The notes beneath the pieces were generated by a model. It was given only the letters and a program-made list of their open reading frames with translations, made no database searches and had not been told where the DNA came from. A DNA stretch of 61,353 nucleotides, counting the filler. It is 5 parts of 5 records of this genome, joined end to end, with 100 filler letters (N's around TTAATTAATTAA, not from the genome) between each part and the next. Parts side by side here need not be neighbours in the genome. Positions count along the whole stretch, not along the records: positions 13,296 to 31,718 come from SRR20825010_5450; 4 more parts are not named here. One strand, written 5' to 3'. This document shows, in pieces, positions 1-61,353 of this stretch; position 1 is the stretch's first letter, and every line of letters starts with the position of its first letter. Made by a program: the position numbers and the translations under genes.

Positions 1-1
1 G

Positions 2-184
2 ATGAACCCGGATCAGCTCTGGGAAACCACGCTCGACGTCAACCAGCGCACCCTGTTGCAGGTCCGGGTCGACCATCTGGACGAGGCGCAGGAAATCTTC
101 TCGACGCTGATGGGCGACGTGGTCGAACCGCGCCGGCTGTTCATTCAGGAAAACGCGCTGAAGGTGGCTAACCTGGATATCTAG
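2..184 (+). CDS. gyrB: DNA gyrase subunit B, C-terminal fragment (5'-truncated)
   Basis: [12 protein letters not shown]...LLQV...[26 protein letters not shown] is the GyrB C-terminus. Confidence 0.95.
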
Positions 185-307
185 CCATTTGGCTTCTTAT
201 ATGTTCCGTTGAGTCTTAATGAGCGGTTATCTCCATGTAACCGCTCATTATTCTGGGTGCCAGACGACTCTTTCAAGGCGGTCTCGTTGTGCTTGGGGGA
301 GTGCGGC

Positions 308-928
308 ATGATTAAACGCGGTGTGGTTTTCTGTCTTGCGGTGAGTCTTGCGGCCTGTGCGGGCCGTGAGCCCATCCCGGTCTCGACGTCCAATGCGCTG
401 GACCGGCAGATGAGCTGCCTGGAGCTTGATCGGGAGGTTGGCCGAAACAACGCCTCGATGCGGGTTCTGGTCGGTGAGGACAACGACAGGACCGGGCGCA
501 ACATCATGGTCGGGGCGGTTGGTCTTCTGCTGTTCTGGCCTGCTCTGGCGGCGCTGGATTTCAAGGATGCACCGGGCAAGGAAATGGCCGCCCTGGATTC
601 CCGAAACGACATGCTCGGTGAGCTTGCGCGGCAGAAAAACTGTACAATTCAGATGGCTTTGAGCTCGGAAGCCGCGAAAGAGGCATACGAGTCGAATTTC
701 GATGAGGATGGAAATCCGATCGAGAAGACCGGGACAACCCGGGAAGAGCCGTCACCCGCTATCGTGCCCGTCGCCGTGACCACGCAGCCGCAATCCACAG
801 CGGTTCAGGAACCCCCCGCTGCCACCGCTCAAGGGAACGCCGGTCTGAGTTTTCTGATGGATGCGTTTCTGCGTGGCGAAATCGACCAGGCGGAGTATGA
901 GCGGCGCCGGATCGCTCTGGGTCTCTGA
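308..928 (+). CDS. Lipoprotein of unknown function with C-terminal SHOCT-like domain
   Basis: ATG 308 after GGGGAG; lipobox LAAC; internal hydrophobic segment; Pro/Ala/Thr linker; ends FLRGEIDQAEYERRRIAL. Confidence 0.7.
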   Translation: MIKRGVVFCLAVSLAACAGREPIPVSTSNALDRQMSCLELDREVGRNNASMRVLVGEDNDRTGRNIMVGAVGLLLFWPALAALDFKDAPGKEMAALDSRNDMLGELARQKNCTIQMALSSEAAKEAYESNFDEDGNPIEKTGTTREEPSPAIVPVAVTTQPQSTAVQEPPAATAQGNAGLSFLMDAFLRGEIDQAEYERRRIALGL

Positions 929-956
929 GGGGCTCTGACGTCACCGCGCCCAAATA

Positions 957-1826
957 TCAGAACTGGTTGAGCGGCAGTTTCAGGTAGCGCACGCCGTTCT
1001 CTTCCGGCTCCGGCAATTGCCCGGCCCGGACATTGACCTGGATGGCGGGCAGGATGAGCTTCGGCATGTCGAGGGTCTTGTCCCGGGCTTCCCGCATGGA
1101 AACGAAACCTTCCTCGTCGGCGCCGTCCTTGAAATGAATACTCCGGGCCTTTTCTTCCGCGACGGTCGTCTCGAAGGCAATCTCGCGACCGCCCGGCTGA
1201 TAGTCGTGTCCGACGAAAATCCGGTAGCTGTCCGGTTGTGACAGGATGCGCTGGACAGAGCGATAGAGGGTGCGGGCATCGCCGCCCGGAAAATCGCAGC
1301 GGGCACTGCCGAAATCCGGCATGAAGATCGTGTCCCCGACAAACAGCGCATCGCCGATCCGGTAGGTCAGGCAGGCCGGTGTATGACCCGGCGTGTGCAT
1401 CACCTCGCAGTCCAGATTGCCGATTTTGAAACTCTCGCCATCCTGCCAGAGGTGCTGGAACTCGTTCGGCTCCTCGCTCAGATTCTGCAGGTTGAAGACC
1501 GGTTTGAAGACGTCCCGGACATCCTTGATGTGCGAGCCGATGGCGATGCCGACCTCAAGTTCGCGGCGCATATAGGGCGCGCCGGAAAGATGGTCCGCAT
1601 GGGCATGGGTTTCGAGCAGCCAGGCCACATGCAGGTCCTTGTCCCGGACATAAGCCAGCACCTTGTCCGCGCTTTCGGTGAAGGTCCGGCCCGAGGCGGC
1701 GTCGAAATCGAGCACGGCATCGATGATGACGGCCTGTTGTGTGTCCGGACAGCTGGCGACATAGGTGATGGTCGATGTCCGCGTGTCGAAAAAACCTTCG
1801 ACCAGAGGTTTCGTCAGGTTGTTCAC
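957..1826 (-). CDS. MBL-fold persulfide dioxygenase (Blh/ETHE1-like)
   Basis: ETHAHADHLSG, TPGHT, GDTIFMPDFGSARCDFPGG, VGHDY, C-terminal YLKLPLN; GTG 1826 with GGAG RBS. Confidence 0.9.
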   Translation of the reverse strand: MNNLTKPLVEGFFDTRTSTITYVASCPDTQQAVIIDAVLDFDAASGRTFTESADKVLAYVRDKDLHVAWLLETHAHADHLSGAPYMRRELEVGIAIGSHIKDVRDVFKPVFNLQNLSEEPNEFQHLWQDGESFKIGNLDCEVMHTPGHTPACLTYRIGDALFVGDTIFMPDFGSARCDFPGGDARTLYRSVQRILSQPDSYRIFVGHDYQPGGREIAFETTVAEEKARSIHFKDGADEEGFVSMREARDKTLDMPKLILPAIQVNVRAGQLPEPEENGVRYLKLPLNQF

Positions 1827-1869
1827 GGCGTTTCTCCCGGAAAAGGCTTGTTTCTCCTTCTGCGATTTA

Positions 1870-1893
1870 ATATATAAGCAATATCTTATATAT
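1870..1893. promoter_or_regulatory. Probable BigR/SqrR-type operator (9-6-9 inverted repeat)
   Basis: ATATATAAG-caatat-CTTATATAT in the 94-bp gap between the divergent dioxygenase and ArsR genes. Confidence 0.7.
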
Positions 1894-1920
1894 GTAAACA
1901 GGATGATTCGGGATTTGTGA

Positions 1921-2253
1921 ATGGCGGGGCTCCCCCTTGAGGTCATGGAACGGAAGGCATCGGAGGTCGCGGACTTCCTGATGGCGGCCGCGAACAAGAA
2001 CCGGCTCATGGTGCTGTGTCATCTGGCGGAAGCGGGGGAGCTGACGGTGAACGATCTCGCGGCCCGGCTCAACCTCTCGCAGCCCGCCCTGTCCCAGCAT
2101 CTGGCCCGCATGGCGGAGGAAAAACTGGTCGCGGCCCGGGCCGAGGGACGCAGCCGGTATTACGCCCTGACACCGGGGCCGGTCAGCGATCTGCTTGCCG
2201 TTCTACAGAAACATTTCTGTCCGCCTGAAGAGGCGGGCGTTGCGGCCGAATGA
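1921..2253 (+). CDS. ArsR/SmtB-family persulfide-sensing repressor (BigR/SqrR-like)
   Basis: wHTH (SQPALSQHLARM); the two diagnostic Cys in RLMVLCHL and C-terminal HFC. Confidence 0.85.
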   Translation: MAGLPLEVMERKASEVADFLMAAANKNRLMVLCHLAEAGELTVNDLAARLNLSQPALSQHLARMAEEKLVAARAEGRSRYYALTPGPVSDLLAVLQKHFCPPEEAGVAAE

Positions 2254-2275
2254 CCGGCCGGAGGAAGGAAAAGCC

Positions 2276-2818
2276 ATGCAGACCAATCATCAGCAGCTTT
2301 CAGGCATCGACGCCCAGAGCGCCTCGCCACGGATCGAAGGCGGCACACTCGTCCTGATCGATATCCGCGAGCCGGATGAGCGGGCGCGGGAATGGATCGC
2401 GGGATCGGTTGCCATTCCGCTTTCCGCCTGGCGGACGACGGATCTCGGCCCATACAGGGACAAGCACGTCGTGGTCCACTGTCGTTCCGGTAACAGAACG
2501 ATGATCAATGCCCCGCTTTTTGCAGAAGCCGGGTTTGCCTCCGCCGCTTTCCTGGAAGGTGGGATAGAGGGCTGGAAGGATGCGGGCCTGCCGGTCACGC
2601 GGAACAGGAAGGCACCGCTGGAAATCATGCGCCAGGTGCAGATCATCGCCGGGTCCCTGGCCTGTGCCGGGGGGCTTGCGGGTTATCTGGCCGATCCGGT
2701 CTATGCCCTGATCCCGGCCGCAGTCGGGGCGGGTCTGCTGATGGCCGGGGTGACCGGCTGGTGCGGGATGGCCAAGCTGCTGGGCCACATGCCCTGGAAC
2801 AGACAGGCATCCGCCTGA
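2276..2818 (+). CDS. Membrane rhodanese (YgaP-like, rhodanese + DUF2892)
   Basis: LIDIREPDE, active-site HCRSGNR, C-terminal MRQVQIIAG...GWCGMAKLLGHMPWN. Confidence 0.88.
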   Translation: MQTNHQQLSGIDAQSASPRIEGGTLVLIDIREPDERAREWIAGSVAIPLSAWRTTDLGPYRDKHVVVHCRSGNRTMINAPLFAEAGFASAAFLEGGIEGWKDAGLPVTRNRKAPLEIMRQVQIIAGSLACAGGLAGYLADPVYALIPAAVGAGLLMAGVTGWCGMAKLLGHMPWNRQASA

Positions 2819-2824
2819 CGACGC

Positions 2825-4207
2825 CTATCCGTGCAGCGAGATGGCCCGGGCTTCGGCCTCCGTTGCCCTTGTATGGTCACCGAGACCGCGATGCGCCCGG
2901 GCAGCATAGCGCCAGTTCATCGGACTGGTCGGTTTCAGAGCGGTGCGTTCGGATGAGAGTGCAAGCGCGAGATCGTTTCGCCCTCCCCTGAGGGCGGCTT
3001 CCAGCAAGGTCATGCCGATAATGTCGCGCTGGGCGTGGCTGCCGCCGAGATAGCGGGTCCGGTAGCGGATCGGCAGCAGGATATCGACGGCCTCTCCGTA
3101 TTTTTCCTCCGCAAAGGCCTTGAGAGCCTTGCAGAAGGGCTGGCCGACCGTCCGGGTCATGGCCGCATTCGCATCGTTTGCGGCTGTGGTGTAGCGCTCA
3201 TGCGCGTTCAACACCTGCTCCGCCACCTCCCAGCGGCCATCGGCGACAAAGGTCATCATCGCGTGCACATCGTTGAAGGCGTAGAGCGTGTCCGTCGCGC
3301 TCGGCTCCCACTTGTCCGCCAGCGTCTTCCAGCGATCACCGACATCGACACCAAGCAGCTCAAGACGCCAGAGCAGCGCGGCCGCGTCCAGCTCCTCGTA
3401 TCTGTCGCCGCTGGAATCCGTGCTGCGCAGGCAGCGGTCATAGATGTCGAGCACCTGATCGTTCTGGGCGAGGTCGAGATGGTAGAGCGAGAGGTGCCAC
3501 CAGAGATGGTTGGCGAAATTGCCATAGGCCCAGTCCTGCTGGCGTGAGCGCATCCAGTTGATGCCGCCGGACTGCCGGCCCTGGCTTTCCATCACATGGC
3601 CGACCGCGTGAATGGCGTAGGCATCCTTCGGGTTCATGGCCACGGCCCGGCGGCCGCATTCCTCGGCGATATCGAAATCCCGGTTTTCCTCCAGCCCGAA
3701 GGCGTAGAGACCCAGCACATAGCCGTATCCCGGCACGCTCTCGTCCCAGGCATGGAGAATGCGGGCCACCCGGTCCCGCTGATTGTCCGTGTCGCCGAGC
3801 AGCACGTCGGAGAGATGGGCGAGCTGCAGGGCCAGCAGGTCGCGCGGGAACTGCACCAGCAACGCGTCCCAGAGATCGACGGCACCATGGAAATCGCCAT
3901 CGGCCCAGGCCCGGATCGCCTCGATATGCCGGCGTTCCCGTTCGTTGGCACGTGGTGCCAGGGCTTCGGCGGCTTTCAGCGTATTGACCAGATCCGGGTA
4001 GATCCGGGTTTCCATCGCCTGCGTCAGCAAAGCCGCCCTGAAGATCTGGCCCATGACGAAATCCGGTTCGGCATCGAGCACCTCGGTGATCTCGCCGAGC
4101 GGGTCGCCGGAATAGGTGAGGAACATCTCGTGGGCGTTTTCCAATGCCGCGACGAGGGCGCTGTCGGCATTAGAGACGGCGAGGTCCCTGCAGTCCGTGA
4201 TGGTCAT
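2825..4207 (-). CDS. TTC38-like tetratricopeptide repeat protein
   Basis: AFGLEE, YAIHAVGHVME, HLWWHLSLYHL, DAAALLWRL, AFNDVH, GGSHAQRD motifs. Confidence 0.85.
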   Translation of the reverse strand: MTITDCRDLAVSNADSALVAALENAHEMFLTYSGDPLGEITEVLDAEPDFVMGQIFRAALLTQAMETRIYPDLVNTLKAAEALAPRANERERRHIEAIRAWADGDFHGAVDLWDALLVQFPRDLLALQLAHLSDVLLGDTDNQRDRVARILHAWDESVPGYGYVLGLYAFGLEENRDFDIAEECGRRAVAMNPKDAYAIHAVGHVMESQGRQSGGINWMRSRQQDWAYGNFANHLWWHLSLYHLDLAQNDQVLDIYDRCLRSTDSSGDRYEELDAAALLWRLELLGVDVGDRWKTLADKWEPSATDTLYAFNDVHAMMTFVADGRWEVAEQVLNAHERYTTAANDANAAMTRTVGQPFCKALKAFAEEKYGEAVDILLPIRYRTRYLGGSHAQRDIIGMTLLEAALRGGRNDLALALSSERTALKPTSPMNWRYAARAHRGLGDHTRATEAEARAISLHG

Positions 4208-4540
4208 GGCGGATCTCCGGCCGGTGAATTTGTCACTGTCGCATAGCTACGCGGCTCTGCGATCACGAACAATGCGAGAGCGCGTGATCGGATCGAGAGG
4301 TTAATAAAAACAGGCTTTTATGCTCTATATTTGACCGTATTTATGAAGATATCATTGAAAATTAAAATCATATTTAGGAAAATCTGTTAATAGCATGTTT
4401 TCAAAGGAATATTATTTCATTCACATCAAAAATAACGGGATTTTTAAAGTTAATCCAATATATTAAGAGAGTTAAAATTATTTGATTAAATCAAATGCTT
4501 ATGAGTTAATCCTAAGATCAAACTTTGGGTACGGTTCCTG

Positions 4541-6541
4541 ATGGCACGGACTCCGGCAAAAAAGCCCGCGGCGACGACACGCCGCTCCTCTTCCGGCACG
4601 CGCAAGACGGCCGCGAAGAAGGATGCTGTGCGCAAGCCGGCGGCCAAGACTGAAACGAAAAAAGCGGCCGGCAAAAAAACCGCCTCCCGCAAACCCCCGA
4701 CCTCCCGCAAGCCGGCCACATCCCGCCGCCGCAAATCGGCGGTGGTACGCAAGCGTACCGGCCTCCTCGCGGGGCTTATCAAGTACGGTTTCGTCGCGGC
4801 GATCTGGGGCTTCGTGCTGGTGGGCGGGGTGCTCGCCTATCATGCCTACCAGCTGCCGGACATCACCGACCTCAACCGGTATGAGCGGGCGGGGGCCACC
4901 CGGTTGCTCGACCGGGACGGCGCCATGTTCGTCTCCTACGGGGCGTTGCATGGCCGCCCGGTTACGGCGGCCAATCTGCCTGAGCCCCTGATTAACGCGC
5001 TGGTCGCGACGGAGGACCGGCGGTTCTTCTCTCATTTCGGCATCGATCCGATTTCGATCCTGCGCGCGGCCGTCGTCAATCTGAAGGCGGGGCGGACGGT
5101 GCAGGGCGGCAGTACGCTGACCCAGCAGCTCGCCAAGAACGTCTTTCTCAGCGCGGACCGGTCCTATTCCCGGAAAATCCAGGAGCTGCTGCTGGCCTTC
5201 TGGCTGGAGCACCGTTTCAGCAAGCAGGAGATTCTCGCCATCTATCTCAACCGGGTCTATTTCGGCGCCGGGGCCTACGGGGTGGATGCGGCGGCCCGGA
5301 AATATTTCCGCCGCCCGGTGGAGGATCTGACGGCCTATCAGTCCGCCATGCTGGTCGGTCTGCTGAAGGCGCCGTCACGCTATAATCCGGCGGTGGACCG
5401 GGAACGTTCCGAGGGCCGGACACGGCAGGTCCTGCTGAACATGGCCGATGCGGGCTATCTCACCGGGGAAGAGGCGGAGCGGATTGCCGCCCGGCCCTCT
5501 GCCATACAGGGCGCGGCGGGTGTCAGCCGGAACCATCGCTATTTCGCCGACTGGGCGCGGGAACGGGCGAACGGCTATGCCGGCCCTGGCGGCGGGGACC
5601 GCACGGTTCGCACGACTCTTGACCGGCGGTTGCAACAGATCGCGGAGCAGGCCGTCAGCGAGGGCATGAAACGCGGCGCCAAGAGGGGCGCCCGGCAGAT
5701 TGCCATGGTGGTGATGTCGCCGGACGGTGCCATCCGGGCGATGATCGGCGGGCGCGACTATGCCGTCTCCCAGTTCAACCGCGCCACCCAGGCGCTGCGC
5801 CAGCCGGGTTCCGCCTTCAAGCCCTTCGTCTATCTGGCCGCGCTCGAGGCGGGCTACACGCCCTCGACCAGACTGCCCGATACAGCGGTTGCGCTGAATG
5901 GCTGGACGCCGCGCAATTTCGATGGCCGGTATCGCGGCGAGGTCACGCTCGAGGACGCGCTGGCGCATTCGCTCAATGCGGCGACGGTCAATCTCTCCGA
6001 GGCAATCGGCCGGCGCCGGGCGCTGTCGGTGGCACGCCGGCTTGGCGTGACGGCCACTCTGCCGGACCGGCCGAGCCTTGCGCTGGGAGCAGGAGAAGTC
6101 ACGCTGCTGGAAATGACGGCGGCCTATGCGGCCTTCGCCAATCATGGCCGCTTTGTTTCGCCCTATGCGGTCGAGCGCGTGCAGACCTCCGCCGAAGGCG
6201 CGATCTACACACATGATGCCCGGCCTGCCGCGCAGGTCGTGGAGACGCGCACGGTTGCGGCATTGAACAGAATGCTGCAGGCGGTGGTGGAAGATGGCAC
6301 CGGCCGCAAGGCCCGTATCGGACGGCCCGCGGCGGGCAAGACCGGCACCTCCCAGGATTTCCGCGATGCCTGGTTCATCGGCTTCACGGCGGATCTGGTC
6401 GCCGGGGTCTGGATCGGCCGGGACGACGCCTCCGCCATGGACGGTGTGACCGGCGGAAGCCTGCCTGCTGAAATCTGGGCCGCCTTCATGTCGAAAGCGG
6501 AAGACGGCCCGCCCCGGTCGCTGGCCCTGAACGGCAATTAA
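4541..6541 (+). CDS. Class A penicillin-binding protein (PBP1A family) with Lys/Ala-rich N-terminal tail
   Basis: EDRRFFSHFG, QGGSTLTQQLAK, RKIQE (GT51); QPGSAFK, SLN, KTG (transpeptidase). Confidence 0.93.
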   Translation: MARTPAKKPAATTRRSSSGTRKTAAKKDAVRKPAAKTETKKAAGKKTASRKPPTSRKPATSRRRKSAVVRKRTGLLAGLIKYGFVAAIWGFVLVGGVLAYHAYQLPDITDLNRYERAGATRLLDRDGAMFVSYGALHGRPVTAANLPEPLINALVATEDRRFFSHFGIDPISILRAAVVNLKAGRTVQGGSTLTQQLAKNVFLSADRSYSRKIQELLLAFWLEHRFSKQEILAIYLNRVYFGAGAYGVDAAARKYFRRPVEDLTAYQSAMLVGLLKAPSRYNPAVDRERSEGRTRQVLLNMADAGYLTGEEAERIAARPSAIQGAAGVSRNHRYFADWARERANGYAGPGGGDRTVRTTLDRRLQQIAEQAVSEGMKRGAKRGARQIAMVVMSPDGAIRAMIGGRDYAVSQFNRATQALRQPGSAFKPFVYLAALEAGYTPSTRLPDTAVALNGWTPRNFDGRYRGEVTLEDALAHSLNAATVNLSEAIGRRRALSVARRLGVTATLPDRPSLALGAGEVTLLEMTAAYAAFANHGRFVSPYAVERVQTSAEGAIYTHDARPAAQVVETRTVAALNRMLQAVVEDGTGRKARIGRPAAGKTGTSQDFRDAWFIGFTADLVAGVWIGRDDASAMDGVTGGSLPAEIWAAFMSKAEDGPPRSLALNGN

Positions 6542-6553
6542 CCCCGACGCGCC

Positions 6554-7477
6554 CTAAAGAGCACCTGTTTCGATATCCACGATCAGGGGCAGATGATCCG
6601 AGCTGACATGCGGGCCGAGGGCGGCACCGCCGACCTTCAGCGTGGGCGAGATCAGGGCATGATCGATCGGCAGCGCCATCAGATCGCCAAGCCAGTTATC
6701 GCCCCAGGTGAAGGAGCGGCGCAGGCCAGGCACCACCCGTGTGCCCGACTGGGCGGCGACTTTCTGCACGGCGTGGCTCCACGGCACGGCATTGAAATCA
6801 CCGGTGATGACCAGCGGCGTGTCGAGCTGATCCCAGACGCCGCTCAGGGCGTCGATCTGTTCCGCCTGGGGCAACGGATATGGCCAGCGCAGATGCAGCG
6901 AGGCGACCGTCGTGTTCTTCCCGTCCTTGGAAATGGTCGCCCAGGCAAGCCGGTGATCGTTCATGCAGCCGGTTCCGGAAAAAGGCGTGCGTGACAGCAC
7001 CGCGATCCCGACCTCCCCCCGATAGCGGCAGATGACCTGATGCGGGTAGGCTTCCTTCAGGCGCTTGGTCACGCGCGGGGACTCGACCGCAGCTTCCTGC
7101 AGGGTGACCACGTCGGGCCGCATCTCCTCGATATAGGCGGCCACCCGGCCCGCATCGGCATTGTTGTGGTTGAGGTTGAGCGAGATGATCCGGAGCCTGC
7201 CATCTTCGCCGGTCTCCGCATGGGCAAGCGCGGTGCCGCCGAAAAGCTGGCCGAGCGAGCCGATGCTGACAACGATAACAGTCGCCAGGAGAAAACCATT
7301 GATCCAGGACCGGGTAATCAGCAGCAGGAGCAGGAAGGGCAGGGCAAGCGCCACCAGATGCAGGCGCAGATGGGAAAAACTGTCCGCTGCGGGATGAAAG
7401 GCGCCGAACTGACCGGCGATCAGGGCTGCGGCAATGGCCCAGGAACAGAAAAGTGCGAAGCGCCGGAGAGAATTCAT
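6554..7477 (-). CDS. Membrane-anchored endonuclease/exonuclease/phosphatase (EEP) family protein
   Basis: N-terminal TM helices; SLNL, LQE, GDFNA, IDH, SDH motifs. Confidence 0.85.
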   Translation of the reverse strand: MNSLRRFALFCSWAIAAALIAGQFGAFHPAADSFSHLRLHLVALALPFLLLLLITRSWINGFLLATVIVVSIGSLGQLFGGTALAHAETGEDGRLRIISLNLNHNNADAGRVAAYIEEMRPDVVTLQEAAVESPRVTKRLKEAYPHQVICRYRGEVGIAVLSRTPFSGTGCMNDHRLAWATISKDGKNTTVASLHLRWPYPLPQAEQIDALSGVWDQLDTPLVITGDFNAVPWSHAVQKVAAQSGTRVVPGLRRSFTWGDNWLGDLMALPIDHALISPTLKVGGAALGPHVSSDHLPLIVDIETGAL

Positions 7478-7565
7478 ATGAAGCGTGCCCAGGAGACAGT
7501 CGTTGCGTATGCGGGGACTGTCGCCGGGAAATTTGACCGGATCATGGTCGCGTGATGGAAGTGGT

Positions 7566-8306
7566 TCAGCCGTAACGATGCAGCGTGGCGCCGTGCCGTT
7601 TCAGCCAGGCGCGGGACATGTCCATATTCTCGACCAGCCCGTCGCAGAGCGCCCAGAACCGCCCGGAATGGTTCATCTCGATCAGATGGGCGGCTTCATG
7701 GGCGCAGACGTAATCCAGCACATGTTCCGGCGCCAGAATCAGGCGCCAGGAAAAGGACAGCGCACCGGTAGAGGAGCAACTGCCCCAGCGGCTGCGTGTG
7801 TCCCGCACGGAAATCCGTGTCGGCTTGCGGCCAAGCTGCTCCGCATGGAAGCGAGCGCGGTCCGAGAGTTCCCGCCGGGCTTCCCGTTTCAGCCAGTCCG
7901 TCAGCCGCCGGGCCAGATGATCGGCACCGCCGGACACTTCCAGCAGAGGCAGGTCATCGTCAGGGCTTTCCGTGCGGCGGACCGCGCCCCGCAGCTCCGG
8001 GGCATGGCGGATACGGTGATCTATACCAAGCAGGGGGATTGTTGTGCCGTCGGCAAAGGGGATGGCGTCCGGCAGGCGGGCCAGCCGGTTTTCCAGCCAG
8101 ACGACGTTCCGGGCGACGAAGCTTTCCGCCTGTGACAGGGAAACCCCGGGCGGCAGCACCAGCTCCGGGCCCCCGCGGGCCGGGTCGACCTTCAGCGACA
8201 GCCGCCGGGCGCGCGGAGATATCCGCACCGGCACTTCGATGTCGGCGCCGTCACGTCCTCTCACGATCAGCGGGCCTGAAGCCTTCATGGGCGCAGCTTT
8301 TGCCAA
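7566..8306 (-). CDS. YgjP/DUF45 (M48-like) zinc metallo-hydrolase
   Basis: SRWGSCS, LSFSWRL, DYVCAHEAAHLIEMNHS. Confidence 0.88.
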   Translation of the reverse strand: MAKAAPMKASGPLIVRGRDGADIEVPVRISPRARRLSLKVDPARGGPELVLPPGVSLSQAESFVARNVVWLENRLARLPDAIPFADGTTIPLLGIDHRIRHAPELRGAVRRTESPDDDLPLLEVSGGADHLARRLTDWLKREARRELSDRARFHAEQLGRKPTRISVRDTRSRWGSCSSTGALSFSWRLILAPEHVLDYVCAHEAAHLIEMNHSGRFWALCDGLVENMDMSRAWLKRHGATLHRYG

Positions 8307-8379
8307 GGTCTAGTGGTTCGGAGAATTCAAACTACCAGATATTAGTGCCGTCAGAGGGCTGCCGGGTCAATGCGGCGCG

Positions 8380-9585
8380 TCAATCCTTCGAGGCACCCGG
8401 GCGCGGGATCAGCATCACCGAAACTACGCCGAGCATACCGGCCACCGCGAACAGGTCCGGCATCACAAGGGGATGGCTGTTTTGCAGGGTGCTGATGATG
8501 AAGGAACCGGCGGCCCCGGTGCCCATCTGCAGGAAGCCGAGCAGGGCGGAGGCGACACCGGCGATATGCGGGAAATGTTGCAGGGCGCCCGCCATGGAGC
8601 TCGGCACGGTGATGCCGAGGGCGACGAGGAGCAGCATGCTCGGGCCGATGACCGCAGCGGCGGAGACATGACCGAGCTGGGCCGGGATAAACATGGCGAA
8701 TCCTGCGATCAGGCTGACGACGCTACCGATCCGGACCATGTTGTAGATCCCGATCCGGCGGCCGAACCGGTTGGTGATGATGTTGCCGGTCAGGAAACCC
8801 GCGACATTGAAAAGAATCAGCAATCCATAGGCCTGCGGCGAATAGCCGAGTTCCACCATCAGGATGTAGGGAGAGCCGGTCTGGTAGGCGAAGAGCATGC
8901 CGAAGATGCAGCCGTTCAGGGCCGCGTAGCCGAAGAAGCGGCGGTCGATGATCAGGGTGCCGTAGGTCCGCAGCATGCCGCCGAGCTTCATGGCGTCGGG
9001 ATTCTTGTGCGCGTTGGTCTCCGGCAGGCGGAGCACGCTGTAGACGAACAGCAGGATTCCGACCACCGCCATGAAGACGAAACAGGCCTGCCAGCCGAAG
9101 AAACCCTGCAGCTGTCCGCCGATGGACGGTGTCAGTGCCGGGGAGAGCGCCATCGCCATGCCGATGAAGGACATGATGCGGGCGGAATCCGGGCCTTCCG
9201 ACTGGTCCCGGATCACGGCGCGGCTGACCGCATGGCCGGCGCAGGCCCCGATGGCGAGCAGCACACGGGCAGAGATCAGTGCCCAGATACTCGTTGCCAG
9301 CGCACAGGCGATGGCCCCCATGACATAGAGCGCGAGGCCGGTCAGGATCACCGGCCTGCGCCCGAACCGGTCCGACAGCGGGCCCGCCAGCAGCTGGAAG
9401 AAGGCGAACGCGGTGAAATGCACCGTCAGGGTGAGCTGAACGGTGCCCATGTCCGTCTGGAAATAGTCGACGAGCGAGGGCAGCGACGGCACGAACATGC
9501 CGACGGCCATCTGGCCAAGGGCGACCATCAGCGTGAGAGTCGCGATGCCGCTGGCCGAATCGACCCGGAATTCGGTTTTTTGCAT
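8380..9585 (-). CDS. Bcr/CflA-family MFS drug efflux transporter
   Basis: MFVPSLP, GPLSDRFGRRPV, LPET; about 12 TM; start placed at MQKTEF. Confidence 0.88.
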   Translation of the reverse strand: MQKTEFRVDSASGIATLTLMVALGQMAVGMFVPSLPSLVDYFQTDMGTVQLTLTVHFTAFAFFQLLAGPLSDRFGRRPVILTGLALYVMGAIACALATSIWALISARVLLAIGACAGHAVSRAVIRDQSEGPDSARIMSFIGMAMALSPALTPSIGGQLQGFFGWQACFVFMAVVGILLFVYSVLRLPETNAHKNPDAMKLGGMLRTYGTLIIDRRFFGYAALNGCIFGMLFAYQTGSPYILMVELGYSPQAYGLLILFNVAGFLTGNIITNRFGRRIGIYNMVRIGSVVSLIAGFAMFIPAQLGHVSAAAVIGPSMLLLVALGITVPSSMAGALQHFPHIAGVASALLGFLQMGTGAAGSFIISTLQNSHPLVMPDLFAVAGMLGVVSVMLIPRPGASKD

Positions 9586-9670
9586 GGGTGATCTTCGACA
9601 TGGAGAAAGGCCGCCGCGTGGGCGACCCTTCTTCATAGCGCATTTTTGCACTGCGGTAAAACCGGTTGGT

Positions 9671-10786
9671 TTACCCGGCTTCGGCGAGGCTCTCCGCGCC
9701 AAGCCGCTTCCGCTCTTCCTCCAGTAACCGGCGCTTCCGGGGCACGCCCCAGCGATAGCCGGTCAGGCTACCGCCGGCGCCGACCGCGCGATGGCAGGGA
9801 ATGATCAGGGCGACGCGGTTGCTGCCGCAGGCCCGGCCGACGGCCCGGGGCGCGCCCGGTTTGCCGATGGCATGCGCCAGCTCGCCATAGGTCCGGGTCT
9901 CGCCATAGGGCACCTCCATCAGGGCTTCCCAGACCTGGCGCTGGAAGGCGGTTGCCTGGATATCGAGCGGCAGTTTGATATCGGGCAGCCGTCCTTCAAG
10001 ATGGGCGATCACGGTCTCGGTGATCCGGCCGAGCGTGTCGTCGTCCCGGACGATTTCCGCTTTCGGGAATTCCTCACGGAGTTCCGTCTCAAGCCTCGGG
10101 GCATCCTCGCCCAGGGCAAGAAAACAGATCCCGCTTTCCGTCGCGGCGATGAGAATCTGGCCGAGCGGGCTTGGCGCCAGGGTGAAGGCGATGACGGCGC
10201 CGCGCCCGCCCTTGCCGTAGGTCGCCGGTGTCATGCCGAGCTGACCGCGTGCCTTTTCATACAATCGGCTGGAGGAGCCGTACCCGGCCCCATACAACGC
10301 CGGGGAAACGGCTTCGCCAGATTTAAGATTTTCGCGCAGCCTGCCGAGCCGCCGCGCGTCCCAATATTGCCGGGGGGTGACGCCGGTCGCGGCCTTGAAG
10401 GTGCGTTGCAGGTGATAGGGAGAGAGGCCGGTGGCACTGGCCAGCGCATCCAGCGTCGGCGCGGCCTCGTCTGCGGCGTCGAGCAGCGCGCATGCGGCCT
10501 CGACAGCTTCAAGACGCCGGATCCCGGCCGCATCGGCACCAAGGCATTTGCGGCAGGCCCGGTAGCCGGCTGCCTCGGCGTCGGCCGCGCTGTCATAGAA
10601 ACGAACATTCTCGCGGTTCGGTCTGCGCGAGGAGCAACTTGGACGGCAATAGATGCCCGTACTTGTCACCGCGTAGAAAAACACACCATCCGCTTTCGCG
10701 TCGCGAGTCTGCACCGCTATCCAGCGCAGTGCATCGTCGGCGAAACGGTTCGATTCTGGGCGTTCGATTGAGTAATTGTCCGGCAT
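9671..10786 (-). CDS. ada: Bifunctional Ada regulator / O6-methylguanine-DNA methyltransferase
   Basis: GIYCRPSC...YRACRKC Zn site, AraC HTH, IPCHR active site; AGGAGG RBS before ATG 10786. Confidence 0.93.
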   Translation of the reverse strand: MPDNYSIERPESNRFADDALRWIAVQTRDAKADGVFFYAVTSTGIYCRPSCSSRRPNRENVRFYDSAADAEAAGYRACRKCLGADAAGIRRLEAVEAACALLDAADEAAPTLDALASATGLSPYHLQRTFKAATGVTPRQYWDARRLGRLRENLKSGEAVSPALYGAGYGSSSRLYEKARGQLGMTPATYGKGGRGAVIAFTLAPSPLGQILIAATESGICFLALGEDAPRLETELREEFPKAEIVRDDDTLGRITETVIAHLEGRLPDIKLPLDIQATAFQRQVWEALMEVPYGETRTYGELAHAIGKPGAPRAVGRACGSNRVALIIPCHRAVGAGGSLTGYRWGVPRKRRLLEEERKRLGAESLAEAG

Positions 10787-10845
10787 GGGTCCGGCCTCCT
10801 CGGTGACATCACCCATTTTATACCTTTTCCGGCCGACTTCCGACT

Positions 10846-10858
10846 ATCCGCCGCTTGC
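10846..10858 (-). promoter_or_regulatory. Putative Ada-binding box
   Basis: GCAAG-cgg-CGGAT (minus strand) upstream of a TAAAAT -10-like hexamer (10815-10820); GCAA is the Ada B-box core. Confidence 0.5.
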
Positions 10859-10955
10859 GCGGCAAACCGCGCAATTTTTGTGCGAAAGACGGGCCGGAAG
10901 AGAAAAAGCGAACATTTCATATTTTCAAATGAAAAGAGAAACTTAGTCGTCATTA

Positions 10956-10984
10956 TTGCAATGAAAATGTCACGGTTCTTTCAC
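10956..10984 (+). promoter_or_regulatory. Putative Pho box upstream of ugpB
   Basis: TTGCAAT-gaaa-ATGTCAC-ggtt-CTTTCAC: three heptamers at 11-bp period resembling CTGTCAY; ugp is a classic PhoB target. Confidence 0.55.
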
Positions 10985-11043
10985 CGTTCGGACGTGTGCC
11001 GGGAATAGGGTCGGCGCTCGTATTTCTTCCAACGGAGCCTCTT

Positions 11044-12351
11044 ATGAAAGCGACCAAGACGATCTTCGCCGCTGCGGCCGGCCTCGCCATGCTCGGCGCC
11101 GGTGCCGCAAACGCGGCCACCGAAATCACCTTCTGGCATGCCATGGGTGGCGGCCTCGGTGAGACGGTCAATACCATCGCCAAGGACTTCAACGCGTCCC
11201 AGAGCGAATACACGCTGACCCCGATCTACAAGGGCGGCTACGAAGAGACCATGACCGCCGGGATCGCCGCATTCCGCGCCGGTGAAGCGCCGAACATCAT
11301 CCAGATTTTCGATGCCGGTTCCGCCACCATCATCAATGCCAAGGGCGCCGTCTACCCGGTGGCCAGCCTGCTGAACGAGAACGGTGTTCCGTTCCACGCC
11401 GAGGATTACATCTCCGGCGTCCGTAACTTCTACGCGGACAGCAAGGGTGACATGATCGGCATGCCGTTCAACAGCTCCACCCCGGTGCTCTATTACAACA
11501 AGGACGCGCTCGCCAAAGCCGGCGTGCAGCCGCCGAAGACCTGGGAAGAGTTCGAGGAAATCGCGCCGAAGCTGAAGAAAGCCGGCTATATCGCCCTTTC
11601 CCAGTCCCACACCCCGTGGATCTTCTCCGAGAACTTCCATTCCCGGCACAACATCCCGCTGGCGAACGAGAATAACGGCTTCGACGGCGTTGCCACCAAG
11701 ATCAACTACAACAACGAACATATGCGCATGCACTTCTCCAAGGCACGCGAATGGCAGGAAGCCGGTCTGTTCGGGTATTACGGCAGCAAGTGGGGCGACA
11801 ACCAGAAGCCCTTCATCGACCAGGAAGTCGCCATGTGGCTCGGCTCTTCGGGGTCCTTCGGCGGTCTGAAGAGTGCTGCGAAGTTCAACTTCGGCACCAC
11901 CAACCTGCCGTACTGGAACAGCATCACTAAAGGTGAGGAATACACCACCTTCATCGGTGGCGCCGCGCTCTTTGCCTTCAGCGGCAAGGAAAAGGCCCAG
12001 AACGAAGGCGTTGCCAAGTTCTTCCAGTTCCTGACCAAGCCGGAAACCCAGTTCTTCTGGCACAAGGAAACCGGTTACGTTCCGATCACCAACGCCGCTT
12101 ACACGCTGGCCAAGGAATCCGGTTACTACAAGGACGAGCCGGACGCCGAAGTCGGTATCCAGCAGCTGAACCAGAAGGCGGCCGAAAACAACAAGGGCTA
12201 TCGCCTCGGCTACTACGTTCAGATCCGTGAAGTCATGACCCGCGAATATGATCAGGTCTTCGCCGGCACCAAGTCCGTCGACGACGCTTTCGCGGCCATC
12301 GAGGATGGCGCCAACAAGCTGCTGGCCCGCTTCGCCAAGACGGTTCAGTAA
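11044..12351 (+). CDS. ugpB: sn-glycerol-3-phosphate ABC transporter substrate-binding protein
   Basis: Signal peptide; TEITFWHAMGG, YKGGYEETM, MPFNSSTPVLYYNKD, IGGAAL, WHKETGYVP. Confidence 0.9.
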   Translation: MKATKTIFAAAAGLAMLGAGAANAATEITFWHAMGGGLGETVNTIAKDFNASQSEYTLTPIYKGGYEETMTAGIAAFRAGEAPNIIQIFDAGSATIINAKGAVYPVASLLNENGVPFHAEDYISGVRNFYADSKGDMIGMPFNSSTPVLYYNKDALAKAGVQPPKTWEEFEEIAPKLKKAGYIALSQSHTPWIFSENFHSRHNIPLANENNGFDGVATKINYNNEHMRMHFSKAREWQEAGLFGYYGSKWGDNQKPFIDQEVAMWLGSSGSFGGLKSAAKFNFGTTNLPYWNSITKGEEYTTFIGGAALFAFSGKEKAQNEGVAKFFQFLTKPETQFFWHKETGYVPITNAAYTLAKESGYYKDEPDAEVGIQQLNQKAAENNKGYRLGYYVQIREVMTREYDQVFAGTKSVDDAFAAIEDGANKLLARFAKTVQ

Positions 12352-12368
12352 CCAGCATTTCTCGTAAG

Positions 12369-12403
12369 AGCGGCGGGCGGTATCGATCGCCCGCCGCTTT
12401 CCT
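12369..12403 (+). terminator. Hairpin between ugpB and ugpA (partial terminator or mRNA stabiliser)
   Basis: AGCGGCGGGCG-gtatcgat-CGCCCGCCGCT followed by TTCCT. Confidence 0.65.
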
Positions 12404-12430
12404 GTTCCGGATCGTCAAGGGAAGTCGCCG

Positions 12431-13195
12431 ATGAAACGGCAGCAATTCGACAGTCTCACCCTGCCGTATCTGCTGATCGCGCCTCAGCTCGCGATCATCT
12501 TTATTTTCTTCGTCTGGCCTGCCGCACAGGCGGTCTACCAGTCCTTCATGCTGGAAGATCCGTTCGGTCTGGCCAGCCAGTTCGTCGGTTTTGATAATTT
12601 CATCGAGGTGGTCTCAAACGAGCATTACGCGCGCTCTGCCCTCTTCACCGCGATTTTCTCCGGGCTGGTCGCCTTTCTCTCCATGGCCATCGCCCTGCTG
12701 CTGGCGGTGAAGGCGGACGGTATCCTGCATGGCCAGTCGGCCTACAAGATCATGCTGACCTGGGTCTATGCGGTCGCTCCGGCGGTTGCCGGCATGATGG
12801 GAGTCTTCCTGTTCGACCGCAGTATTGGCCCGCTCAATCACCTGTTCAACGCCACCGGCTGGCCGTTCAATCCGCAGCTCGACGTGTTCGATGCCTCGGT
12901 GACGGTGATCCTGGTGTCGGTCTGGAAGCAGATCAGCGTGAATTTCATCTATTTCCTGGCCGGTCTGCAGTCTATCCCGCGCGCCGTGCGCGAGGCGGCC
13001 CTGATCGACTGCCGCAACGGCTTCCGCCGATTCTGGACCGTGACCCTGCCGCTCTTGGCGCCGACCGGCTTCTTCGTTCTGGTGATCAACATCACCTATG
13101 CCTTCTTCGAGACCTTCGGCGTGATCGACACGATGACCCGTGGCGCCCCCGGCGGCGGCACGGCGACGCTGGTCTACAAGGTCTATCAGGACGGC
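12431..13195 (+). CDS. ugpA: G3P ABC transporter permease (3'-truncated)
   Basis: PYLLIAPQL, FVGFDNF, LAGLQSIP..EAALID (EAA loop), ITYAFFETFG. Confidence 0.9.
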
Positions 13196-13295
13196 NNNNN
13201 NNNNNNNNNNNNNNNNNNNNNNNNNNNNNNNNNNNNNNNTTAATTAATTAANNNNNNNNNNNNNNNNNNNNNNNNNNNNNNNNNNNNNNNNNNNN
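13196..13295. other. Artificial contig linker
   Basis: N44-TTAATTAATTAA-N44; stop codons in all six frames. Confidence 0.99.
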
Positions 13296-13314
13296 AAACG
13301 TGGAGGGCCACACT

Positions 13315-15729
13315 ATGCAACACCAGAGAAATACAGAAAAATCCATGCGGGCTGAACTGGGGCGCGGTAAGTCGCTGACGGCATCGGCAATCGTACTGGC
13401 GCTAAGTTCAAGCATATCACATCATGCACTTGCGCAAGCCGCGCAGAGCGGCGGAAGCTCGACAAGCGAGTTTGAAATTGAAGAGGTGGTTGTCACGGCC
13501 ACGCGGCGCGAAGCGTCAATCGACAAAGTGCCCATGAGCATCTCGGCCTTCTCGGGCGCTGAGCTTGAAGCCAAAACCATAAAGGCGATTGACGATGTAG
13601 CTCGGTTCACGCCGGGTGTGCACTTCGCCCCTGCAGACGGTTTGGTAAATAGCATCTCCATTCGTGGCGTGGCGTCTGGCGTGGGTGCATCCACAACCGG
13701 TATTTATGTTGACGATACACCGATACAGGTGCGCTCAGGTACCGGTGTGGTGACCGAGACTACCTATCCGCAGATTTTCGATCTCCAGCGCGTGGAGGTT
13801 TTGCGCGGTCCTCAGGGCACATTGTTCGGGACCGGATCCATGGGCGGCACCATTCGCTTCATTACGCCAGAACCCGGGCTCCAGGATTATACCGGGCACG
13901 CCAAAAGCGAGATCAGCACCACCGAAGGCGGCGAAGCGAGTTATGAGATGGGCGCCGCTGTTGGCGGGCCGCTGATTGAAGACAAGCTCGGCTTTCGTGC
14001 CAGCTTGCTTTACCGCAAGGCAGGGGGGTACGTCGACCGCACGCCGTTCACTGGCACTGACGTGACGGAAGAAGACATCAATGCCGACAAAACAGTTGTT
14101 TTCCGTGGAGCCCTCAAGCTTGCGGCAACGGATAATCTGACAATTTCGCCCTCGATCCTCTATCAGGACAGAAACAGCCACGATAGCCACTATTGGAACA
14201 GTCTGTCAGACAGGGATAGCTCGGACTTTGTGACCGGCAATACCCAGGCAGAACCTATTGATGACAAATATTCTCTCAGCGCGCTGAAGATCGAATGGGA
14301 CATCGGCGACATGCAGCTTATTTCAAACACGTCCTATTTTGACCGGAAGCTGGACCGTCTCTCAGACTATTCCAACTTTATCTGGCAGGCCCTTGTGGGA
14401 GACCCGATTCCGGTTGAGCCACTGGCTGAATACCGTGCAGTTTCAAACTCCGGCGTCACCCAGAAAGACTTTACGCAGGAATTTCGTTTGCAATCGGGCG
14501 ATGCCGACAGCCGTTTCAATTGGGTGGTTGGTGCTATTTTCCAGCGCGCGCGTCTGCAAACCTACCAACTTGTTATCGATCCTTTTTTGCCTGAACTGAC
14601 AGACAGCATCTATGGCTGCACACTTGAGGCAGATGATTGTTTTGGTGACGGCCTTGTGGACGGTATCTACAGCGGCACCATTGATCAAACCGCCATCGAT
14701 AAACAGGCAGCAATATTTGGTGAGGCAGAATATGCAATTCTCGACAATCTCAAGCTAACAGTGGGCCTCCGGTATGCCCATACAAAGCTGGATTTTGAGC
14801 GTGAAGTAGCGGGTCCGCTGCTGTGCAGCATCTGTAACAGTCAACCTGAACCCAGCGGCGGTAACACACCGGTTGAAAAACCGCTGACGCCGAAAGTTTC
14901 CCTGAGCTGGGAACCGAGCCTCGACACCACACTTTATGTAACAGCCGGTAAAGGCTACCGGGTTGGCGGCGTGAACTTCGCGCCCACACCGACGGGTAGC
15001 CCTGGTTGCCCTGCAGGAGTGCAGGCACCTGAAACCTATGCGTCAGATGACCTCTGGAGCTACGAAGTTGGCGGTAAAACCAGACTGTCTGGCGGGCGGG
15101 TGAAACTGCAGGGCAGCGCCTACTACATCAAGTGGAATGATGTGCAACAGTATGTCACCAACACCGGGTGTATCACCTCTGCTTACAAAGACAATCTCGG
15201 TACAGTGGAAATCAAGGGCTTTGATTTTGGAGTGTTAGTGCAGCCGGTTGCCAATCTGATACTGGAAGCTTCTGGCAGTTACACTGATGCGCAATATAAT
15301 CAAACGGTCTATGGCGCACCGGACAGTGGTACGGGCGCGCCGACCATTATTGCCAACGACGGGAATTCAACCGGCGTTGCACCATGGAACCTGCAGTTCT
15401 CGGGTCAGTATGATTATACGCTGATGTCAAGGCAGGCGTTTGTGCGGGTCGATTATACCTATGCCTCACGCAACAATGTGAACACACCGGTGCAGGATCC
15501 GCTTACCACCAGCTACGACCCTGATATGTTTACCGATCCTGCCGTTGCCATGTTGGGTGCACGCCTTGGTGTCGCTGTTGGTGCTTTTGACCTGGCAATC
15601 TATGGCACCAACCTTTTGAACAAAAGCCCCGCCATTGGCCGGTACCACGACAGCCTTGGTAGCCCGCTCTATTATTCAACTACCATCAGGCCGCGTACCA
15701 TTGGCCTGAGCGCGGCCGTGCGATTCTAA
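13315..15729 (+). CDS. TonB-dependent outer-membrane receptor
   Basis: EEVVVTATRR TonB-box region, VEVLRGPQGTLFG plug motif, C-terminal PRTIGLSAAVRF; GGAGG RBS before ATG 13315. Confidence 0.93.
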   Translation: MQHQRNTEKSMRAELGRGKSLTASAIVLALSSSISHHALAQAAQSGGSSTSEFEIEEVVVTATRREASIDKVPMSISAFSGAELEAKTIKAIDDVARFTPGVHFAPADGLVNSISIRGVASGVGASTTGIYVDDTPIQVRSGTGVVTETTYPQIFDLQRVEVLRGPQGTLFGTGSMGGTIRFITPEPGLQDYTGHAKSEISTTEGGEASYEMGAAVGGPLIEDKLGFRASLLYRKAGGYVDRTPFTGTDVTEEDINADKTVVFRGALKLAATDNLTISPSILYQDRNSHDSHYWNSLSDRDSSDFVTGNTQAEPIDDKYSLSALKIEWDIGDMQLISNTSYFDRKLDRLSDYSNFIWQALVGDPIPVEPLAEYRAVSNSGVTQKDFTQEFRLQSGDADSRFNWVVGAIFQRARLQTYQLVIDPFLPELTDSIYGCTLEADDCFGDGLVDGIYSGTIDQTAIDKQAAIFGEAEYAILDNLKLTVGLRYAHTKLDFEREVAGPLLCSICNSQPEPSGGNTPVEKPLTPKVSLSWEPSLDTTLYVTAGKGYRVGGVNFAPTPTGSPGCPAGVQAPETYASDDLWSYEVGGKTRLSGGRVKLQGSAYYIKWNDVQQYVTNTGCITSAYKDNLGTVEIKGFDFGVLVQPVANLILEASGSYTDAQYNQTVYGAPDSGTGAPTIIANDGNSTGVAPWNLQFSGQYDYTLMSRQAFVRVDYTYASRNNVNTPVQDPLTTSYDPDMFTDPAVAMLGARLGVAVGAFDLAIYGTNLLNKSPAIGRYHDSLGSPLYYSTTIRPRTIGLSAAVRF

Positions 15730-15743
15730 AAGGGAAGGCAACG

Positions 15744-17396
15744 ATGATGATGAAGTTCTTGCAAAACAAATCGCATAGAGGCGTCAGGCACTGGCGTCGC
15801 TATCCAGCGTTGGTGTCTTTCCTGTTGGCAAGTCTTACTGGCCTTGGAGTATCGGCAGCCCAAGTTCGGGGGCATGAGCCAATATATGCTCAAACCGAGC
15901 AGGGACGAGTTGAAGGCCAGGTGCTGGATAAGGTCAATGCGTTCCGGGGTATCCGATATGCTGCGCCGCCAGTGGGGACGCTCAGATTTCAGCCGCCCAC
16001 GCCTGCCATTGCATGGCGGGGCACACGTCCGGCGCTTGATTTTCCGCCCGCATGTCCGCAAGTGCCGTCCGATGACGACACGGAGGACAGCGATGTTTTC
16101 ATGGCCGAAGACTGTCTTGGTCTCAATATCTGGACCCCGGCGGTAGACGGCGAGAAACGACCCGTGCTGGTGTGGATCCATGGTGGCGGTTTTGTCGTCG
16201 GGTCCACGGAAAGCAGTTGGTACAATGGCGCCAATCTGGCTGCACGGGGCGATGCTGTGGTTGTTTCAATCAACTACCGCTTGGGTGCGTGGGGCTTTCT
16301 GGCGCTGGGCCCGATGGGTGATGAGCGATACAGGGAAAGCGCCAATGTGGCGCTGCTTGATCAAATCGCCGCGCTTGCATGGGTGCGTGACAATATCGCC
16401 AATTTTGGGGGTGACCCGAACAGTGTAACGATATTTGGCGAGTCAGCCGGCGCAGCGAGCGTGGGTGATCTGTTGGCCATGTCACAGGCAGAGGGGCTGT
16501 TCCATAAGGCTATTCTCCAAAGTGGTGGTCCTATGCGGGATGCAGGACGTACGGACCGTGCGGTCGCTCTATCCAAGCGTTTCCTTGCCATCGCCGGGGC
16601 AAAATCGGCTGACGATATGCTCAAGCTATCCATGGAAGATTTGCTCGTAGCGCAGGAAAAACTATTCTCCGAAAGTGCAGATGTCGGCACCTTTGGCCCA
16701 TTGGTAGATGGCGTGGTGATAAAAGAAGCGCCATTTAAGACCCTGCGGGAAGGCCGGGGACATCATGTGCCGGTACTGGTGGGTACTACGTCTGAGGAAA
16801 TGCGATATTTTGTCAGTGCGATAGAAAGCGACCTCGGTGATAAACCGGCGGATCTGCTTTTGGAACAAATGACAGATATCGCTGGCACGCGGGCCCAAAG
16901 CATCATTGATGTGTACCAGCGCGAATATCCGGAGTGGGTCGATACGGTCATCCAGATAGGGTCAGACGCTTTTCTTCGGCTTCCGGCTATCGACCTTGCC
17001 GAGATGCTACGCCAGACCCAGCCGGTTTATATGTATCTGTTCAACTACCGGTCCAATTCCACACACAAGAATTACGGGGCCGCCCATGCCATGGATATCC
17101 CGTTCGTTTTTGGGGTGCTGGATGACCCAAGTGTCATTCAGTTCACGGGAGATGATCCGAGACGAGAGCGCATTGCCGAACAAACGATGGACGCTTGGGT
17201 ATCCTTCGCCAGAAATGGTGACCCAACGATCTCGGGTGGCCCTGATTGGCCGGTGTATGAACCCAGCACCCGACAAACCATGGAATTTGGGCCTGATATG
17301 CGTCTGGTATCCGACCCGCTTGCAGCGCAACGCAAGGTTTGGGGCGATGCCCGGGCGACGGTTGAGCAGGCGTGGACTCTCATGAACGACAACTGA
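15744..17396 (+). CDS. Type-B carboxylesterase, probably exported
   Basis: FRGIRYA, EDCLGLNIW, HGGGF, FGESAG nucleophile, GTTSEE, AAHAMDIPFVFG; hydrophobic N-terminal leader. Confidence 0.92.
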   Translation: MMMKFLQNKSHRGVRHWRRYPALVSFLLASLTGLGVSAAQVRGHEPIYAQTEQGRVEGQVLDKVNAFRGIRYAAPPVGTLRFQPPTPAIAWRGTRPALDFPPACPQVPSDDDTEDSDVFMAEDCLGLNIWTPAVDGEKRPVLVWIHGGGFVVGSTESSWYNGANLAARGDAVVVSINYRLGAWGFLALGPMGDERYRESANVALLDQIAALAWVRDNIANFGGDPNSVTIFGESAGAASVGDLLAMSQAEGLFHKAILQSGGPMRDAGRTDRAVALSKRFLAIAGAKSADDMLKLSMEDLLVAQEKLFSESADVGTFGPLVDGVVIKEAPFKTLREGRGHHVPVLVGTTSEEMRYFVSAIESDLGDKPADLLLEQMTDIAGTRAQSIIDVYQREYPEWVDTVIQIGSDAFLRLPAIDLAEMLRQTQPVYMYLFNYRSNSTHKNYGAAHAMDIPFVFGVLDDPSVIQFTGDDPRRERIAEQTMDAWVSFARNGDPTISGGPDWPVYEPSTRQTMEFGPDMRLVSDPLAAQRKVWGDARATVEQAWTLMNDN

Positions 17397-17572
17397 GACA
17401 ATGTAACCCCCGGGACAGGCAAGCCTGATTGTGAAGGTACGATTGAGCGTTTCACATCGGCTTGCCTGAAACTGGCTTTCAAACAGTTGCCGGTCACTTG
17501 TCCGGTGGCCACCAGTTGGTGTGGTGCCGGTTTTACGGCAGTCACCTTATCTTACCAGCACAGAGTATCTAT

Positions 17573-19012
17573 ATGTTGAACACTCAGACCAGTGACGGGC
17601 CCAAGACACTTTATGACAAGCATATTGATGCTCATACAGTATGTAGTCTGGACGATCAGGGCCACGTCCTTCTCTATGTCGACCGGCAGGTGCTGAACGA
17701 ATACACCAGCCCGCAGGCTTTCAGCGGAATTCGGGACGCGGAACGAAGCGTTTGGCGGCCCAACACCTCACTCGCTGTTGTTGATCATGTGAATTCAACG
17801 TCTGCTGAGCGTAGACAAGTGCGCCGCGGGGACAACGGTGTCCTGCAAATCGAATATTTGCGGAAAAACTGCGAAGACTATGGCATTGAGCTTTTTGATA
17901 TTCTCGACAAGAGGCAGGGAATTGAGCATGTGGTTGCCCCAGAGCAAGGGTTTATCCTGCCTGGTATGGTGGTAGCCGCTGGTGACAGCCATACCACAAC
18001 ATACGGAGCGTTGGGGGCTTTCGGGTTTGGCATTGGTACGTCTGAGATTGAACATCTGCTGGTGACGCAAACCCTTGTTTACAAGCGCCTCAAAACCATG
18101 CGGATCACCATATCGGGAAGGCTGCCCATTGGTGTTACGTCGAAAGACATCATCATGGCTGTGATCCGCAAGATCGGAGCCTCGGGTGCGTCAGGGTACG
18201 CGGTAGAGTTCGCGGGCTCCCTCATTCACGACCTGAGCGTTGAGGCGCGCATGACCATATGCAACATGGCGGTTGAAGCTGGTGCGCGCGGTGCTTTCAT
18301 GGCGCCAGACGAGAAAGTTTTCCAGTATCTTAAGGCAACGCCGCGCGCGCCTCGGGGGCTGGATTGGGAAAGGGCGGTCACAGCTTGGCGAGCCTTGCGG
18401 TCTGACGATCAGGCTGTTTTTGATCGGGAGGTATATCTTGATGCTGAAGATGTGGAGCCGATGGTCTCCTGGGGCACCAGCCCGGATCAGGTAGCAGGCA
18501 TTGATGGTGCGGTGCCTGGCCTGCGTGCAGGCGCGGAAGGCGGTATAAACCATAATATGGAGCGCGCCCTAAGCTATATGGGATTGAGCCCTGGTCAGCC
18601 GCTCGCCGGTGTGCCGATAACTCACGCTTTTATCGGTTCCTGCACTAACGCTCGCATCGAAGACCTGCGCGATGTGGCCCGTGTTGTCCGTGGCCGGAAG
18701 GTCGCAACGGGTGTGAGGGCTATCATTGTGCCAGGGTCCACCCAGGTGAGAGAACAGGCAGACGCAGAAGGGCTGGCCGGGATTTTCATTGATGCGGGAT
18801 TTGAGTGGCGACAGTCCGGCTGCTCCATGTGTCTTGCGATGAATGATGATGTTCTGGGCCCAGGCGACCGCTGTGCCTCCAGTACCAATCGCAACTTCGA
18901 AGGCAGGCAAGGCGCTGGTGCACGCACCCATCTCATGAGCCCCGCCATGGTGGCGGCAGCGGCTGTTAAAGGCCATATTTTCGATGTGCGCAAACTGGAA
19001 AGGGCTGATTGA
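17573..19012 (+). CDS. LeuC-family (aconitase superfamily) [4Fe-4S] hydro-lyase large subunit, divergent paralog
   Basis: TLYDK, TSPQAF, GDSHT, GIGTSE, FIGSCTN, GCSMCLAMN, SSTNRNFEGRQG; several substrate-pocket motifs differ from true LeuC. Confidence 0.9.
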   Translation: MLNTQTSDGPKTLYDKHIDAHTVCSLDDQGHVLLYVDRQVLNEYTSPQAFSGIRDAERSVWRPNTSLAVVDHVNSTSAERRQVRRGDNGVLQIEYLRKNCEDYGIELFDILDKRQGIEHVVAPEQGFILPGMVVAAGDSHTTTYGALGAFGFGIGTSEIEHLLVTQTLVYKRLKTMRITISGRLPIGVTSKDIIMAVIRKIGASGASGYAVEFAGSLIHDLSVEARMTICNMAVEAGARGAFMAPDEKVFQYLKATPRAPRGLDWERAVTAWRALRSDDQAVFDREVYLDAEDVEPMVSWGTSPDQVAGIDGAVPGLRAGAEGGINHNMERALSYMGLSPGQPLAGVPITHAFIGSCTNARIEDLRDVARVVRGRKVATGVRAIIVPGSTQVREQADAEGLAGIFIDAGFEWRQSGCSMCLAMNDDVLGPGDRCASSTNRNFEGRQGAGARTHLMSPAMVAAAAVKGHIFDVRKLERAD

Positions 19013-19013
19013 T

Positions 19014-19619
19014 ATGGCTGGGTTCAAGGTAGAGAACGGTGTGATTGCGCCCATGTTGGCGGAAAATATCGATACCGATGTCATCATGCCCAAGCAGTTC
19101 CTCAAGGGTATTGACCGCAAAGGTCTGGACCAGGGTATCTTTTTTGATCAACGATTTCTGGCCGGAGGCGTCCCAAACCCTGAATTTGTTCTCAACCGAA
19201 CAGAATGGACTGCCGCGAAGTTTTTGGCTGTTGGGCCTAATTTTGGCTGTGGCTCTAGCCGTGAACATGCTGTCTGGGGCCTTAAGCAACTTGGTGTCCG
19301 TGCGCTGATAGGCACCAGTTTTGCCGGTATTTTTTTTGATAACAGCCAACGTAACGGTCTGTTGCTCATCGAACTGCCGGTTGCTGATTTTGAACGTGTT
19401 GCCGCCGTGGCCAACGAGGGGGAGCAGGAAATTGCGATAGACCTTCCCAAGCAGACTATCCGTCTTGCAGCCGGCGAAGAGGTGTCATTTGAGATTGAAA
19501 CGCTTCGAAAACAAGCGCTGCTTCAGGGCGGAGACGCTATCGCCCATACATTGCGCCTAACCCCTCATATCCGGACTTTTGAGGCGCGGCATTTTCGAGA
19601 AAACCCTTGGCTTTCGTGA
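19014..19619 (+). CDS. LeuD-family hydro-lyase small subunit
   Basis: NIDTDVIMPKQFLK, NFGCGSSREHAVW, SFAGIFFDN; starts 2 bp after the large-subunit stop. Confidence 0.9.
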   Translation: MAGFKVENGVIAPMLAENIDTDVIMPKQFLKGIDRKGLDQGIFFDQRFLAGGVPNPEFVLNRTEWTAAKFLAVGPNFGCGSSREHAVWGLKQLGVRALIGTSFAGIFFDNSQRNGLLLIELPVADFERVAAVANEGEQEIAIDLPKQTIRLAAGEEVSFEIETLRKQALLQGGDAIAHTLRLTPHIRTFEARHFRENPWLS

Positions 19620-19649
19620 GCAGTTTTCATGCTGGACGCTTGGTTCAGT

Positions 19650-20579
19650 TCAGGTTGGGTTCTTGGTGCGCCATGGCACCGGCGTAAGCGCCGCTTTCAT
19701 CAGACGCAGAAACTCACTGACACGCGCTGTTTTTTCTTCTCTGGCCCCCAAAAGGGCAACAATGTCGGCGGTTGGAAGTTGATAGTCCGGCAATATGCGA
19801 ACCAGTCTCTTTGACCTGAGATCATCGACCACGTCCCATTCGGATCGCAAGATTATGCCCAGCCCTTCTTCCGCCCAAAGGCGGGTCGATTCTCCATCAT
19901 TACTCGAAAACTGTGATGCAAGCCGCACTTGCTGGTGCGCGCCGGATACATCAGCAAACGAGACAAGGGTAACGTCCTCGTCATTCTGGCGCAAAGCGAT
20001 GAAATCGTGGTTCACCAGGTCTTCGGGCGATGCAGGTGTTCCTCTTTCATTGATATAGGCGGGTGCGGCGCATAGGTATCGCTCGTTCGGTGCCAGGCGA
20101 TGCATAATGCGTGAAGAATCTTTCAGTTCGCCAATGTGAATGGCGATATCCCATGTGTCCTCCATGGCCTGAGCGGGGCGCTCAGTGAGTGTGAGGCTTA
20201 TTTTGACGTGCGGGTTATTTCGCCGGAAAGAAGCGGCGAGCGGCGCCACATATCGCCTACCAAACCCAAGTGGCGCGATAATTCTCAAGTGCCCACCAAC
20301 TTCTTCACGGCGGGCGCTCAGCGTTTCGGATATATCGTCCAGTTCCGCCACTAGCCGCTGTGCGCGCTCAAGCAAAAAAGCCCCTTCGTCTGTTAGCCTC
20401 AGGCCGCGGGTGGTTCGGTCTATCAGGCGAAGTTGCAGCCGTTTTTCCAGTGAACGCAAGCGCTGCGTCACAGCGGAGGGGGTGACATCGAGCGCTCTGG
20501 CAACAGCTGCAAGTGACTGCGCAGACGACACCGCCACAAAAAACCGCATATCCTCAAGGGACAATGTGTTGCCAGCCAT
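19650..20579 (-). CDS. LysR-family regulator (CrgA-like effector domain)
   Basis: SLAAVARALDVTPSAVTQRLRSLEKRL..RLIDRTTR..LTDEG. Confidence 0.92.
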   Translation of the reverse strand: MAGNTLSLEDMRFFVAVSSAQSLAAVARALDVTPSAVTQRLRSLEKRLQLRLIDRTTRGLRLTDEGAFLLERAQRLVAELDDISETLSARREEVGGHLRIIAPLGFGRRYVAPLAASFRRNNPHVKISLTLTERPAQAMEDTWDIAIHIGELKDSSRIMHRLAPNERYLCAAPAYINERGTPASPEDLVNHDFIALRQNDEDVTLVSFADVSGAHQQVRLASQFSSNDGESTRLWAEEGLGIILRSEWDVVDDLRSKRLVRILPDYQLPTADIVALLGAREEKTARVSEFLRLMKAALTPVPWRTKNPT

Positions 20580-20619
20580 AAGATCTCCTGTGTTACCCAC
20601 ATTGTAGCATGATCAGCCT

Positions 20620-22194
20620 TCAGAAGACGCCTAGTCTGATAATCAGCAACAAAGCTGTCGTTATCAGCACAACGCCGATGAGATTTAGGGCAAAACCCGC
20701 ACGTGTCATCTCTGAAACGCTAACCCATCCGCTGCCATATACAATGGTGTTTGGGGGCGTGGCCACCGGCAGCATGAATGCAAACGAAGCAGACAGGGTG
20801 GCGGGTACCATCAGGAAGAGCGGATCAAAACCGCTGGCGACAGCGACCGCACCGATAATGGGCAATATCATGGTTAGCGTTGCGGTATTGGATGTCAGTT
20901 CTGTCAGGAAGGTGATGAAAAGGCATGTCAGCAGAATGGCGCCTGCGACCGGCAGGACACCGAGGCTGTTAAGGTGAATGCCGATCCATTTATCAAGCCC
21001 GGTTTCTGCAAAACCAGCAGCGAGCGAAAACCCGCCGCCAAAAAGCAGCAGGATACCCCATGGTACGCGGTCCTGAACGGTTTGCCAGTCCAGTAGAAAA
21101 TACTCCCGGCGGTCCCCCAACTGAATACCCTTCTTAAGGCTGACAGGTAGCAACATAAGAAGTATTCCCATCGCCATGGCTACAGTTGCATCCTGAATAT
21201 GGCCGGGCTGCGGGAAGGCTTCGGCCCAGCCTGGTATGGTGAAGGCGCCGAGGTCAATTGGTGAACGGAATGTCCAGAGAAGGGCGGTGCCCGCAAAGAT
21301 GCTGCCGATGATTTTTTCTGGGCGGGAGAGCTTGCCCATGGCGGTCAGTTCTTCAGACATCACCGACGATATAGTGGTGTGCATCTGTATTCTGCCAACA
21401 GAAACTGGCGCGGCAAACCGGCAGAGATAAAGCCAGACAAGAGGCAGGAAAATGCATACAAGCGGCACCGCGAACAGCATCCAGCGGAAGAAGGAAACCG
21501 GCTCGCGCTCAGGATATAGGTTGCTGAAAAAGCCGGAGAAAACAATGTTTGCCGGTGTGCCAATCAAAGTGCCCACCCCGCCAATGCTTGCGGCGTAGGC
21601 CAGGCCCAGCATAAGCGTAAGGCCGAGGCTTTTCTGGACCTCGGCGTCGGTGTTGTCGCTTTTTTTACCGTCAATGGAGGCGCCAACGGACACCTGCCGC
21701 ACCACAGCCATCGCGACGGGAAGCATCATCATGGTCGTTGCTGTATTCGATATCCACATGGACAGGAAAGCCGACGCAACCATAAAGCTGAGCACGATCT
21801 TTTGTGGATTGGTGCCAATCGCGGAAATGCACCATACGGCCAAACGTTTGTGAAAGTTCCATTTCTCCATAGAGAGGGCAATCATGAAACCGCCAAGAAA
21901 CAGAAACACAAGATGGTTGGTATAATTGGGGGCAACCTGTTGGCTGGACATGATGCCAAGTGCCGGAAAGAGGATCAGGGGCAGGAGCGCGGTGACAGAA
22001 ATGGATATGCCGCCACCCATCCACCAGAAAGCCATCAGGGCAACAGTGGCCAGCAGCTTTTGAGCTGGCACAGTCATGCCGTCGGGCTGTGGCATCAATA
22101 GAATGGCGCAAAACAAAACAGCGCCCAGGATCAGGACTGTCAGTTGTCGCGTGAAATCTTTTCGGGCTTTTAGGGCGGCTTGAGCCTTATCCAT
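20620..22194 (-). CDS. DASS/SLC13 Na+:di/tricarboxylate symporter
   Basis: Both carboxylate-binding SNT motifs (SMWISNTAT, TELTSNTAT); GTLIGTPAN, AFMLPVATPPN. Confidence 0.92.
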   Translation of the reverse strand: MDKAQAALKARKDFTRQLTVLILGAVLFCAILLMPQPDGMTVPAQKLLATVALMAFWWMGGGISISVTALLPLILFPALGIMSSQQVAPNYTNHLVFLFLGGFMIALSMEKWNFHKRLAVWCISAIGTNPQKIVLSFMVASAFLSMWISNTATTMMMLPVAMAVVRQVSVGASIDGKKSDNTDAEVQKSLGLTLMLGLAYAASIGGVGTLIGTPANIVFSGFFSNLYPEREPVSFFRWMLFAVPLVCIFLPLVWLYLCRFAAPVSVGRIQMHTTISSVMSEELTAMGKLSRPEKIIGSIFAGTALLWTFRSPIDLGAFTIPGWAEAFPQPGHIQDATVAMAMGILLMLLPVSLKKGIQLGDRREYFLLDWQTVQDRVPWGILLLFGGGFSLAAGFAETGLDKWIGIHLNSLGVLPVAGAILLTCLFITFLTELTSNTATLTMILPIIGAVAVASGFDPLFLMVPATLSASFAFMLPVATPPNTIVYGSGWVSVSEMTRAGFALNLIGVVLITTALLLIIRLGVF

Positions 22195-22245
22195 GATGCG
22201 GTCCGTTGATGCGTTTGAACTGGTGGTGATGGATGGCGCGCACCG

Positions 22246-23580
22246 CTAGTGCCCTTCGGTCTCATTGATCAGCCGGTATAGCAGGAGGGCGGCGCGTTTG
22301 GTGGCCAGTGGAAGTGACGTGAGGTCAAGCTGTTCCTGTGGCGAGTGCGCGCCAGCGCCGTAGCCGCCCAGCCCGGCAAGGGCATCTGTATGAGGGGCGA
22401 CAAATGAGATATCCGCCGCGCCGCGCCTCAACGGGTCAAGTTTATGCATCTTACCCTCGCCAAGTGCCTCGTTGATGTCGGATAGCTTTTGATAAAGTTT
22501 CATGTTGCCCTTGGTTGGGGCCATGGCCGGATAGCCTTCTGTGAAGGTGATGGTAGCGTCTGTTTTGGGCAGGTGACGGGCGACAATCGCGCGCATTGCT
22601 GCTTTGGTGCTTGATGTTTGCTCCTCCGAGACGGTGCGCATTTCTCCGCGTGCCACTACCTTCCGGGCAATGACATTTGCTTTACCAAATACTGTGCCGC
22701 TGACGTTTTCGCTCGCGCAGGCCTGGCTTGCTTCCGTGCCGCCAGCCAAAGTGCCCACATTGAAGGTGAGATATTTTTCCTTGTGCAATGTGGTGTAAAA
22801 TTCGCTCAGAATGCGGGTGGCTTCAAAAACCGCGCCGGCACCGTGTTTCTCGCTAAAAATAAGGAATGAATGCGCCTGTTCGCCAGTGACTTCAAGGCAC
22901 CAGGCTGTATATCCGCGGCGTGAAACGGTCGCCCAGTCACCTGCCTCATCACGAATGCCATGCTCGAAACCGAGCGCCACATCTGCCCATAAACCGGCCT
23001 CAATCAACCCTTGTCGCGTTGTGGCCAAGGGGGTGCCTGGCGCTTCCTCGTCCCCCGAAAACACAATCTTTATGCGGGCGGTATCTAACGCACCGACGGC
23101 AAAAAGAGCTTTGAGGGCTTGCACGATGATGACGTTTCCCGACTTCATATCAAGCACGCCGGGCCCGACGGCACGGTTGCCGTCACGCACATAGGTCTGG
23201 AAGGCATCGCCGGGTTCAAAAACCGTGTCCAGATGGCCAATAAGCAGGATCTTCCTGCCGGTTGTTCCCTCGTGGTTGGCGTAGAGGTGACCAGCTCTTT
23301 GCATGGCTGGTGGCAGCTCTGCCCAGTTGAGCGCAAACCCAAGCGGGGATAGCTCACCGGCCAGATGGTCCGCTGCTGCTTTTACACCGGCCGGGTTCAT
23401 GGTGCCGCTGTTGATGTTTACCAAGTTTTCAAGCAAGGCCAGCCCTTCGTCACTATGCTGGTCGATCCATTCAATGATCCGGCGTTCGTTTTTGGAGAAT
23501 GCCGATTGGGCGTGTGCAGCCGGGTTTGCGGCAACACTCATCGACATGATCAGAAATAGCATTAAAACGAGTTTGGACAT
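22246..23580 (-). CDS. Exported M20 metallo-amidohydrolase (carboxypeptidase G2-like)
   Basis: Signal peptide ending AHA; NINSGT, GHLDTVF, GPGVLDMKSG, GDEE, GAHSPQE. Confidence 0.88.
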   Translation of the reverse strand: MSKLVLMLFLIMSMSVAANPAAHAQSAFSKNERRIIEWIDQHSDEGLALLENLVNINSGTMNPAGVKAAADHLAGELSPLGFALNWAELPPAMQRAGHLYANHEGTTGRKILLIGHLDTVFEPGDAFQTYVRDGNRAVGPGVLDMKSGNVIIVQALKALFAVGALDTARIKIVFSGDEEAPGTPLATTRQGLIEAGLWADVALGFEHGIRDEAGDWATVSRRGYTAWCLEVTGEQAHSFLIFSEKHGAGAVFEATRILSEFYTTLHKEKYLTFNVGTLAGGTEASQACASENVSGTVFGKANVIARKVVARGEMRTVSEEQTSSTKAAMRAIVARHLPKTDATITFTEGYPAMAPTKGNMKLYQKLSDINEALGEGKMHKLDPLRRGAADISFVAPHTDALAGLGGYGAGAHSPQEQLDLTSLPLATKRAALLLYRLINETEGH

Positions 23581-23673
23581 ATGAAGCTCCACCAAGTGAC
23601 CCTCCAGGCATGGAAGGCTAAATGTGAAGCCTATTGGTGGCTCAATTGGTAAATCAATGTCTCGTTTGTGATA

Positions 23674-23700
23674 CAATCATGCACGTTTTGTGTATAATTG
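23674..23700. promoter_or_regulatory. Imperfect palindrome, probable LysR operator of the M20-DASS operon
   Basis: CAATCATGCAC-gtttt-GTGTATAATTG (9 of 11 arm positions complementary). Confidence 0.5.
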
Positions 23701-23707
23701 TGCGCCG

Positions 23708-24619
23708 CTATCCGATATGGGCGGCGCGAAAGTGATTTTCCAGAAATTCGAGGCAGACTTTCAGTTTGGCTGAAAGAGACCGCCGCGTTGGATAAACGCC
23801 CCACACAGGCGCATTCTGTACATAGTCAGGTAATACGTGCACAAGGTCGCCCTCATCCAGCGCTTTCTGAATATCCCACTGGGATCGCAGCATGATGCCG
23901 TGCCCGTCCAGTGCCCAACCCGTAACAATCTCACCAAAATTGGAAGACATGGTGCCGTTTACCTTTACGCTTTGGGTTTTGCCCTTTGAAGTAAGATGCC
24001 AGGCGTCAAAGGGATCGCTCCGCTCCTTGATCAATAAGCAGTTATGCGTCCGCAGGTCAGAGAGAACCTCAGGTGTACCTCTTTCTGCAAGGTAAGCAGG
24101 GGATGCGCATAATATGCGGTGATTGTCCAACAGCTTGGTCGAGATATATTGCTCAGGCAGATCGTCCCCAATGCGGATTTCCAGATCAAACTCATCGCGG
24201 ATGATGTCAACAGGCCGGTCAAAAAGCTCAAGGTGAAATTCCATCTGTGGATAGCTCTGTGCCATCCGTGAAACCGCTGGGGCAACGTGAATTCTGCCAA
24301 AGCCGAAGGTGCTGCATATCCTGATCAGGCCTTTCGGCGAAGTTTTTGCCTGCGATAGCTCGCTCACCATGTCGTGCAGGTCTCCCAGTATCAGGGCGGC
24401 TCTGTGCTGCATCTTTTCACCTTCATCGGTGAGGGCAATTTGGCGGGTAGACCGGTGCAAGAGCTTGGCTTTTACAGTTTGTTCCAGCACTTTGATGCGT
24501 TTGCTCACATAGGCGGGGGACTGTCCAAGTTCAGCCGCCGCCTCCACAAAGCTGTGTTTGCGTAAAACTGTCAGGAAAACTCTCAGGTCTTCCGGGTAAG
24601 GTAATTGTTCACGTTTCAT
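23708..24619 (-). CDS. LysR-family regulator, DmlR/TtdR-like
   Basis: LPYPEDLRVFLTV...ELGQSPAYVSKRIKVLEQ, RICSTFGFGRIHVAPA, WGVYPTRRSLSAKLKVC resemble D-malate/tartrate-responsive LysRs. Confidence 0.85.
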   Translation of the reverse strand: MKREQLPYPEDLRVFLTVLRKHSFVEAAAELGQSPAYVSKRIKVLEQTVKAKLLHRSTRQIALTDEGEKMQHRAALILGDLHDMVSELSQAKTSPKGLIRICSTFGFGRIHVAPAVSRMAQSYPQMEFHLELFDRPVDIIRDEFDLEIRIGDDLPEQYISTKLLDNHRILCASPAYLAERGTPEVLSDLRTHNCLLIKERSDPFDAWHLTSKGKTQSVKVNGTMSSNFGEIVTGWALDGHGIMLRSQWDIQKALDEGDLVHVLPDYVQNAPVWGVYPTRRSLSAKLKVCLEFLENHFRAAHIG

Positions 24620-24745
24620 AAATTAAAAGACCACGGTATGCGGGTTTTATTTGCAATTGGGAAACTATAGCATGTTGAAGTGCGGCCTCAAGCCAGAAGA
24701 GGTATGATGCCGAAGGATAGGCTGCAGACGCTTTCAGGAGCCCCA

Positions 24746-25627
24746 ATGTTCACGAAATTCAAGAGCCGGTATTATGAGGTCAACGACATCAAAATTCATT
24801 GCCGGATCGGCGGCAGTGGCCCGGCACTGGTGTTGTTGCATGGGCATCCACAAACTCATTTCATCTGGCACAAGATAGCCGATACCTTGGCGCTTGATTA
24901 TACGGTTGTGGCACCTGATCTGCGTGGATATGGCGACAGTGATAAGCCGGACGCTTCTGGCGATGCGCATACCTATTCAAAGCGGACCATGGCACTGGAT
25001 GTGGTCAGCCTTATGCAAACGATTGGTTTTGAACAGTTTTGCGTGTTGGCGCATGATCGGGGTGCGCGGGTTGCCCACCGTCTGGCTGTTGACCATCCCA
25101 CGGCTGTGCAGAAGATGATACTCCTAGACATCGCGCCGACGCTTGCGATGTATGAGCAAACGAATGAAGATTTCGCCAGAGCATATTGGCACTGGTTTTT
25201 CCTCATCCGTCCCGCACCTCTGCCTGAAACCCTGATTGAGGCCGACCCTGAAGGGTATCTCCGGAGTGTGATGGGAACACGGAGCGCGGGTATGTCGCCG
25301 TTTACGGATAGTGCGTTTGCTGAATATCTGCGATGTCTGGCGCAGCCTGGCGCGGCGCGAGGGATTTGTGAAGACTACCGGGCCAGCGCAAGCATCGACC
25401 TTGACCATGAGCGGGCGGATATCGCTGCTTCCCGGCGGCTCACATGCCCCTTGCTTGTTTTGTGGGGTAGAGATGGTGCAGTTGGTCGCTATTTTAAGCC
25501 GTTGAAGGAATGGAAAAAAATAGCAACAGATGTTGAAGGAGAGGCTTTGCCCTCCGGGCACTATATCCCCGAAGAAGTGCCAGATCTTCTCCTTGAGAAG
25601 ATGCGTCATTTTATGGCGCGGGAATAG
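24746..25627 (+). CDS. Alpha/beta hydrolase of the fluoroacetate-dehalogenase / trans-epoxysuccinate-hydrolase clade (293 aa)
   Basis: HGHP(H34), HDRGAR (D104,R105,R108), D128, YWHW (Y147,H149,W150), EDY211R, GH272YIPEE; AGGAG RBS. Confidence 0.88.
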   Translation: MFTKFKSRYYEVNDIKIHCRIGGSGPALVLLHGHPQTHFIWHKIADTLALDYTVVAPDLRGYGDSDKPDASGDAHTYSKRTMALDVVSLMQTIGFEQFCVLAHDRGARVAHRLAVDHPTAVQKMILLDIAPTLAMYEQTNEDFARAYWHWFFLIRPAPLPETLIEADPEGYLRSVMGTRSAGMSPFTDSAFAEYLRCLAQPGAARGICEDYRASASIDLDHERADIAASRRLTCPLLVLWGRDGAVGRYFKPLKEWKKIATDVEGEALPSGHYIPEEVPDLLLEKMRHFMARE

Positions 25628-25823
25628 AATGATCGGTGCATTCAGCCCGCTATCTGCCGGGAGAAGAGCACCAGTCCGATATGCCCTGAAGTAGGGTGAT
25701 GCTTTCTGGTGTTTTCAGGTGATTGAGGCATCCGGAAACTGCGACGCAGCGTTTGGCGATTTCTCACCTACCCCTTAATGTGGCCGCATGAAGTCTGGGA
25801 CGGCAAGCAGAGGGTGTTTGCCT

Positions 25824-27386
25824 TTACCATTCCACAATCTTCATCTGGCGGTTAACTGCCATGGCATGCGTACGGATACCGGGCGAAACCATCACCGGCA
25901 CATCGGCCCATTCGAGGATCGGCATATCCGCGTGATGGTCGCTATAGAAGGAGATAAACACCTGCTCACGTGTACGTGCGTCACCTTTTAGAACCACATC
26001 GCGAAGGCGGAGATACTTGCCGCTACCGTAACAATTGTCGCCGGCAATCCGTACGGGGGTCGTATCCCCTTCGGTATAGGTGGTTTTTGTACACACAAGG
26101 TGATCGAACCCGAGGCCATCGGCCATATGCCTGGCGTAGAGGTCGATGCTGGCGGTCGCAAGCACCATGGTGTCGCCTTCCATCTTGTGCATGGCGAGCG
26201 CTAGCATGCAGCCATCTCGCAAGCCGTCCTCAAGTATACTTGTGGCAAACCTACGGGCTGCCGCTTCAATCTCAGAAGGTGTCATGCCCCGGAAGGTTAT
26301 CGCGAGCATGCGGTTTTTTAGTTCAAGCCTTGAAATACCCCCCGCTTTATAGAGCGCCATATGCCGCAACAATCGCAGCATCAAAAACATGCGAGCGATC
26401 ATGCCCTTACGGGTGGATAGTAGAAACGGCGTGAAGGTGCCGTACCGGGTAAGGGTGCGGTCAAGGTCGAAAACAGCGAAACTTTCGCGTGTTTTCTCAG
26501 CTCCTTTTCCAGGCTTTTGTGTTGTTCCCTGCCGTGCCTTTAGAATAGCTTCTGCCGCGATGAAGTCGTCAGGCTTGTCAACATCCATTGCGGCTTCAGC
26601 GTCCTGCAACAGGTGCTGTTTGATAGGACAGCCGATGATATGCGATGCTCGGGCGAAACCTTGCGACAGGCTAAAACGCCTGAGCGCCATCCCAAGCGTG
26701 GTACTCCACCCGAAAGCCCGCAAAATACGCCAGGGACGCTTGCGGTTGGCTTCAATTGCCTGCCAGAAGTCAAGTGCAGCGCCTGCGTTTTCTCCGCGCA
26801 GATAAAAGAGATTGGCCCCGGATACGGCGTCATCACCGAAGCGGTAATAGGTACGTCTGCTTTCAGGGTATTTTTCGTCAATGGTGGTTTTGCTGACCAG
26901 GCCTACTGAGAAGCCTTCATGCTGCGCGGCGCTTCCGATGAAAGTGCGCACTGTCTCTGGCTTCAACAGTGGATTGTCAGCCGTGGTAATCAACGCCGCA
27001 CCACCAGCCCTTGAAAAAGCTGCTTTTGCGCTGCCGCAGACACTGGTTTGTGCAGACACATGACAAAGCGGCACGCCCTCCGCCGCGGCTATGATATCGG
27101 CGTTGCCGGTCAGGTTATGCTCTGACGTGATCACGATTTCATTGATTAAGCCAGATCGGACAAGAGCCCGAACGACATGCGCGAGCATAGGTTTGCCTGC
27201 GATCATGGCCGCCGCTTTTCCGTGGCGTGTCTTTAACTGCTGAAGTGCGTCTGACTCCGGCCGTCGTCCGGCCAGGATAATTGCAGTACAGGCTTGGGGC
27301 GCAAAGGCGCACGGCTGGGTGACCATGCTCTCTAGCTCCAGGTCAGCGCTCGCAAGGTCGCTACTTAGCGTCATGCTGTCATGCAT
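25824..27386 (-). CDS. Fusion of MobA-like NTP transferase and HAD-IB phosphatase
   Basis: N-half IILAG, KAAAMIAGKPML, TTADNPLL, MDVDKPDD; C-half FDLDRTL, LATAS, GSGK, YSDHHADMPIL; GAGGAG RBS. Confidence 0.8.
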   Translation of the reverse strand: MHDSMTLSSDLASADLELESMVTQPCAFAPQACTAIILAGRRPESDALQQLKTRHGKAAAMIAGKPMLAHVVRALVRSGLINEIVITSEHNLTGNADIIAAAEGVPLCHVSAQTSVCGSAKAAFSRAGGAALITTADNPLLKPETVRTFIGSAAQHEGFSVGLVSKTTIDEKYPESRRTYYRFGDDAVSGANLFYLRGENAGAALDFWQAIEANRKRPWRILRAFGWSTTLGMALRRFSLSQGFARASHIIGCPIKQHLLQDAEAAMDVDKPDDFIAAEAILKARQGTTQKPGKGAEKTRESFAVFDLDRTLTRYGTFTPFLLSTRKGMIARMFLMLRLLRHMALYKAGGISRLELKNRMLAITFRGMTPSEIEAAARRFATSILEDGLRDGCMLALAMHKMEGDTMVLATASIDLYARHMADGLGFDHLVCTKTTYTEGDTTPVRIAGDNCYGSGKYLRLRDVVLKGDARTREQVFISFYSDHHADMPILEWADVPVMVSPGIRTHAMAVNRQMKIVEW

Positions 27387-28737
27387 GGAATTCTCCTCTC
27401 CGGGCAGGTGTATCGTTCGCATTGAAGTGTGATGGTGGGAAAACGGACGTGGCTGGAAATTCGGCCCCCGAAACCTTGATTATGGCATTGGCTGCGCGCT
27501 CGGCTGCGCCGAAGGGTGCACTACCAAATGTGGCACCGAATGCGGCTTCCTGACGGGCTCTCAAGATGTCGTCGAACCATGACTGGTTCGCAAGCGCGCT
27601 GCCAAGACGGTCTATGTCATCAACAACCTTGCCCAAATGCCAGTGGGCGAAATTGGGGTCGTCAAACCATTCTTCATGACCATTCCTCAGGAAGATGCAG
27701 GGTTTGGGGGTGGTGATGGTTTCGTACACCTGACTGGATACATCACCGAGGTATATGTCTGCCGCTCGGGTATAGGTCATGTTGGTGCTGCATGCGCTGC
27801 CTTGGTCGATGATGATGTTAGGGCAGTTGAAAAAGCGCGCCGGTATTGTCCCGCTTTGCTGTAGCCGCAGTGGCGACAAGGACAGATGTATTTTACGTGA
27901 GAACAACATGACATGGGGCGCGAAGATCAGATTGAACTGGGTGTTTTCCGCGAAAAATTCCAGCACGCGTAGGCCATGTTTGTACCAGGAGGATAAGGCC
28001 GGGTGGAAATGCGGATTATAGATAACCACCTGCCGTTCGTTGGGGAATAGACGGCGGGTAGTTTGGCGGGCAACAGCATCAAACTTCGGATATCCCACAA
28101 GGCTGAAGGCACCTTCCCGGATGATGTTTTTGTCCAGCATGCGATCCCGGATCTTAAGCCCAGGCACAAGCACATGGTCGAATTCGCGAATGATCTTCTT
28201 GAAGCCAACTGCGCGGTCGCCTGCGCCATGCTGGGTGTATATGAAGCGGGTGTTCCGGCAGCCCATATGGGTTTTGAGCATGATGCAGGTGGTTTCCGGG
28301 GCAATCAGTATGGTCATTTTTCCAAGCAGCGCGCGATGCTTGAAGAGAGCGCCGATGCGCCGCATAGGCACAGCGCCACCTGTGGCTTTCTCCACCCAAC
28401 CAGCTGGCGCGGGGGGTGGTATATGATGCACGGTGATCCGGTGCCAGAGAGTTTTGGGGATGAATGCTTTCAGTTCCTGCCTTCGTGCACGGCATGACAC
28501 AAAAGCATGCAGATGAACCCTGCCACTGTCTTTCGTGGCGAGGGCGGCGAGTATAGGCGCGCTATGCGCAAGCTGGTGTCCTTGCTCGTGGTTGAACAGG
28601 AACCCGATGTGAATGTCCTTGGCCCGCTTTGGAAACGCGGTCGGAAGCTGTAAGGCATATGGCTTGTCAGTGCTGGCTGCGAGCTGTTTGAGAAGGGAAC
28701 TGTCGGTCACCGGTTCATCCGTATCTTGTTGATGCAT
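27379..28737 (-). CDS. TagF-like (CDP-polyol phosphotransferase, GT-B fold) protein
   Basis: TQHGAGD, GYPKFD, IYNPHF, APH, LGDVSS, KPCIF parallel the TagF motifs WHG, GYPR, LYAPT, HP, ITDYSS, KP.IF; stop overlaps the downstream start (ATGCATGA). Confidence 0.7.
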   Translation of the reverse strand: MHQQDTDEPVTDSSLLKQLAASTDKPYALQLPTAFPKRAKDIHIGFLFNHEQGHQLAHSAPILAALATKDSGRVHLHAFVSCRARRQELKAFIPKTLWHRITVHHIPPPAPAGWVEKATGGAVPMRRIGALFKHRALLGKMTILIAPETTCIMLKTHMGCRNTRFIYTQHGAGDRAVGFKKIIREFDHVLVPGLKIRDRMLDKNIIREGAFSLVGYPKFDAVARQTTRRLFPNERQVVIYNPHFHPALSSWYKHGLRVLEFFAENTQFNLIFAPHVMLFSRKIHLSLSPLRLQQSGTIPARFFNCPNIIIDQGSACSTNMTYTRAADIYLGDVSSQVYETITTPKPCIFLRNGHEEWFDDPNFAHWHLGKVVDDIDRLGSALANQSWFDDILRARQEAAFGATFGSAPFGAAERAANAIIKVSGAEFPATSVFPPSHFNANDTPARRGEFHA

Positions 28738-28876
28738 ACCGATTTTCAAGCACCGATGCCAAGGGCGGGGCAAAGAGAACCGACTTTCATGACAAAAAAC
28801 AAATCTTTGCCAAATGTTGCCGTCAGCTAACCCGTTTAGCGTGCGCCTGGTTCGTGATTTTTATGAGGAAAACCCA

Positions 28877-29395
28877 ATGAATAAGATTTTTGCCAAGGTT
28901 TCAGCGTTGATGATGGCTGTGGTTCTGTTTTTTGCTGTGCAACCACTTGTTCACGCGGAAGAACATAACCCAGAGCTCATCGGGTTGGTCAGGGCTGGCG
29001 AGATCGCGGAGCAGAATTTGAACGCGCGACTTATCGAGGCGGAATTGGACACCAAGGATGATATCCTTTGCTACAAGATAGATGTTGCCAAGGCGGGCGA
29101 TCATTTCCAGCTGTGGATTAACGCGCACACAGGCAGCATCTTGCGCGCAAAAAAACCCTTCCTTTCCAACCTGTGGATTGATGTGGCGGCGGGCAAGCGG
29201 CTAAAGGTGGCTCGAAACGTGCCATCAGCATTGCCGCACATGCGTCGACTGCAAGAGGAAACCGGCGGTGATGTACAATATATGCGTTTTGACATTGCAG
29301 ATGATCAGCCCCAATATGAGGTTGAGATCATAACCCAGGCTGGACCGACTGAGCTTCTGGTCGATGCAGTCACCGGGGCTCGCGCAGCCAGATAA
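28877..29395 (+). CDS. Exported PepSY-domain protein (two PepSY repeats)
   Basis: Signal peptide ending VHA; repeats ending INAHTGSIL and VDAVTGA. Confidence 0.75.
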   Translation: MNKIFAKVSALMMAVVLFFAVQPLVHAEEHNPELIGLVRAGEIAEQNLNARLIEAELDTKDDILCYKIDVAKAGDHFQLWINAHTGSILRAKKPFLSNLWIDVAAGKRLKVARNVPSALPHMRRLQEETGGDVQYMRFDIADDQPQYEVEIITQAGPTELLVDAVTGARAAR

Positions 29396-29422
29396 CCCTT
29401 AACCGTGAGAGCGGAACTTCTT

Positions 29423-30100
29423 GTGCAGATATTGCTGGTAGAAGACGACAAACGCGTATCGGAGCATGTAGCGGGTGGCCTGCGTCAGGCAGGCCATACT
29501 GCTGAGTGTGTGAACGACGGAAAACAGGCACTCTATATATCGGCGGCAGAAAGTTTTGATGTGATCATCCTTGACCGGATGCTGCCGACAGTAGATGGAC
29601 TGACCATTTTACAGACCATGCGCGCAGCTGAAGACCATACACCGGTCCTACTTCTCAGTGCCCTTGGCGAAGTGGATGAAAAGGTGAAAGGCTTGAGGGC
29701 GGGAGCAGATGACTATCTTGCCAAACCCTTTTCTTTTTCGGAACTGCTGGCGCGCGTCGAAGTTCTTGCGCGCAGAGGACCAACCAAACCGGAGAAAACC
29801 ATACTCTCCGTTATGGATCTGGAGCTTGACCTGCTGGCCCATGAGGTCAGCCGCGCTGGCCAGCGTATTGAGTTGACAGCGCGAGAGTTTCGCATTCTTG
29901 AGTATCTCATGCGCAACCTCGGCAGGGTGGTGACCCGCTCCATGCTTCTTGAAAAAGTATGGGAATATCATTTTGATCCTCAGACCAATATTATTGACCA
30001 GCATGTCAGCCGCCTGCGACAGAAGGTGGATAAGGGTTTTAACGCCCAACTCATCCACACAGTTCGGGGAACCGGCTATATGATTAGGCCGTCGGCTTGA
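29423..30100 (+). CDS. OmpR-family response regulator (CusR/CopR-like)
   Basis: ILLVEDD, DRMLP, GADDYLAKPF, IHTVRGTGY. Confidence 0.93.
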   Translation: MQILLVEDDKRVSEHVAGGLRQAGHTAECVNDGKQALYISAAESFDVIILDRMLPTVDGLTILQTMRAAEDHTPVLLLSALGEVDEKVKGLRAGADDYLAKPFSFSELLARVEVLARRGPTKPEKTILSVMDLELDLLAHEVSRAGQRIELTAREFRILEYLMRNLGRVVTRSMLLEKVWEYHFDPQTNIIDQHVSRLRQKVDKGFNAQLIHTVRGTGYMIRPSA

Positions 30101-30110
30101 GGAGCAATCG

Positions 30111-31505
30111 GTGAAACCTGCATTCCTGACGTACTTGCGCCATAGTTTCGCATTCCGGCTGGTTATGCTTTATGTCGTCATGTTTATGGTGTCGGTCAGT
30201 GTTTTGACTGGCATAACCTATTGGGCGCTGGTGGCTGAGCCGCGGGAAGAAACCGCGGCAACAGTAAGGGCAGAACGTGACCAGCTCTCGGACATCTACA
30301 AACTGGAAGGCCGGGAGGCACTTGTGCGGGCGCTGGAGGTGCGGGCGCAGGACCCAGCCCCCCGGAAAGCATTTCATGTCTTTATCGCGCCAGATGGTGA
30401 GGTGGTCAGCAGCAACCTGCCAAGTTGGCCCAGCCAACCTCATTTCAGTTTCTTTGAAATAGAGGCCGACCGCTACGTTGAGGGTGATGAAGTGGACTAT
30501 CAGGCCCTCTCGCTCGAACAGGTATTTGCAGATGGTTCGCGCCTAATCGTGGGGCGGGATATTGAGGATATAGGAGACAGGGAAGAGCGGCTTATTGAGG
30601 TGTTGGTGGCTGCTGCGGTTATCTCTGTCCTGCTGGGAAGTGCAGGCGGCATTTTCATGAGCCTTGCCGTCGGCAGGCGAATTGATGCCATTAATACCGC
30701 TGCGCAGCAGGTTATAAAGGGTGACCTGTCGAGGCGTGTGCCCACGACAGGATCAGCCGATGATTTTGATAAACTCTCGGTAACCCTTAATGAGATGCTC
30801 GACCGTATCGAAAGGTCGGTTGAAGCAATTAGCCGGGTTTCCGATAGTGTTGCCCACGAGTTGCGCCTGCCGCTCACTCGCCTTCATGCTGAACTTGAGG
30901 ATCTGGCTGCGAAGGCGGACAGTGGTGAACTGACGCCAGAGCATGCCGCTCGCGCCATAGCGGAGTCAGAAAGGCTGAAAGCGGTGTTTGAAGCGCTTCT
31001 CCGCATCGCCCGCATTGAAACGGGCCGCCATAACATCAACAGGGAAAATGTCGATCTTGGCCGCCTTGTGACCGATGTGGTTGAACTATACGCGCCAGAG
31101 GCAGAGGCAAAAGTGCTGACCATCAACTGTCAAAATGAAGGGAATGCTCTTACAAAGGGCGACCCCAATCTCCTGTTCCAGATGATGTCCAACCTTCTGG
31201 ATAATGCGGTTAAATTCGCGCCGCCTCAATCTGTCATTATGGTTCAACTGTGGCAGGAAGGCGATCACGCCTGTTTTACAGTCGAGAATGAAGGAACCGG
31301 TATTCCAGCTGATCAGCGCGCTAAGGTTCTAGAGAGATTCTACCGCGTCGGGCACCCGGATGTGCCCGGTCTTGGCCTGGGCCTTAGTCTCGTGGACGTT
31401 GTGGTAAAGGCCCATGATGGCGATTTGGCCTTTGCCAACACGGCACATGGCTTTTCGGTTCAGGTAAACTTGAAATCCGTGCAGCCTGAACCTCTGAAAA
31501 CTTGA
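30111..31505 (+). CDS. HAMP-domain sensor histidine kinase
   Basis: 2 TM, HAMP, AHELRLPL H-box, NLLDNAVK, GLGLGL. Confidence 0.93.
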   Translation: MKPAFLTYLRHSFAFRLVMLYVVMFMVSVSVLTGITYWALVAEPREETAATVRAERDQLSDIYKLEGREALVRALEVRAQDPAPRKAFHVFIAPDGEVVSSNLPSWPSQPHFSFFEIEADRYVEGDEVDYQALSLEQVFADGSRLIVGRDIEDIGDREERLIEVLVAAAVISVLLGSAGGIFMSLAVGRRIDAINTAAQQVIKGDLSRRVPTTGSADDFDKLSVTLNEMLDRIERSVEAISRVSDSVAHELRLPLTRLHAELEDLAAKADSGELTPEHAARAIAESERLKAVFEALLRIARIETGRHNINRENVDLGRLVTDVVELYAPEAEAKVLTINCQNEGNALTKGDPNLLFQMMSNLLDNAVKFAPPQSVIMVQLWQEGDHACFTVENEGTGIPADQRAKVLERFYRVGHPDVPGLGLGLSLVDVVVKAHDGDLAFANTAHGFSVQVNLKSVQPEPLKT

Positions 31506-31512
31506 TTACTAT

Positions 31513-31718
31513 GAGTGCAATCACTTACGGATCAGCAAGAGTTTTACCAACTGATGAAATACAAGGATGATATCGATCTAGAGGCCAAACTGTCGGAATG
31601 GGAGACGTTCTATAACTTTACCAGACCTCATGGAGCCCATGGCGGTAAAACGCCCTATGAACCCCTGAGGGAGAAGCTACAATAAATCCACGAGATGTCC
31701 CACGAGGTCGTACATTCC
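31513..31718 (+). mobile_element. IS481-family transposase remnant (C-terminal ~55 codons, frameshifted) and probable right end
   Basis: Not in the ORF track; reads TDQQEFYQLMKYKDDIDLEAKLSEWETFYNFTRPHGAHGGKTPYEPLREKLQ* (stop 31683-31685), a typical IS481 integrase tail; no N-terminal part. Confidence 0.75.
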
Positions 31719-31818
31719 NNNNNNNNNNNNNNNNNNNNNNNNNNNNNNNNNNNNNNNNNNNNTTAATTAATTAANNNNNNNNNNNNNNNNNNNNNNNNNN
31801 NNNNNNNNNNNNNNNNNN
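31719..31818. other. Artificial contig linker
   Basis: N44-TTAATTAATTAA-N44; GC falls sharply after it. Confidence 0.99.
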
Positions 31819-31819
31819 A

Positions 31820-33661
31820 GAAATAGATGAATCCAATGCAGAGGATGCCGAAGATTCGGACAACCATCAGCGACACCATATTCCCATGCCAGATTACCAC
31901 GCTATGTCCATGGAGAATTTGGTAGGTGAACTTCAGCGATTGGTAAGGAATGAAAAGGTGCAGGCCATTAAAAAACATGTTGATGGCATTAAATATGAGT
32001 TCGACCAGAAGTTTCAGGAGTTTATAGACGAAAAGAAGGAGGACTTTGTAAATAGTGGTGGAAACGAAATAGATTTCCGATACAATTCCGTTGCCAAAAG
32101 ACAGTTCAACGAGGTATATTCAGATTACCGCGAAAAAAGAAATAGCTATTATAAGAACCTGGAACAGGGACTTAAATCCAATCTTGCACAAAGATTGGAA
32201 ATCATCAACGAGCTTAAAGCTTTGGTCAACGTTGAAGAGGATATAAACACAACCTACAAAAACTTTAAAGATCTTCAAGAGCGCTGGAAAAATGCCGGCC
32301 CAATTCCACGTGCCAATTACAATGATGTTTGGCGAACATACCACCATCACATTGAAATATTTTACGACTTCCTTCATCTAAATAGGGAGCTAAGGGATCT
32401 GGATTTTAAGCACAACTACGAGGAAAAACTAAAGATCGTAGTGCGGGCGGAAGAGTTGGTCCAAATGGAGGATTTAAACAAGGCATTTCAAGAACTTCAG
32501 ACCCTACATAAAATCTGGAAGGAAGATATTGGCCCCGTTGGCAAGGAGCACAGGGAAGAGATTTGGGACCGTTTTAGCAATGCTACCAAATTGCTGCACC
32601 AAAGACGACAGGATTACTATAAAGACTTGGAAAAGGTCTACGAACAGAACCTGGAAAAGAAACACGAAATAATTCAAGCTATAAGTACAATAGCTACCCA
32701 CATTGCTTCCAGTCACAAAGAATTGCAACAACAAATAAGGGAAGTTGAAAAATTGCGAGATTCATTCTTTAAAGCGGGAAAAGTACCCCAAAAAGTAAAT
32801 GAGAGGACTTGGGCAAGTTTTAAGGACGCGGTACGTGAGTTTAACAGAAACAAAAACAACTATTACAAAAATTTAAAGAAAGACCAACAGGCAAATCTCG
32901 ATAAAAAAAGGGCACTGTTGGAGCTGGCAGTTTCCTTAAAGGATAGTGAGGAATGGGATACTACCACCCAGGAAATGAAAAGAATTCAGAACGAATGGAA
33001 AAAAATTGGGCATGTTCCCAGAAAATACTCCGACAAAATATGGAAGGAGTTCAAAACTGCCTGCAACCATTATTTTGATCGTTTACATGCCTTAAAAAAT
33101 GAAGCCCACAAGGAAGAGATAGAGAATTTTGACAAGAAAAATGCATGTCTGGAAAATTTAAAGAGTTTTCAATTAAGTGGTGATAAAAGTAAGGATTTAG
33201 CCGCTATCAAAGAGTTTATTGCAGAATGGAAAGAAGCTGGTAGGGTTCCTTTTAATAAAAAGAGCATTAATGCCAAGTTCAACAAAATTCTAGATGCCCT
33301 GTTCAAAAAATTGGATGTCAATAGACAGGAAGCGGAATTGTTGAAATACGGCAACAAGATTCAGCAACTAGCCAATAATGACAACGACTACGCTATCTCC
33401 AACGAACGTACTTTTATCAGAAGAAAAATAGACGAAAGCAAGAGTGAAATTAGGCAATTGGAAAACAATCTTCAATTCTTTTCCAATGCTTCCGAGGATA
33501 ATCCCTTGGTAAAAGAAGTAATCAAAAACATAAACAACCACAAGGAATCGTTGGCCACATGGAAGGCCAAATTAAAAAAGTTGAACATTCTTGAAAATAA
33601 TTTGATAAAAGAGGCGGAAGAGGCGGAAAATGAACAAGATTCCTCCGCGGACGAAGAATAG
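31820..33661 (+). CDS. DUF349 repeat protein (5'-truncated)
   Basis: Frame open from the contig edge; repeated WK..G.(V/I)P..W..F motifs. Confidence 0.88.
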   Translation, partial: EIDESNAEDAEDSDNHQRHHIPMPDYHAMSMENLVGELQRLVRNEKVQAIKKHVDGIKYEFDQKFQEFIDEKKEDFVNSGGNEIDFRYNSVAKRQFNEVYSDYREKRNSYYKNLEQGLKSNLAQRLEIINELKALVNVEEDINTTYKNFKDLQERWKNAGPIPRANYNDVWRTYHHHIEIFYDFLHLNRELRDLDFKHNYEEKLKIVVRAEELVQMEDLNKAFQELQTLHKIWKEDIGPVGKEHREEIWDRFSNATKLLHQRRQDYYKDLEKVYEQNLEKKHEIIQAISTIATHIASSHKELQQQIREVEKLRDSFFKAGKVPQKVNERTWASFKDAVREFNRNKNNYYKNLKKDQQANLDKKRALLELAVSLKDSEEWDTTTQEMKRIQNEWKKIGHVPRKYSDKIWKEFKTACNHYFDRLHALKNEAHKEEIENFDKKNACLENLKSFQLSGDKSKDLAAIKEFIAEWKEAGRVPFNKKSINAKFNKILDALFKKLDVNRQEAELLKYGNKIQQLANNDNDYAISNERTFIRRKIDESKSEIRQLENNLQFFSNASEDNPLVKEVIKNINNHKESLATWKAKLKKLNILENNLIKEAEEAENEQDSSADEE

Positions 33662-33716
33662 ACCTCTATCTTAACAATAAAAAAATAAGCACATTAATAG
33701 AAATAAGGTTAGTGTA

Positions 33717-34571
33717 ATGATGGCTTTATGGTTTGTTATTTCGCTAACAAGCTGTGGTACGCCTAGAATAGTTGTAAAAGAAACAGCCGGTCCCCTTTCC
33801 AACCAGTTACCGGAACCAAATTTGGTATTTGTTATTACAAAAGAGGATCCTAACCTCAACGATTCCCTACTTATCGGCACCATAGCTACCAAGCATAATG
33901 GCTTTAGCGGGGATTGCAATCTTCGACAAGTTAAACGGGCAGCACAAAAAGAAGCAAAAGAAATTGGCGGCAATTTAATATTTATAACAAGACACAAGCT
34001 CCCTAACGCCATATTAAATCCATGTCATAGAATTAGAGGAAATATCTATTCCGTTCCCAATCCAGAAGCCTTTGAAAAGGAAATTCTCTGGAATACCAAT
34101 AGAAAACTTAAAGTAAGAGATTTTAAGGGATCAACTAAAGACAAACCCTTTGTTGCTGCCACAAATGCCTATTTTGGTTATACTACCAGCGTAAAATCAG
34201 AAGAAAACACAATTATTATAGAAGTAGATACCTATTTCGATTGTGAGCTATCCTATTTTAAAAATAATAAGAGCCAATCCCTAGTATTAAATCACGAACA
34301 GTTGCATTTTGACATTACCGAACTCTACGCTAGAAAATTTATTCAAAGACTACACCTTGAGGTTAAGAGTTTTAAGGACTTGATAAAGAATGTAGAGCGC
34401 ATAGGGAATGAAGTAAACAAAGAACTTCAATTAAAACAGGAGGCATACGACACGGCTGTATATAGTGATCTATCACAACAATCCTATTGGGATGAATGGA
34501 CAGAAACGGCTTTAGAAGAATTGGCCATGTACAACAACAAAACCATAAGCAGACCCTACAAAAAAGAATAG
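33717..34571 (+). CDS. Lipoprotein with C-terminal DUF922-like HExxH (zincin-like) domain
   Basis: Lipobox LTSC; VLNHEQLHFDITELYARK. Confidence 0.65.
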   Translation: MMALWFVISLTSCGTPRIVVKETAGPLSNQLPEPNLVFVITKEDPNLNDSLLIGTIATKHNGFSGDCNLRQVKRAAQKEAKEIGGNLIFITRHKLPNAILNPCHRIRGNIYSVPNPEAFEKEILWNTNRKLKVRDFKGSTKDKPFVAATNAYFGYTTSVKSEENTIIIEVDTYFDCELSYFKNNKSQSLVLNHEQLHFDITELYARKFIQRLHLEVKSFKDLIKNVERIGNEVNKELQLKQEAYDTAVYSDLSQQSYWDEWTETALEELAMYNNKTISRPYKKE

Positions 34572-34586
34572 AAAATTCCGTGGGTT

Positions 34587-35384
34587 TTAGCAATTTGGTC
34601 CAGACATCTGCTCCACTGAAACATTCATATTTAAAATCTCCACTGGGTTTCCAAATTGGGTGAAGATGGCAACGTCGGCCGCGTCCCGGCCATAGGCGAT
34701 TGCGATACGACCTCCCTTTAAATCAGCTTGTGTAGGATCTAGTGTGTACCACCTATTTCCAACATAGACCTCGAACCACGCGTGTAAATCCATCGGAACA
34801 AGGCCCTCAAGGTATCCCACGACCATACGGGCCGGTATTGATAGTGCTCGGCAACAAGCTATTCCCAAATGGGCCATATCCCTACATACTCCGCTGCTTA
34901 ATTGGTTCAACTCTGTGGCACTTATAATCTGCTGCCCGGTTCCAGGTGTGTACTGTATGGTGTTTCGGACATAATCAACAATTGCGGTGCACTGATCATA
35001 ACCAGAGGAATAACCTCTTACAAGTGATGCAGCCATTTCAGTAAATCGATCCGACTCACAATACCGGCTTGGGTGAAGAAAAGGAAGGGTGTCATCAGGC
35101 AATTGTTGTACTTCGACAAATGGAGCGTTGGGAGCGGTATCGGAGGAGTCCGCTGTTTCCACATATGCAGATGTTCGCACTGAAAAATTCCCTGCCGGTG
35201 CAACCAGTCGCTGACACAAATTGCCGAAGTTATCCGTGAACTCGTTCACTGGTGCGCTAGGTGTCAAAATATACTCTTCACGTGCAATCCACTGATTCCG
35301 TCCACTTCGCGGACGTAACTTCAACAAAAACGGAGTAGGAACCGGTATTTGGAATTCAAGCAAGCAGGATGCGTTTAACCACAT
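34587..35384 (-). CDS. Transglutaminase-like cysteine protease family protein
   Basis: [16 protein letters not shown] (Cys), DLHAWFE (His), TLDPT (Asp), GRDAADV. Confidence 0.88.
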
Positions 35385-35559
35385 AACAATATTTTCTGAT
35401 TAAATTATACGCTCACATTCACGCTTGTGAATAGATACGGAGAACATAAGATTAAATAGAGGGAAATGTAATTTGGTTTCCATTACCAACTATAATACTT
35501 GTCCCATCAAATATTATTAAGACAGGCAAGAATCTACTTGTTTATTTACAATAGATAAT

Positions 35560-35610
35560 AAAAGAACTTCCCCAAAACGATCTTCATAATCATTTTGGGG
35601 AAGTTCTTTT
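35560..35610 (-). terminator. Intrinsic terminator of rny
   Basis: 18-bp perfect inverted repeat AAAAGAACTTCCCCAAAA / TTTTGGGGAAGTTCTTTT just past the rny stop. Confidence 0.8.
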
Positions 35611-35626
35611 CAATTTCCTTACAAAA

Positions 35627-37192
35627 TTACTTGGCTACGTTTACCGCTCTAGTTTCCCTAATAACTGTAACTTTCACCTGACCAGGATAAGTCATATCCG
35701 TTTGGATTTTTTGGGAAATTTCAAAAGAAAGCTCGGCCGCCTTGTCATCGCTCACTTTTTCACTTTCAACAATAACCCTTAATTCCCTTCCTGCCTGAAT
35801 GGCGTATGCCTTTTGCACTCCACCAAATCCGAAGGCGATATCTTCCAAATCCTTTAATCGCTGAATGTATGAATCCAACACTTGTCTTCTTGCCCCTGGT
35901 CTTGCACCGCTAATGGCATCACACACTTGCACTATTGGCGCAATAAGTGTTTTCATTTCAATCTCATCGTGGTGGGCACCAATAGCATTGCACACATCAG
36001 GTTTCTCTCCAAATTTTTCAGCCCATTGCATACCAAGAATGGCATGTGGGGTTTCTACCTCGGCCTCTGTATTTGGGACTTTTCCTATATCGTGCAATAG
36101 ACCGGCACGCTTGGCCAATTTTGGGTTTAATCCCAACTCGGCCGCCATAACACCACATAGTTTGGCAACTTCCCTGGAATGTTGCAATAGGTTCTGGCCA
36201 TAGGAAGAACGATACTTCATTCTACCCACTGCCTTGATCAATTCTGGATGCAGTCCGTGTATCCCTAAATCGATTACCGTACGTTTACCTATTTCAACAA
36301 TTTCCTCCTCTATCTGCTTTTCTGTCTTTTTAACAATTTCCTCAATTCTTGCTGGATGTATCCTACCATCTGTTACCAATTTGTGCAAAGACAAACGTGC
36401 AACCTCCCTGCGTACAGAATCGAAACAGGAAAGGATAATGGCCTCGGGAGTATCGTCTACAATTATTTCAACCCCTGTAGCCGCTTCCAATGCCCTAATA
36501 TTTCGTCCTTCACGCCCAATTATCCTTCCCTTAACATCATCGGATTCCAAATTAAACACGGAAACACAATTTTCCACTGCCTCTTCAGTACCAATTCGCT
36601 GAATGGTATTGATAATAATTTTCTTGGCTTCTTGTTGGGCCGTAAGCTTTGCTTCTTCCACCGTAGTCTGAATATAGGCCATGGCATCCGATTTTGCGGT
36701 ATCCTTAAGGGACTCCAACAACTGTGATTTGGCCTCCTCGGCAGATAGGCCGGAAATTACTTCCAACTGTTGTACCTGGCTTTTGTGAAGTTTTTCAAGC
36801 TCGGATTGTTTCTTTTCCAAGAATTCACTCTTGTAATCTACCTCTTTCAGCTTACTCTCTAGCTGCTCTCCCAATTTCTTGCCTTTTGCAAGTTCACTAC
36901 TGACTTGTGATTCTTTATCCCTTGTTCGTTTTTCTGCCTCTGAAATTTTCTTATCCTTATTGATAATTACCTTCTCGTGCTCTGCCTTTAGTTCCAGGAA
37001 CTTTTCCTTAGCCTGAAATATTTTATCCTTCTTAATATTTTCACCTTCAATATTGGCTTCCTTAATTATGTTTGCCGCCTCTTTTTTTGCGCTGGCTATG
37101 GTTTTGGAGGCCTTTCCCTTTTCCATAAATTTCGCAATGGCAAATCCAATTCCCAATCCAACCAATCCTATTATTATTGCTATACTATCCAT
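35627..37192 (-). CDS. rny: Ribonuclease Y
   Basis: N-terminal TM, coiled coil, KH ([13 protein letters not shown]), HD (GLLHDIGK), C-terminal VIRETRA. Confidence 0.97.
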
Positions 37193-37215
37193 ATTTATTT
37201 TGAAAATTATTTATA

Positions 37216-37387
37216 AAAAAAGCCCACATTGATGGAAGATTTGTACAAACCCCGATAAACAGGTTTAGGGCTACCAGACTGCTCAAGGATCCTTATACTA
37301 GTAAGGCCTGCTTTTACAATCTAAACTCACCCTTTTCAAACAAATTAGTGTTGAGTTTGTCAAAAATTAATTACCAATGTGGGCAGT
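37216..37387 (-). ncRNA. ssrS: 6S RNA (6S-Flavo type)
   Basis: Lies between zapA and rny; closing stem GCCCACATTG (37222-31) / CAATGTGGGC (37375-84) then a U-run; inner pairings ACAAACTC/GGGTTTGT flank a central bubble. Confidence 0.8.
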
Positions 37388-37410
37388 AACTATATTTATT
37401 TTAAAGAACG

Positions 37411-37707
37411 TTATTTCATCCCTAGCTTGGAACTGACCAACATGTTCAGTGCTTTTAGTCGCTCTGCTGCTTCTTTTACACCTTCTGAATGGTCTATTCC
37501 TTTTTGCTCAATCTTGGAGGCAAACTGAAGTGCGCACATGGCCAGCACATCTTGCTTATCCCTAACGGCATAGTTTTGCTCAAATTTCTTTGCCAGCTGT
37601 TCTATATTCTTAGCCGCCTTTCTTAAGCCCTCTTCCTGTAGAGGATCAATTGTTAAGGGATATACCCTATCTGCTATAGAAAGCTTAATTTTGAGCTTCT
37701 CTGCCAT
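37411..37707 (-). CDS. zapA: Cell division protein ZapA
   Basis: IADRVYPLTI..EEGLRKAA...DKQDVLAMCALQFA. Confidence 0.92.
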   Translation of the reverse strand: MAEKLKIKLSIADRVYPLTIDPLQEEGLRKAAKNIEQLAKKFEQNYAVRDKQDVLAMCALQFASKIEQKGIDHSEGVKEAAERLKALNMLVSSKLGMK

Positions 37708-37721
37708 ATTGTTTATTTACA

Positions 37722-38012
37722 TTATTCCGAAAGTTGGGCAATACAATGGTCCAACTCCCTAATTAATGTGTTTATTTTAAGCTTAGCTTCGGTCTTATTA
37801 GTATCACTGCCCAGCATAGAACTCGCTAATTTTAGTGAATTGTATTTTTCCTGCCATTCATTCACCGAAACTCTTGTAGCTTCATGATCATTTTTTACAG
37901 CAACCAATTCTTCTTCCAATTTTATATTGGTATGGTGCAAAAGCTCCAGCTTATGCAGCAACTTACTAATTTTATTTTCTAAAGAATCAACAATATCTAC
38001 CAATTCACTCAT
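37722..38012 (-). CDS. ZapB-like coiled-coil protein
   Basis: All-helical 96 aa directly upstream of zapA, ending LIRELDHCIAQL. Confidence 0.75.
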   Translation of the reverse strand: MSELVDIVDSLENKISKLLHKLELLHHTNIKLEEELVAVKNDHEATRVSVNEWQEKYNSLKLASSMLGSDTNKTEAKLKINTLIRELDHCIAQLSE

Positions 38013-38207
38013 TTGCAAATATCAATGCATTTTACACAAAGTTAACACACCTCTTTATACTTAGCAATTCTTTTTTCATTTATTCTTAAAGTAAAATTTC
38101 CAACCTCAAGTTAAGAAAAAAAATTGACCCTTTTTATAAATTATATAACACAGACTTTTTTTTGAATTAGAACGGTATTAATTACTTTCGTACCAATAAT
38201 CACTTAT

Positions 38208-39896
38208 ATGAAAGGCTTTTTCTTAGGATTTTTTCTTTTTTCTTCAATCTTTTATGGGCAAGCTCCGTATCCAACGGATTTTTTCCGCCCCCCCTTGGAT
38301 ATTCCAATAGTTCTTTCTGGGACATTTGGGGAACTCCGATCCAATCATTTTCACGCAGGTATAGATATAAAAACGCAACAGCGACAGGGGTTACCGGTCT
38401 ACGCTATAGGTGAGGGTACGGTTACCCGAATAAAAGTATCGGAATGGGGCTATGGAAAGGGACTTTATATTGCCCATCCAAATGGCCACACTTCCGTCTA
38501 CGGGCATCTTCAAAAATTTTCACCCGAAATAGAAGCTTACGTAAAGAATGTGCAGTATCAAAAGAAATCATTTGAAGTGGAAATTTTTCCTCAATTTTCG
38601 GAGCTTAAGGTTCAGAAAGGTGATCTAATTGCCTATACTGGAAATACCGGTGGATCTGCCGGACCCCACCTTCATTTCGAAATTAGAAACAGTGCCTCCG
38701 AAATGCCGACAAACCCCCTCCTTTATGGAATAGAGGTTAGGGATGCCACAGACCCCACTTTATTGAGTGTCTATGCCTATCCCCTTTCGGATAACGCTCA
38801 GGTAAATCAGAGTCAGGAAAAAATAAAATTAAAATACCATAGACAAAGTGATGGCACCTATCTTGCAGACAAGGTAACTGCCCTTGGCACAATTGGTTTT
38901 GGAATAAATGCATTTGACCGCCAAGACCTCGCTGCCAATCAAAACGGAGTTTATTCCGTGAAACAAATAGTGAATGGAAAATTATACACCGATTTTAATT
39001 TTGAAACATTCTCATTTACAGAAAGCCGATACATAAACACCTTGATAGATTACAACCATTACAGTACCTACAGGGAAAGGATTCAGAAGTGTTTTAAGGA
39101 TGAAAGCAATCTTTTGGGTATTTACAGGACTATTTACAATAATGGAAAAATAGAGGTAAGTGAAGGTTTGTCCTATAATGTGGAAATTGAAATTTATGAT
39201 CTTGCCGGTAATCTTACCAAATTGGTTATACCTGTGGAAGGAAAGCATGAAGAAATTAAAATCCCAAAAATCGAAGAGAAAACGGATAACTATATTATTG
39301 CCAAGAAACCTAACAATTTTGATTTGGGGGCTGCAAAAGTATATTTTCCGGCCAATACGTTTTATGACAATTTTTATATCGATCTAAAAAATGGACAGGA
39401 TACTATTACCATTCACAACAGTAAGGTCCCAGCCCATAGAAACTTTACAATAACCTTTGATGTTTCAAAATATTCGGACGAGGAAAGGAAACAGCTATTC
39501 ATAGCAAGATTGGGCAATAATAGATCTGCAAATTACGCCTCTACCTATAAAAGGGGTACTACCTTTACCACAAGAACTAGGGATCTTGGCACCTATACCT
39601 TGGCAAAAGACACTGTTGCCCCACAGATTAGGCCTAAAAATTTTAAAGACAAACAGTGGCTTACCAATTACAGTTATCTAAGCTTAAAAATTACGGACGA
39701 CCTAAGTGGTATAGACACTTACAATGCAACCCTAAATGGTGAATGGATACTTCTGGAATATGAGCCCAAGACAAGTACCATTACCTATAATTTTGATGAT
39801 CTTATATTGGATAAAAAACAATGTGATTTGAAAGTAGTGGTTACCGATAATGTTGGTAATAGCAGTACTTTCACAAGTACTTTTTACAGAAAATGA
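38208..39896 (+). CDS. M23-family metallopeptidase
   Basis: FGELRSNHFHAGID (HxxxD), GPHLHFE (HxH); signal peptide. Confidence 0.9.
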   Translation: MKGFFLGFFLFSSIFYGQAPYPTDFFRPPLDIPIVLSGTFGELRSNHFHAGIDIKTQQRQGLPVYAIGEGTVTRIKVSEWGYGKGLYIAHPNGHTSVYGHLQKFSPEIEAYVKNVQYQKKSFEVEIFPQFSELKVQKGDLIAYTGNTGGSAGPHLHFEIRNSASEMPTNPLLYGIEVRDATDPTLLSVYAYPLSDNAQVNQSQEKIKLKYHRQSDGTYLADKVTALGTIGFGINAFDRQDLAANQNGVYSVKQIVNGKLYTDFNFETFSFTESRYINTLIDYNHYSTYRERIQKCFKDESNLLGIYRTIYNNGKIEVSEGLSYNVEIEIYDLAGNLTKLVIPVEGKHEEIKIPKIEEKTDNYIIAKKPNNFDLGAAKVYFPANTFYDNFYIDLKNGQDTITIHNSKVPAHRNFTITFDVSKYSDEERKQLFIARLGNNRSANYASTYKRGTTFTTRTRDLGTYTLAKDTVAPQIRPKNFKDKQWLTNYSYLSLKITDDLSGIDTYNATLNGEWILLEYEPKTSTITYNFDDLILDKKQCDLKVVVTDNVGNSSTFTSTFYRK

Positions 39897-39900
39897 AACA

Positions 39901-42369
39901 TTGAGACTTTTTAAACTATTTTTTCTTGTCGTTTTAGCATCTTCGGCAACCATTCTAAAAGCACAAACGGCTAGCATAACCGGTGTAGTTTTTGATGAAA
40001 ATCAAACACCTTTGTCCAATGTTAATATTGCATCCAATAACCAGGGTACTTTTTCCGATGCGAACGGGTTTTATATATTGGAAATTATAGCAGACCAGGA
40101 AATAACAATAACCTTTTCCCATCTAGGCAATGAAAAGCTGATTCTCAAAGATCTAATTCTAAATACCAATGAGAATTATGAATTTAACCCCGTTCTAAAA
40201 AATGAGGCCATACTTATTACCGAAGTTGTCGTAACCCCTTCGGGCAACAGGTACGCTGAGGGAATTACAACCATTTCATCAGATATGGCCAGAAATATTC
40301 CAGGACCCAATGCGGGAGTGGAGAACATCTTAAAGCTTTTGCCCGGGGTTTCCTCCAACAATGAGCTCAGTACACAGTACATGGTTAGAGGCGGCAACTT
40401 TGATGAAAATTTAGTGTATGTCAATGATATAGAGATCTATAGGCCCTTTTTAATACGCTCTGGACAACAGGAAGGCCTAAGTTTTATAAATAGTGATATG
40501 GTGGGAAACCTGCAATTTTCCGCAGGAGGCTTTCAAGCCAAGTATGGCGATAAACTTTCTTCGGTTTTGGATATCAGCTATAAAATACCTGTTTCTTTTG
40601 GACTTAAAATAAACGCGACCCGCCTAGGTACTTCGACCACTTTGGAAAGCGTATCCAAAAACAAGAGATTATCTTCCCTGACCAGCATCAGATCTAGGGA
40701 CAATAGCCTCCTTGTAAATAGTCAGAACATCAGTGGCAACTACGATCCCTCATTTTTTGATATTCAACAATATACTACCTATATATTTTCCAACAAATTT
40801 CGAATTAGCTATCTAGGAAATATTTCCATCAACAATTATAGAAACCAACCTTCTACCCGGCAGACCAATTTTGGGACCCTGAATGACATAAAAACTTTGA
40901 CCGTCTATTATTCAGGAAGTGAAAAAAACCAGTATAGGACCAACTTAAACGCCCTGAAAGCGGAATACCAATTAAATGACAGGACCACTTTAAAATTTAT
41001 TTCCTCCTTGTATTTTAATAGGGAGCAGGAATATTCCGATGTAATATCCCAATACCGGCTTAGTGATTTAAATACAGGTCTTGAAGACGATATCCTAGGG
41101 GAACCGACCCCTGTAAATGGCTTGGCCACACAATACAATCGGGCCAGAAATGATCTGGATGCCAAAATCTTCAATTTGGAACACAAAGGCCTCCACACCA
41201 AAGATGGAAAAGCCATTTCATGGGGACTTAAATACGAACACACCAATATTAGAGACCAAATTAGGGAGTCAGAATTCTTGGATTCTCTGGGATATATGGT
41301 ACGACCTCCCAATGCTGGTTATAATCGCAACGAACCTGAAATACCCTTTGAAGCTCCCCTATTGCCCTATGAGGGCATTATTGCCAGGAATTCGGTAAAC
41401 ACCCATAAACTTTCCGGCTTTGCGCAATACAGCTATAGAACACAATGGAACAACCATAGCATATATTATAACATAGGCGCCAGGGCAAGCCATTGGGTAG
41501 TGAGCGGCAAAAACATTAAAACTAGCGCACACACGATATTTAGTCCCAGGGCCCAATTTTCCATAAAGCCAAATTGGACAAAAGATATGCTGTTCAGACT
41601 CTCCGGGGGAGTCTACCAACAGCCGCCATTATACAGGGAACTAAGGGATAACAATGGCAATGTAAATCCGGAAGTGAAGGCCCAAAAATCCTATCATATT
41701 GTATTTGGAAACCAATACAGCTTTAAATTGTGGCAAAGGCCATTTACATTGAACGGCGAGGCCTATTGGAAAAAAATGTCCCATGTAAATCCCTACACCT
41801 TGGAGGATGTACGTATAAGATATGCAGCCCAAAACAATGCACAAGCCTACGCATATGGAGCAGAATTAAGGCTAAACGGCGCCTTTGTTCCCGGAACGGA
41901 GTCATGGTTTAGTTTAGGCTACCTCAAAACAGAAGAGAACATCAATGAACGTGGCTATATTTCTAGACCCACAGATCAGCGCTTAAAGGTCGGTATTCTC
42001 TTTCAGGACTATATGCCAGAGGTGCCGGACCTTAAAATGTACCTGAATCTGGTTTATAATACAGGACTGCCTGGAGGTTCACCTAGCTATACCGATCCCT
42101 ACCTTTATCAAAATAGATTAAGGGATTATAAGCGTGCAGATTTGGGAATTTCCTATATTTTTGTGGGAACCAATAAATCCAATGACAAAAATTCATTTTT
42201 ACGGGTTTTCAAGGATCTAAGTGGCGGCATTGAAATATTTAATTTATTCAACAACCAAAATTCCATAACCAACACATGGGTCAGGGATTTGGTAAACGAA
42301 CAACAATTTGCCGTACCCAATTTTATGACCGGCCGTATCTTAAATATAAAAATAGAGATGCGTTTTTAG
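39901..42369 (+). CDS. TonB-dependent receptor with N-terminal carboxypeptidase-regulatory-like domain
   Basis: SITGVV...GTFSDANGFY, LPGVSSNNE, VRGGNFDENL, C-terminal Phe; TTG start assumed. Confidence 0.88.
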   Translation: MRLFKLFFLVVLASSATILKAQTASITGVVFDENQTPLSNVNIASNNQGTFSDANGFYILEIIADQEITITFSHLGNEKLILKDLILNTNENYEFNPVLKNEAILITEVVVTPSGNRYAEGITTISSDMARNIPGPNAGVENILKLLPGVSSNNELSTQYMVRGGNFDENLVYVNDIEIYRPFLIRSGQQEGLSFINSDMVGNLQFSAGGFQAKYGDKLSSVLDISYKIPVSFGLKINATRLGTSTTLESVSKNKRLSSLTSIRSRDNSLLVNSQNISGNYDPSFFDIQQYTTYIFSNKFRISYLGNISINNYRNQPSTRQTNFGTLNDIKTLTVYYSGSEKNQYRTNLNALKAEYQLNDRTTLKFISSLYFNREQEYSDVISQYRLSDLNTGLEDDILGEPTPVNGLATQYNRARNDLDAKIFNLEHKGLHTKDGKAISWGLKYEHTNIRDQIRESEFLDSLGYMVRPPNAGYNRNEPEIPFEAPLLPYEGIIARNSVNTHKLSGFAQYSYRTQWNNHSIYYNIGARASHWVVSGKNIKTSAHTIFSPRAQFSIKPNWTKDMLFRLSGGVYQQPPLYRELRDNNGNVNPEVKAQKSYHIVFGNQYSFKLWQRPFTLNGEAYWKKMSHVNPYTLEDVRIRYAAQNNAQAYAYGAELRLNGAFVPGTESWFSLGYLKTEENINERGYISRPTDQRLKVGILFQDYMPEVPDLKMYLNLVYNTGLPGGSPSYTDPYLYQNRLRDYKRADLGISYIFVGTNKSNDKNSFLRVFKDLSGGIEIFNLFNNQNSITNTWVRDLVNEQQFAVPNFMTGRILNIKIEMRF

Positions 42370-42487
42370 TACTGAAAAAAGTTTTAATCACAAAATTGAA
42401 TAGCACATAGGGCAACAACATTAATTAGGTCCAATTGGAAGTATCCATCTAGATAATGTGCATTATATAAAGAACAAATAGTAATAG

Positions 42488-43141
42488 ATGAAAAATATTC
42501 TTGTAATAATTTCCGCCTTTATTTGCCTAGGTGTATCCGCTCAAAAGAACATTTATGAAAGCGAAAGGTTTGATGATTTGAGCCAAGATCATGCTAATTT
42601 GGCCATTATCCCGTTCTTGACCAATCTGGAATTGAAGGATGAAATATCCAGTGAAGAATTAAAAGATTTGGAAGAGAAGGAAGGCTACGCCGTACAGGAC
42701 GCCCTTGAAACTTATTTCTCCCAAAGAAAAAAGAAAAAGAAATTTTCCGTTGACTTCCAGAATACAAAAAATACCAATGCCATCCTTAAACAAAAAGGTA
42801 TTTCATACGACAACATAGATGTCTACAGCGTAAAGGAACTAGCACAAATTTTAGAAGTAGATGGCATAATAAGTGGTACTTTGGACTTAAATGTACTGCT
42901 ATCCAAAGGTGTCCCTACAGAATTTAGCCTTCTAGATTATATTAACGGTGATGCCAACTATGGCCGCATCGGAGTAAAAATAAGTGACGGTTTAACGGGT
43001 AAATTGCTTTGGAAATACGAAAAACAGATCAATAAGAAATCGGGGAAGAATACTACAGACCTTATCGATCTGATGATGAAACTTGCTTCCAGAAAATTCC
43101 CTTACGACAGGGAACGCCCCAGGGATCGAAAAAAGAACTAA
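42488..43141 (+). CDS. Exported hypothetical protein
   Basis: Signal peptide ending VSAQ; AIIPF, LEVDGII, GKLLWKY. Confidence 0.7.
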   Translation: MKNILVIISAFICLGVSAQKNIYESERFDDLSQDHANLAIIPFLTNLELKDEISSEELKDLEEKEGYAVQDALETYFSQRKKKKKFSVDFQNTKNTNAILKQKGISYDNIDVYSVKELAQILEVDGIISGTLDLNVLLSKGVPTEFSLLDYINGDANYGRIGVKISDGLTGKLLWKYEKQINKKSGKNTTDLIDLMMKLASRKFPYDRERPRDRKKN

Positions 43142-44286
43142 TTGGAACCAAATTCCTGTAAAACCTCAACAACATAATCCAATTCCTCTTTGGTATTATA
43201 TTTTGAGAACGAAAAGCGCAAAGAAGGCTTTTCCATGTCATCGGGCGAAAGTATTTCCTCAAGAACATGCGAACCAATATCGCTACCGGACTGGCATGCA
43301 CTGCCTTTGGAACAGGCAATGCCCTTTAGATCCAAATGAAACAATAACATCAGCGCTTTTTGGGAATCAAAAGGAAGGCGCACATTCACAAGGGTATAAG
43401 TACCGCCCTCCATGTCTCCGGAAAGACCATTAAAGGCGACATCGGGAATTGCTTTGGATATTTTTTCTATAAAATATCTTTTTAGCTCCATCACATAATT
43501 CATTTCCTCATCCAGGTGATCATAAGCCGCTTTAAAAGCCTCCTCCAAACCTACAATATTGTGAAACGGTTCAGTTCCGGCCCTAAAACCACGTTCCTGC
43601 GATCCTCCAAAAATCAAGGGCTTTAGACCAACGTTTCTTTTAATATAAGCAAACCCAACTCCTTTGGGACCATGAAATTTATGGGCCGCAGCAGTCAGGA
43701 AATGGGCTTTGGATTTCTGCACATCCCATGGGAAATGTCCTATGGACTGTACCGTATCCGAATGAAATAAGGCGTCATTTTCCAGGCATAGCTTGCCAAC
43801 CGCCTCTATATCTATAATATTTCCTATTTCATTGTTCACATGCATAAGGCTCACTAATTTTTTACTTCCATCCCTCTTCAACAGCGACTCCAAATGGGCA
43901 AGGTCCGGATTTCCTGAACCATCCAAATCCACAAACAACAATTCAATACCATATTCTTGGGCAAGGGCCTCCGCTGTATGCAATACGGCATGATGCTCTA
44001 TTTTGGAAGTAATCAAGGTTTTCACTCCAAGATCCCTGACACTGCATCTAAGAATCATATTGTCCGCTTCGGTACCTCCCGAAGTAAAGATTATCTCCGC
44101 TGGGTGAGCGTTTAAATACTTGGCAATAGTTTTTCTTGTTTTTTCAATAGCCGTTTTAGCTGTCCTTCCAAAACCATGGGAAGAAGATGGATTACCATAG
44201 CAATTTGCCAGGGCATCTTGCATTTTTGAGATCACTTCGGGTCTAACCTGCGTGGTTGCGGCACTATCCAAATAAACCTTTTTCAT
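43138..44286 (-). CDS. Cysteine desulfurase (IscS/NifS-like)
   Basis: YLDSAATT, GNPSS, FTSGGTE, AHKFHGPKG (PLP Lys), SKGSACQS. Confidence 0.92.
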   Translation of the reverse strand: MKKVYLDSAATTQVRPEVISKMQDALANCYGNPSSSHGFGRTAKTAIEKTRKTIAKYLNAHPAEIIFTSGGTEADNMILRCSVRDLGVKTLITSKIEHHAVLHTAEALAQEYGIELLFVDLDGSGNPDLAHLESLLKRDGSKKLVSLMHVNNEIGNIIDIEAVGKLCLENDALFHSDTVQSIGHFPWDVQKSKAHFLTAAAHKFHGPKGVGFAYIKRNVGLKPLIFGGSQERGFRAGTEPFHNIVGLEEAFKAAYDHLDEEMNYVMELKRYFIEKISKAIPDVAFNGLSGDMEGGTYTLVNVRLPFDSQKALMLLFHLDLKGIACSKGSACQSGSDIGSHVLEEILSPDDMEKPSLRFSFSKYNTKEELDYVVEVLQEFGSN

Positions 44287-44420
44287 TAAAAAATAGTTCA
44301 AATTAAAAACTTTCCCAACTCCAGGAAAGTTCGCCAAAATTACTTGAAATAAAGTTAATTTCCTGTAAAATGCTCATAAACCTCTAGGATTATAACCTAT
44401 ATTTCGATTAAATTTGAGGC

Positions 44421-44930
44421 ATGAAAAATCTCTTGACTTTCCTTTTGTGCTTATCCCTGTATTCATGCAATGATGGGGATTTAACCATAGAGACTATAGA
44501 CTTTGACGATATTGATATAGATTACTGTGAGACTACGGTAACGACCAGCACCACTTTATTCTTTAAAATTAACGGCAACGAGGCCCTAATACTCACCATA
44601 GCGAGTGGAACCCTTAAGAATGAAGCATCGGACGGTGAGGTAGAATATCCTATCTCAACTAGCACAACCCTTACCTATCGTGATTTTTCCGATGATGTTT
44701 CCAGTGATTATTTTTGCGATCTGATCCCTGTAACGGAGCCTACAGTAATGGAAGAAATTGAGGCAGAGAGTGGTTCTGTACTTATAACCACCACAGAAAT
44801 AGTTGATGGCGAGAACACTTCATATGAACATACCATAAGGCTCAGCGAGATTACCTTTATAAACGAATCCAACAATCAGCGGATAACCGATTTAAGTATC
44901 AATGATTTTGGGACTGTGACCACCAATTAA
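44421..44930 (+). CDS. Acidic lipoprotein, unknown function
   Basis: Lipobox LYSC followed by NDGD. Confidence 0.75.
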   Translation: MKNLLTFLLCLSLYSCNDGDLTIETIDFDDIDIDYCETTVTTSTTLFFKINGNEALILTIASGTLKNEASDGEVEYPISTSTTLTYRDFSDDVSSDYFCDLIPVTEPTVMEEIEAESGSVLITTTEIVDGENTSYEHTIRLSEITFINESNNQRITDLSINDFGTVTTN

Positions 44931-45479
44931 TTATGGGGTGTTCTGAAAAAAATATACTTCCGTAGCCCCCATACCGTATTTTTGGTAGTCCGCGTCATAA
45001 TACTTTGCGTTTTCGTACCGCTTAAAGAGATAATGCAGTTCTTCTTTTAAAATTCCTTCCCCTACTCCGTGAATAAAGACAACCTTTTGTATCTTTTTAC
45101 GAATAGCGAAATCCAGTTGACGTTTGGCCGTATCAAGTTGCAGGTTCAACATTTCAAAATTGGTCATTCCCTTTGTTGAGGGTGTTAACTTATCTATATG
45201 CAAATCAACTTCCATCTGTGGGGCGTACCGTTCCTTGGGCCTTATTTTCCTGCTGTGCCTATTCTTTGGCACTTCCTTCTCAGCCTTTATTTTGGCAACC
45301 TCAAAATTGGACACTTTAATAACATTGGAGCCGGAAACCTTCAATAATTCATCTGATGTATATTTCAATAAGAACCCGTCCTTGCTTTCCACTGTAATTT
45401 GCCCACCACTTATTTTTACCACAATACCCTGCACAATATCATCAATGGCTTCAACTTGATCTCCTACCTTAAAATCCAT
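44931..45479 (-). CDS. Smr/MutS2-domain protein
   Basis: EVDLHI, VFIHGVGEGILK, YGMGATEV. Confidence 0.88.
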   Translation of the reverse strand: MDFKVGDQVEAIDDIVQGIVVKISGGQITVESKDGFLLKYTSDELLKVSGSNVIKVSNFEVAKIKAEKEVPKNRHSRKIRPKERYAPQMEVDLHIDKLTPSTKGMTNFEMLNLQLDTAKRQLDFAIRKKIQKVVFIHGVGEGILKEELHYLFKRYENAKYYDADYQKYGMGATEVYFFQNTP

Positions 45480-45676
45480 TAGTTCTTTTCTTTGTCTTTT
45501 TCCCCATCACCATTTTGATCTATACTCCACAACTGTGTGGTCTTGTACAGGCCAAACATTAACAGGACAATTCCAATGCTCAACGCATATTCCCTTTGCA
45601 TTATATGGTCTCCCATCCAAGCAATTAGAGCTCCTGCCACAATCAGCACCAAATAAAAAGTCCGTTTTGTTTTCAT
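45479..45676 (-). CDS. Small 2-TM membrane protein
   Basis: Two hydrophobic helices; stop abuts the smr start. Confidence 0.65.
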   Translation of the reverse strand: MKTKRTFYLVLIVAGALIAWMGDHIMQREYALSIGIVLLMFGLYKTTQLWSIDQNGDGEKDKEKN

Positions 45677-45735
45677 TGCCCAAAAATAATAGTATTTTTC
45701 GGTAAAGAATTATATTAGTACTTTAAATAATCCTG

Positions 45736-46038
45736 ATGGCAATTCTCTTGGAACTGGAAAATTACATGCTGCCTTGTATGAACAAGCAGATTTTCGGCAT
45801 TGAGTGTCCAGGTTGCGGAATTCAACGGTCAATTTCCTATTTGTTGGATGGCAATTTTATAGAGGCCCTTAAGATATACCCGGCCATTTATACCATTATA
45901 TTTCTAGTTGGTTTTATTGGCGCCTCACTAATATTCAATATTAGAAATTCCTTCAAGATCAAAATCTATCTTTTATACCTAAACGCAGGAATCATAATAG
46001 TAAGTTACATTTACAAAATGGTTCATCTAATACATTAA
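45736..46038 (+). CDS. DUF2752 membrane protein
   Basis: PC...GIECPGCGIQRS. Confidence 0.85.
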   Translation: MAILLELENYMLPCMNKQIFGIECPGCGIQRSISYLLDGNFIEALKIYPAIYTIIFLVGFIGASLIFNIRNSFKIKIYLLYLNAGIIIVSYIYKMVHLIH

Positions 46039-46047
46039 AAAAGAAAT

Positions 46048-46386
46048 ATGGAACAACAAAAATTACCCAACGCAACACTAATATTGGTTTTCGGAATTAT
46101 TTCAATAGTTACCTGCTGCTGCTATGGAATTATTGGATTGATATTTGGGATAATAGGCCTTATTTTAGCAAAAAAAGCCACCATGCTCTACGCAGTAAAT
46201 CCCAGTATGTATGAAGGGTACAACAATGTTAAATTAGGAAAAACCTTATCGATTATAGGTATTGTTTTGAATATTCTGGTAATCTTCTTCTTCATTTGGA
46301 TCATCTCCATTATAGGTTGGGATGCATTACAGAACGAAGAACTTATGAGGGAGAGAATGGAAGATTATTTTGAAAACCTTCAATAG
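46048..46386 (+). CDS. CCC-motif membrane protein
   Basis: LPNATLILVFGIISIVTCCCYG. Confidence 0.82.
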   Translation: MEQQKLPNATLILVFGIISIVTCCCYGIIGLIFGIIGLILAKKATMLYAVNPSMYEGYNNVKLGKTLSIIGIVLNILVIFFFIWIISIIGWDALQNEELMRERMEDYFENLQ

Positions 46387-46423
46387 ATTTTATTACAACC
46401 CATCAATTTAATTAAGCATTTTT

Positions 46424-46708
46424 ATGGAAAATAACCAAACCCGTACCAAACCGAACAACTATTTGGTATTAGCTATTATAAGTACTGTATTCTGCTGCTT
46501 GATTCCCGGGATAGTGAGTATTGTGAATGCCGCTAAAGTAAATGAGGCCTATGCCCTTGGAAATTACGAACAGGCCGAAAGAGCCTCTAAAAATGCAAAA
46601 ACATGGGCTATTGTTGGTATTGCCATAGCTGGCTTATTTTGGCTCATATATATCGCTTTTTTTGGCCTTGCCCTTTTTGGAGGATTAATGAGCGGAGGTG
46701 ATTTCTAA
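46424..46708 (+). CDS. CD225/dispanin-family membrane protein (IFITM homolog)
   Basis: PNNYLVLAIISTVFCCLIPGIVSIVNAAKV...GNYEQAERASKNAKTW. Confidence 0.88.
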   Translation: MENNQTRTKPNNYLVLAIISTVFCCLIPGIVSIVNAAKVNEAYALGNYEQAERASKNAKTWAIVGIAIAGLFWLIYIAFFGLALFGGLMSGGDF

Positions 46709-47111
46709 GAATAGGAAAATATTTGGAGTGATAATTTTGGGAGTGGTATTCGTTGGAATACTGCTCCTTTATTTTTTCAACAACCCAAGTAATTCCAGGT
46801 ACTTTCCCCAATGTCCATTTTTGACTGCCACCGGCTATTACTGTACGGGATGTGGAAGTCAGCGGGCACTGCACGATTTGCTCCACTTGGATATAATTGG
46901 CGTAGCCAAACACAACCTACTTTTTTTTCCTGCGTTTTTATTGATTGCCTACCATTGGGTTCGAAGTTGTGCACCAGCAAAAGGCAAAGAAAGCTTACCA
47001 GATTTAATATATCACCCCAAAACTCCCATGGTGTTATTTATAATAATTACCCTGTTCACTATTTTTAGGAATATAAACCTATATCCATTTACCCTTTTGG
47101 CTCCAGAATAA
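46698..47111 (+). CDS. DUF2752 membrane protein (second copy)
   Basis: PQCPFLTATGYYCTGCGSQRALH, C-terminal FRNI; GTG start overlaps the CD225 end. Confidence 0.85.
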   Translation: MISKNRKIFGVIILGVVFVGILLLYFFNNPSNSRYFPQCPFLTATGYYCTGCGSQRALHDLLHLDIIGVAKHNLLFFPAFLLIAYHWVRSCAPAKGKESLPDLIYHPKTPMVLFIIITLFTIFRNINLYPFTLLAPE

Positions 47112-47140
47112 AAAAGCCCGCTATAAAATCAATAACGGGC
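47110..47140 (-). terminator. Intrinsic terminator of rocD
   Basis: Minus strand GCCCGTTAT-tgatttt-ATAGCGGGC-TTTTTT. Confidence 0.75.
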
Positions 47141-47163
47141 AATCTCTTTTAAAGAGTGAAATA

Positions 47164-48022
47164 TTATTTTTCGAATGTCTTTAGCGTCCGTACTATAATC
47201 CCAACACATTCCAAAAGTTGTTCTTTATTCATCACCAAAGGTGGAGCGAACCTGATAATATTTCCATGGGTTGGTTTTGCCAAAAGCCCATTATCCCGCA
47301 ATGCCAAGCAAATATCCCAAGCGGTTGAGCTATCTTCAGTGTCATTTATCAAGATGGCATTTAACAAGCCCTTGCCCCTAACTGCATTAACAATATTACA
47401 AGTGGGTATAAACTTATTGAGTTCTTCCCTAAATAGCACTCCCAATTGATATGCGTTTTCCGCAAGCCCTTCTTCTTTGACCACCTCAAGGGCAGCTATG
47501 CCCACCGCCGCTGCCACGGGGTTACCACCAAAAGTACTACCATGACTACCAGGTTTTATAACCTCCATGATTTCGTCATTGGCCAGAACTCCGGAGATAG
47601 GATAAGCCCCTCCTGAAAGTGCCTTTCCCAAAATTAGTATGTCCGGTTTCACCTCTGGAGTCCCACTGCAGTGCCTGTCAGGACAGCTACAATTGCCACA
47701 GGTAGCCAATAATTTACCTGTACGGGCTATTCCGGTCTGCACCTCATCTGCAATAAAAAGTACATTATGCTTTTTACACAGCTCTAGTGCCTTGACTAGA
47801 TAGTCATCAGAGGGCACATACACTCCGGCCTCTCCTTGTATGGGTTCTACTAGGAATCCAGCAATATTCCTATCGTTCTCCAAAACCTCTTCCAAAGCGT
47901 TTAGATTATCGTACTCAATCTTAATAAAGCCTTCCGTATAGGGGCCATAGTTTTTGCGGGCAATAGGGTCGTTGGAAAATGAGATGATGGTAGTTGTTCG
48001 TCCGTGAAAATTATTTTCACAA
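47164..48022 (-). CDS. rocD: Ornithine aminotransferase (5'-truncated)
   Basis: [53 protein letters not shown]. Confidence 0.92.
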
Positions 48023-48122
48023 NNNNNNNNNNNNNNNNNNNNNNNNNNNNNNNNNNNNNNNNNNNNTTAATTAATTAANNNNNNNNNNNNNNNNNNNNNN
48101 NNNNNNNNNNNNNNNNNNNNNN
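48023..48122. other. Artificial contig linker
   Basis: N44-TTAATTAATTAA-N44. Confidence 0.99.
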
Positions 48123-48597
48123 GACCTATGGTCGCGTGAATACGATGGGGGCCCGATATGCCTCGGTCATTACCCGCGACGCTATGGAATTTTTGATCCC
48201 CAACGAAGACCTGATCACACAACAGGTCATTAACTGGTCTTATAGTTCCAAGAATGTACGGTTGCGCGCTCCGATCGGGGTCTCATATGACACAGACATC
48301 CCAAAAGCCCTCAAGCTGATTGTGGGGGCGGCCGAGGAAGTTCCACGCGTGCTGAGCAACCCGGCACCAAAATGTCTGATGCGCGGTTTTGGGGACAGTG
48401 CGATTGATTTGGAGCTCAGATTCTGGATTGCGGACCCTGAAGACGGGTGCCGGAATGTGACGAGTGAGGTTCTTGTGAGTGTCTGGCAGCTTTTCAAGAA
48501 AGAAGGCATCAATGTACCCTTTCCACAGCGCGATATTCGTGTTGAAATGGTCAATCCCGGAACCTCTGTGTCGTCTGAAAGCAAGGGGGAGACATGA
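48123..48597 (+). CDS. MscS-family mechanosensitive channel (5'-truncated)
   Basis: LIPNE, VINWS, GVSYDTD, FGDSAIDLELRFW, GINVPFPQRD. Confidence 0.88.
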
Positions 48598-48989
48598 TAG
48601 AGAATACGATTGCAGCATGGCATGATTGCGTCAAGACAACTGATCCCGTGAAACTGGACGCCATCCTGCATGAGGAGGCGACGTTCCATAGCCCCGTTGT
48701 CCATACGCCGCAGCAAGGGAAGAACATGACCGCCAAATATCTCATGGCGGCGTTTCAGGTTTTGAATGGCGATGATTTTGAATATGTGCGCGAAATTGTC
48801 GGGCCATCGGACGCGGTTCTGGAATTCACTACAACCATAGACGGGATCGTCATCAACGGGGTTGATCTTATCCAATGGGGAGATGACGGCAGGATCACCG
48901 ATTTCAAGGTCATGATCCGCCCATTGAAGGCGATCAACACGGTCCATCAAAAGATGGCGGAAATGCTTACTCGTTCCTCTTGGAACTGA
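48594..48989 (+). CDS. SnoaL/NTF2-like protein
   Basis: ATFHSPVVHTP, INGVDLI, DFKVMIRPLKA. Confidence 0.82.
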   Translation: MIENTIAAWHDCVKTTDPVKLDAILHEEATFHSPVVHTPQQGKNMTAKYLMAAFQVLNGDDFEYVREIVGPSDAVLEFTTTIDGIVINGVDLIQWGDDGRITDFKVMIRPLKAINTVHQKMAEMLTRSSWN

Positions 48990-49020
48990 GCCACTTACTT
49001 TGTAACTTTTCGGAACGACA

Positions 49021-50796
49021 ATGACTACGGAACAAATTCTGCTTTTCTCGCTTTTCGGCGTCGTCTTTGCGCTGCTTATCTGGGGGCGTTGGCGGTACGA
49101 TCTGGTGGCTTTCGTGGCGCTTGTTATCGCGCTCGTGCTGGGGCTGGTGCCGACAGAGCTTGCATTTTCAGGTTTTGGTCACCCGGCGACCATTATCATC
49201 GCACTGGTGCTTGTTGTTTCTCGGGGGCTTGTGAATTCCGGCGCGGTTGATCTGATTACGCGGCGACTAACGTCATTGGATTTGAAACTGTCCAGCCATA
49301 TTGCGGCGATGGGCGGTCTCGGAGCAATATTTTCAGCATTCATGAATAATGTTGCGGCGCTCGCGATGCTGATGCCGGTCGATTTACAGGCGGCCGCCAA
49401 GGCGAAACGCTCCCCGCGTATCACTCTGATGCCGCTCGCCTTTGCGACGATACTGGGCGGGCTGATCACCTTGATCGGAACGCCGCCGAATATTATTATC
49501 GCGTCCTATCGGGAGAATGCTCTAGGGGAGCCATTCTCGATGTTCGATTTTGCCCCGGTCGGTTTGTCCTGCGCCATTGTCGGCATTGTTTTTATCATGG
49601 TGATTGGCTGGCGCTTTATTCCAGGCTCCCGCGATAGCAAGGCGCCCACTGTCGACCTGCTCGATCAGGAAGGATATCTGGCGGAATTGCTCGTACCGGA
49701 AGAGTCGCCGGCGGTTGGTATGCTGGTACGGGATTTGGACGGGGTCGCAGATGATAACGATGCGGCGGTCGTCGGTCTGGTTCGGAACAACAAGCGGATG
49801 GCGGGCCAGGCGCGGAACATGGAAATACGCGCAGGCGACATTCTTGTCGTGGACGCGGTGGCAAAGAGTATTGACCAATTCCGTGGAGCCATGAAACTGG
49901 AGTTTGACGGCGAGAAACGGCATGAAAAAGCGGAAGCCGGCGGCATGATCCTGATGGAATTTGTGGTCCCACGCTATGCCCGTATCGAAGGTCGCTCGGC
50001 CATGTCTCTCCGTCTCCTTGTCCGTCATGGGGTGACGCTGCTTGGCGTCTCTCGCCAGGGTAAGAAGTTTCGCGACCGGGTGCGCAAGCTTGATATTGAA
50101 GCGGGTGATATATTGCTTCTTCTTGGTCCGGTTGATCGGGTGCCAGAGGTTGCCCAGTGGATGGGTGTGCTGCCACTGGCGGAGCGGGGCCTTTCCGTCA
50201 CGCAATACCGTCGTGCGGGTCTGGCCGCCGGTATTTTCGCGGCTGCGATTATCGTGGCGAGCTTTGGCTGGCTCTATTTGGCGGTAGCACTGGCAATAGT
50301 GGTTGCGGCATATGTCGCGCTTGATATCGTCCCCATACAGGAAGTTTACCAGCATATTGAATGGCCGGTTATTGTCCTGCTCGGGTCGATGATCCCGCTC
50401 GGGGCCGCGCTTGAGGAATCTGGCGGCACGGCGCTTATCGCCGGCGGCATTGTGGATCTGACTTCTGGCCTTCACGTTGTGGTCGTCCTAACAGTCCTGA
50501 TGGTGGTGATCATGACCCTTTCGGACGTTTTGAATAATACGGCAACAGCGGTCATCGGAGCACCAATTGCTGTCGATATCGCGAACCGGCTGAACGCTAA
50601 TCCTGATCCCTTCCTGATGGTGGTGGCGGTGGCCGCGTCCTGCGCCTTTCTCACCCCAATTGGTCACAAGAATAACACATTGATCATGGGCCCGGGCGGT
50701 TATAAATTCGGGGATTACTGGCGCATGGGATTGCCGCTTGAAATACTCGTGATTTCAGTCGCCATCCCTGCCATTCTGTTTTTCTGGCCGCTCTGA
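49021..50796 (+). CDS. SLC13/CitMHS-type permease with two TrkA-C domains
   Basis: FSGFGHPA, SAFMNNV, TLIGTPPN, TPIGHKNN, PGGYKFGDY. Confidence 0.88.
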   Translation: MTTEQILLFSLFGVVFALLIWGRWRYDLVAFVALVIALVLGLVPTELAFSGFGHPATIIIALVLVVSRGLVNSGAVDLITRRLTSLDLKLSSHIAAMGGLGAIFSAFMNNVAALAMLMPVDLQAAAKAKRSPRITLMPLAFATILGGLITLIGTPPNIIIASYRENALGEPFSMFDFAPVGLSCAIVGIVFIMVIGWRFIPGSRDSKAPTVDLLDQEGYLAELLVPEESPAVGMLVRDLDGVADDNDAAVVGLVRNNKRMAGQARNMEIRAGDILVVDAVAKSIDQFRGAMKLEFDGEKRHEKAEAGGMILMEFVVPRYARIEGRSAMSLRLLVRHGVTLLGVSRQGKKFRDRVRKLDIEAGDILLLLGPVDRVPEVAQWMGVLPLAERGLSVTQYRRAGLAAGIFAAAIIVASFGWLYLAVALAIVVAAYVALDIVPIQEVYQHIEWPVIVLLGSMIPLGAALEESGGTALIAGGIVDLTSGLHVVVVLTVLMVVIMTLSDVLNNTATAVIGAPIAVDIANRLNANPDPFLMVVAVAASCAFLTPIGHKNNTLIMGPGGYKFGDYWRMGLPLEILVISVAIPAILFFWPL

Positions 50797-50854
50797 TAGT
50801 GCGTAAAGCCAATAGCCGAACATTTAATCACGGCACATTTTAAAGGATGTGGAG

Positions 50855-51637
50855 ATGTTAAAAGACAAAATCGCGGTTATCACGGGATCGACCTCTGGGA
50901 TCGGCGAAGGATGCGCCAGAGCACTTGCAAAGGATGGAGGCCATATTGTTCTCAACGGGTTTGGCGACGTCGCGGAAATAGAAGCCCTGCGGAGTTCCAT
51001 CGAAAGCGAGCATGGTGTGAGATGTCTATACAACGCCGCCGATATGACCAAGCCGGATGAAATCGCAGGCCTGTTTGAGATGGTGGCCAAAGAGTTTGGT
51101 GGTGTTGATATCCTGATCAATAATGCCGGGATACAATATGTCTCACCGATCGCCGAGTTTCCGGCGGAAAAATGGGATGCGATCATTGCCATCAATCTTT
51201 CTTCCGCCTTTCATACAATGCATCATGCCATTCCGCTCATGACGAAACGGGGGTGGGGACGGATCGTTAATATGGCCTCGGCTCATGCGCTGGTCGCCTC
51301 TCCCAACAAAAGCGCCTATGTCGCGGCGAAACATGGCATCGCCGGGCTGACCAAGACGGCGGCGCTGGAAGTCGCGCGGGACAATATTACGGTCAATGCG
51401 ATCTGTCCGGGCTATGTCTGGACGCCTCTGGTGGAAAAGCAGATCCCGGATACGGCACGCACCCGCGGCATAACCGAAGAGGAAGTGATTAATGATGTAT
51501 TGCTCGCGGCGGCGGCAACGAAGAAATTTACGACCATAGAGCAGGTGGCGGGCCTTGCCCTGTTCCTCTGCAGCGACGCTGCCGAGAATATCACGGGCAG
51601 CCTGCAATCCATTGACGGGGGCTGGACAGCGCAATAG
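50855..51637 (+). CDS. bdhA: D-3-hydroxybutyrate dehydrogenase
   Basis: TGSTSGIG, NNAGIQY, SAHALVAS, YVAAKHG, CPGYVWTPLV, IDGGWTAQ. Confidence 0.9.
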   Translation: MLKDKIAVITGSTSGIGEGCARALAKDGGHIVLNGFGDVAEIEALRSSIESEHGVRCLYNAADMTKPDEIAGLFEMVAKEFGGVDILINNAGIQYVSPIAEFPAEKWDAIIAINLSSAFHTMHHAIPLMTKRGWGRIVNMASAHALVASPNKSAYVAAKHGIAGLTKTAALEVARDNITVNAICPGYVWTPLVEKQIPDTARTRGITEEEVINDVLLAAAATKKFTTIEQVAGLALFLCSDAAENITGSLQSIDGGWTAQ

Positions 51638-51652
51638 GGGAGTTGGCAATAA

Positions 51653-52525
51653 ATGACTGCGGATAGCATAGCGCTTAGTATTACCGGAAAGCCCAAGGAT
51701 ATTGGTGGATTTGAAGTGCGACGCCTTCTGCCGGTTGCGCGATGCCGTTCAGTTGGAGCTTTTGTTTTTTTCGACCATATGGGCCCCGCAACCCTCAAGG
51801 CCGGGGAGGGGATGGACGTGCTGCCGCATCCGCATATTGGCCTTGCCACGATGACCTATTTGTTTGACGGGTCGATCCTCCATCGTGACAGCCTCGGAAC
51901 GGTGCAGGAGATATGTCCCGGCGATGTTAATCTCATGACCGCCGGGCGCGGGATTGTGCATTCTGAGCGCAGCAGCGCCGAAAGCCGGTCCAGGGACCGC
52001 GAGGTCCATGGTTTGCAGATGTGGGTGGCACTTCCCAAAGAACAGGAAGAGATATCACCCGAATTTTCCCATACATCAAAATCAGCATTGCCCGAGCTTA
52101 AAGGAGAAGGGTGGCAGGGCCGCCTTGTTACGGGAAGTCTGTTTGGCGAAACCTCTCCCGTTGAGACAATGAACCGGTATTTCTTTGCGGATTTACGGCT
52201 TGAGGCCGATGTTTCCATCCCCTTCACGCCCGACTATGACGAGGCCGCTCTCTATGTTGTTGAGGGGGAGGTTGATATTGATGGCGCGACGATAAATGCC
52301 GGAACCCTCGCTGTGCTGGAGAAGCATCCAACTGTTACGTTGACATCCCTGAAAGAGACGATCTGTGTCGTTCTTGGTGGGGATGCGCTCCCCGAACCAC
52401 GCTTTATGTATTGGAATTTTGTTTCGACCAGTAAAGAAAGCATAGAGCGCGCAAAAGATGACTGGCGGGAGAAACGCTTTGATGGCGTGCCGGGCGATAC
52501 CTCCTTTGTGCCGCTCCCGGAATGA
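51653..52525 (+). CDS. Pirin-family protein
   Basis: FFDHMG, PHPHIGL, HRDSLG, MTAGRGIVHSE, WNFVS. Confidence 0.92.
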   Translation: MTADSIALSITGKPKDIGGFEVRRLLPVARCRSVGAFVFFDHMGPATLKAGEGMDVLPHPHIGLATMTYLFDGSILHRDSLGTVQEICPGDVNLMTAGRGIVHSERSSAESRSRDREVHGLQMWVALPKEQEEISPEFSHTSKSALPELKGEGWQGRLVTGSLFGETSPVETMNRYFFADLRLEADVSIPFTPDYDEAALYVVEGEVDIDGATINAGTLAVLEKHPTVTLTSLKETICVVLGGDALPEPRFMYWNFVSTSKESIERAKDDWREKRFDGVPGDTSFVPLPE

Positions 52526-52585
52526 TATCGGTAAGTTTTTAACGCTCCGAAGAAGTTGACAGCAATCCCATAGACGGGTTTGATA

Positions 52586-52597
52586 TTGTATCTACAA
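52586..52597. promoter_or_regulatory. Possible GntR/HutC-type operator
   Basis: Palindrome TTGTA-TC-TACAA downstream of a TTGACA hexamer (52556-52561), upstream of the carboxyltransferase. Confidence 0.35.
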
Positions 52598-52669
52598 GCC
52601 TAAGGCGACGCATGCGTCATTATCAGCGCGGCCCGCGTCCACAGAAAAGCAATAAAAAGGGACATTAGA

Positions 52670-54217
52670 ATGAGCTGGGAAAAAGAGATTGAAGAACTAA
52701 ATATCCGTCAGACGCATGCGAAGAAGATGGGTGGCGAGGAGAAAGTTGCGCGCCATGTGAATGCCGGGAAACTGACGGTTCGTGATCGCATTGACAAAAT
52801 TCTCGATGAAGGCTCATTCGAAGAAGTCGGATCCGTTACCGGCAAGGCTGAGTATGACGCTGATGGCAATCTCGTAGATATGCAGCCCGCGAACCTGATT
52901 ACCGGGCGCGGACGTGTAAACGGCCGCCGTGTGGTTGTCGCCGGAGATGACTTTACTGTACGTGGCGGTGCGAATGATGCGGGGATTCGCGAAAAACTAA
53001 TCCATGTGGAGAATATGGCGGGTTCGATGCACCTGCCGTTGATCCGCCTTGTTGACGGCACGGGCGGTGGGGGCTCGGTCAAGACAATTGAAACCGAAGG
53101 TCGTACTTATGTTCCGGAAGTCAGGGGCTGGGACACGGTGATCGAGAATCTCTCGAAAGTACCTGTTGTTGCGCTTGCTCTCGGATCGACGGCAGGGCTG
53201 GGCGCGGCGCGCGTTGCCGCAAGTCATTATTCGGTGATGGTCAAGGAAACCTCCCAGATGTTTGTCGCGGGCCCGCCTGTGGTTGCCAGAACCGGCGAGG
53301 TTCTCACTAAGAACGAGCTAGGCGGGTCTGAAATCCATACGCGCAACGGAGCCGTGGATGATGAAGCCGGTTCAGAGGAAGAGGCATTTGAGCGCGCCCG
53401 GAAATTCCTTTCTTATCTGCCGCCCTCCGTATTTGAGTTGCCGGAACGTGTTGAAACTGGAGATGATCCGAACCGAAGTGAAGACTGGTTGATTGATGCC
53501 ATTCCACGGGATTCGCGCAAAGTCTACAAAATGCGCAAAATCATTGAGGCGGTTGTCGATCAGGACAGCTTCTTTGAAATTGGCAAAAAGTGGGGACGCT
53601 CCGTTATTACCGGTTTTGCCCGGCTGGACGGATGGCCGGTCGCCATTATGGCCAGCGATCCTTATCATTACGCGGGAGCTTGGACATCAGATGCTGCGGA
53701 TAAAGTCCTGCGCTTTGTTGATCTGGCTCAGACATTCCATCTGCCGGTTGCTCATCTTGTTGACATTCCCGGCTTTCTTGTCGGGCGGCAGGCGGAGGAG
53801 CAGGCGACAATCCGTCATGGTGTGCGGGCGATGGCGGCGATAGCACAGGCGACGGTGCCCTGGTGTGCCATTATCGTCCGTAAGGCCTATGGGGTCGCGG
53901 GCGCGGCGCATATGAATTCCGGGCGGTTCAATCTCAGATATGCCTGGCCGTCTGGGGATTGGGGGTCCCTGCCGATCGCCGGAGGGCTGGAGGCGGCCTA
54001 TAAGTCAGAGATTGGAGCGTCGGACGATCCCAAGGCAAAGCTTGAAGAGATTGAGGGACGGTTGAACCGATTGAGATCTCCATTCCGGACGGCGGAGCGT
54101 TTCATGATTGAGGAGATTGTCGATCCGCGCAACACCCGGAAACTTCTGTGTGATTTTGCAGAAATGGCGGTACCTCTCAGAGAGACGGGCGTTTCCAGTT
54201 TCAAGGTTAGACCGTAA
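52670..54217 (+). CDS. Acyl-CoA carboxylase carboxyltransferase (beta) subunit
   Basis: GKLTVRDRI, DFTVRGG, FVAGPPVV, ELGG, VDIPGFLVG, RKAYG, IVDPRNTR. Confidence 0.9.
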   Translation: MSWEKEIEELNIRQTHAKKMGGEEKVARHVNAGKLTVRDRIDKILDEGSFEEVGSVTGKAEYDADGNLVDMQPANLITGRGRVNGRRVVVAGDDFTVRGGANDAGIREKLIHVENMAGSMHLPLIRLVDGTGGGGSVKTIETEGRTYVPEVRGWDTVIENLSKVPVVALALGSTAGLGAARVAASHYSVMVKETSQMFVAGPPVVARTGEVLTKNELGGSEIHTRNGAVDDEAGSEEEAFERARKFLSYLPPSVFELPERVETGDDPNRSEDWLIDAIPRDSRKVYKMRKIIEAVVDQDSFFEIGKKWGRSVITGFARLDGWPVAIMASDPYHYAGAWTSDAADKVLRFVDLAQTFHLPVAHLVDIPGFLVGRQAEEQATIRHGVRAMAAIAQATVPWCAIIVRKAYGVAGAAHMNSGRFNLRYAWPSGDWGSLPIAGGLEAAYKSEIGASDDPKAKLEEIEGRLNRLRSPFRTAERFMIEEIVDPRNTRKLLCDFAEMAVPLRETGVSSFKVRP

Positions 54218-54235
54218 ATATACGCGGATAGTCAT

Positions 54236-54289
54236 TTTACCTGATTAAATCAGATTTATTAGGAATTTGTGTCGGTTTAATCAGGTAAA
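54236..54289. repeat. 14-bp perfect inverted repeat between the carboxyltransferase gene and putA
   Basis: TTTACCTGATTAAA (54236-49) ... TTTAATCAGGTAAA (54276-89), 26-bp spacer. Confidence 0.8.
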
Positions 54290-54400
54290 TTCCGACTTTG
54301 GTATGATTTTTTGGCATATTTTGGTCACACGGCCTATGGGTTTTGGGGGTATTATTAGTAATAACTTCACGCTTTTAACCACTCAAAGATGAGGCCGTCC

Positions 54401-55136
54401 ATGGCTCAACGGAAATTGTCGCACCATCGCTCCGATATTCGCGCGCATTATCTCACAAATGAGACGGCGGCCGTCCATAAGCTGATTGATGATCTCGATT
54501 TATCGGAAGAGACACGCAATCGGATCGTTGATCAGGCTGTGGCGCTGGTGGAAAAGCTCCGCCGTGCCGACAGCCCGGGCGTTATGGAAACGTTCCTTGG
54601 TGAATACGGCCTGACAACTGAGGAAGGCGTTGCCCTGATGTGCTTGGCCGAGGCTCTCCTGCGTGTGCCGGACGAAATCACCATGGATGCGCTGATCAGC
54701 GATAAGATCGCTCCAGCGGACTGGAGTAAGCATCTCGGGCACTCATCCTCCCCGTTGGTGAATGCCTCCACATGGGGCCTGATGTTGACAGGGAAGGTCG
54801 TACATCCGCTGGGTGATGGCTCTCTGGATGTTGTCGGGCAACTCAGAAAGCTGGTGAAGCGGGTGGGAGAGCCGGTCATCCGCACCGCCGTCAGCCAGTC
54901 GATGAAGGTACTTGGTCATCAGTTTGTGCTTGGCCGCGATATCCAGGAGGCGATGAGCCGAGCCCGTGGCATGGAGAAAAAGGGATATACATATTCCTAT
55001 GACATGCTGGGGGAGGCGGCGCGAACGGCAGAGGATGCGCAGCGCTACTTCATGGCTTACGCCAAGGCAATTTCCAATATTTCTGAACATAGTCTGAATT
55101 CGGATAGCCGTGATAATCCGGGTATCTCCGTGAAGC
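54401..55136 (+). CDS. putA: Bifunctional proline dehydrogenase / P5C dehydrogenase (3'-truncated)
   Basis: EGVALMCLAEALLRVPD, VNASTWGL, QFVLG, YSYDMLGEAART, GISVK. Confidence 0.95.
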
Positions 55137-55236
55137 NNNNNNNNNNNNNNNNNNNNNNNNNNNNNNNNNNNNNNNNNNNNTTAATTAATTAANNNNNNNN
55201 NNNNNNNNNNNNNNNNNNNNNNNNNNNNNNNNNNNN
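55137..55236. other. Artificial contig linker
   Basis: N44-TTAATTAATTAA-N44. Confidence 0.99.
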
Positions 55237-56973
55237 CTCTTCGCGGATCGGATCGATCGGCGGGTTCGTCACCTGCGCGAAGTTCTGCTTGAAATACGTG
55301 TAGAGCGGCTTGGATTTGTTCGACAGTGGCGCAATCGGCGTATCGGTGCCCATGGAGCCTGTCGCTTCCTGACCTTCCATCGCCATAGGCGCCATCAGGA
55401 ATTTCAGGTCTTCCTGACTATAACCAAAGGCCTGCTGCATATCGAGCAGCGACACCTTGCCTTCCGGCTTGGGTGTGTCGGCTTTCTTCACAGGCGGCAT
55501 GTCTTCCAGCACAATCTGGGTGCGGTTCAGCCAATCCTGATAGGGATGCAGGTTCGCCAGTTTCGATTTGACCTCGTCATCGGCAATGATGCGGCCTTCC
55601 TCAAGGTCGATCAGCAGCATTTTGCCGGGCTGCAGGCGCCATTTCTCGACAATCTTGTTTTCGGGAATGGGCAGGACACCCATTTCCGAGGCCATGATCA
55701 CATCGCCGTCATCGGTTACATAATAACGGGCAGGGCGCAGGCCATTACGGTCAAGCGTCGCGCCGATCTGGCGGCCATCGGTAAAGGCAATGGCGGCGGG
55801 GCCGTCCCATGGTTCCATGAGAGCGGCGTGATACTCGTAGAAGGCGCGGCGGTCCTCATCCATGAGCGGGTTGCCTGCCCAGGCTTCGGGGATGAGCATC
55901 ATCATGGCGTGGCTTAGCGAATAGCCGCCCATCACTAGCAGTTCCAGCGCATTGTCGAAGCAGGCCGTGTCCGACTGGCCTTCAACGGCAATCGGCCAGA
56001 GCTTTTTCAGATCATCGCCCAGAATGTCGGACTGCATGGCGGCGTAGCGCGCCTGAATCCAGTTCGTGTTGCCGCGCACCGTGTTGATTTCGCCATTATG
56101 GCTGATCATGCGGAAGGGATGCGCAAGGCTCCATGTCGGGAATGTATTTGTCGAAAAACGCTGATGCACCATGGCCAGTGCCGTGACCATTTTCGGGTCT
56201 TGCAGATCCTTGTAATAGGATCCGACCTGTGCGGCGAGCAGCATGCCCTTATAGACAATGGTGCGCGAGGACATGGACGCGATGTAAAGACCGCGCGGAA
56301 TACCCGACAGTTCCGCATAGAGCGTGTTGAAGATACGCTTGCGGATCACGAAGAGTTTACGCTCAAAATGGTTCTGATCGGTGATCGAAGGGCCTTGGGC
56401 GATAAAGACCTGACGATGGAAAGGCTCTGTCGGCTTTACCGAATAGCCCAGATCGGAATTATCAACCGGCACATCACGCCAGCCGAGGAAGATTTGTCCT
56501 TCTTCGGTGATGACCTTTTCAACGAGAGCCACAATCTTGGCGCGTTCGGCTTCGTCGCGCGGCAGAAAGAACTGTCCAACGCCATACTGGCCTTCGGCAG
56601 GCAGCTTGAAGCCCAGTTTTTCGGCTTCGGCGCGGAAGAATGCGTCCGGCATCTGGATCAGGATGCCCGCACCGTCACCCGCTTTGGGGTCGGCACCCAC
56701 AGCACCGCGATGCTCGAGATTTTCAAGAATATGGAGCCCGTCTTCGATGATCTTGTGGGATTTCCGGTTGTGAATATTCGCCACAAAGCCGATGCCACAG
56801 GCATCATGCTCGTTACGGGGGTCATATAGCCCCTGCGCGCCAGGAAGGCCCGCAGGAAGCGACGAGGCGGCCGGTTTCGCGTCCATCGCGGTCGCGGCCT
56901 TGCGGCTTTCCACGTTGAACAGCGTTTGGGTCGCTCCTGTCAGCTTCTCCGTCATACCCGTCTCGTCCTTCAT
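55237..56973 (-). CDS. gltB: Glutamate synthase large subunit (3'-truncated)
   Basis: EHDACGIGF (Ntn Cys), HQRFSTNT, HNGEINT, EPWDGPA, FAQVTNPPID. Confidence 0.96.
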
Positions 56974-57541
56974 GTCTGTGGTCCCCTCTTCCGATATGGG
57001 AGGAGGCGGATCGTCACCGTTTCCGCTCGTGGCCCTCGGCCCCGCTATTTCGACAGGCCGGAGCCTTGAAATGCCGGGGCGTGGGATGCAAACGGATCGC
57101 ACGCCTATCACAAAATTGTCCGCAAGACAGGTTTTGCCCCGTCATGCACCGCAGCGCCAGTTTCCCGGCCCGCTTTTTAGAGCCAACGGTATGTGCCGCT
57201 GTTTTCTCGAAGCGGCGTCATAATTCGCACCGCGACCGGCCGGAAAGGCGAGGCCCCTCCAGCAGGGGGGAATATGCCGGAAGGCCGGATTTGAATCAAG
57301 CAAATAAGACAGGGATACTGACCTAAAAAGCGAATGCCGCGTTTTTATGTTATTGGTAAATTTCAAGGACGGCTTTCGCGGAGCAAGCTAAATATACATC
57401 TAAATATCTATATTCCATCTTATTTGCTGCGCGGATGATCCACAAAAAAGCATCAGGCCCTTACCCAGATAATCACCGCTGGTGGTCAGGGCAATGGCAT
57501 GCTTTGAGGGATGTCTGATGTGACAGGGGGAGATTAAGGGC

Positions 57542-58426
57542 ATGCTCAGCAAAATTGACCGGGTACAGATTGCTGTTCCTGATTGTGAGGCGGCAGCCAA
57601 AGGCTGGATAGAGCTACTGGATGCGGTGCCTGACGGCGAGGACCGGATAGCTGGCCTGTCTGCCAAACGGTTTCGCTTGCGTATCGGCACGGGCATCGTG
57701 GAAATTCTGGAGCCGGATGGGCATGGTGCCGTTGCCGAGGCGATTGCTAATCGCGGCGCCCACCTCTTTGCGGCAGGTGCCTCCAGCACTGATCTTGTGG
57801 AATTGGCCGACAGGCTTGCCGCCAAAGGGCGCACCCCTCTGGCAGAAGGCGGGCAATTGCATCTCAGCGAGGCAGACACAGGCATTGCCGGCTTGCGTAT
57901 GGTATTGAGCGCAGCGGAAGAGCGCGAGCGTGTCGGCCTTGTTGACTTTCTGTATGAGGCAACGGTTCTGTCTGACGATACAGAAGGCCTTACACGTCAG
58001 CTTAATGAGCTGATGGGGCTGGATGAGCGCAATTACACAGAGATCACTTCGGACGTCTTTGGCTATCGGGGAACACTCACGCTGTTTGAAGCCAAGCATC
58101 TTGATCGCCTGGAGGTCATTACGCCGACGGTTAAAGGCACGACAATGGAGCGCTATTTCTCGAAATTTGGACAAAGCCTTTATATGGCTTTTGCTGAAAC
58201 GTCCGATATCCGCGCTATTGAGGATCGAGCGATTGCGTTGGGTGCTGGGCATACCGTTGATCGGCCATCGGACCGGTCCCCCAATCTCGCAGCCGATCAG
58301 TTGTGGCTGCACCCTCGCGCGCTGGGCGGTATGATGCTGGGCCTGTCCCGTCCGACAATGGCATGGACGTGGTCGGGTGCGCCAGAGCGTGTCGAACCGT
58401 TGAAAATAGAAACGGCTCAAGGTTAG
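57542..58426 (+). CDS. Two-domain VOC/glyoxalase-fold protein
   Basis: IDRVQIAVPD, VEILEP, LEVITP, WLHPRALGG; GGAG upstream. Confidence 0.75.
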   Translation: MLSKIDRVQIAVPDCEAAAKGWIELLDAVPDGEDRIAGLSAKRFRLRIGTGIVEILEPDGHGAVAEAIANRGAHLFAAGASSTDLVELADRLAAKGRTPLAEGGQLHLSEADTGIAGLRMVLSAAEERERVGLVDFLYEATVLSDDTEGLTRQLNELMGLDERNYTEITSDVFGYRGTLTLFEAKHLDRLEVITPTVKGTTMERYFSKFGQSLYMAFAETSDIRAIEDRAIALGAGHTVDRPSDRSPNLAADQLWLHPRALGGMMLGLSRPTMAWTWSGAPERVEPLKIETAQG

Positions 58427-58462
58427 GCAATCGATTGAATTTTGTGGCAGAGGTCGGGCGAA

Positions 58463-59506
58463 GTGATTTTTACTAGTGATAATGCTTTTGGCGTTTCGCC
58501 CGAGATTTTTTCTGCAATGGAAAAGGTCAATCGCGGCGGCGTTGCCTCCTATGGGGCAGATGATACGACCATTGGTCTGACCGCCCAGTTCTCGGAGTTG
58601 TTCGAGCGAAATGTTACTGTGTTTCCAGTAGCCACAGGCACAGCAGCTAATGCGTTATCTCTGGCCACGCTAACGCCGCCTTATGGCGCTGTTTATTGTC
58701 ACGAGACAGCGCATGTGAATTTTGATGAATGTGGTGCCCCGGAATTTTTTTCCGGCGGGGCAAAGCTTCTTGGTATCGGAGGTGCAGTTGGCAAAATCGA
58801 TCCTGATGTACTTGAAACAAGATTGAAGTCTGCTCGCGTTTCTGTGCATCAGGTGCAGGCCCGCTGCCTGTCTATCACACAATCCACTGAAGCAGGTGGG
58901 GTCTATTCAATAGATGAATTGCTACGTTTGACGAGTATTGCGAGAGAGTTCGGCTTGTCGGTCCATATGGACGGTGCGCGCTTTGCCAATGCGCTGGTGT
59001 CGCTGGGCTGCACACCGGCGGAGATGACATGGAAGCTCGGCGTAGATGTTCTGTCGTTCGGTGCGACCAAGAACGGTGCTATGGGTGCGGAGGCGGTTGT
59101 GTTTTTCGATCCTGCTGCTGCAAGAGATTTCGAATTTAGACGCAAACGGGCGGGACATCTTTTTTCCAAGATGCGATTTCTCTCTGCGCAACTTGAAGCC
59201 TATCTGACTGATGATTTGTGGCTTCGCAATGCACGTCATGCCAATGATATGGCTTCAGCATTGGCAAGCGGACTTTCTGCGATAGACGGTATTTCTCTGG
59301 TCGGCCCGGTTGCCGCGAACGAGGTTTTTGCCCGCCTGCCGGTCCAGACTTTTAAACGCATGATGAAAACCCAAGCGGCGTTTTATCCTTGGCCCAATCC
59401 GGCTGATGCCGCCGAAGGCTATCAGCTACAGACTATTCGTCTCGTCACTTCTTTTGCGACTTTACAGGCGGATGTGGATGGATTTCTGGCACTCGCACGT
59501 GGATAA
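58463..59506 (+). CDS. ltaE: Low-specificity L-threonine aldolase
   Basis: FTSDN, YGADD, GTAAN, HMDGARFANA, SFGATKNG (PLP Lys), SKMRF. Confidence 0.9.
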   Translation: MIFTSDNAFGVSPEIFSAMEKVNRGGVASYGADDTTIGLTAQFSELFERNVTVFPVATGTAANALSLATLTPPYGAVYCHETAHVNFDECGAPEFFSGGAKLLGIGGAVGKIDPDVLETRLKSARVSVHQVQARCLSITQSTEAGGVYSIDELLRLTSIAREFGLSVHMDGARFANALVSLGCTPAEMTWKLGVDVLSFGATKNGAMGAEAVVFFDPAAARDFEFRRKRAGHLFSKMRFLSAQLEAYLTDDLWLRNARHANDMASALASGLSAIDGISLVGPVAANEVFARLPVQTFKRMMKTQAAFYPWPNPADAAEGYQLQTIRLVTSFATLQADVDGFLALARG

Positions 59507-59576
59507 GAAGTTTCAGAATTCGTTAACGCCAATCACCTAGTCTTGTCTGGTCCGATCAACGGACGAGGGGTGTGCT

Positions 59577-59993
59577 ATGGGCAGCGCAGAACAGGCGTCC
59601 GATTTCGAGGATATGGTTGCACAGGCCGAAGCGGCTGTTGCTGCCCTGCGCGATAGCTATCGCGCACAATTGCTCGAAGATGTAGATGCATTGTTGCAAG
59701 TGTGGGCGGGTGTTGAAGCCGGCCGGGATATTGCTGATATCATGAAAGATGTTCATGCAATCGCACATAACGTCAAAGGTCAAGGCGGCTCGTTCGGATA
59801 TGATCTGGTCACCTCGATCGGTGCATCGCTGTGCGATTATATCCGAAGCGCGGAGCGTTCGTCTGCCGACGAAATCAATATTGTTCACGCCCATATCAAG
59901 ATTTTGAAAATGGTCGGCGATAATGATATTTCAGGGACAGGCGGCGAAACCGGCGAGCGCATTGTCGCGAAGCTCGCCGCATTGACGCGCTGA
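59577..59993 (+). CDS. Hpt (histidine phosphotransfer) domain protein
   Basis: AHNVKGQGGSFGY. Confidence 0.8.
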   Translation: MGSAEQASDFEDMVAQAEAAVAALRDSYRAQLLEDVDALLQVWAGVEAGRDIADIMKDVHAIAHNVKGQGGSFGYDLVTSIGASLCDYIRSAERSSADEINIVHAHIKILKMVGDNDISGTGGETGERIVAKLAALTR

Positions 59994-60056
59994 TCTTTAT
60001 CTAAGTTTCCGCTTATAGTCTCTGGTTCTGATGCACCGATCGTGCGCATAGATTTA

Positions 60057-61353
60057 TCAGCCTGTCAGGCTTTCCAAATCACCAAGAATGTCAGCCAATG
60101 CGGCTTCTTTTGCATCCGGCGTCTTTTGCTCTGCGGCGGGTACTGACGTTGGTTGTGCGGGGATGTCGAGTTGGCCTGCAGATAGCGGTGACTGGTTTAA
60201 TACGGATGTCATTTCACTGACCAGCTTGTCCATGCGGAAAGGTTTGGACACAAAGCCGTCCATGCCGGCCGCGAGATAGGTTTCTTTATGGCTATCCATC
60301 GCATGGGCGGTCACAGCGACAATCGGAATATTGTTCCAGCTTTCATCTGCTGCGCGAATGACTTTTGTGGTGAGAATGCCGTCGAGTTCGGGCATCTGTA
60401 TATCCATAAGGATAATATCGAAAGTTTCGGTACGGATGGCTTTTACGGCTTCGACGCCGTTGTTTGCAATTGTCAGATTATGACCCAGCTGTTCCATCAC
60501 CGCGCGCATCAGCTTCTGGTTGACTGGCTGATCTTCAGCCAGAAGAACGCGCAATTTTCCCTTTTTGGTTTCAGCGATCGGCTGCGGATCGGATTTCGCC
60601 GTTTCCTGCAACTTCTCGTATTTTGGTTCGGGGGCATCAATCGGGGTTGGTGGAGTATCCTTCGCGTTTATGCCGGTTTCCGTATCAGAAACCTCAAGTG
60701 GCAAAGTCAGAGTGAATTCCGAGCCCACACCCGCGGTGCTCTTGACATTGATTTCGCCGTTCATCAGTGTCGCCAGCTCGCGACAGATTGCGAGGCCCAG
60801 GCCCGTGCCGCCATGTGTGCCTGATGTGGCGGCGGATGCTTGTGTGAAGCGATTGAAAAGTTTCGGGAGCACGGATTCAGGAATGCCGATGCCGGTATCC
60901 GCAATCGTGAATGTGATGTTGCGCATACCGTCGGGCATATCTTCGTTCAGTGCCACATTCAGTTCGACTGAGCCTTGGCTTGTGAATTTGATTGCGTTGC
61001 CAACCAGATTGAGAAGGACCTGTCGCAACCGGTTATGATCGCAAACGATTGTTTCGGGCACTTCCGGGGCAATATTGCCGCTAAAATTCAAACGTTTCTC
61101 GGTCGCCTGCGCACGCATGAGATCTAGGACCGAGGTCACGATCTCACGAGGTGAAAATTCGTTGTTTGAAACTTCTAACCTGCCTGCTTCCAGCTTTGAC
61201 AGGTCTAGAATGTCGTTGATGATCGCAAGTAGGTTCTCGCCTGATTCACGGATCAGTTCGGCCTGTTCGCGTTGGCGCGTGTCAAGATTGCTTTGCAAAA
61301 GCACTTCCGCAAGTCCAATGACGCCATTCATTGGTGTGCGGATTTCATGGCTC
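60057..61353 (-). CDS. Hybrid sensor histidine kinase / receiver (5'-truncated)
   Basis: SHEIRTPMNG, NLVGNAIKFT, GGTGLGL, receiver LAEDQ..MDIQMP..SKPF. Confidence 0.93.
   Translation of the reverse strand, partial: SHEIRTPMNGVIGLAEVLLQSNLDTRQREQAELIRESGENLLAIINDILDLSKLEAGRLEVSNNEFSPREIVTSVLDLMRAQATEKRLNFSGNIAPEVPETIVCDHNRLRQVLLNLVGNAIKFTSQGSVELNVALNEDMPDGMRNITFTIADTGIGIPESVLPKLFNRFTQASAATSGTHGGTGLGLAICRELATLMNGEINVKSTAGVGSEFTLTLPLEVSDTETGINAKDTPPTPIDAPEPKYEKLQETAKSDPQPIAETKKGKLRVLLAEDQPVNQKLMRAVMEQLGHNLTIANNGVEAVKAIRTETFDIILMDIQMPELDGILTTKVIRAADESWNNIPIVAVTAHAMDSHKETYLAAGMDGFVSKPFRMDKLVSEMTSVLNQSPLSAGQLDIPAQPTSVPAAEQKTPDAKEAALADILGDLESLTG

Follow-up and report, generated by a model that had tools for sequence, protein, structure and literature searches.

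A TtdR-like LysR regulator, an FAcD-type hydrolase and a LeuC/LeuD paralog form a conserved four-gene catabolic module, and these genes are grouped far beyond chance. Judged from gene context and stereochemistry, the module would convert trans-epoxysuccinate to meso-tartrate and then to oxaloacetate, the hydrolase acting before LeuCD and a DASS carrier probably serving the module; we give this reading about an even chance of being right.

The window, a stretch of 61,353 nucleotides, comprises five unrelated contigs separated by TTAATTAATTAA linkers and N runs: positions 1-13195 (GC 0.62), 13296-31718 (GC 0.54), 31819-48022 (GC 0.39), 48123-55136 (GC 0.54) and 55237-61353 (GC 0.54). The second contig (18.4 kb) bears a nine-gene cluster and is matched by a complete genome, G001, with 99.994% identity over 18,116 bases; the other four contigs have no match to G001. 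The initial annotation described nine contiguous genes, and all nine were found at their given positions when the gene calls were checked against Pfam and NCBIfam models, although the listed reading frames start too early and the likelier starts are the ATG codons at 13315, 17573, 19014, 23580 and 24746. It also reported that the contig has no leuA, leuB or fluoride exporter. As the window consists of five joined contigs, this is true for 18.4 kb only. In G001, the housekeeping leuC-leuD-leuB genes lie at 1.27 Mb and the sole CrcB gene is approximately 690 kb from the locus.

The LeuC paralog (17573-19012, plus strand), which would form the large subunit of a [4Fe-4S] hydro-lyase in the aconitase family, scores 771.6 bits with NF009116 (cut-off 531), and the small subunit, the LeuD paralog (19014-19619, plus strand), scores 214.2 with NF002458 (cut-off 167). 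Their description as divergent refers to an identity of 51% for LeuC and 38% for LeuD to the housekeeping copies of G001; both proteins nevertheless pass the LeuC and LeuD models. The three cluster cysteines are retained in the LeuC paralogs and GSSRE is kept in the small subunit. However, 29 LeuC paralogs form a single clade (support 1.0) against nine housekeeping copies, and 21 columns in LeuC and six in LeuD discriminate the two groups. Among the 21, HEVTS has become NEYTS and STHGAF has become TTYGAL; in LeuD, LKSIKRTGFG is replaced by LKGIDRxGL, GSSREHAPWA by GSSREHAVWG, and SFADIF by SFAGIF or SFGEIF. The paralog adjoins neither leuB nor leuA. Because G001 has leuCDB elsewhere, the clade is separate and conserved motifs are altered, the LeuCD copy of the cluster is, by its sequence, not the leucine enzyme. 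We propose it as a candidate meso-tartrate dehydratase; two-subunit maleate hydratases resembling LeuCD exist.

The hydrolase (24746-25627, plus strand) is an alpha/beta enzyme with an Asp nucleophile. It shares fold and sequence family with the fluoroacetate dehalogenases RPA1163, FAcDEX-FA1 and DehH1 (PDB 3r3u, 1y37 and 9c9f); its best solved match is 9c9f, a 'fluoroacetate dehalogenase' (8.8e-120, about 65% identity), and RPA1163 (3r3u) follows at 7e-76. All the motifs of these enzymes (His-Asp-Arg, DRXXRXXXR, YWHW, EDY and GH) are present, and HGHP, DRGARVAHR, YWHWF, EDYRA and GHY show no variation among 11 relatives. Relatives carry the JGI name 'haloacetate dehalogenase'. By the published rule for fluoroacetate dehalogenases, DRXXRXXXR together with a non-aromatic X in HGXP (PMC7429986), the hydrolase would itself be classed as one, which counts against our reading. 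Unlike these dehalogenases, however, the hydrolase clade recurs in operons with the LeuCD paralog, tartrate dehydrogenase and dicarboxylate carriers. To our knowledge, none of these partners has a role in fluoroacetate breakdown. Given the links to the LeuCD paralog, to carboxylate transporters and to a tartrate dehydrogenase equivalog, a (2R)-hydroxy dicarboxylate is the likeliest product of the hydrolase, and we propose the enzyme as a candidate trans-epoxysuccinate hydrolase.

The co-occurrence analysis suggested by the initial annotation, covering the LeuC subclade, the hydrolase, DASS and the DmlR-like LysR, bore out the grouping. The LeuC paralog is present at 57% identity or more in 11 of 44 other genomes of G001's family, and in 10 of these 11 loci the hydrolase directly adjoins the LeuCD paralog, in two arrangements. 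One of them, G018, has all nine genes (62-75% identity) in a changed order. In other genera, a LeuC paralog lies within 10 kb of the hydrolase in 35 of the best 80 hydrolase loci among species genomes, in four gene orders (Pseudomonas, Rahnella, Ewingella, Cupriavidus, Comamonadaceae and MAGs). Overall, the two genes recur as neighbours in at least four gene orders and in several bacterial orders, spanning Alpha-, Beta- and Gammaproteobacteria. For a 5-Mb genome, the probability that they would fall within 10 kb of each other by chance is less than about 1%. The TtdR-like LysR (23708-24619, minus strand), divergent from the hydrolase gene, matches NF007315 (E. coli TtdR) over residues 5-299 with 362.7 bits, slightly below the cut-off of 398; a homolog occurs in 39 of 52 LeuC-paralog loci, and it remains with LeuCD where the hydrolase sits elsewhere.

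Larger samples gave the same picture, in counts that take in related genomes and so are not independent observations. In a Pseudomonas-type sample of 251 genomes, 54 have the hydrolase and 20 the LeuC paralog; the hydrolase is present in 16 of these 20 versus 38 of the 231 others, and the two genes lie within 5 kb in 12 of the 16 genomes that carry both. In a Burkholderiaceae-type sample, the hydrolase is found in 51 of 53 LeuC-paralog genomes versus 73 of 146 others, and 19 of the 53 have the two genes next to each other. At the thresholds used, 4 of 20 and 2 of 53 LeuC-paralog genomes, respectively, have no hydrolase. Against our reading, the hydrolase occurs more widely than either of its partners: among the 54 hydrolase genomes of the Pseudomonas-type sample, 38 are without a LeuC paralog and 19 are without both a LeuC paralog and TIGR02089, and four of ten genomes in which the hydrolase is unlinked have no LeuC paralog anywhere.

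The DASS sodium:anion symporter (20620-22194, minus strand; TIGR00785, 237.8 bits, cut-off 198.6) is proposed as the inner-membrane uptake system for the dicarboxylate and probably serves the four-gene module. Homologs stand beside the module in G018 (71%), G003 (39%) and L027 (41%). At other loci, TctC or DctA-type carriers occupy the equivalent place, the 52 LeuC-paralog loci containing TctC in nine cases, DctA-type carriers in four and DASS in three. The annotation of a Paraburkholderia replicon reads similarly: a LysR gene, then alpha/beta hydrolase, leuC_2, leuD_2 and a dicarboxylate/amino acid:cation symporter.

A second partner of the hydrolase clade also points to tartrate. Among 36 untruncated hydrolase loci without LeuCD, seven contain a LeuB-like gene, and the three tested all pass TIGR02089, the tartrate dehydrogenase equivalog (568.7, 546.9 and 543.8 versus 470.4 bits); one of these proteins matches the solved tartrate dehydrogenase/decarboxylase 3flk at 1.7e-158. 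This gene adjoins the hydrolase in 15 of the 54 hydrolase genomes of the Pseudomonas-type sample, in 14 of the 15 on the same strand with a gap of less than 30 bp, in operons with a LysR gene, where the hydrolase gene follows that of tartrate dehydrogenase. Thus, the hydrolase is beside LeuCD (12) or a TIGR02089 gene (15) in 27 of 54 genomes. Tartrate dehydrogenase/decarboxylase is a leucine-pathway paralog that acts on 2R-hydroxy dicarboxylates and also accepts D-malate. It has no counterpart in G001, where the LeuCD paralog takes its place: the only Iso_dh-family genes of this genome are leuB and one other, which we take to be isocitrate dehydrogenase, so that there would be no tartrate or D-malate dehydrogenase for the product of the module. 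In E. coli, ttdR-ttdAB-ttdT similarly combines a TtdR-type LysR, a two-subunit Fe-S hydro-lyase (tartrate to oxaloacetate) and a carrier, all with counterparts in the module. However, that dehydratase acts on L-tartrate, whereas the isomer predicted here is meso-tartrate, and in the module the pathway would be fed by a hydrolase. The dehydratases also differ in family, being of the aconitase/LeuCD type in the module and class I fumarase in ttdAB.

The four remaining genes are the TonB-dependent outer-membrane receptor (13315-15729, plus strand; Plug and beta-barrel Pfam domains), the exported type-B carboxylesterase (15744-17396, plus strand; PF00135, 406.8 bits), LysR regulator 1 (19650-20600, minus strand; HTH_1 and LysR_substrate domains) and the exported M20 metallohydrolase (22246-23580, minus strand; Peptidase_M20 and M20_dimer domains). 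By eye, the receptor, esterase and M20 proteins have N-terminal hydrophobic leaders. Siderophore and B12 receptor models all score the receptor far under their cut-offs; the esterase is nearest in structure to Est50 (1.6e-101), pNB esterase and fumonisin B1 esterase (1.1e-67); LysR 1 falls under the cut-offs of both the TtdR (175 bits) and YafC (173 bits) models; and M20 scores 165.6 against 349 with the glutamate carboxypeptidase model, its nearest structure being carboxypeptidase G2 (9e-26).

We slightly favour the view that, with the core acting as proposed, these four are unrelated neighbours, in a part of G001 where receptors and hydrolases for peptides and D-amino acids abound. They are missing from most module loci: receptor, esterase and LysR 1 accompany the module in three genomes alone (G001, G018 and one MAG), and M20 in just the first two. 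Among the 80 closest metagenome M20 loci (43-58% relatives), not one contained any other cluster gene, and the 20 kb upstream in G001 holds a further TonB receptor, a DUF1611 gene, two Amidohydro_3 genes and two genes of the beta-lactamase family. Against this view, G018 retains all four at 62-75% identity despite rearrangement (receptor 69%, esterase 67%, LysR 1 75%). Furthermore, L087 has LysR 1, receptor, esterase, hydrolase and LeuC on one strand, with LysR 1 (59%) directly upstream of the receptor (54%) and esterase (56%), and L027 has DASS, receptor, hydrolase, SNF, LeuC, LeuD, ACAD and amidohydrolase on one strand. All four are accessory genes: the receptor has a lineage-specific link to the module, LysR 1 probably belongs with the receptor and esterase, and the link of M20 is weak. 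The suggestion that ester or amide conjugates such as E-64 enter through the receptor and are cleaved by the esterase and M20 has weak support, with the receptor and esterase recurring in three genomes and M20 in two.

In the proposed pathway, an alpha-activated C4-dicarboxylate, likeliest trans-2,3-epoxysuccinate, would be imported by the DASS symporter. The hydrolase Asp would attack C2 and open the ring with inversion, and hydrolysis of the enzyme ester would yield meso-tartrate (2R,3S). The Fe-S LeuCD paralog would then remove water in anti fashion, as LeuCD does from (2R,3S)-3-isopropylmalate, giving cis-enol-oxaloacetate, which would tautomerise to oxaloacetate, while a tartrate-type intermediate may be sensed by the LysR. 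In this lineage, the receptor, carboxylesterase, second LysR and M20 may perhaps cleave larger esters or amides and so free the acid. By our derivation of the stereochemistry, a trans-epoxide opened in anti fashion yields the meso diol. Meso-tartrate corresponds exactly to (2R,3S)-3-isopropylmalate with hydroxyl replacing isopropyl, and no other isomer of tartrate could be dehydrated by an enzyme whose product is a cis-dicarboxylate alkene. The earlier idea, in which an imported C4-dicarboxylate is processed first by the hydrolase and then by LeuCD under TtdR/DmlR-type control, is supported by the recurrent adjacency, the embedded carriers and the tartrate dehydrogenase operons; trans-epoxysuccinate itself is the best fit to gene context and stereochemistry. 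We know of no source of the free acid in the sea.

Another 2,3-epoxy or alpha-activated polycarboxylate (cis-epoxysuccinate, an alkyl-epoxysuccinate or a tricarboxylate) could instead be the substrate, with the LeuCD paralog isomerising or dehydrating the substituted tartrate or malate formed from it. Gene context points no further than to a product suited to LeuCD-, tartrate dehydrogenase- and PrpD-type enzymes (the last found in the hydrolase context of L052), the altered pocket motifs of LeuC do not map to a particular ligand, and TctC receptors accept many carboxylates. We nevertheless consider this substrate range unlikely: a compact module of two enzymes and a regulator must end in a central metabolite, whereas a substituted oxaloacetate would require extra enzymes, none of which is conserved nearby. 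Moreover, cis-epoxysuccinate would, by our derivation, give D- or L-tartrate, whose geometry does not fit a hydro-lyase that forms a cis-alkene.

The leaving group might also differ: the hydrolase could make D-malate from an L-2-halosuccinate or some other succinate substituted at C2, with the LeuCD paralog, as maleate hydratase or D-malate dehydratase, supplying or depleting that D-malate pool and the DmlR-like LysR sensing it. Every FAcD motif is present, net inversion is expected to give the 2R acid, dicarboxylate carriers would suit, and both the use of D-malate by tartrate dehydrogenase-type enzymes and the LeuCD-like maleate hydratases offer precedent. However, no maleate isomerase was seen in the annotated loci, so D-malate to maleate would be a dead end, G001 has no third Iso_dh-family gene for D-malate oxidation, and we know of no natural source of halosuccinate; we regard this route as quite improbable.

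In G027, the hydrolase-LeuCD pair adjoins isocitrate lyase and malate synthase G. That the hydrolase is a true fluoroacetate/haloacetate dehalogenase, with a LeuCD neighbourhood that shares no pathway and nine genes that are a mosaic, would agree with the names of its solved relatives and the JGI name of relatives, with the many hydrolase loci that have neither partner and with these glyoxylate-shunt genes, which would also suit a glycolate-forming enzyme, but is very improbable given adjacency repeated across three classes against chance, carriers for dicarboxylates and not monocarboxylates, tartrate dehydrogenase as a second recurrent partner and a distant sole CrcB.

The reaction proposed here is that of trans-epoxysuccinate hydrolase (EC 3.3.2.4, 'tartrate epoxidase'), reportedly described by Allen and Jakoby in 1969 from tartrate metabolism in a fluorescent pseudomonad. 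In Pseudomonas-family genomes, the hydrolase gene is part of tartrate-type operons. No gene was assigned to this activity in the literature searched. An enzyme cloned from Pseudomonas koreensis has, however, reportedly been described, and P. koreensis DSM 16610 (L051) carries the module. The initial annotation put the island forward as a candidate undescribed one; no paper linking hydrolase, LeuCD paralog and other cluster genes was found in the literature searched, but the hydrolase gene may already be published. The cis-epoxysuccinate hydrolases are not known to share the fold of our hydrolase. These bacterial enzymes open epoxysuccinate to tartrate (PMC6429283, PMC10869282), differing from our candidate in substrate isomer and products (D- or L-tartrate), and a search of PMC6429283 for trans-epoxysuccinate, meso-tartaric acid and TESH found none of them.

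In summary, if our reading of the module is correct, a hydrolase annotated as 'fluoroacetate dehalogenase' and a spare leucine-pathway dehydratase would together convert an epoxy-dicarboxylic acid to oxaloacetate.

Four of the nine genes clustered on the second contig very probably constitute one module of tartrate-type dicarboxylate metabolism, namely a LysR regulator (LysR2; 23708-24619, minus strand), a hydrolase of the fluoroacetate dehalogenase (FAcD) type (24746-25627, plus strand) and the LeuC and LeuD genes (17573-19012 and 19014-19619, both plus strand). The other five encode a TonB receptor (13315-15729, plus), an esterase (15744-17396, plus), a further LysR regulator (LysR1; 19650-20600, minus), a DASS carrier (20620-22194, minus) and an M20 protein (22246-23580, minus). 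All nine had been claimed in the initial annotation, and Pfam and NCBIfam profile searches found every one of them; alignment to relatives, with a listing of start codons, reset the starts of LeuC, LeuD, M20 and the hydrolase to the ATGs at 17573, 19014, 23580 and 24746. The receptor, esterase and M20 proteins each have, as judged by eye, an N-terminal hydrophobic leader with an Ala-x-Ala-like end site. Against the TtdR model NF007315, LysR2 scores 362.7 bits over residues 5-299, below the cut-off of 398, and LysR1 175 bits; by this measure LysR2 is a near relative, not an equivalog, of TtdR, the activator of L-tartrate utilisation. The carrier passes TIGR00785 (237.8 against a cut-off of 198.6), scores 264.6 bits with PF00939 and, on these profiles, is a member of the anion:sodium symporter family. 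The M20 protein fails the glutamate carboxypeptidase model NF004788 (165.6 bits against 349), matches carboxypeptidase CPG2 at 9e-26 and is assigned by such scores to the M20 superfamily only. The TonB receptor has Plug and barrel domains, and its best score with a siderophore or specific receptor model (102.7) lies below the TIGR01783 cut-off of 223.5. Matches to solved structures liken the esterase and the M20 protein to generic enzymes only.

The window joins contigs at 1-13195, 13296-31718, 31819-48022, 48123-55136 and 55237-61353, with GC fractions of 0.62, 0.54, 0.39, 0.54 and 0.54, through four artificial linkers (13196-13295, 31719-31818, 48023-48122 and 55137-55236) in which N runs flank TTAATTAATTAA; the assembly resembles that of a mixed culture, or a bin. 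The whole finding sits on the second contig (18,423 bases), which is 99.994% identical across 18,116 bases to a complete genome of 4.18 Mb (G001), in which a search found no counterpart of the other four contigs; the true surroundings were therefore taken from G001 and not from the window. The contig runs out in the C-terminal portion of a transposase or integrase reading frame (31520-31690), which is probably why it breaks there, and the same sequence occurs in G001 (fetched locus L007, 1-600). Just past the hydrolase lie, on the minus strand, a fused nucleotidyltransferase-HAD hydrolase gene (25824-27422) and, overlapping it, a 464-residue ORF with no Pfam match (27379-28773), and then a PepSY gene followed by a two-component pair (28814-31505). 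Relatives of the genes at 25824-31505 were not seen beside the module in the loci of G001's family or of the species genomes. The 82 bases across the start of the TonB receptor gene (13296-13377) have a 96% identical repeat in G001 some 12 kb upstream (locus L005, 9163-9244), ahead of an Amidohydro_3 gene and in a region that also holds another TonB receptor, two beta-lactamase-family genes, DUF1611 and AsnC. A promoter and terminator scan of 13296-26000 gave no signal, with 7 and 15 sites where 8.7 and 12.6 were expected.

The LeuC and LeuD of the cluster pass every model scored (LeuC: NF009116, 771.6 against 531, and TIGR00170, 634.9 against 560.25; LeuD: NF002458, 214.2 against 167), and LeuC keeps the three cysteine ligands of the 4Fe-4S cluster (Cys394, 454 and 457, ORF numbering). 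G001 has a housekeeping leuC-leuD-leuB operon at 1.27 Mb, with whose products those of the cluster share 51% (LeuC) and 38% (LeuD) identity. A LeuC tree puts 29 alpha-, beta- and gammaproteobacterial paralogs in a single clade (support 1.0), apart from nine housekeeping copies from the same taxa, and the two groups are split cleanly by 21 columns in LeuC and six in LeuD. The LeuC motifs HEVTS, PDHNVPT and STHGAF become NEYTS, VDHVNST or VSHIIPT, and TTYGAL in the paralogs, and in LeuD LKSIKRTGFG becomes LKGIDRxGL and GSSREHAPWA becomes GSSREHAVWG. A separate leuCDB, a clade of its own and changed motifs together indicate that this LeuCD is not the organism's leucine-pathway copy. In that tree the window's copy and the one in G018, another genome of G001's family, nest among gammaproteobacterial paralogs (Pseudomonas, Rahnella) and apart from the other alphaproteobacterial subgroup, their own family being taken as alphaproteobacterial by inference; the module has thus probably moved between classes.

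A check proposed in the initial annotation, co-occurrence of this LeuC subclade with the HGHP hydrolase, bore the pairing out at two scales. In the 45 genomes of G001's family, where LeuC paralogs were taken as those 57-73% identical to the cluster's copy (housekeeping copies, 50-53%), the paralog is present in 11 genomes besides G001. We fetched all 11 loci, and in 10 the hydrolase is directly adjacent, five times convergent with LeuD and five times just 5' of LeuC in the same orientation; only the genome G020 departs from this. All nine genes are found in G018, at 62-75% identity and in another order. At the species level, with one genome per species and the hydrolase alignment as query, the best 80 loci (57-73% identity) include 34 with the LeuC paralog within 10 kb and a thirty-fifth (L087) that holds the first 177 LeuC residues before its contig ends, while nine of the other 45 are truncated. 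Gene order varies with lineage: hydrolase, LysR, then LeuD and LeuC on the opposite strand in Pseudomonas; LysR, LeuD-LeuC, hydrolase in Rahnella and Ewingella; LysR divergent from hydrolase-LeuC-LeuD in Comamonadaceae; and LysR divergent from LeuC-LeuD-hydrolase in Cupriavidus and Comamonas. The Pseudomonas order is also that of L048, a locus titled Gordonia sp. (an actinobacterium), in which a hydrolase, a DctA-type carrier, LysR and LeuD-LeuC are 55-73% identical to the window proteins; it looks like contamination or recent transfer. In the genome G027 (locus L018, 5447-13948), a hydrolase-LeuCD pair without LysR adjoins malate synthase G, an isocitrate lyase family gene and a ScfR/RamB-type regulator.

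LeuCD-linked and unlinked members are interspersed in the hydrolase tree, and of 10 'unlinked' genomes searched whole, six have the LeuCD paralog and its LysR elsewhere and four do not. Of 251 genomes of the Pseudomonas-type family, 54 carry the hydrolase and 20 the LeuC paralog (both genes in 16, paralog alone in four, hydrolase alone in 38), the pair lying within 5 kb in 12 of the 16. In the Burkholderiaceae-type sample (scores for 198 and 199 genomes, with three and two left unscored), the paralog occurs in 53 genomes and the hydrolase in 124; the hydrolase accompanies the paralog in 51 of those 53, adjacent to it in 19, against 73 of 146 others. The counts in both samples treat related genomes, which are dependent observations, as separate. 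A paralog that is rarely without the hydrolase, and a hydrolase that is often without the paralog, fit an order in which the hydrolase acts first and LeuCD is one of several uses of its product. Two plasmid hits, H1 (Comamonadaceae) and H32 (Pantoea), have no LeuCD, and clustering of neighbouring ORFs, noisy from antisense ORFs in high-GC DNA, returned lineage synteny only.

A second, independent partner is suggested by a LeuB-like gene found in seven hydrolase loci without LeuCD. The three of these that were scored all pass TIGR02089, the tartrate dehydrogenase equivalog (568.7, 546.9 and 543.8 bits against 470.4), and one protein has a 1.7e-158 match to the tartrate dehydrogenase/decarboxylase structure 3flk. 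In the Pseudomonas-type family, 61 of the 251 genomes score above the TIGR02089 cut-off, 25 of the 54 with the hydrolase as against 36 of the 197 others. In 14 genomes the dehydrogenase gene precedes the hydrolase gene in the same orientation with a gap of under 30 bp (a fifteenth has an intervening LysR), and five fetched loci show LysR divergent from this pair; in all, either tartrate dehydrogenase or the LeuCD paralog lies no more than 5 kb from the hydrolase in 27 of the 54. The 52 LeuC-paralog loci include 39 with a LysR2 homolog, nine with a TctC receptor, four with a DctA-type carrier and three with DASS, and one Paraburkholderia replicon is annotated as LysR / alpha/beta hydrolase - leuC_2 - leuD_2 - dicarboxylate/amino acid:cation symporter. 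That three unrelated carboxylate uptake systems occupy the same position speaks for an anionic dicarboxylate, and not a haloacetate, as the substrate.

The hydrolase itself would, by family, be called a fluoroacetate dehalogenase. Its best match among solved structures is 9c9f (8.8e-120, residues 30-312), with 3r3u, which is RPA1163 (7e-76), and 1y37 (4.2e-74) also matched; it is about 65% identical in the printed alignment to 9c9f, deposited as a fluoroacetate dehalogenase, for which no relevant paper was found in the literature searched. PMC13230308 concerns another hydrolase, of 29.5 kDa, and was set aside. Eleven relatives of 46-100% identity all share the motifs HGHPQT, HDRGARVAHR, YWHWF, EDYRA and GHY. 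According to PMC7429986, FAcDs differ from epoxide hydrolases in having DRXXRXXXR following the nucleophile Asp and, in HGXP, an X that is not aromatic; the hydrolase has both (DRGARVAHR, HGHP) as well as full-length similarity to solved FAcDs, and so falls in the FAcD family. In canonical alpha/beta epoxide hydrolases the X of HGXP is aromatic, as is the residue following the nucleophile, and the ring is opened by a Tyr-Tyr or, as in Cif, a His-Tyr pair; in the present protein the first two positions hold His and Arg. The sequence keeps a His (YWHW) and a Tyr (EDYRA), and FAcDs are described as close relatives of Cif-like His-Tyr epoxide hydrolases (PMC8244358). Gene context favours a dicarboxylate substrate: there are the carriers, the tartrate dehydrogenase operon and, in G001, a single fluoride exporter gene (CrcB) some 690 kb from the cluster. 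From this gene context we predict a trans-epoxysuccinate hydrolase (EC 3.3.2.4; trans-2,3-epoxysuccinate to meso-tartrate). At least 7,975 relatives were found at E 1e-60 (8,000 candidates scored); their public names are 'alpha/beta hydrolase' or 'haloacetate dehalogenase', and that of the LeuCD paralogs is '3-isopropylmalate dehydratase'.

In an FAcD-type reaction the Asp would attack the carbon next to the carboxylate and displace the leaving group with inversion to give a 2-hydroxy acid; anti opening of trans-epoxysuccinate would thus yield meso-tartrate. An anti elimination of the LeuCD type, giving an alkene with cis carboxylates, could then convert meso-tartrate to enol-oxaloacetate and hence oxaloacetate. 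Meso-tartrate also falls in the substrate range of tartrate dehydrogenase, and decarboxylation by that enzyme to D-glycerate would be its alternative fate. Both recurrent partners are leucine-pathway paralogs acting on 2R-hydroxy dicarboxylates and, by our own descriptor assignment, meso-tartrate (2R,3S) is (2R,3S)-3-isopropylmalate with OH replacing isopropyl. By our own derivation, dehydration of L-tartrate would need trans (fumarase-type) geometry, unlike the LeuCD type. D-malate would be of use only where the dehydrogenase is present, and G001 has no gene for it; meso-tartrate is the only candidate product that both partner enzymes would channel into central metabolism. We infer every chemical step of the specific pathway from trans-epoxysuccinate through meso-tartrate to oxaloacetate, and consider that it could equally well prove right or wrong. 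The hydrolase-dehydrogenase operon in Pseudomonas-family genomes would fit the history of a 'tartrate epoxidase' activity described from a fluorescent pseudomonad (cited in bioRxiv 10.1101/198481).

The initial annotation had also proposed that a conjugate is taken up and cleaved by the outer layer of the cluster. The receptor, the esterase and LysR1 recur with the module in G001, G018 and L087; against the proposal, the M20 gene accompanies the module only in G001 and G018, and its 80 closest metagenome relatives (43-58% identity, many on short contigs) were never found with any other gene of the set. Other loci carry other additions. In L027, a different TonB receptor, DASS, an SNF carrier, an acyl-CoA dehydrogenase and an Amidohydro_1 gene share one strand with the module, and in L052 the hydrolase is joined to a TonB receptor, a PrpD-family protein and a deacetylase. 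L052 (2891-10873) and L029, from two gammaproteobacterial MAGs, hold the hydrolase, the TonB receptor, a 370-residue protein of no assigned family, and PrpD/MmgE-family, polysaccharide-deacetylase-family and MBL-fold proteins, followed by an IS481-type transposase; the PrpD/MmgE gene may represent a third kind of partner dehydratase. That marine lineages repeatedly add outer-membrane uptake and hydrolases hints at larger precursors. Fungi build the (2S,3S)-epoxysuccinate warhead of E-64-type inhibitors from fumarate (PMC12568646), and such compounds are a possible source of epoxysuccinate for the module. It seems improbable that the whole of the joint reading holds, in which a large clade bearing the names fluoroacetate or haloacetate dehalogenase is the natural trans-epoxysuccinate hydrolase, a widespread 'LeuCD' paralog is the missing meso-tartrate dehydratase, and a marine lineage with a TonB receptor and a periplasmic esterase and peptidase takes up, disarms and eats E-64-type epoxysuccinyl inhibitors or esters.

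Trans-epoxysuccinate hydrolase and meso-tartrate-specific dehydratase activities have been described in pseudomonads for decades. A trans-epoxysuccinate hydrolase has reportedly been cloned from Pseudomonas koreensis, and the strain P. koreensis DSM 16610 (locus L051) carries the module. In the literature searched, which held few subscription journals, we found no gene for either activity and no hydrolase-LeuCD pair; trans-epoxysuccinic acid appeared there only as a reagent or as the E-64 warhead, and nothing relevant was found for maleate hydratase with isopropylmalate, or for haloacetate dehalogenase with isopropylmalate dehydratase and tartrate. The folds and the first-step reaction are thus known, and what is new is probably the function of the LeuCD paralog. 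If the core reading is true, trans-epoxysuccinate hydrolase and meso-tartrate-specific dehydratase would gain their genes, many entries named 'haloacetate dehalogenase', 'alpha/beta hydrolase' or '3-isopropylmalate dehydratase' would need re-examination, and there would be a bearing on bioprospecting for defluorination, which mines the hydrolase's family. It would also describe a bacterial route consuming the epoxysuccinate warhead of fungal E-64-type inhibitors (PMC12568646). Finally, the aconitase/LeuCD family would acquire a new function, and the set of isomer-specific tartrate dehydratases would be complete.
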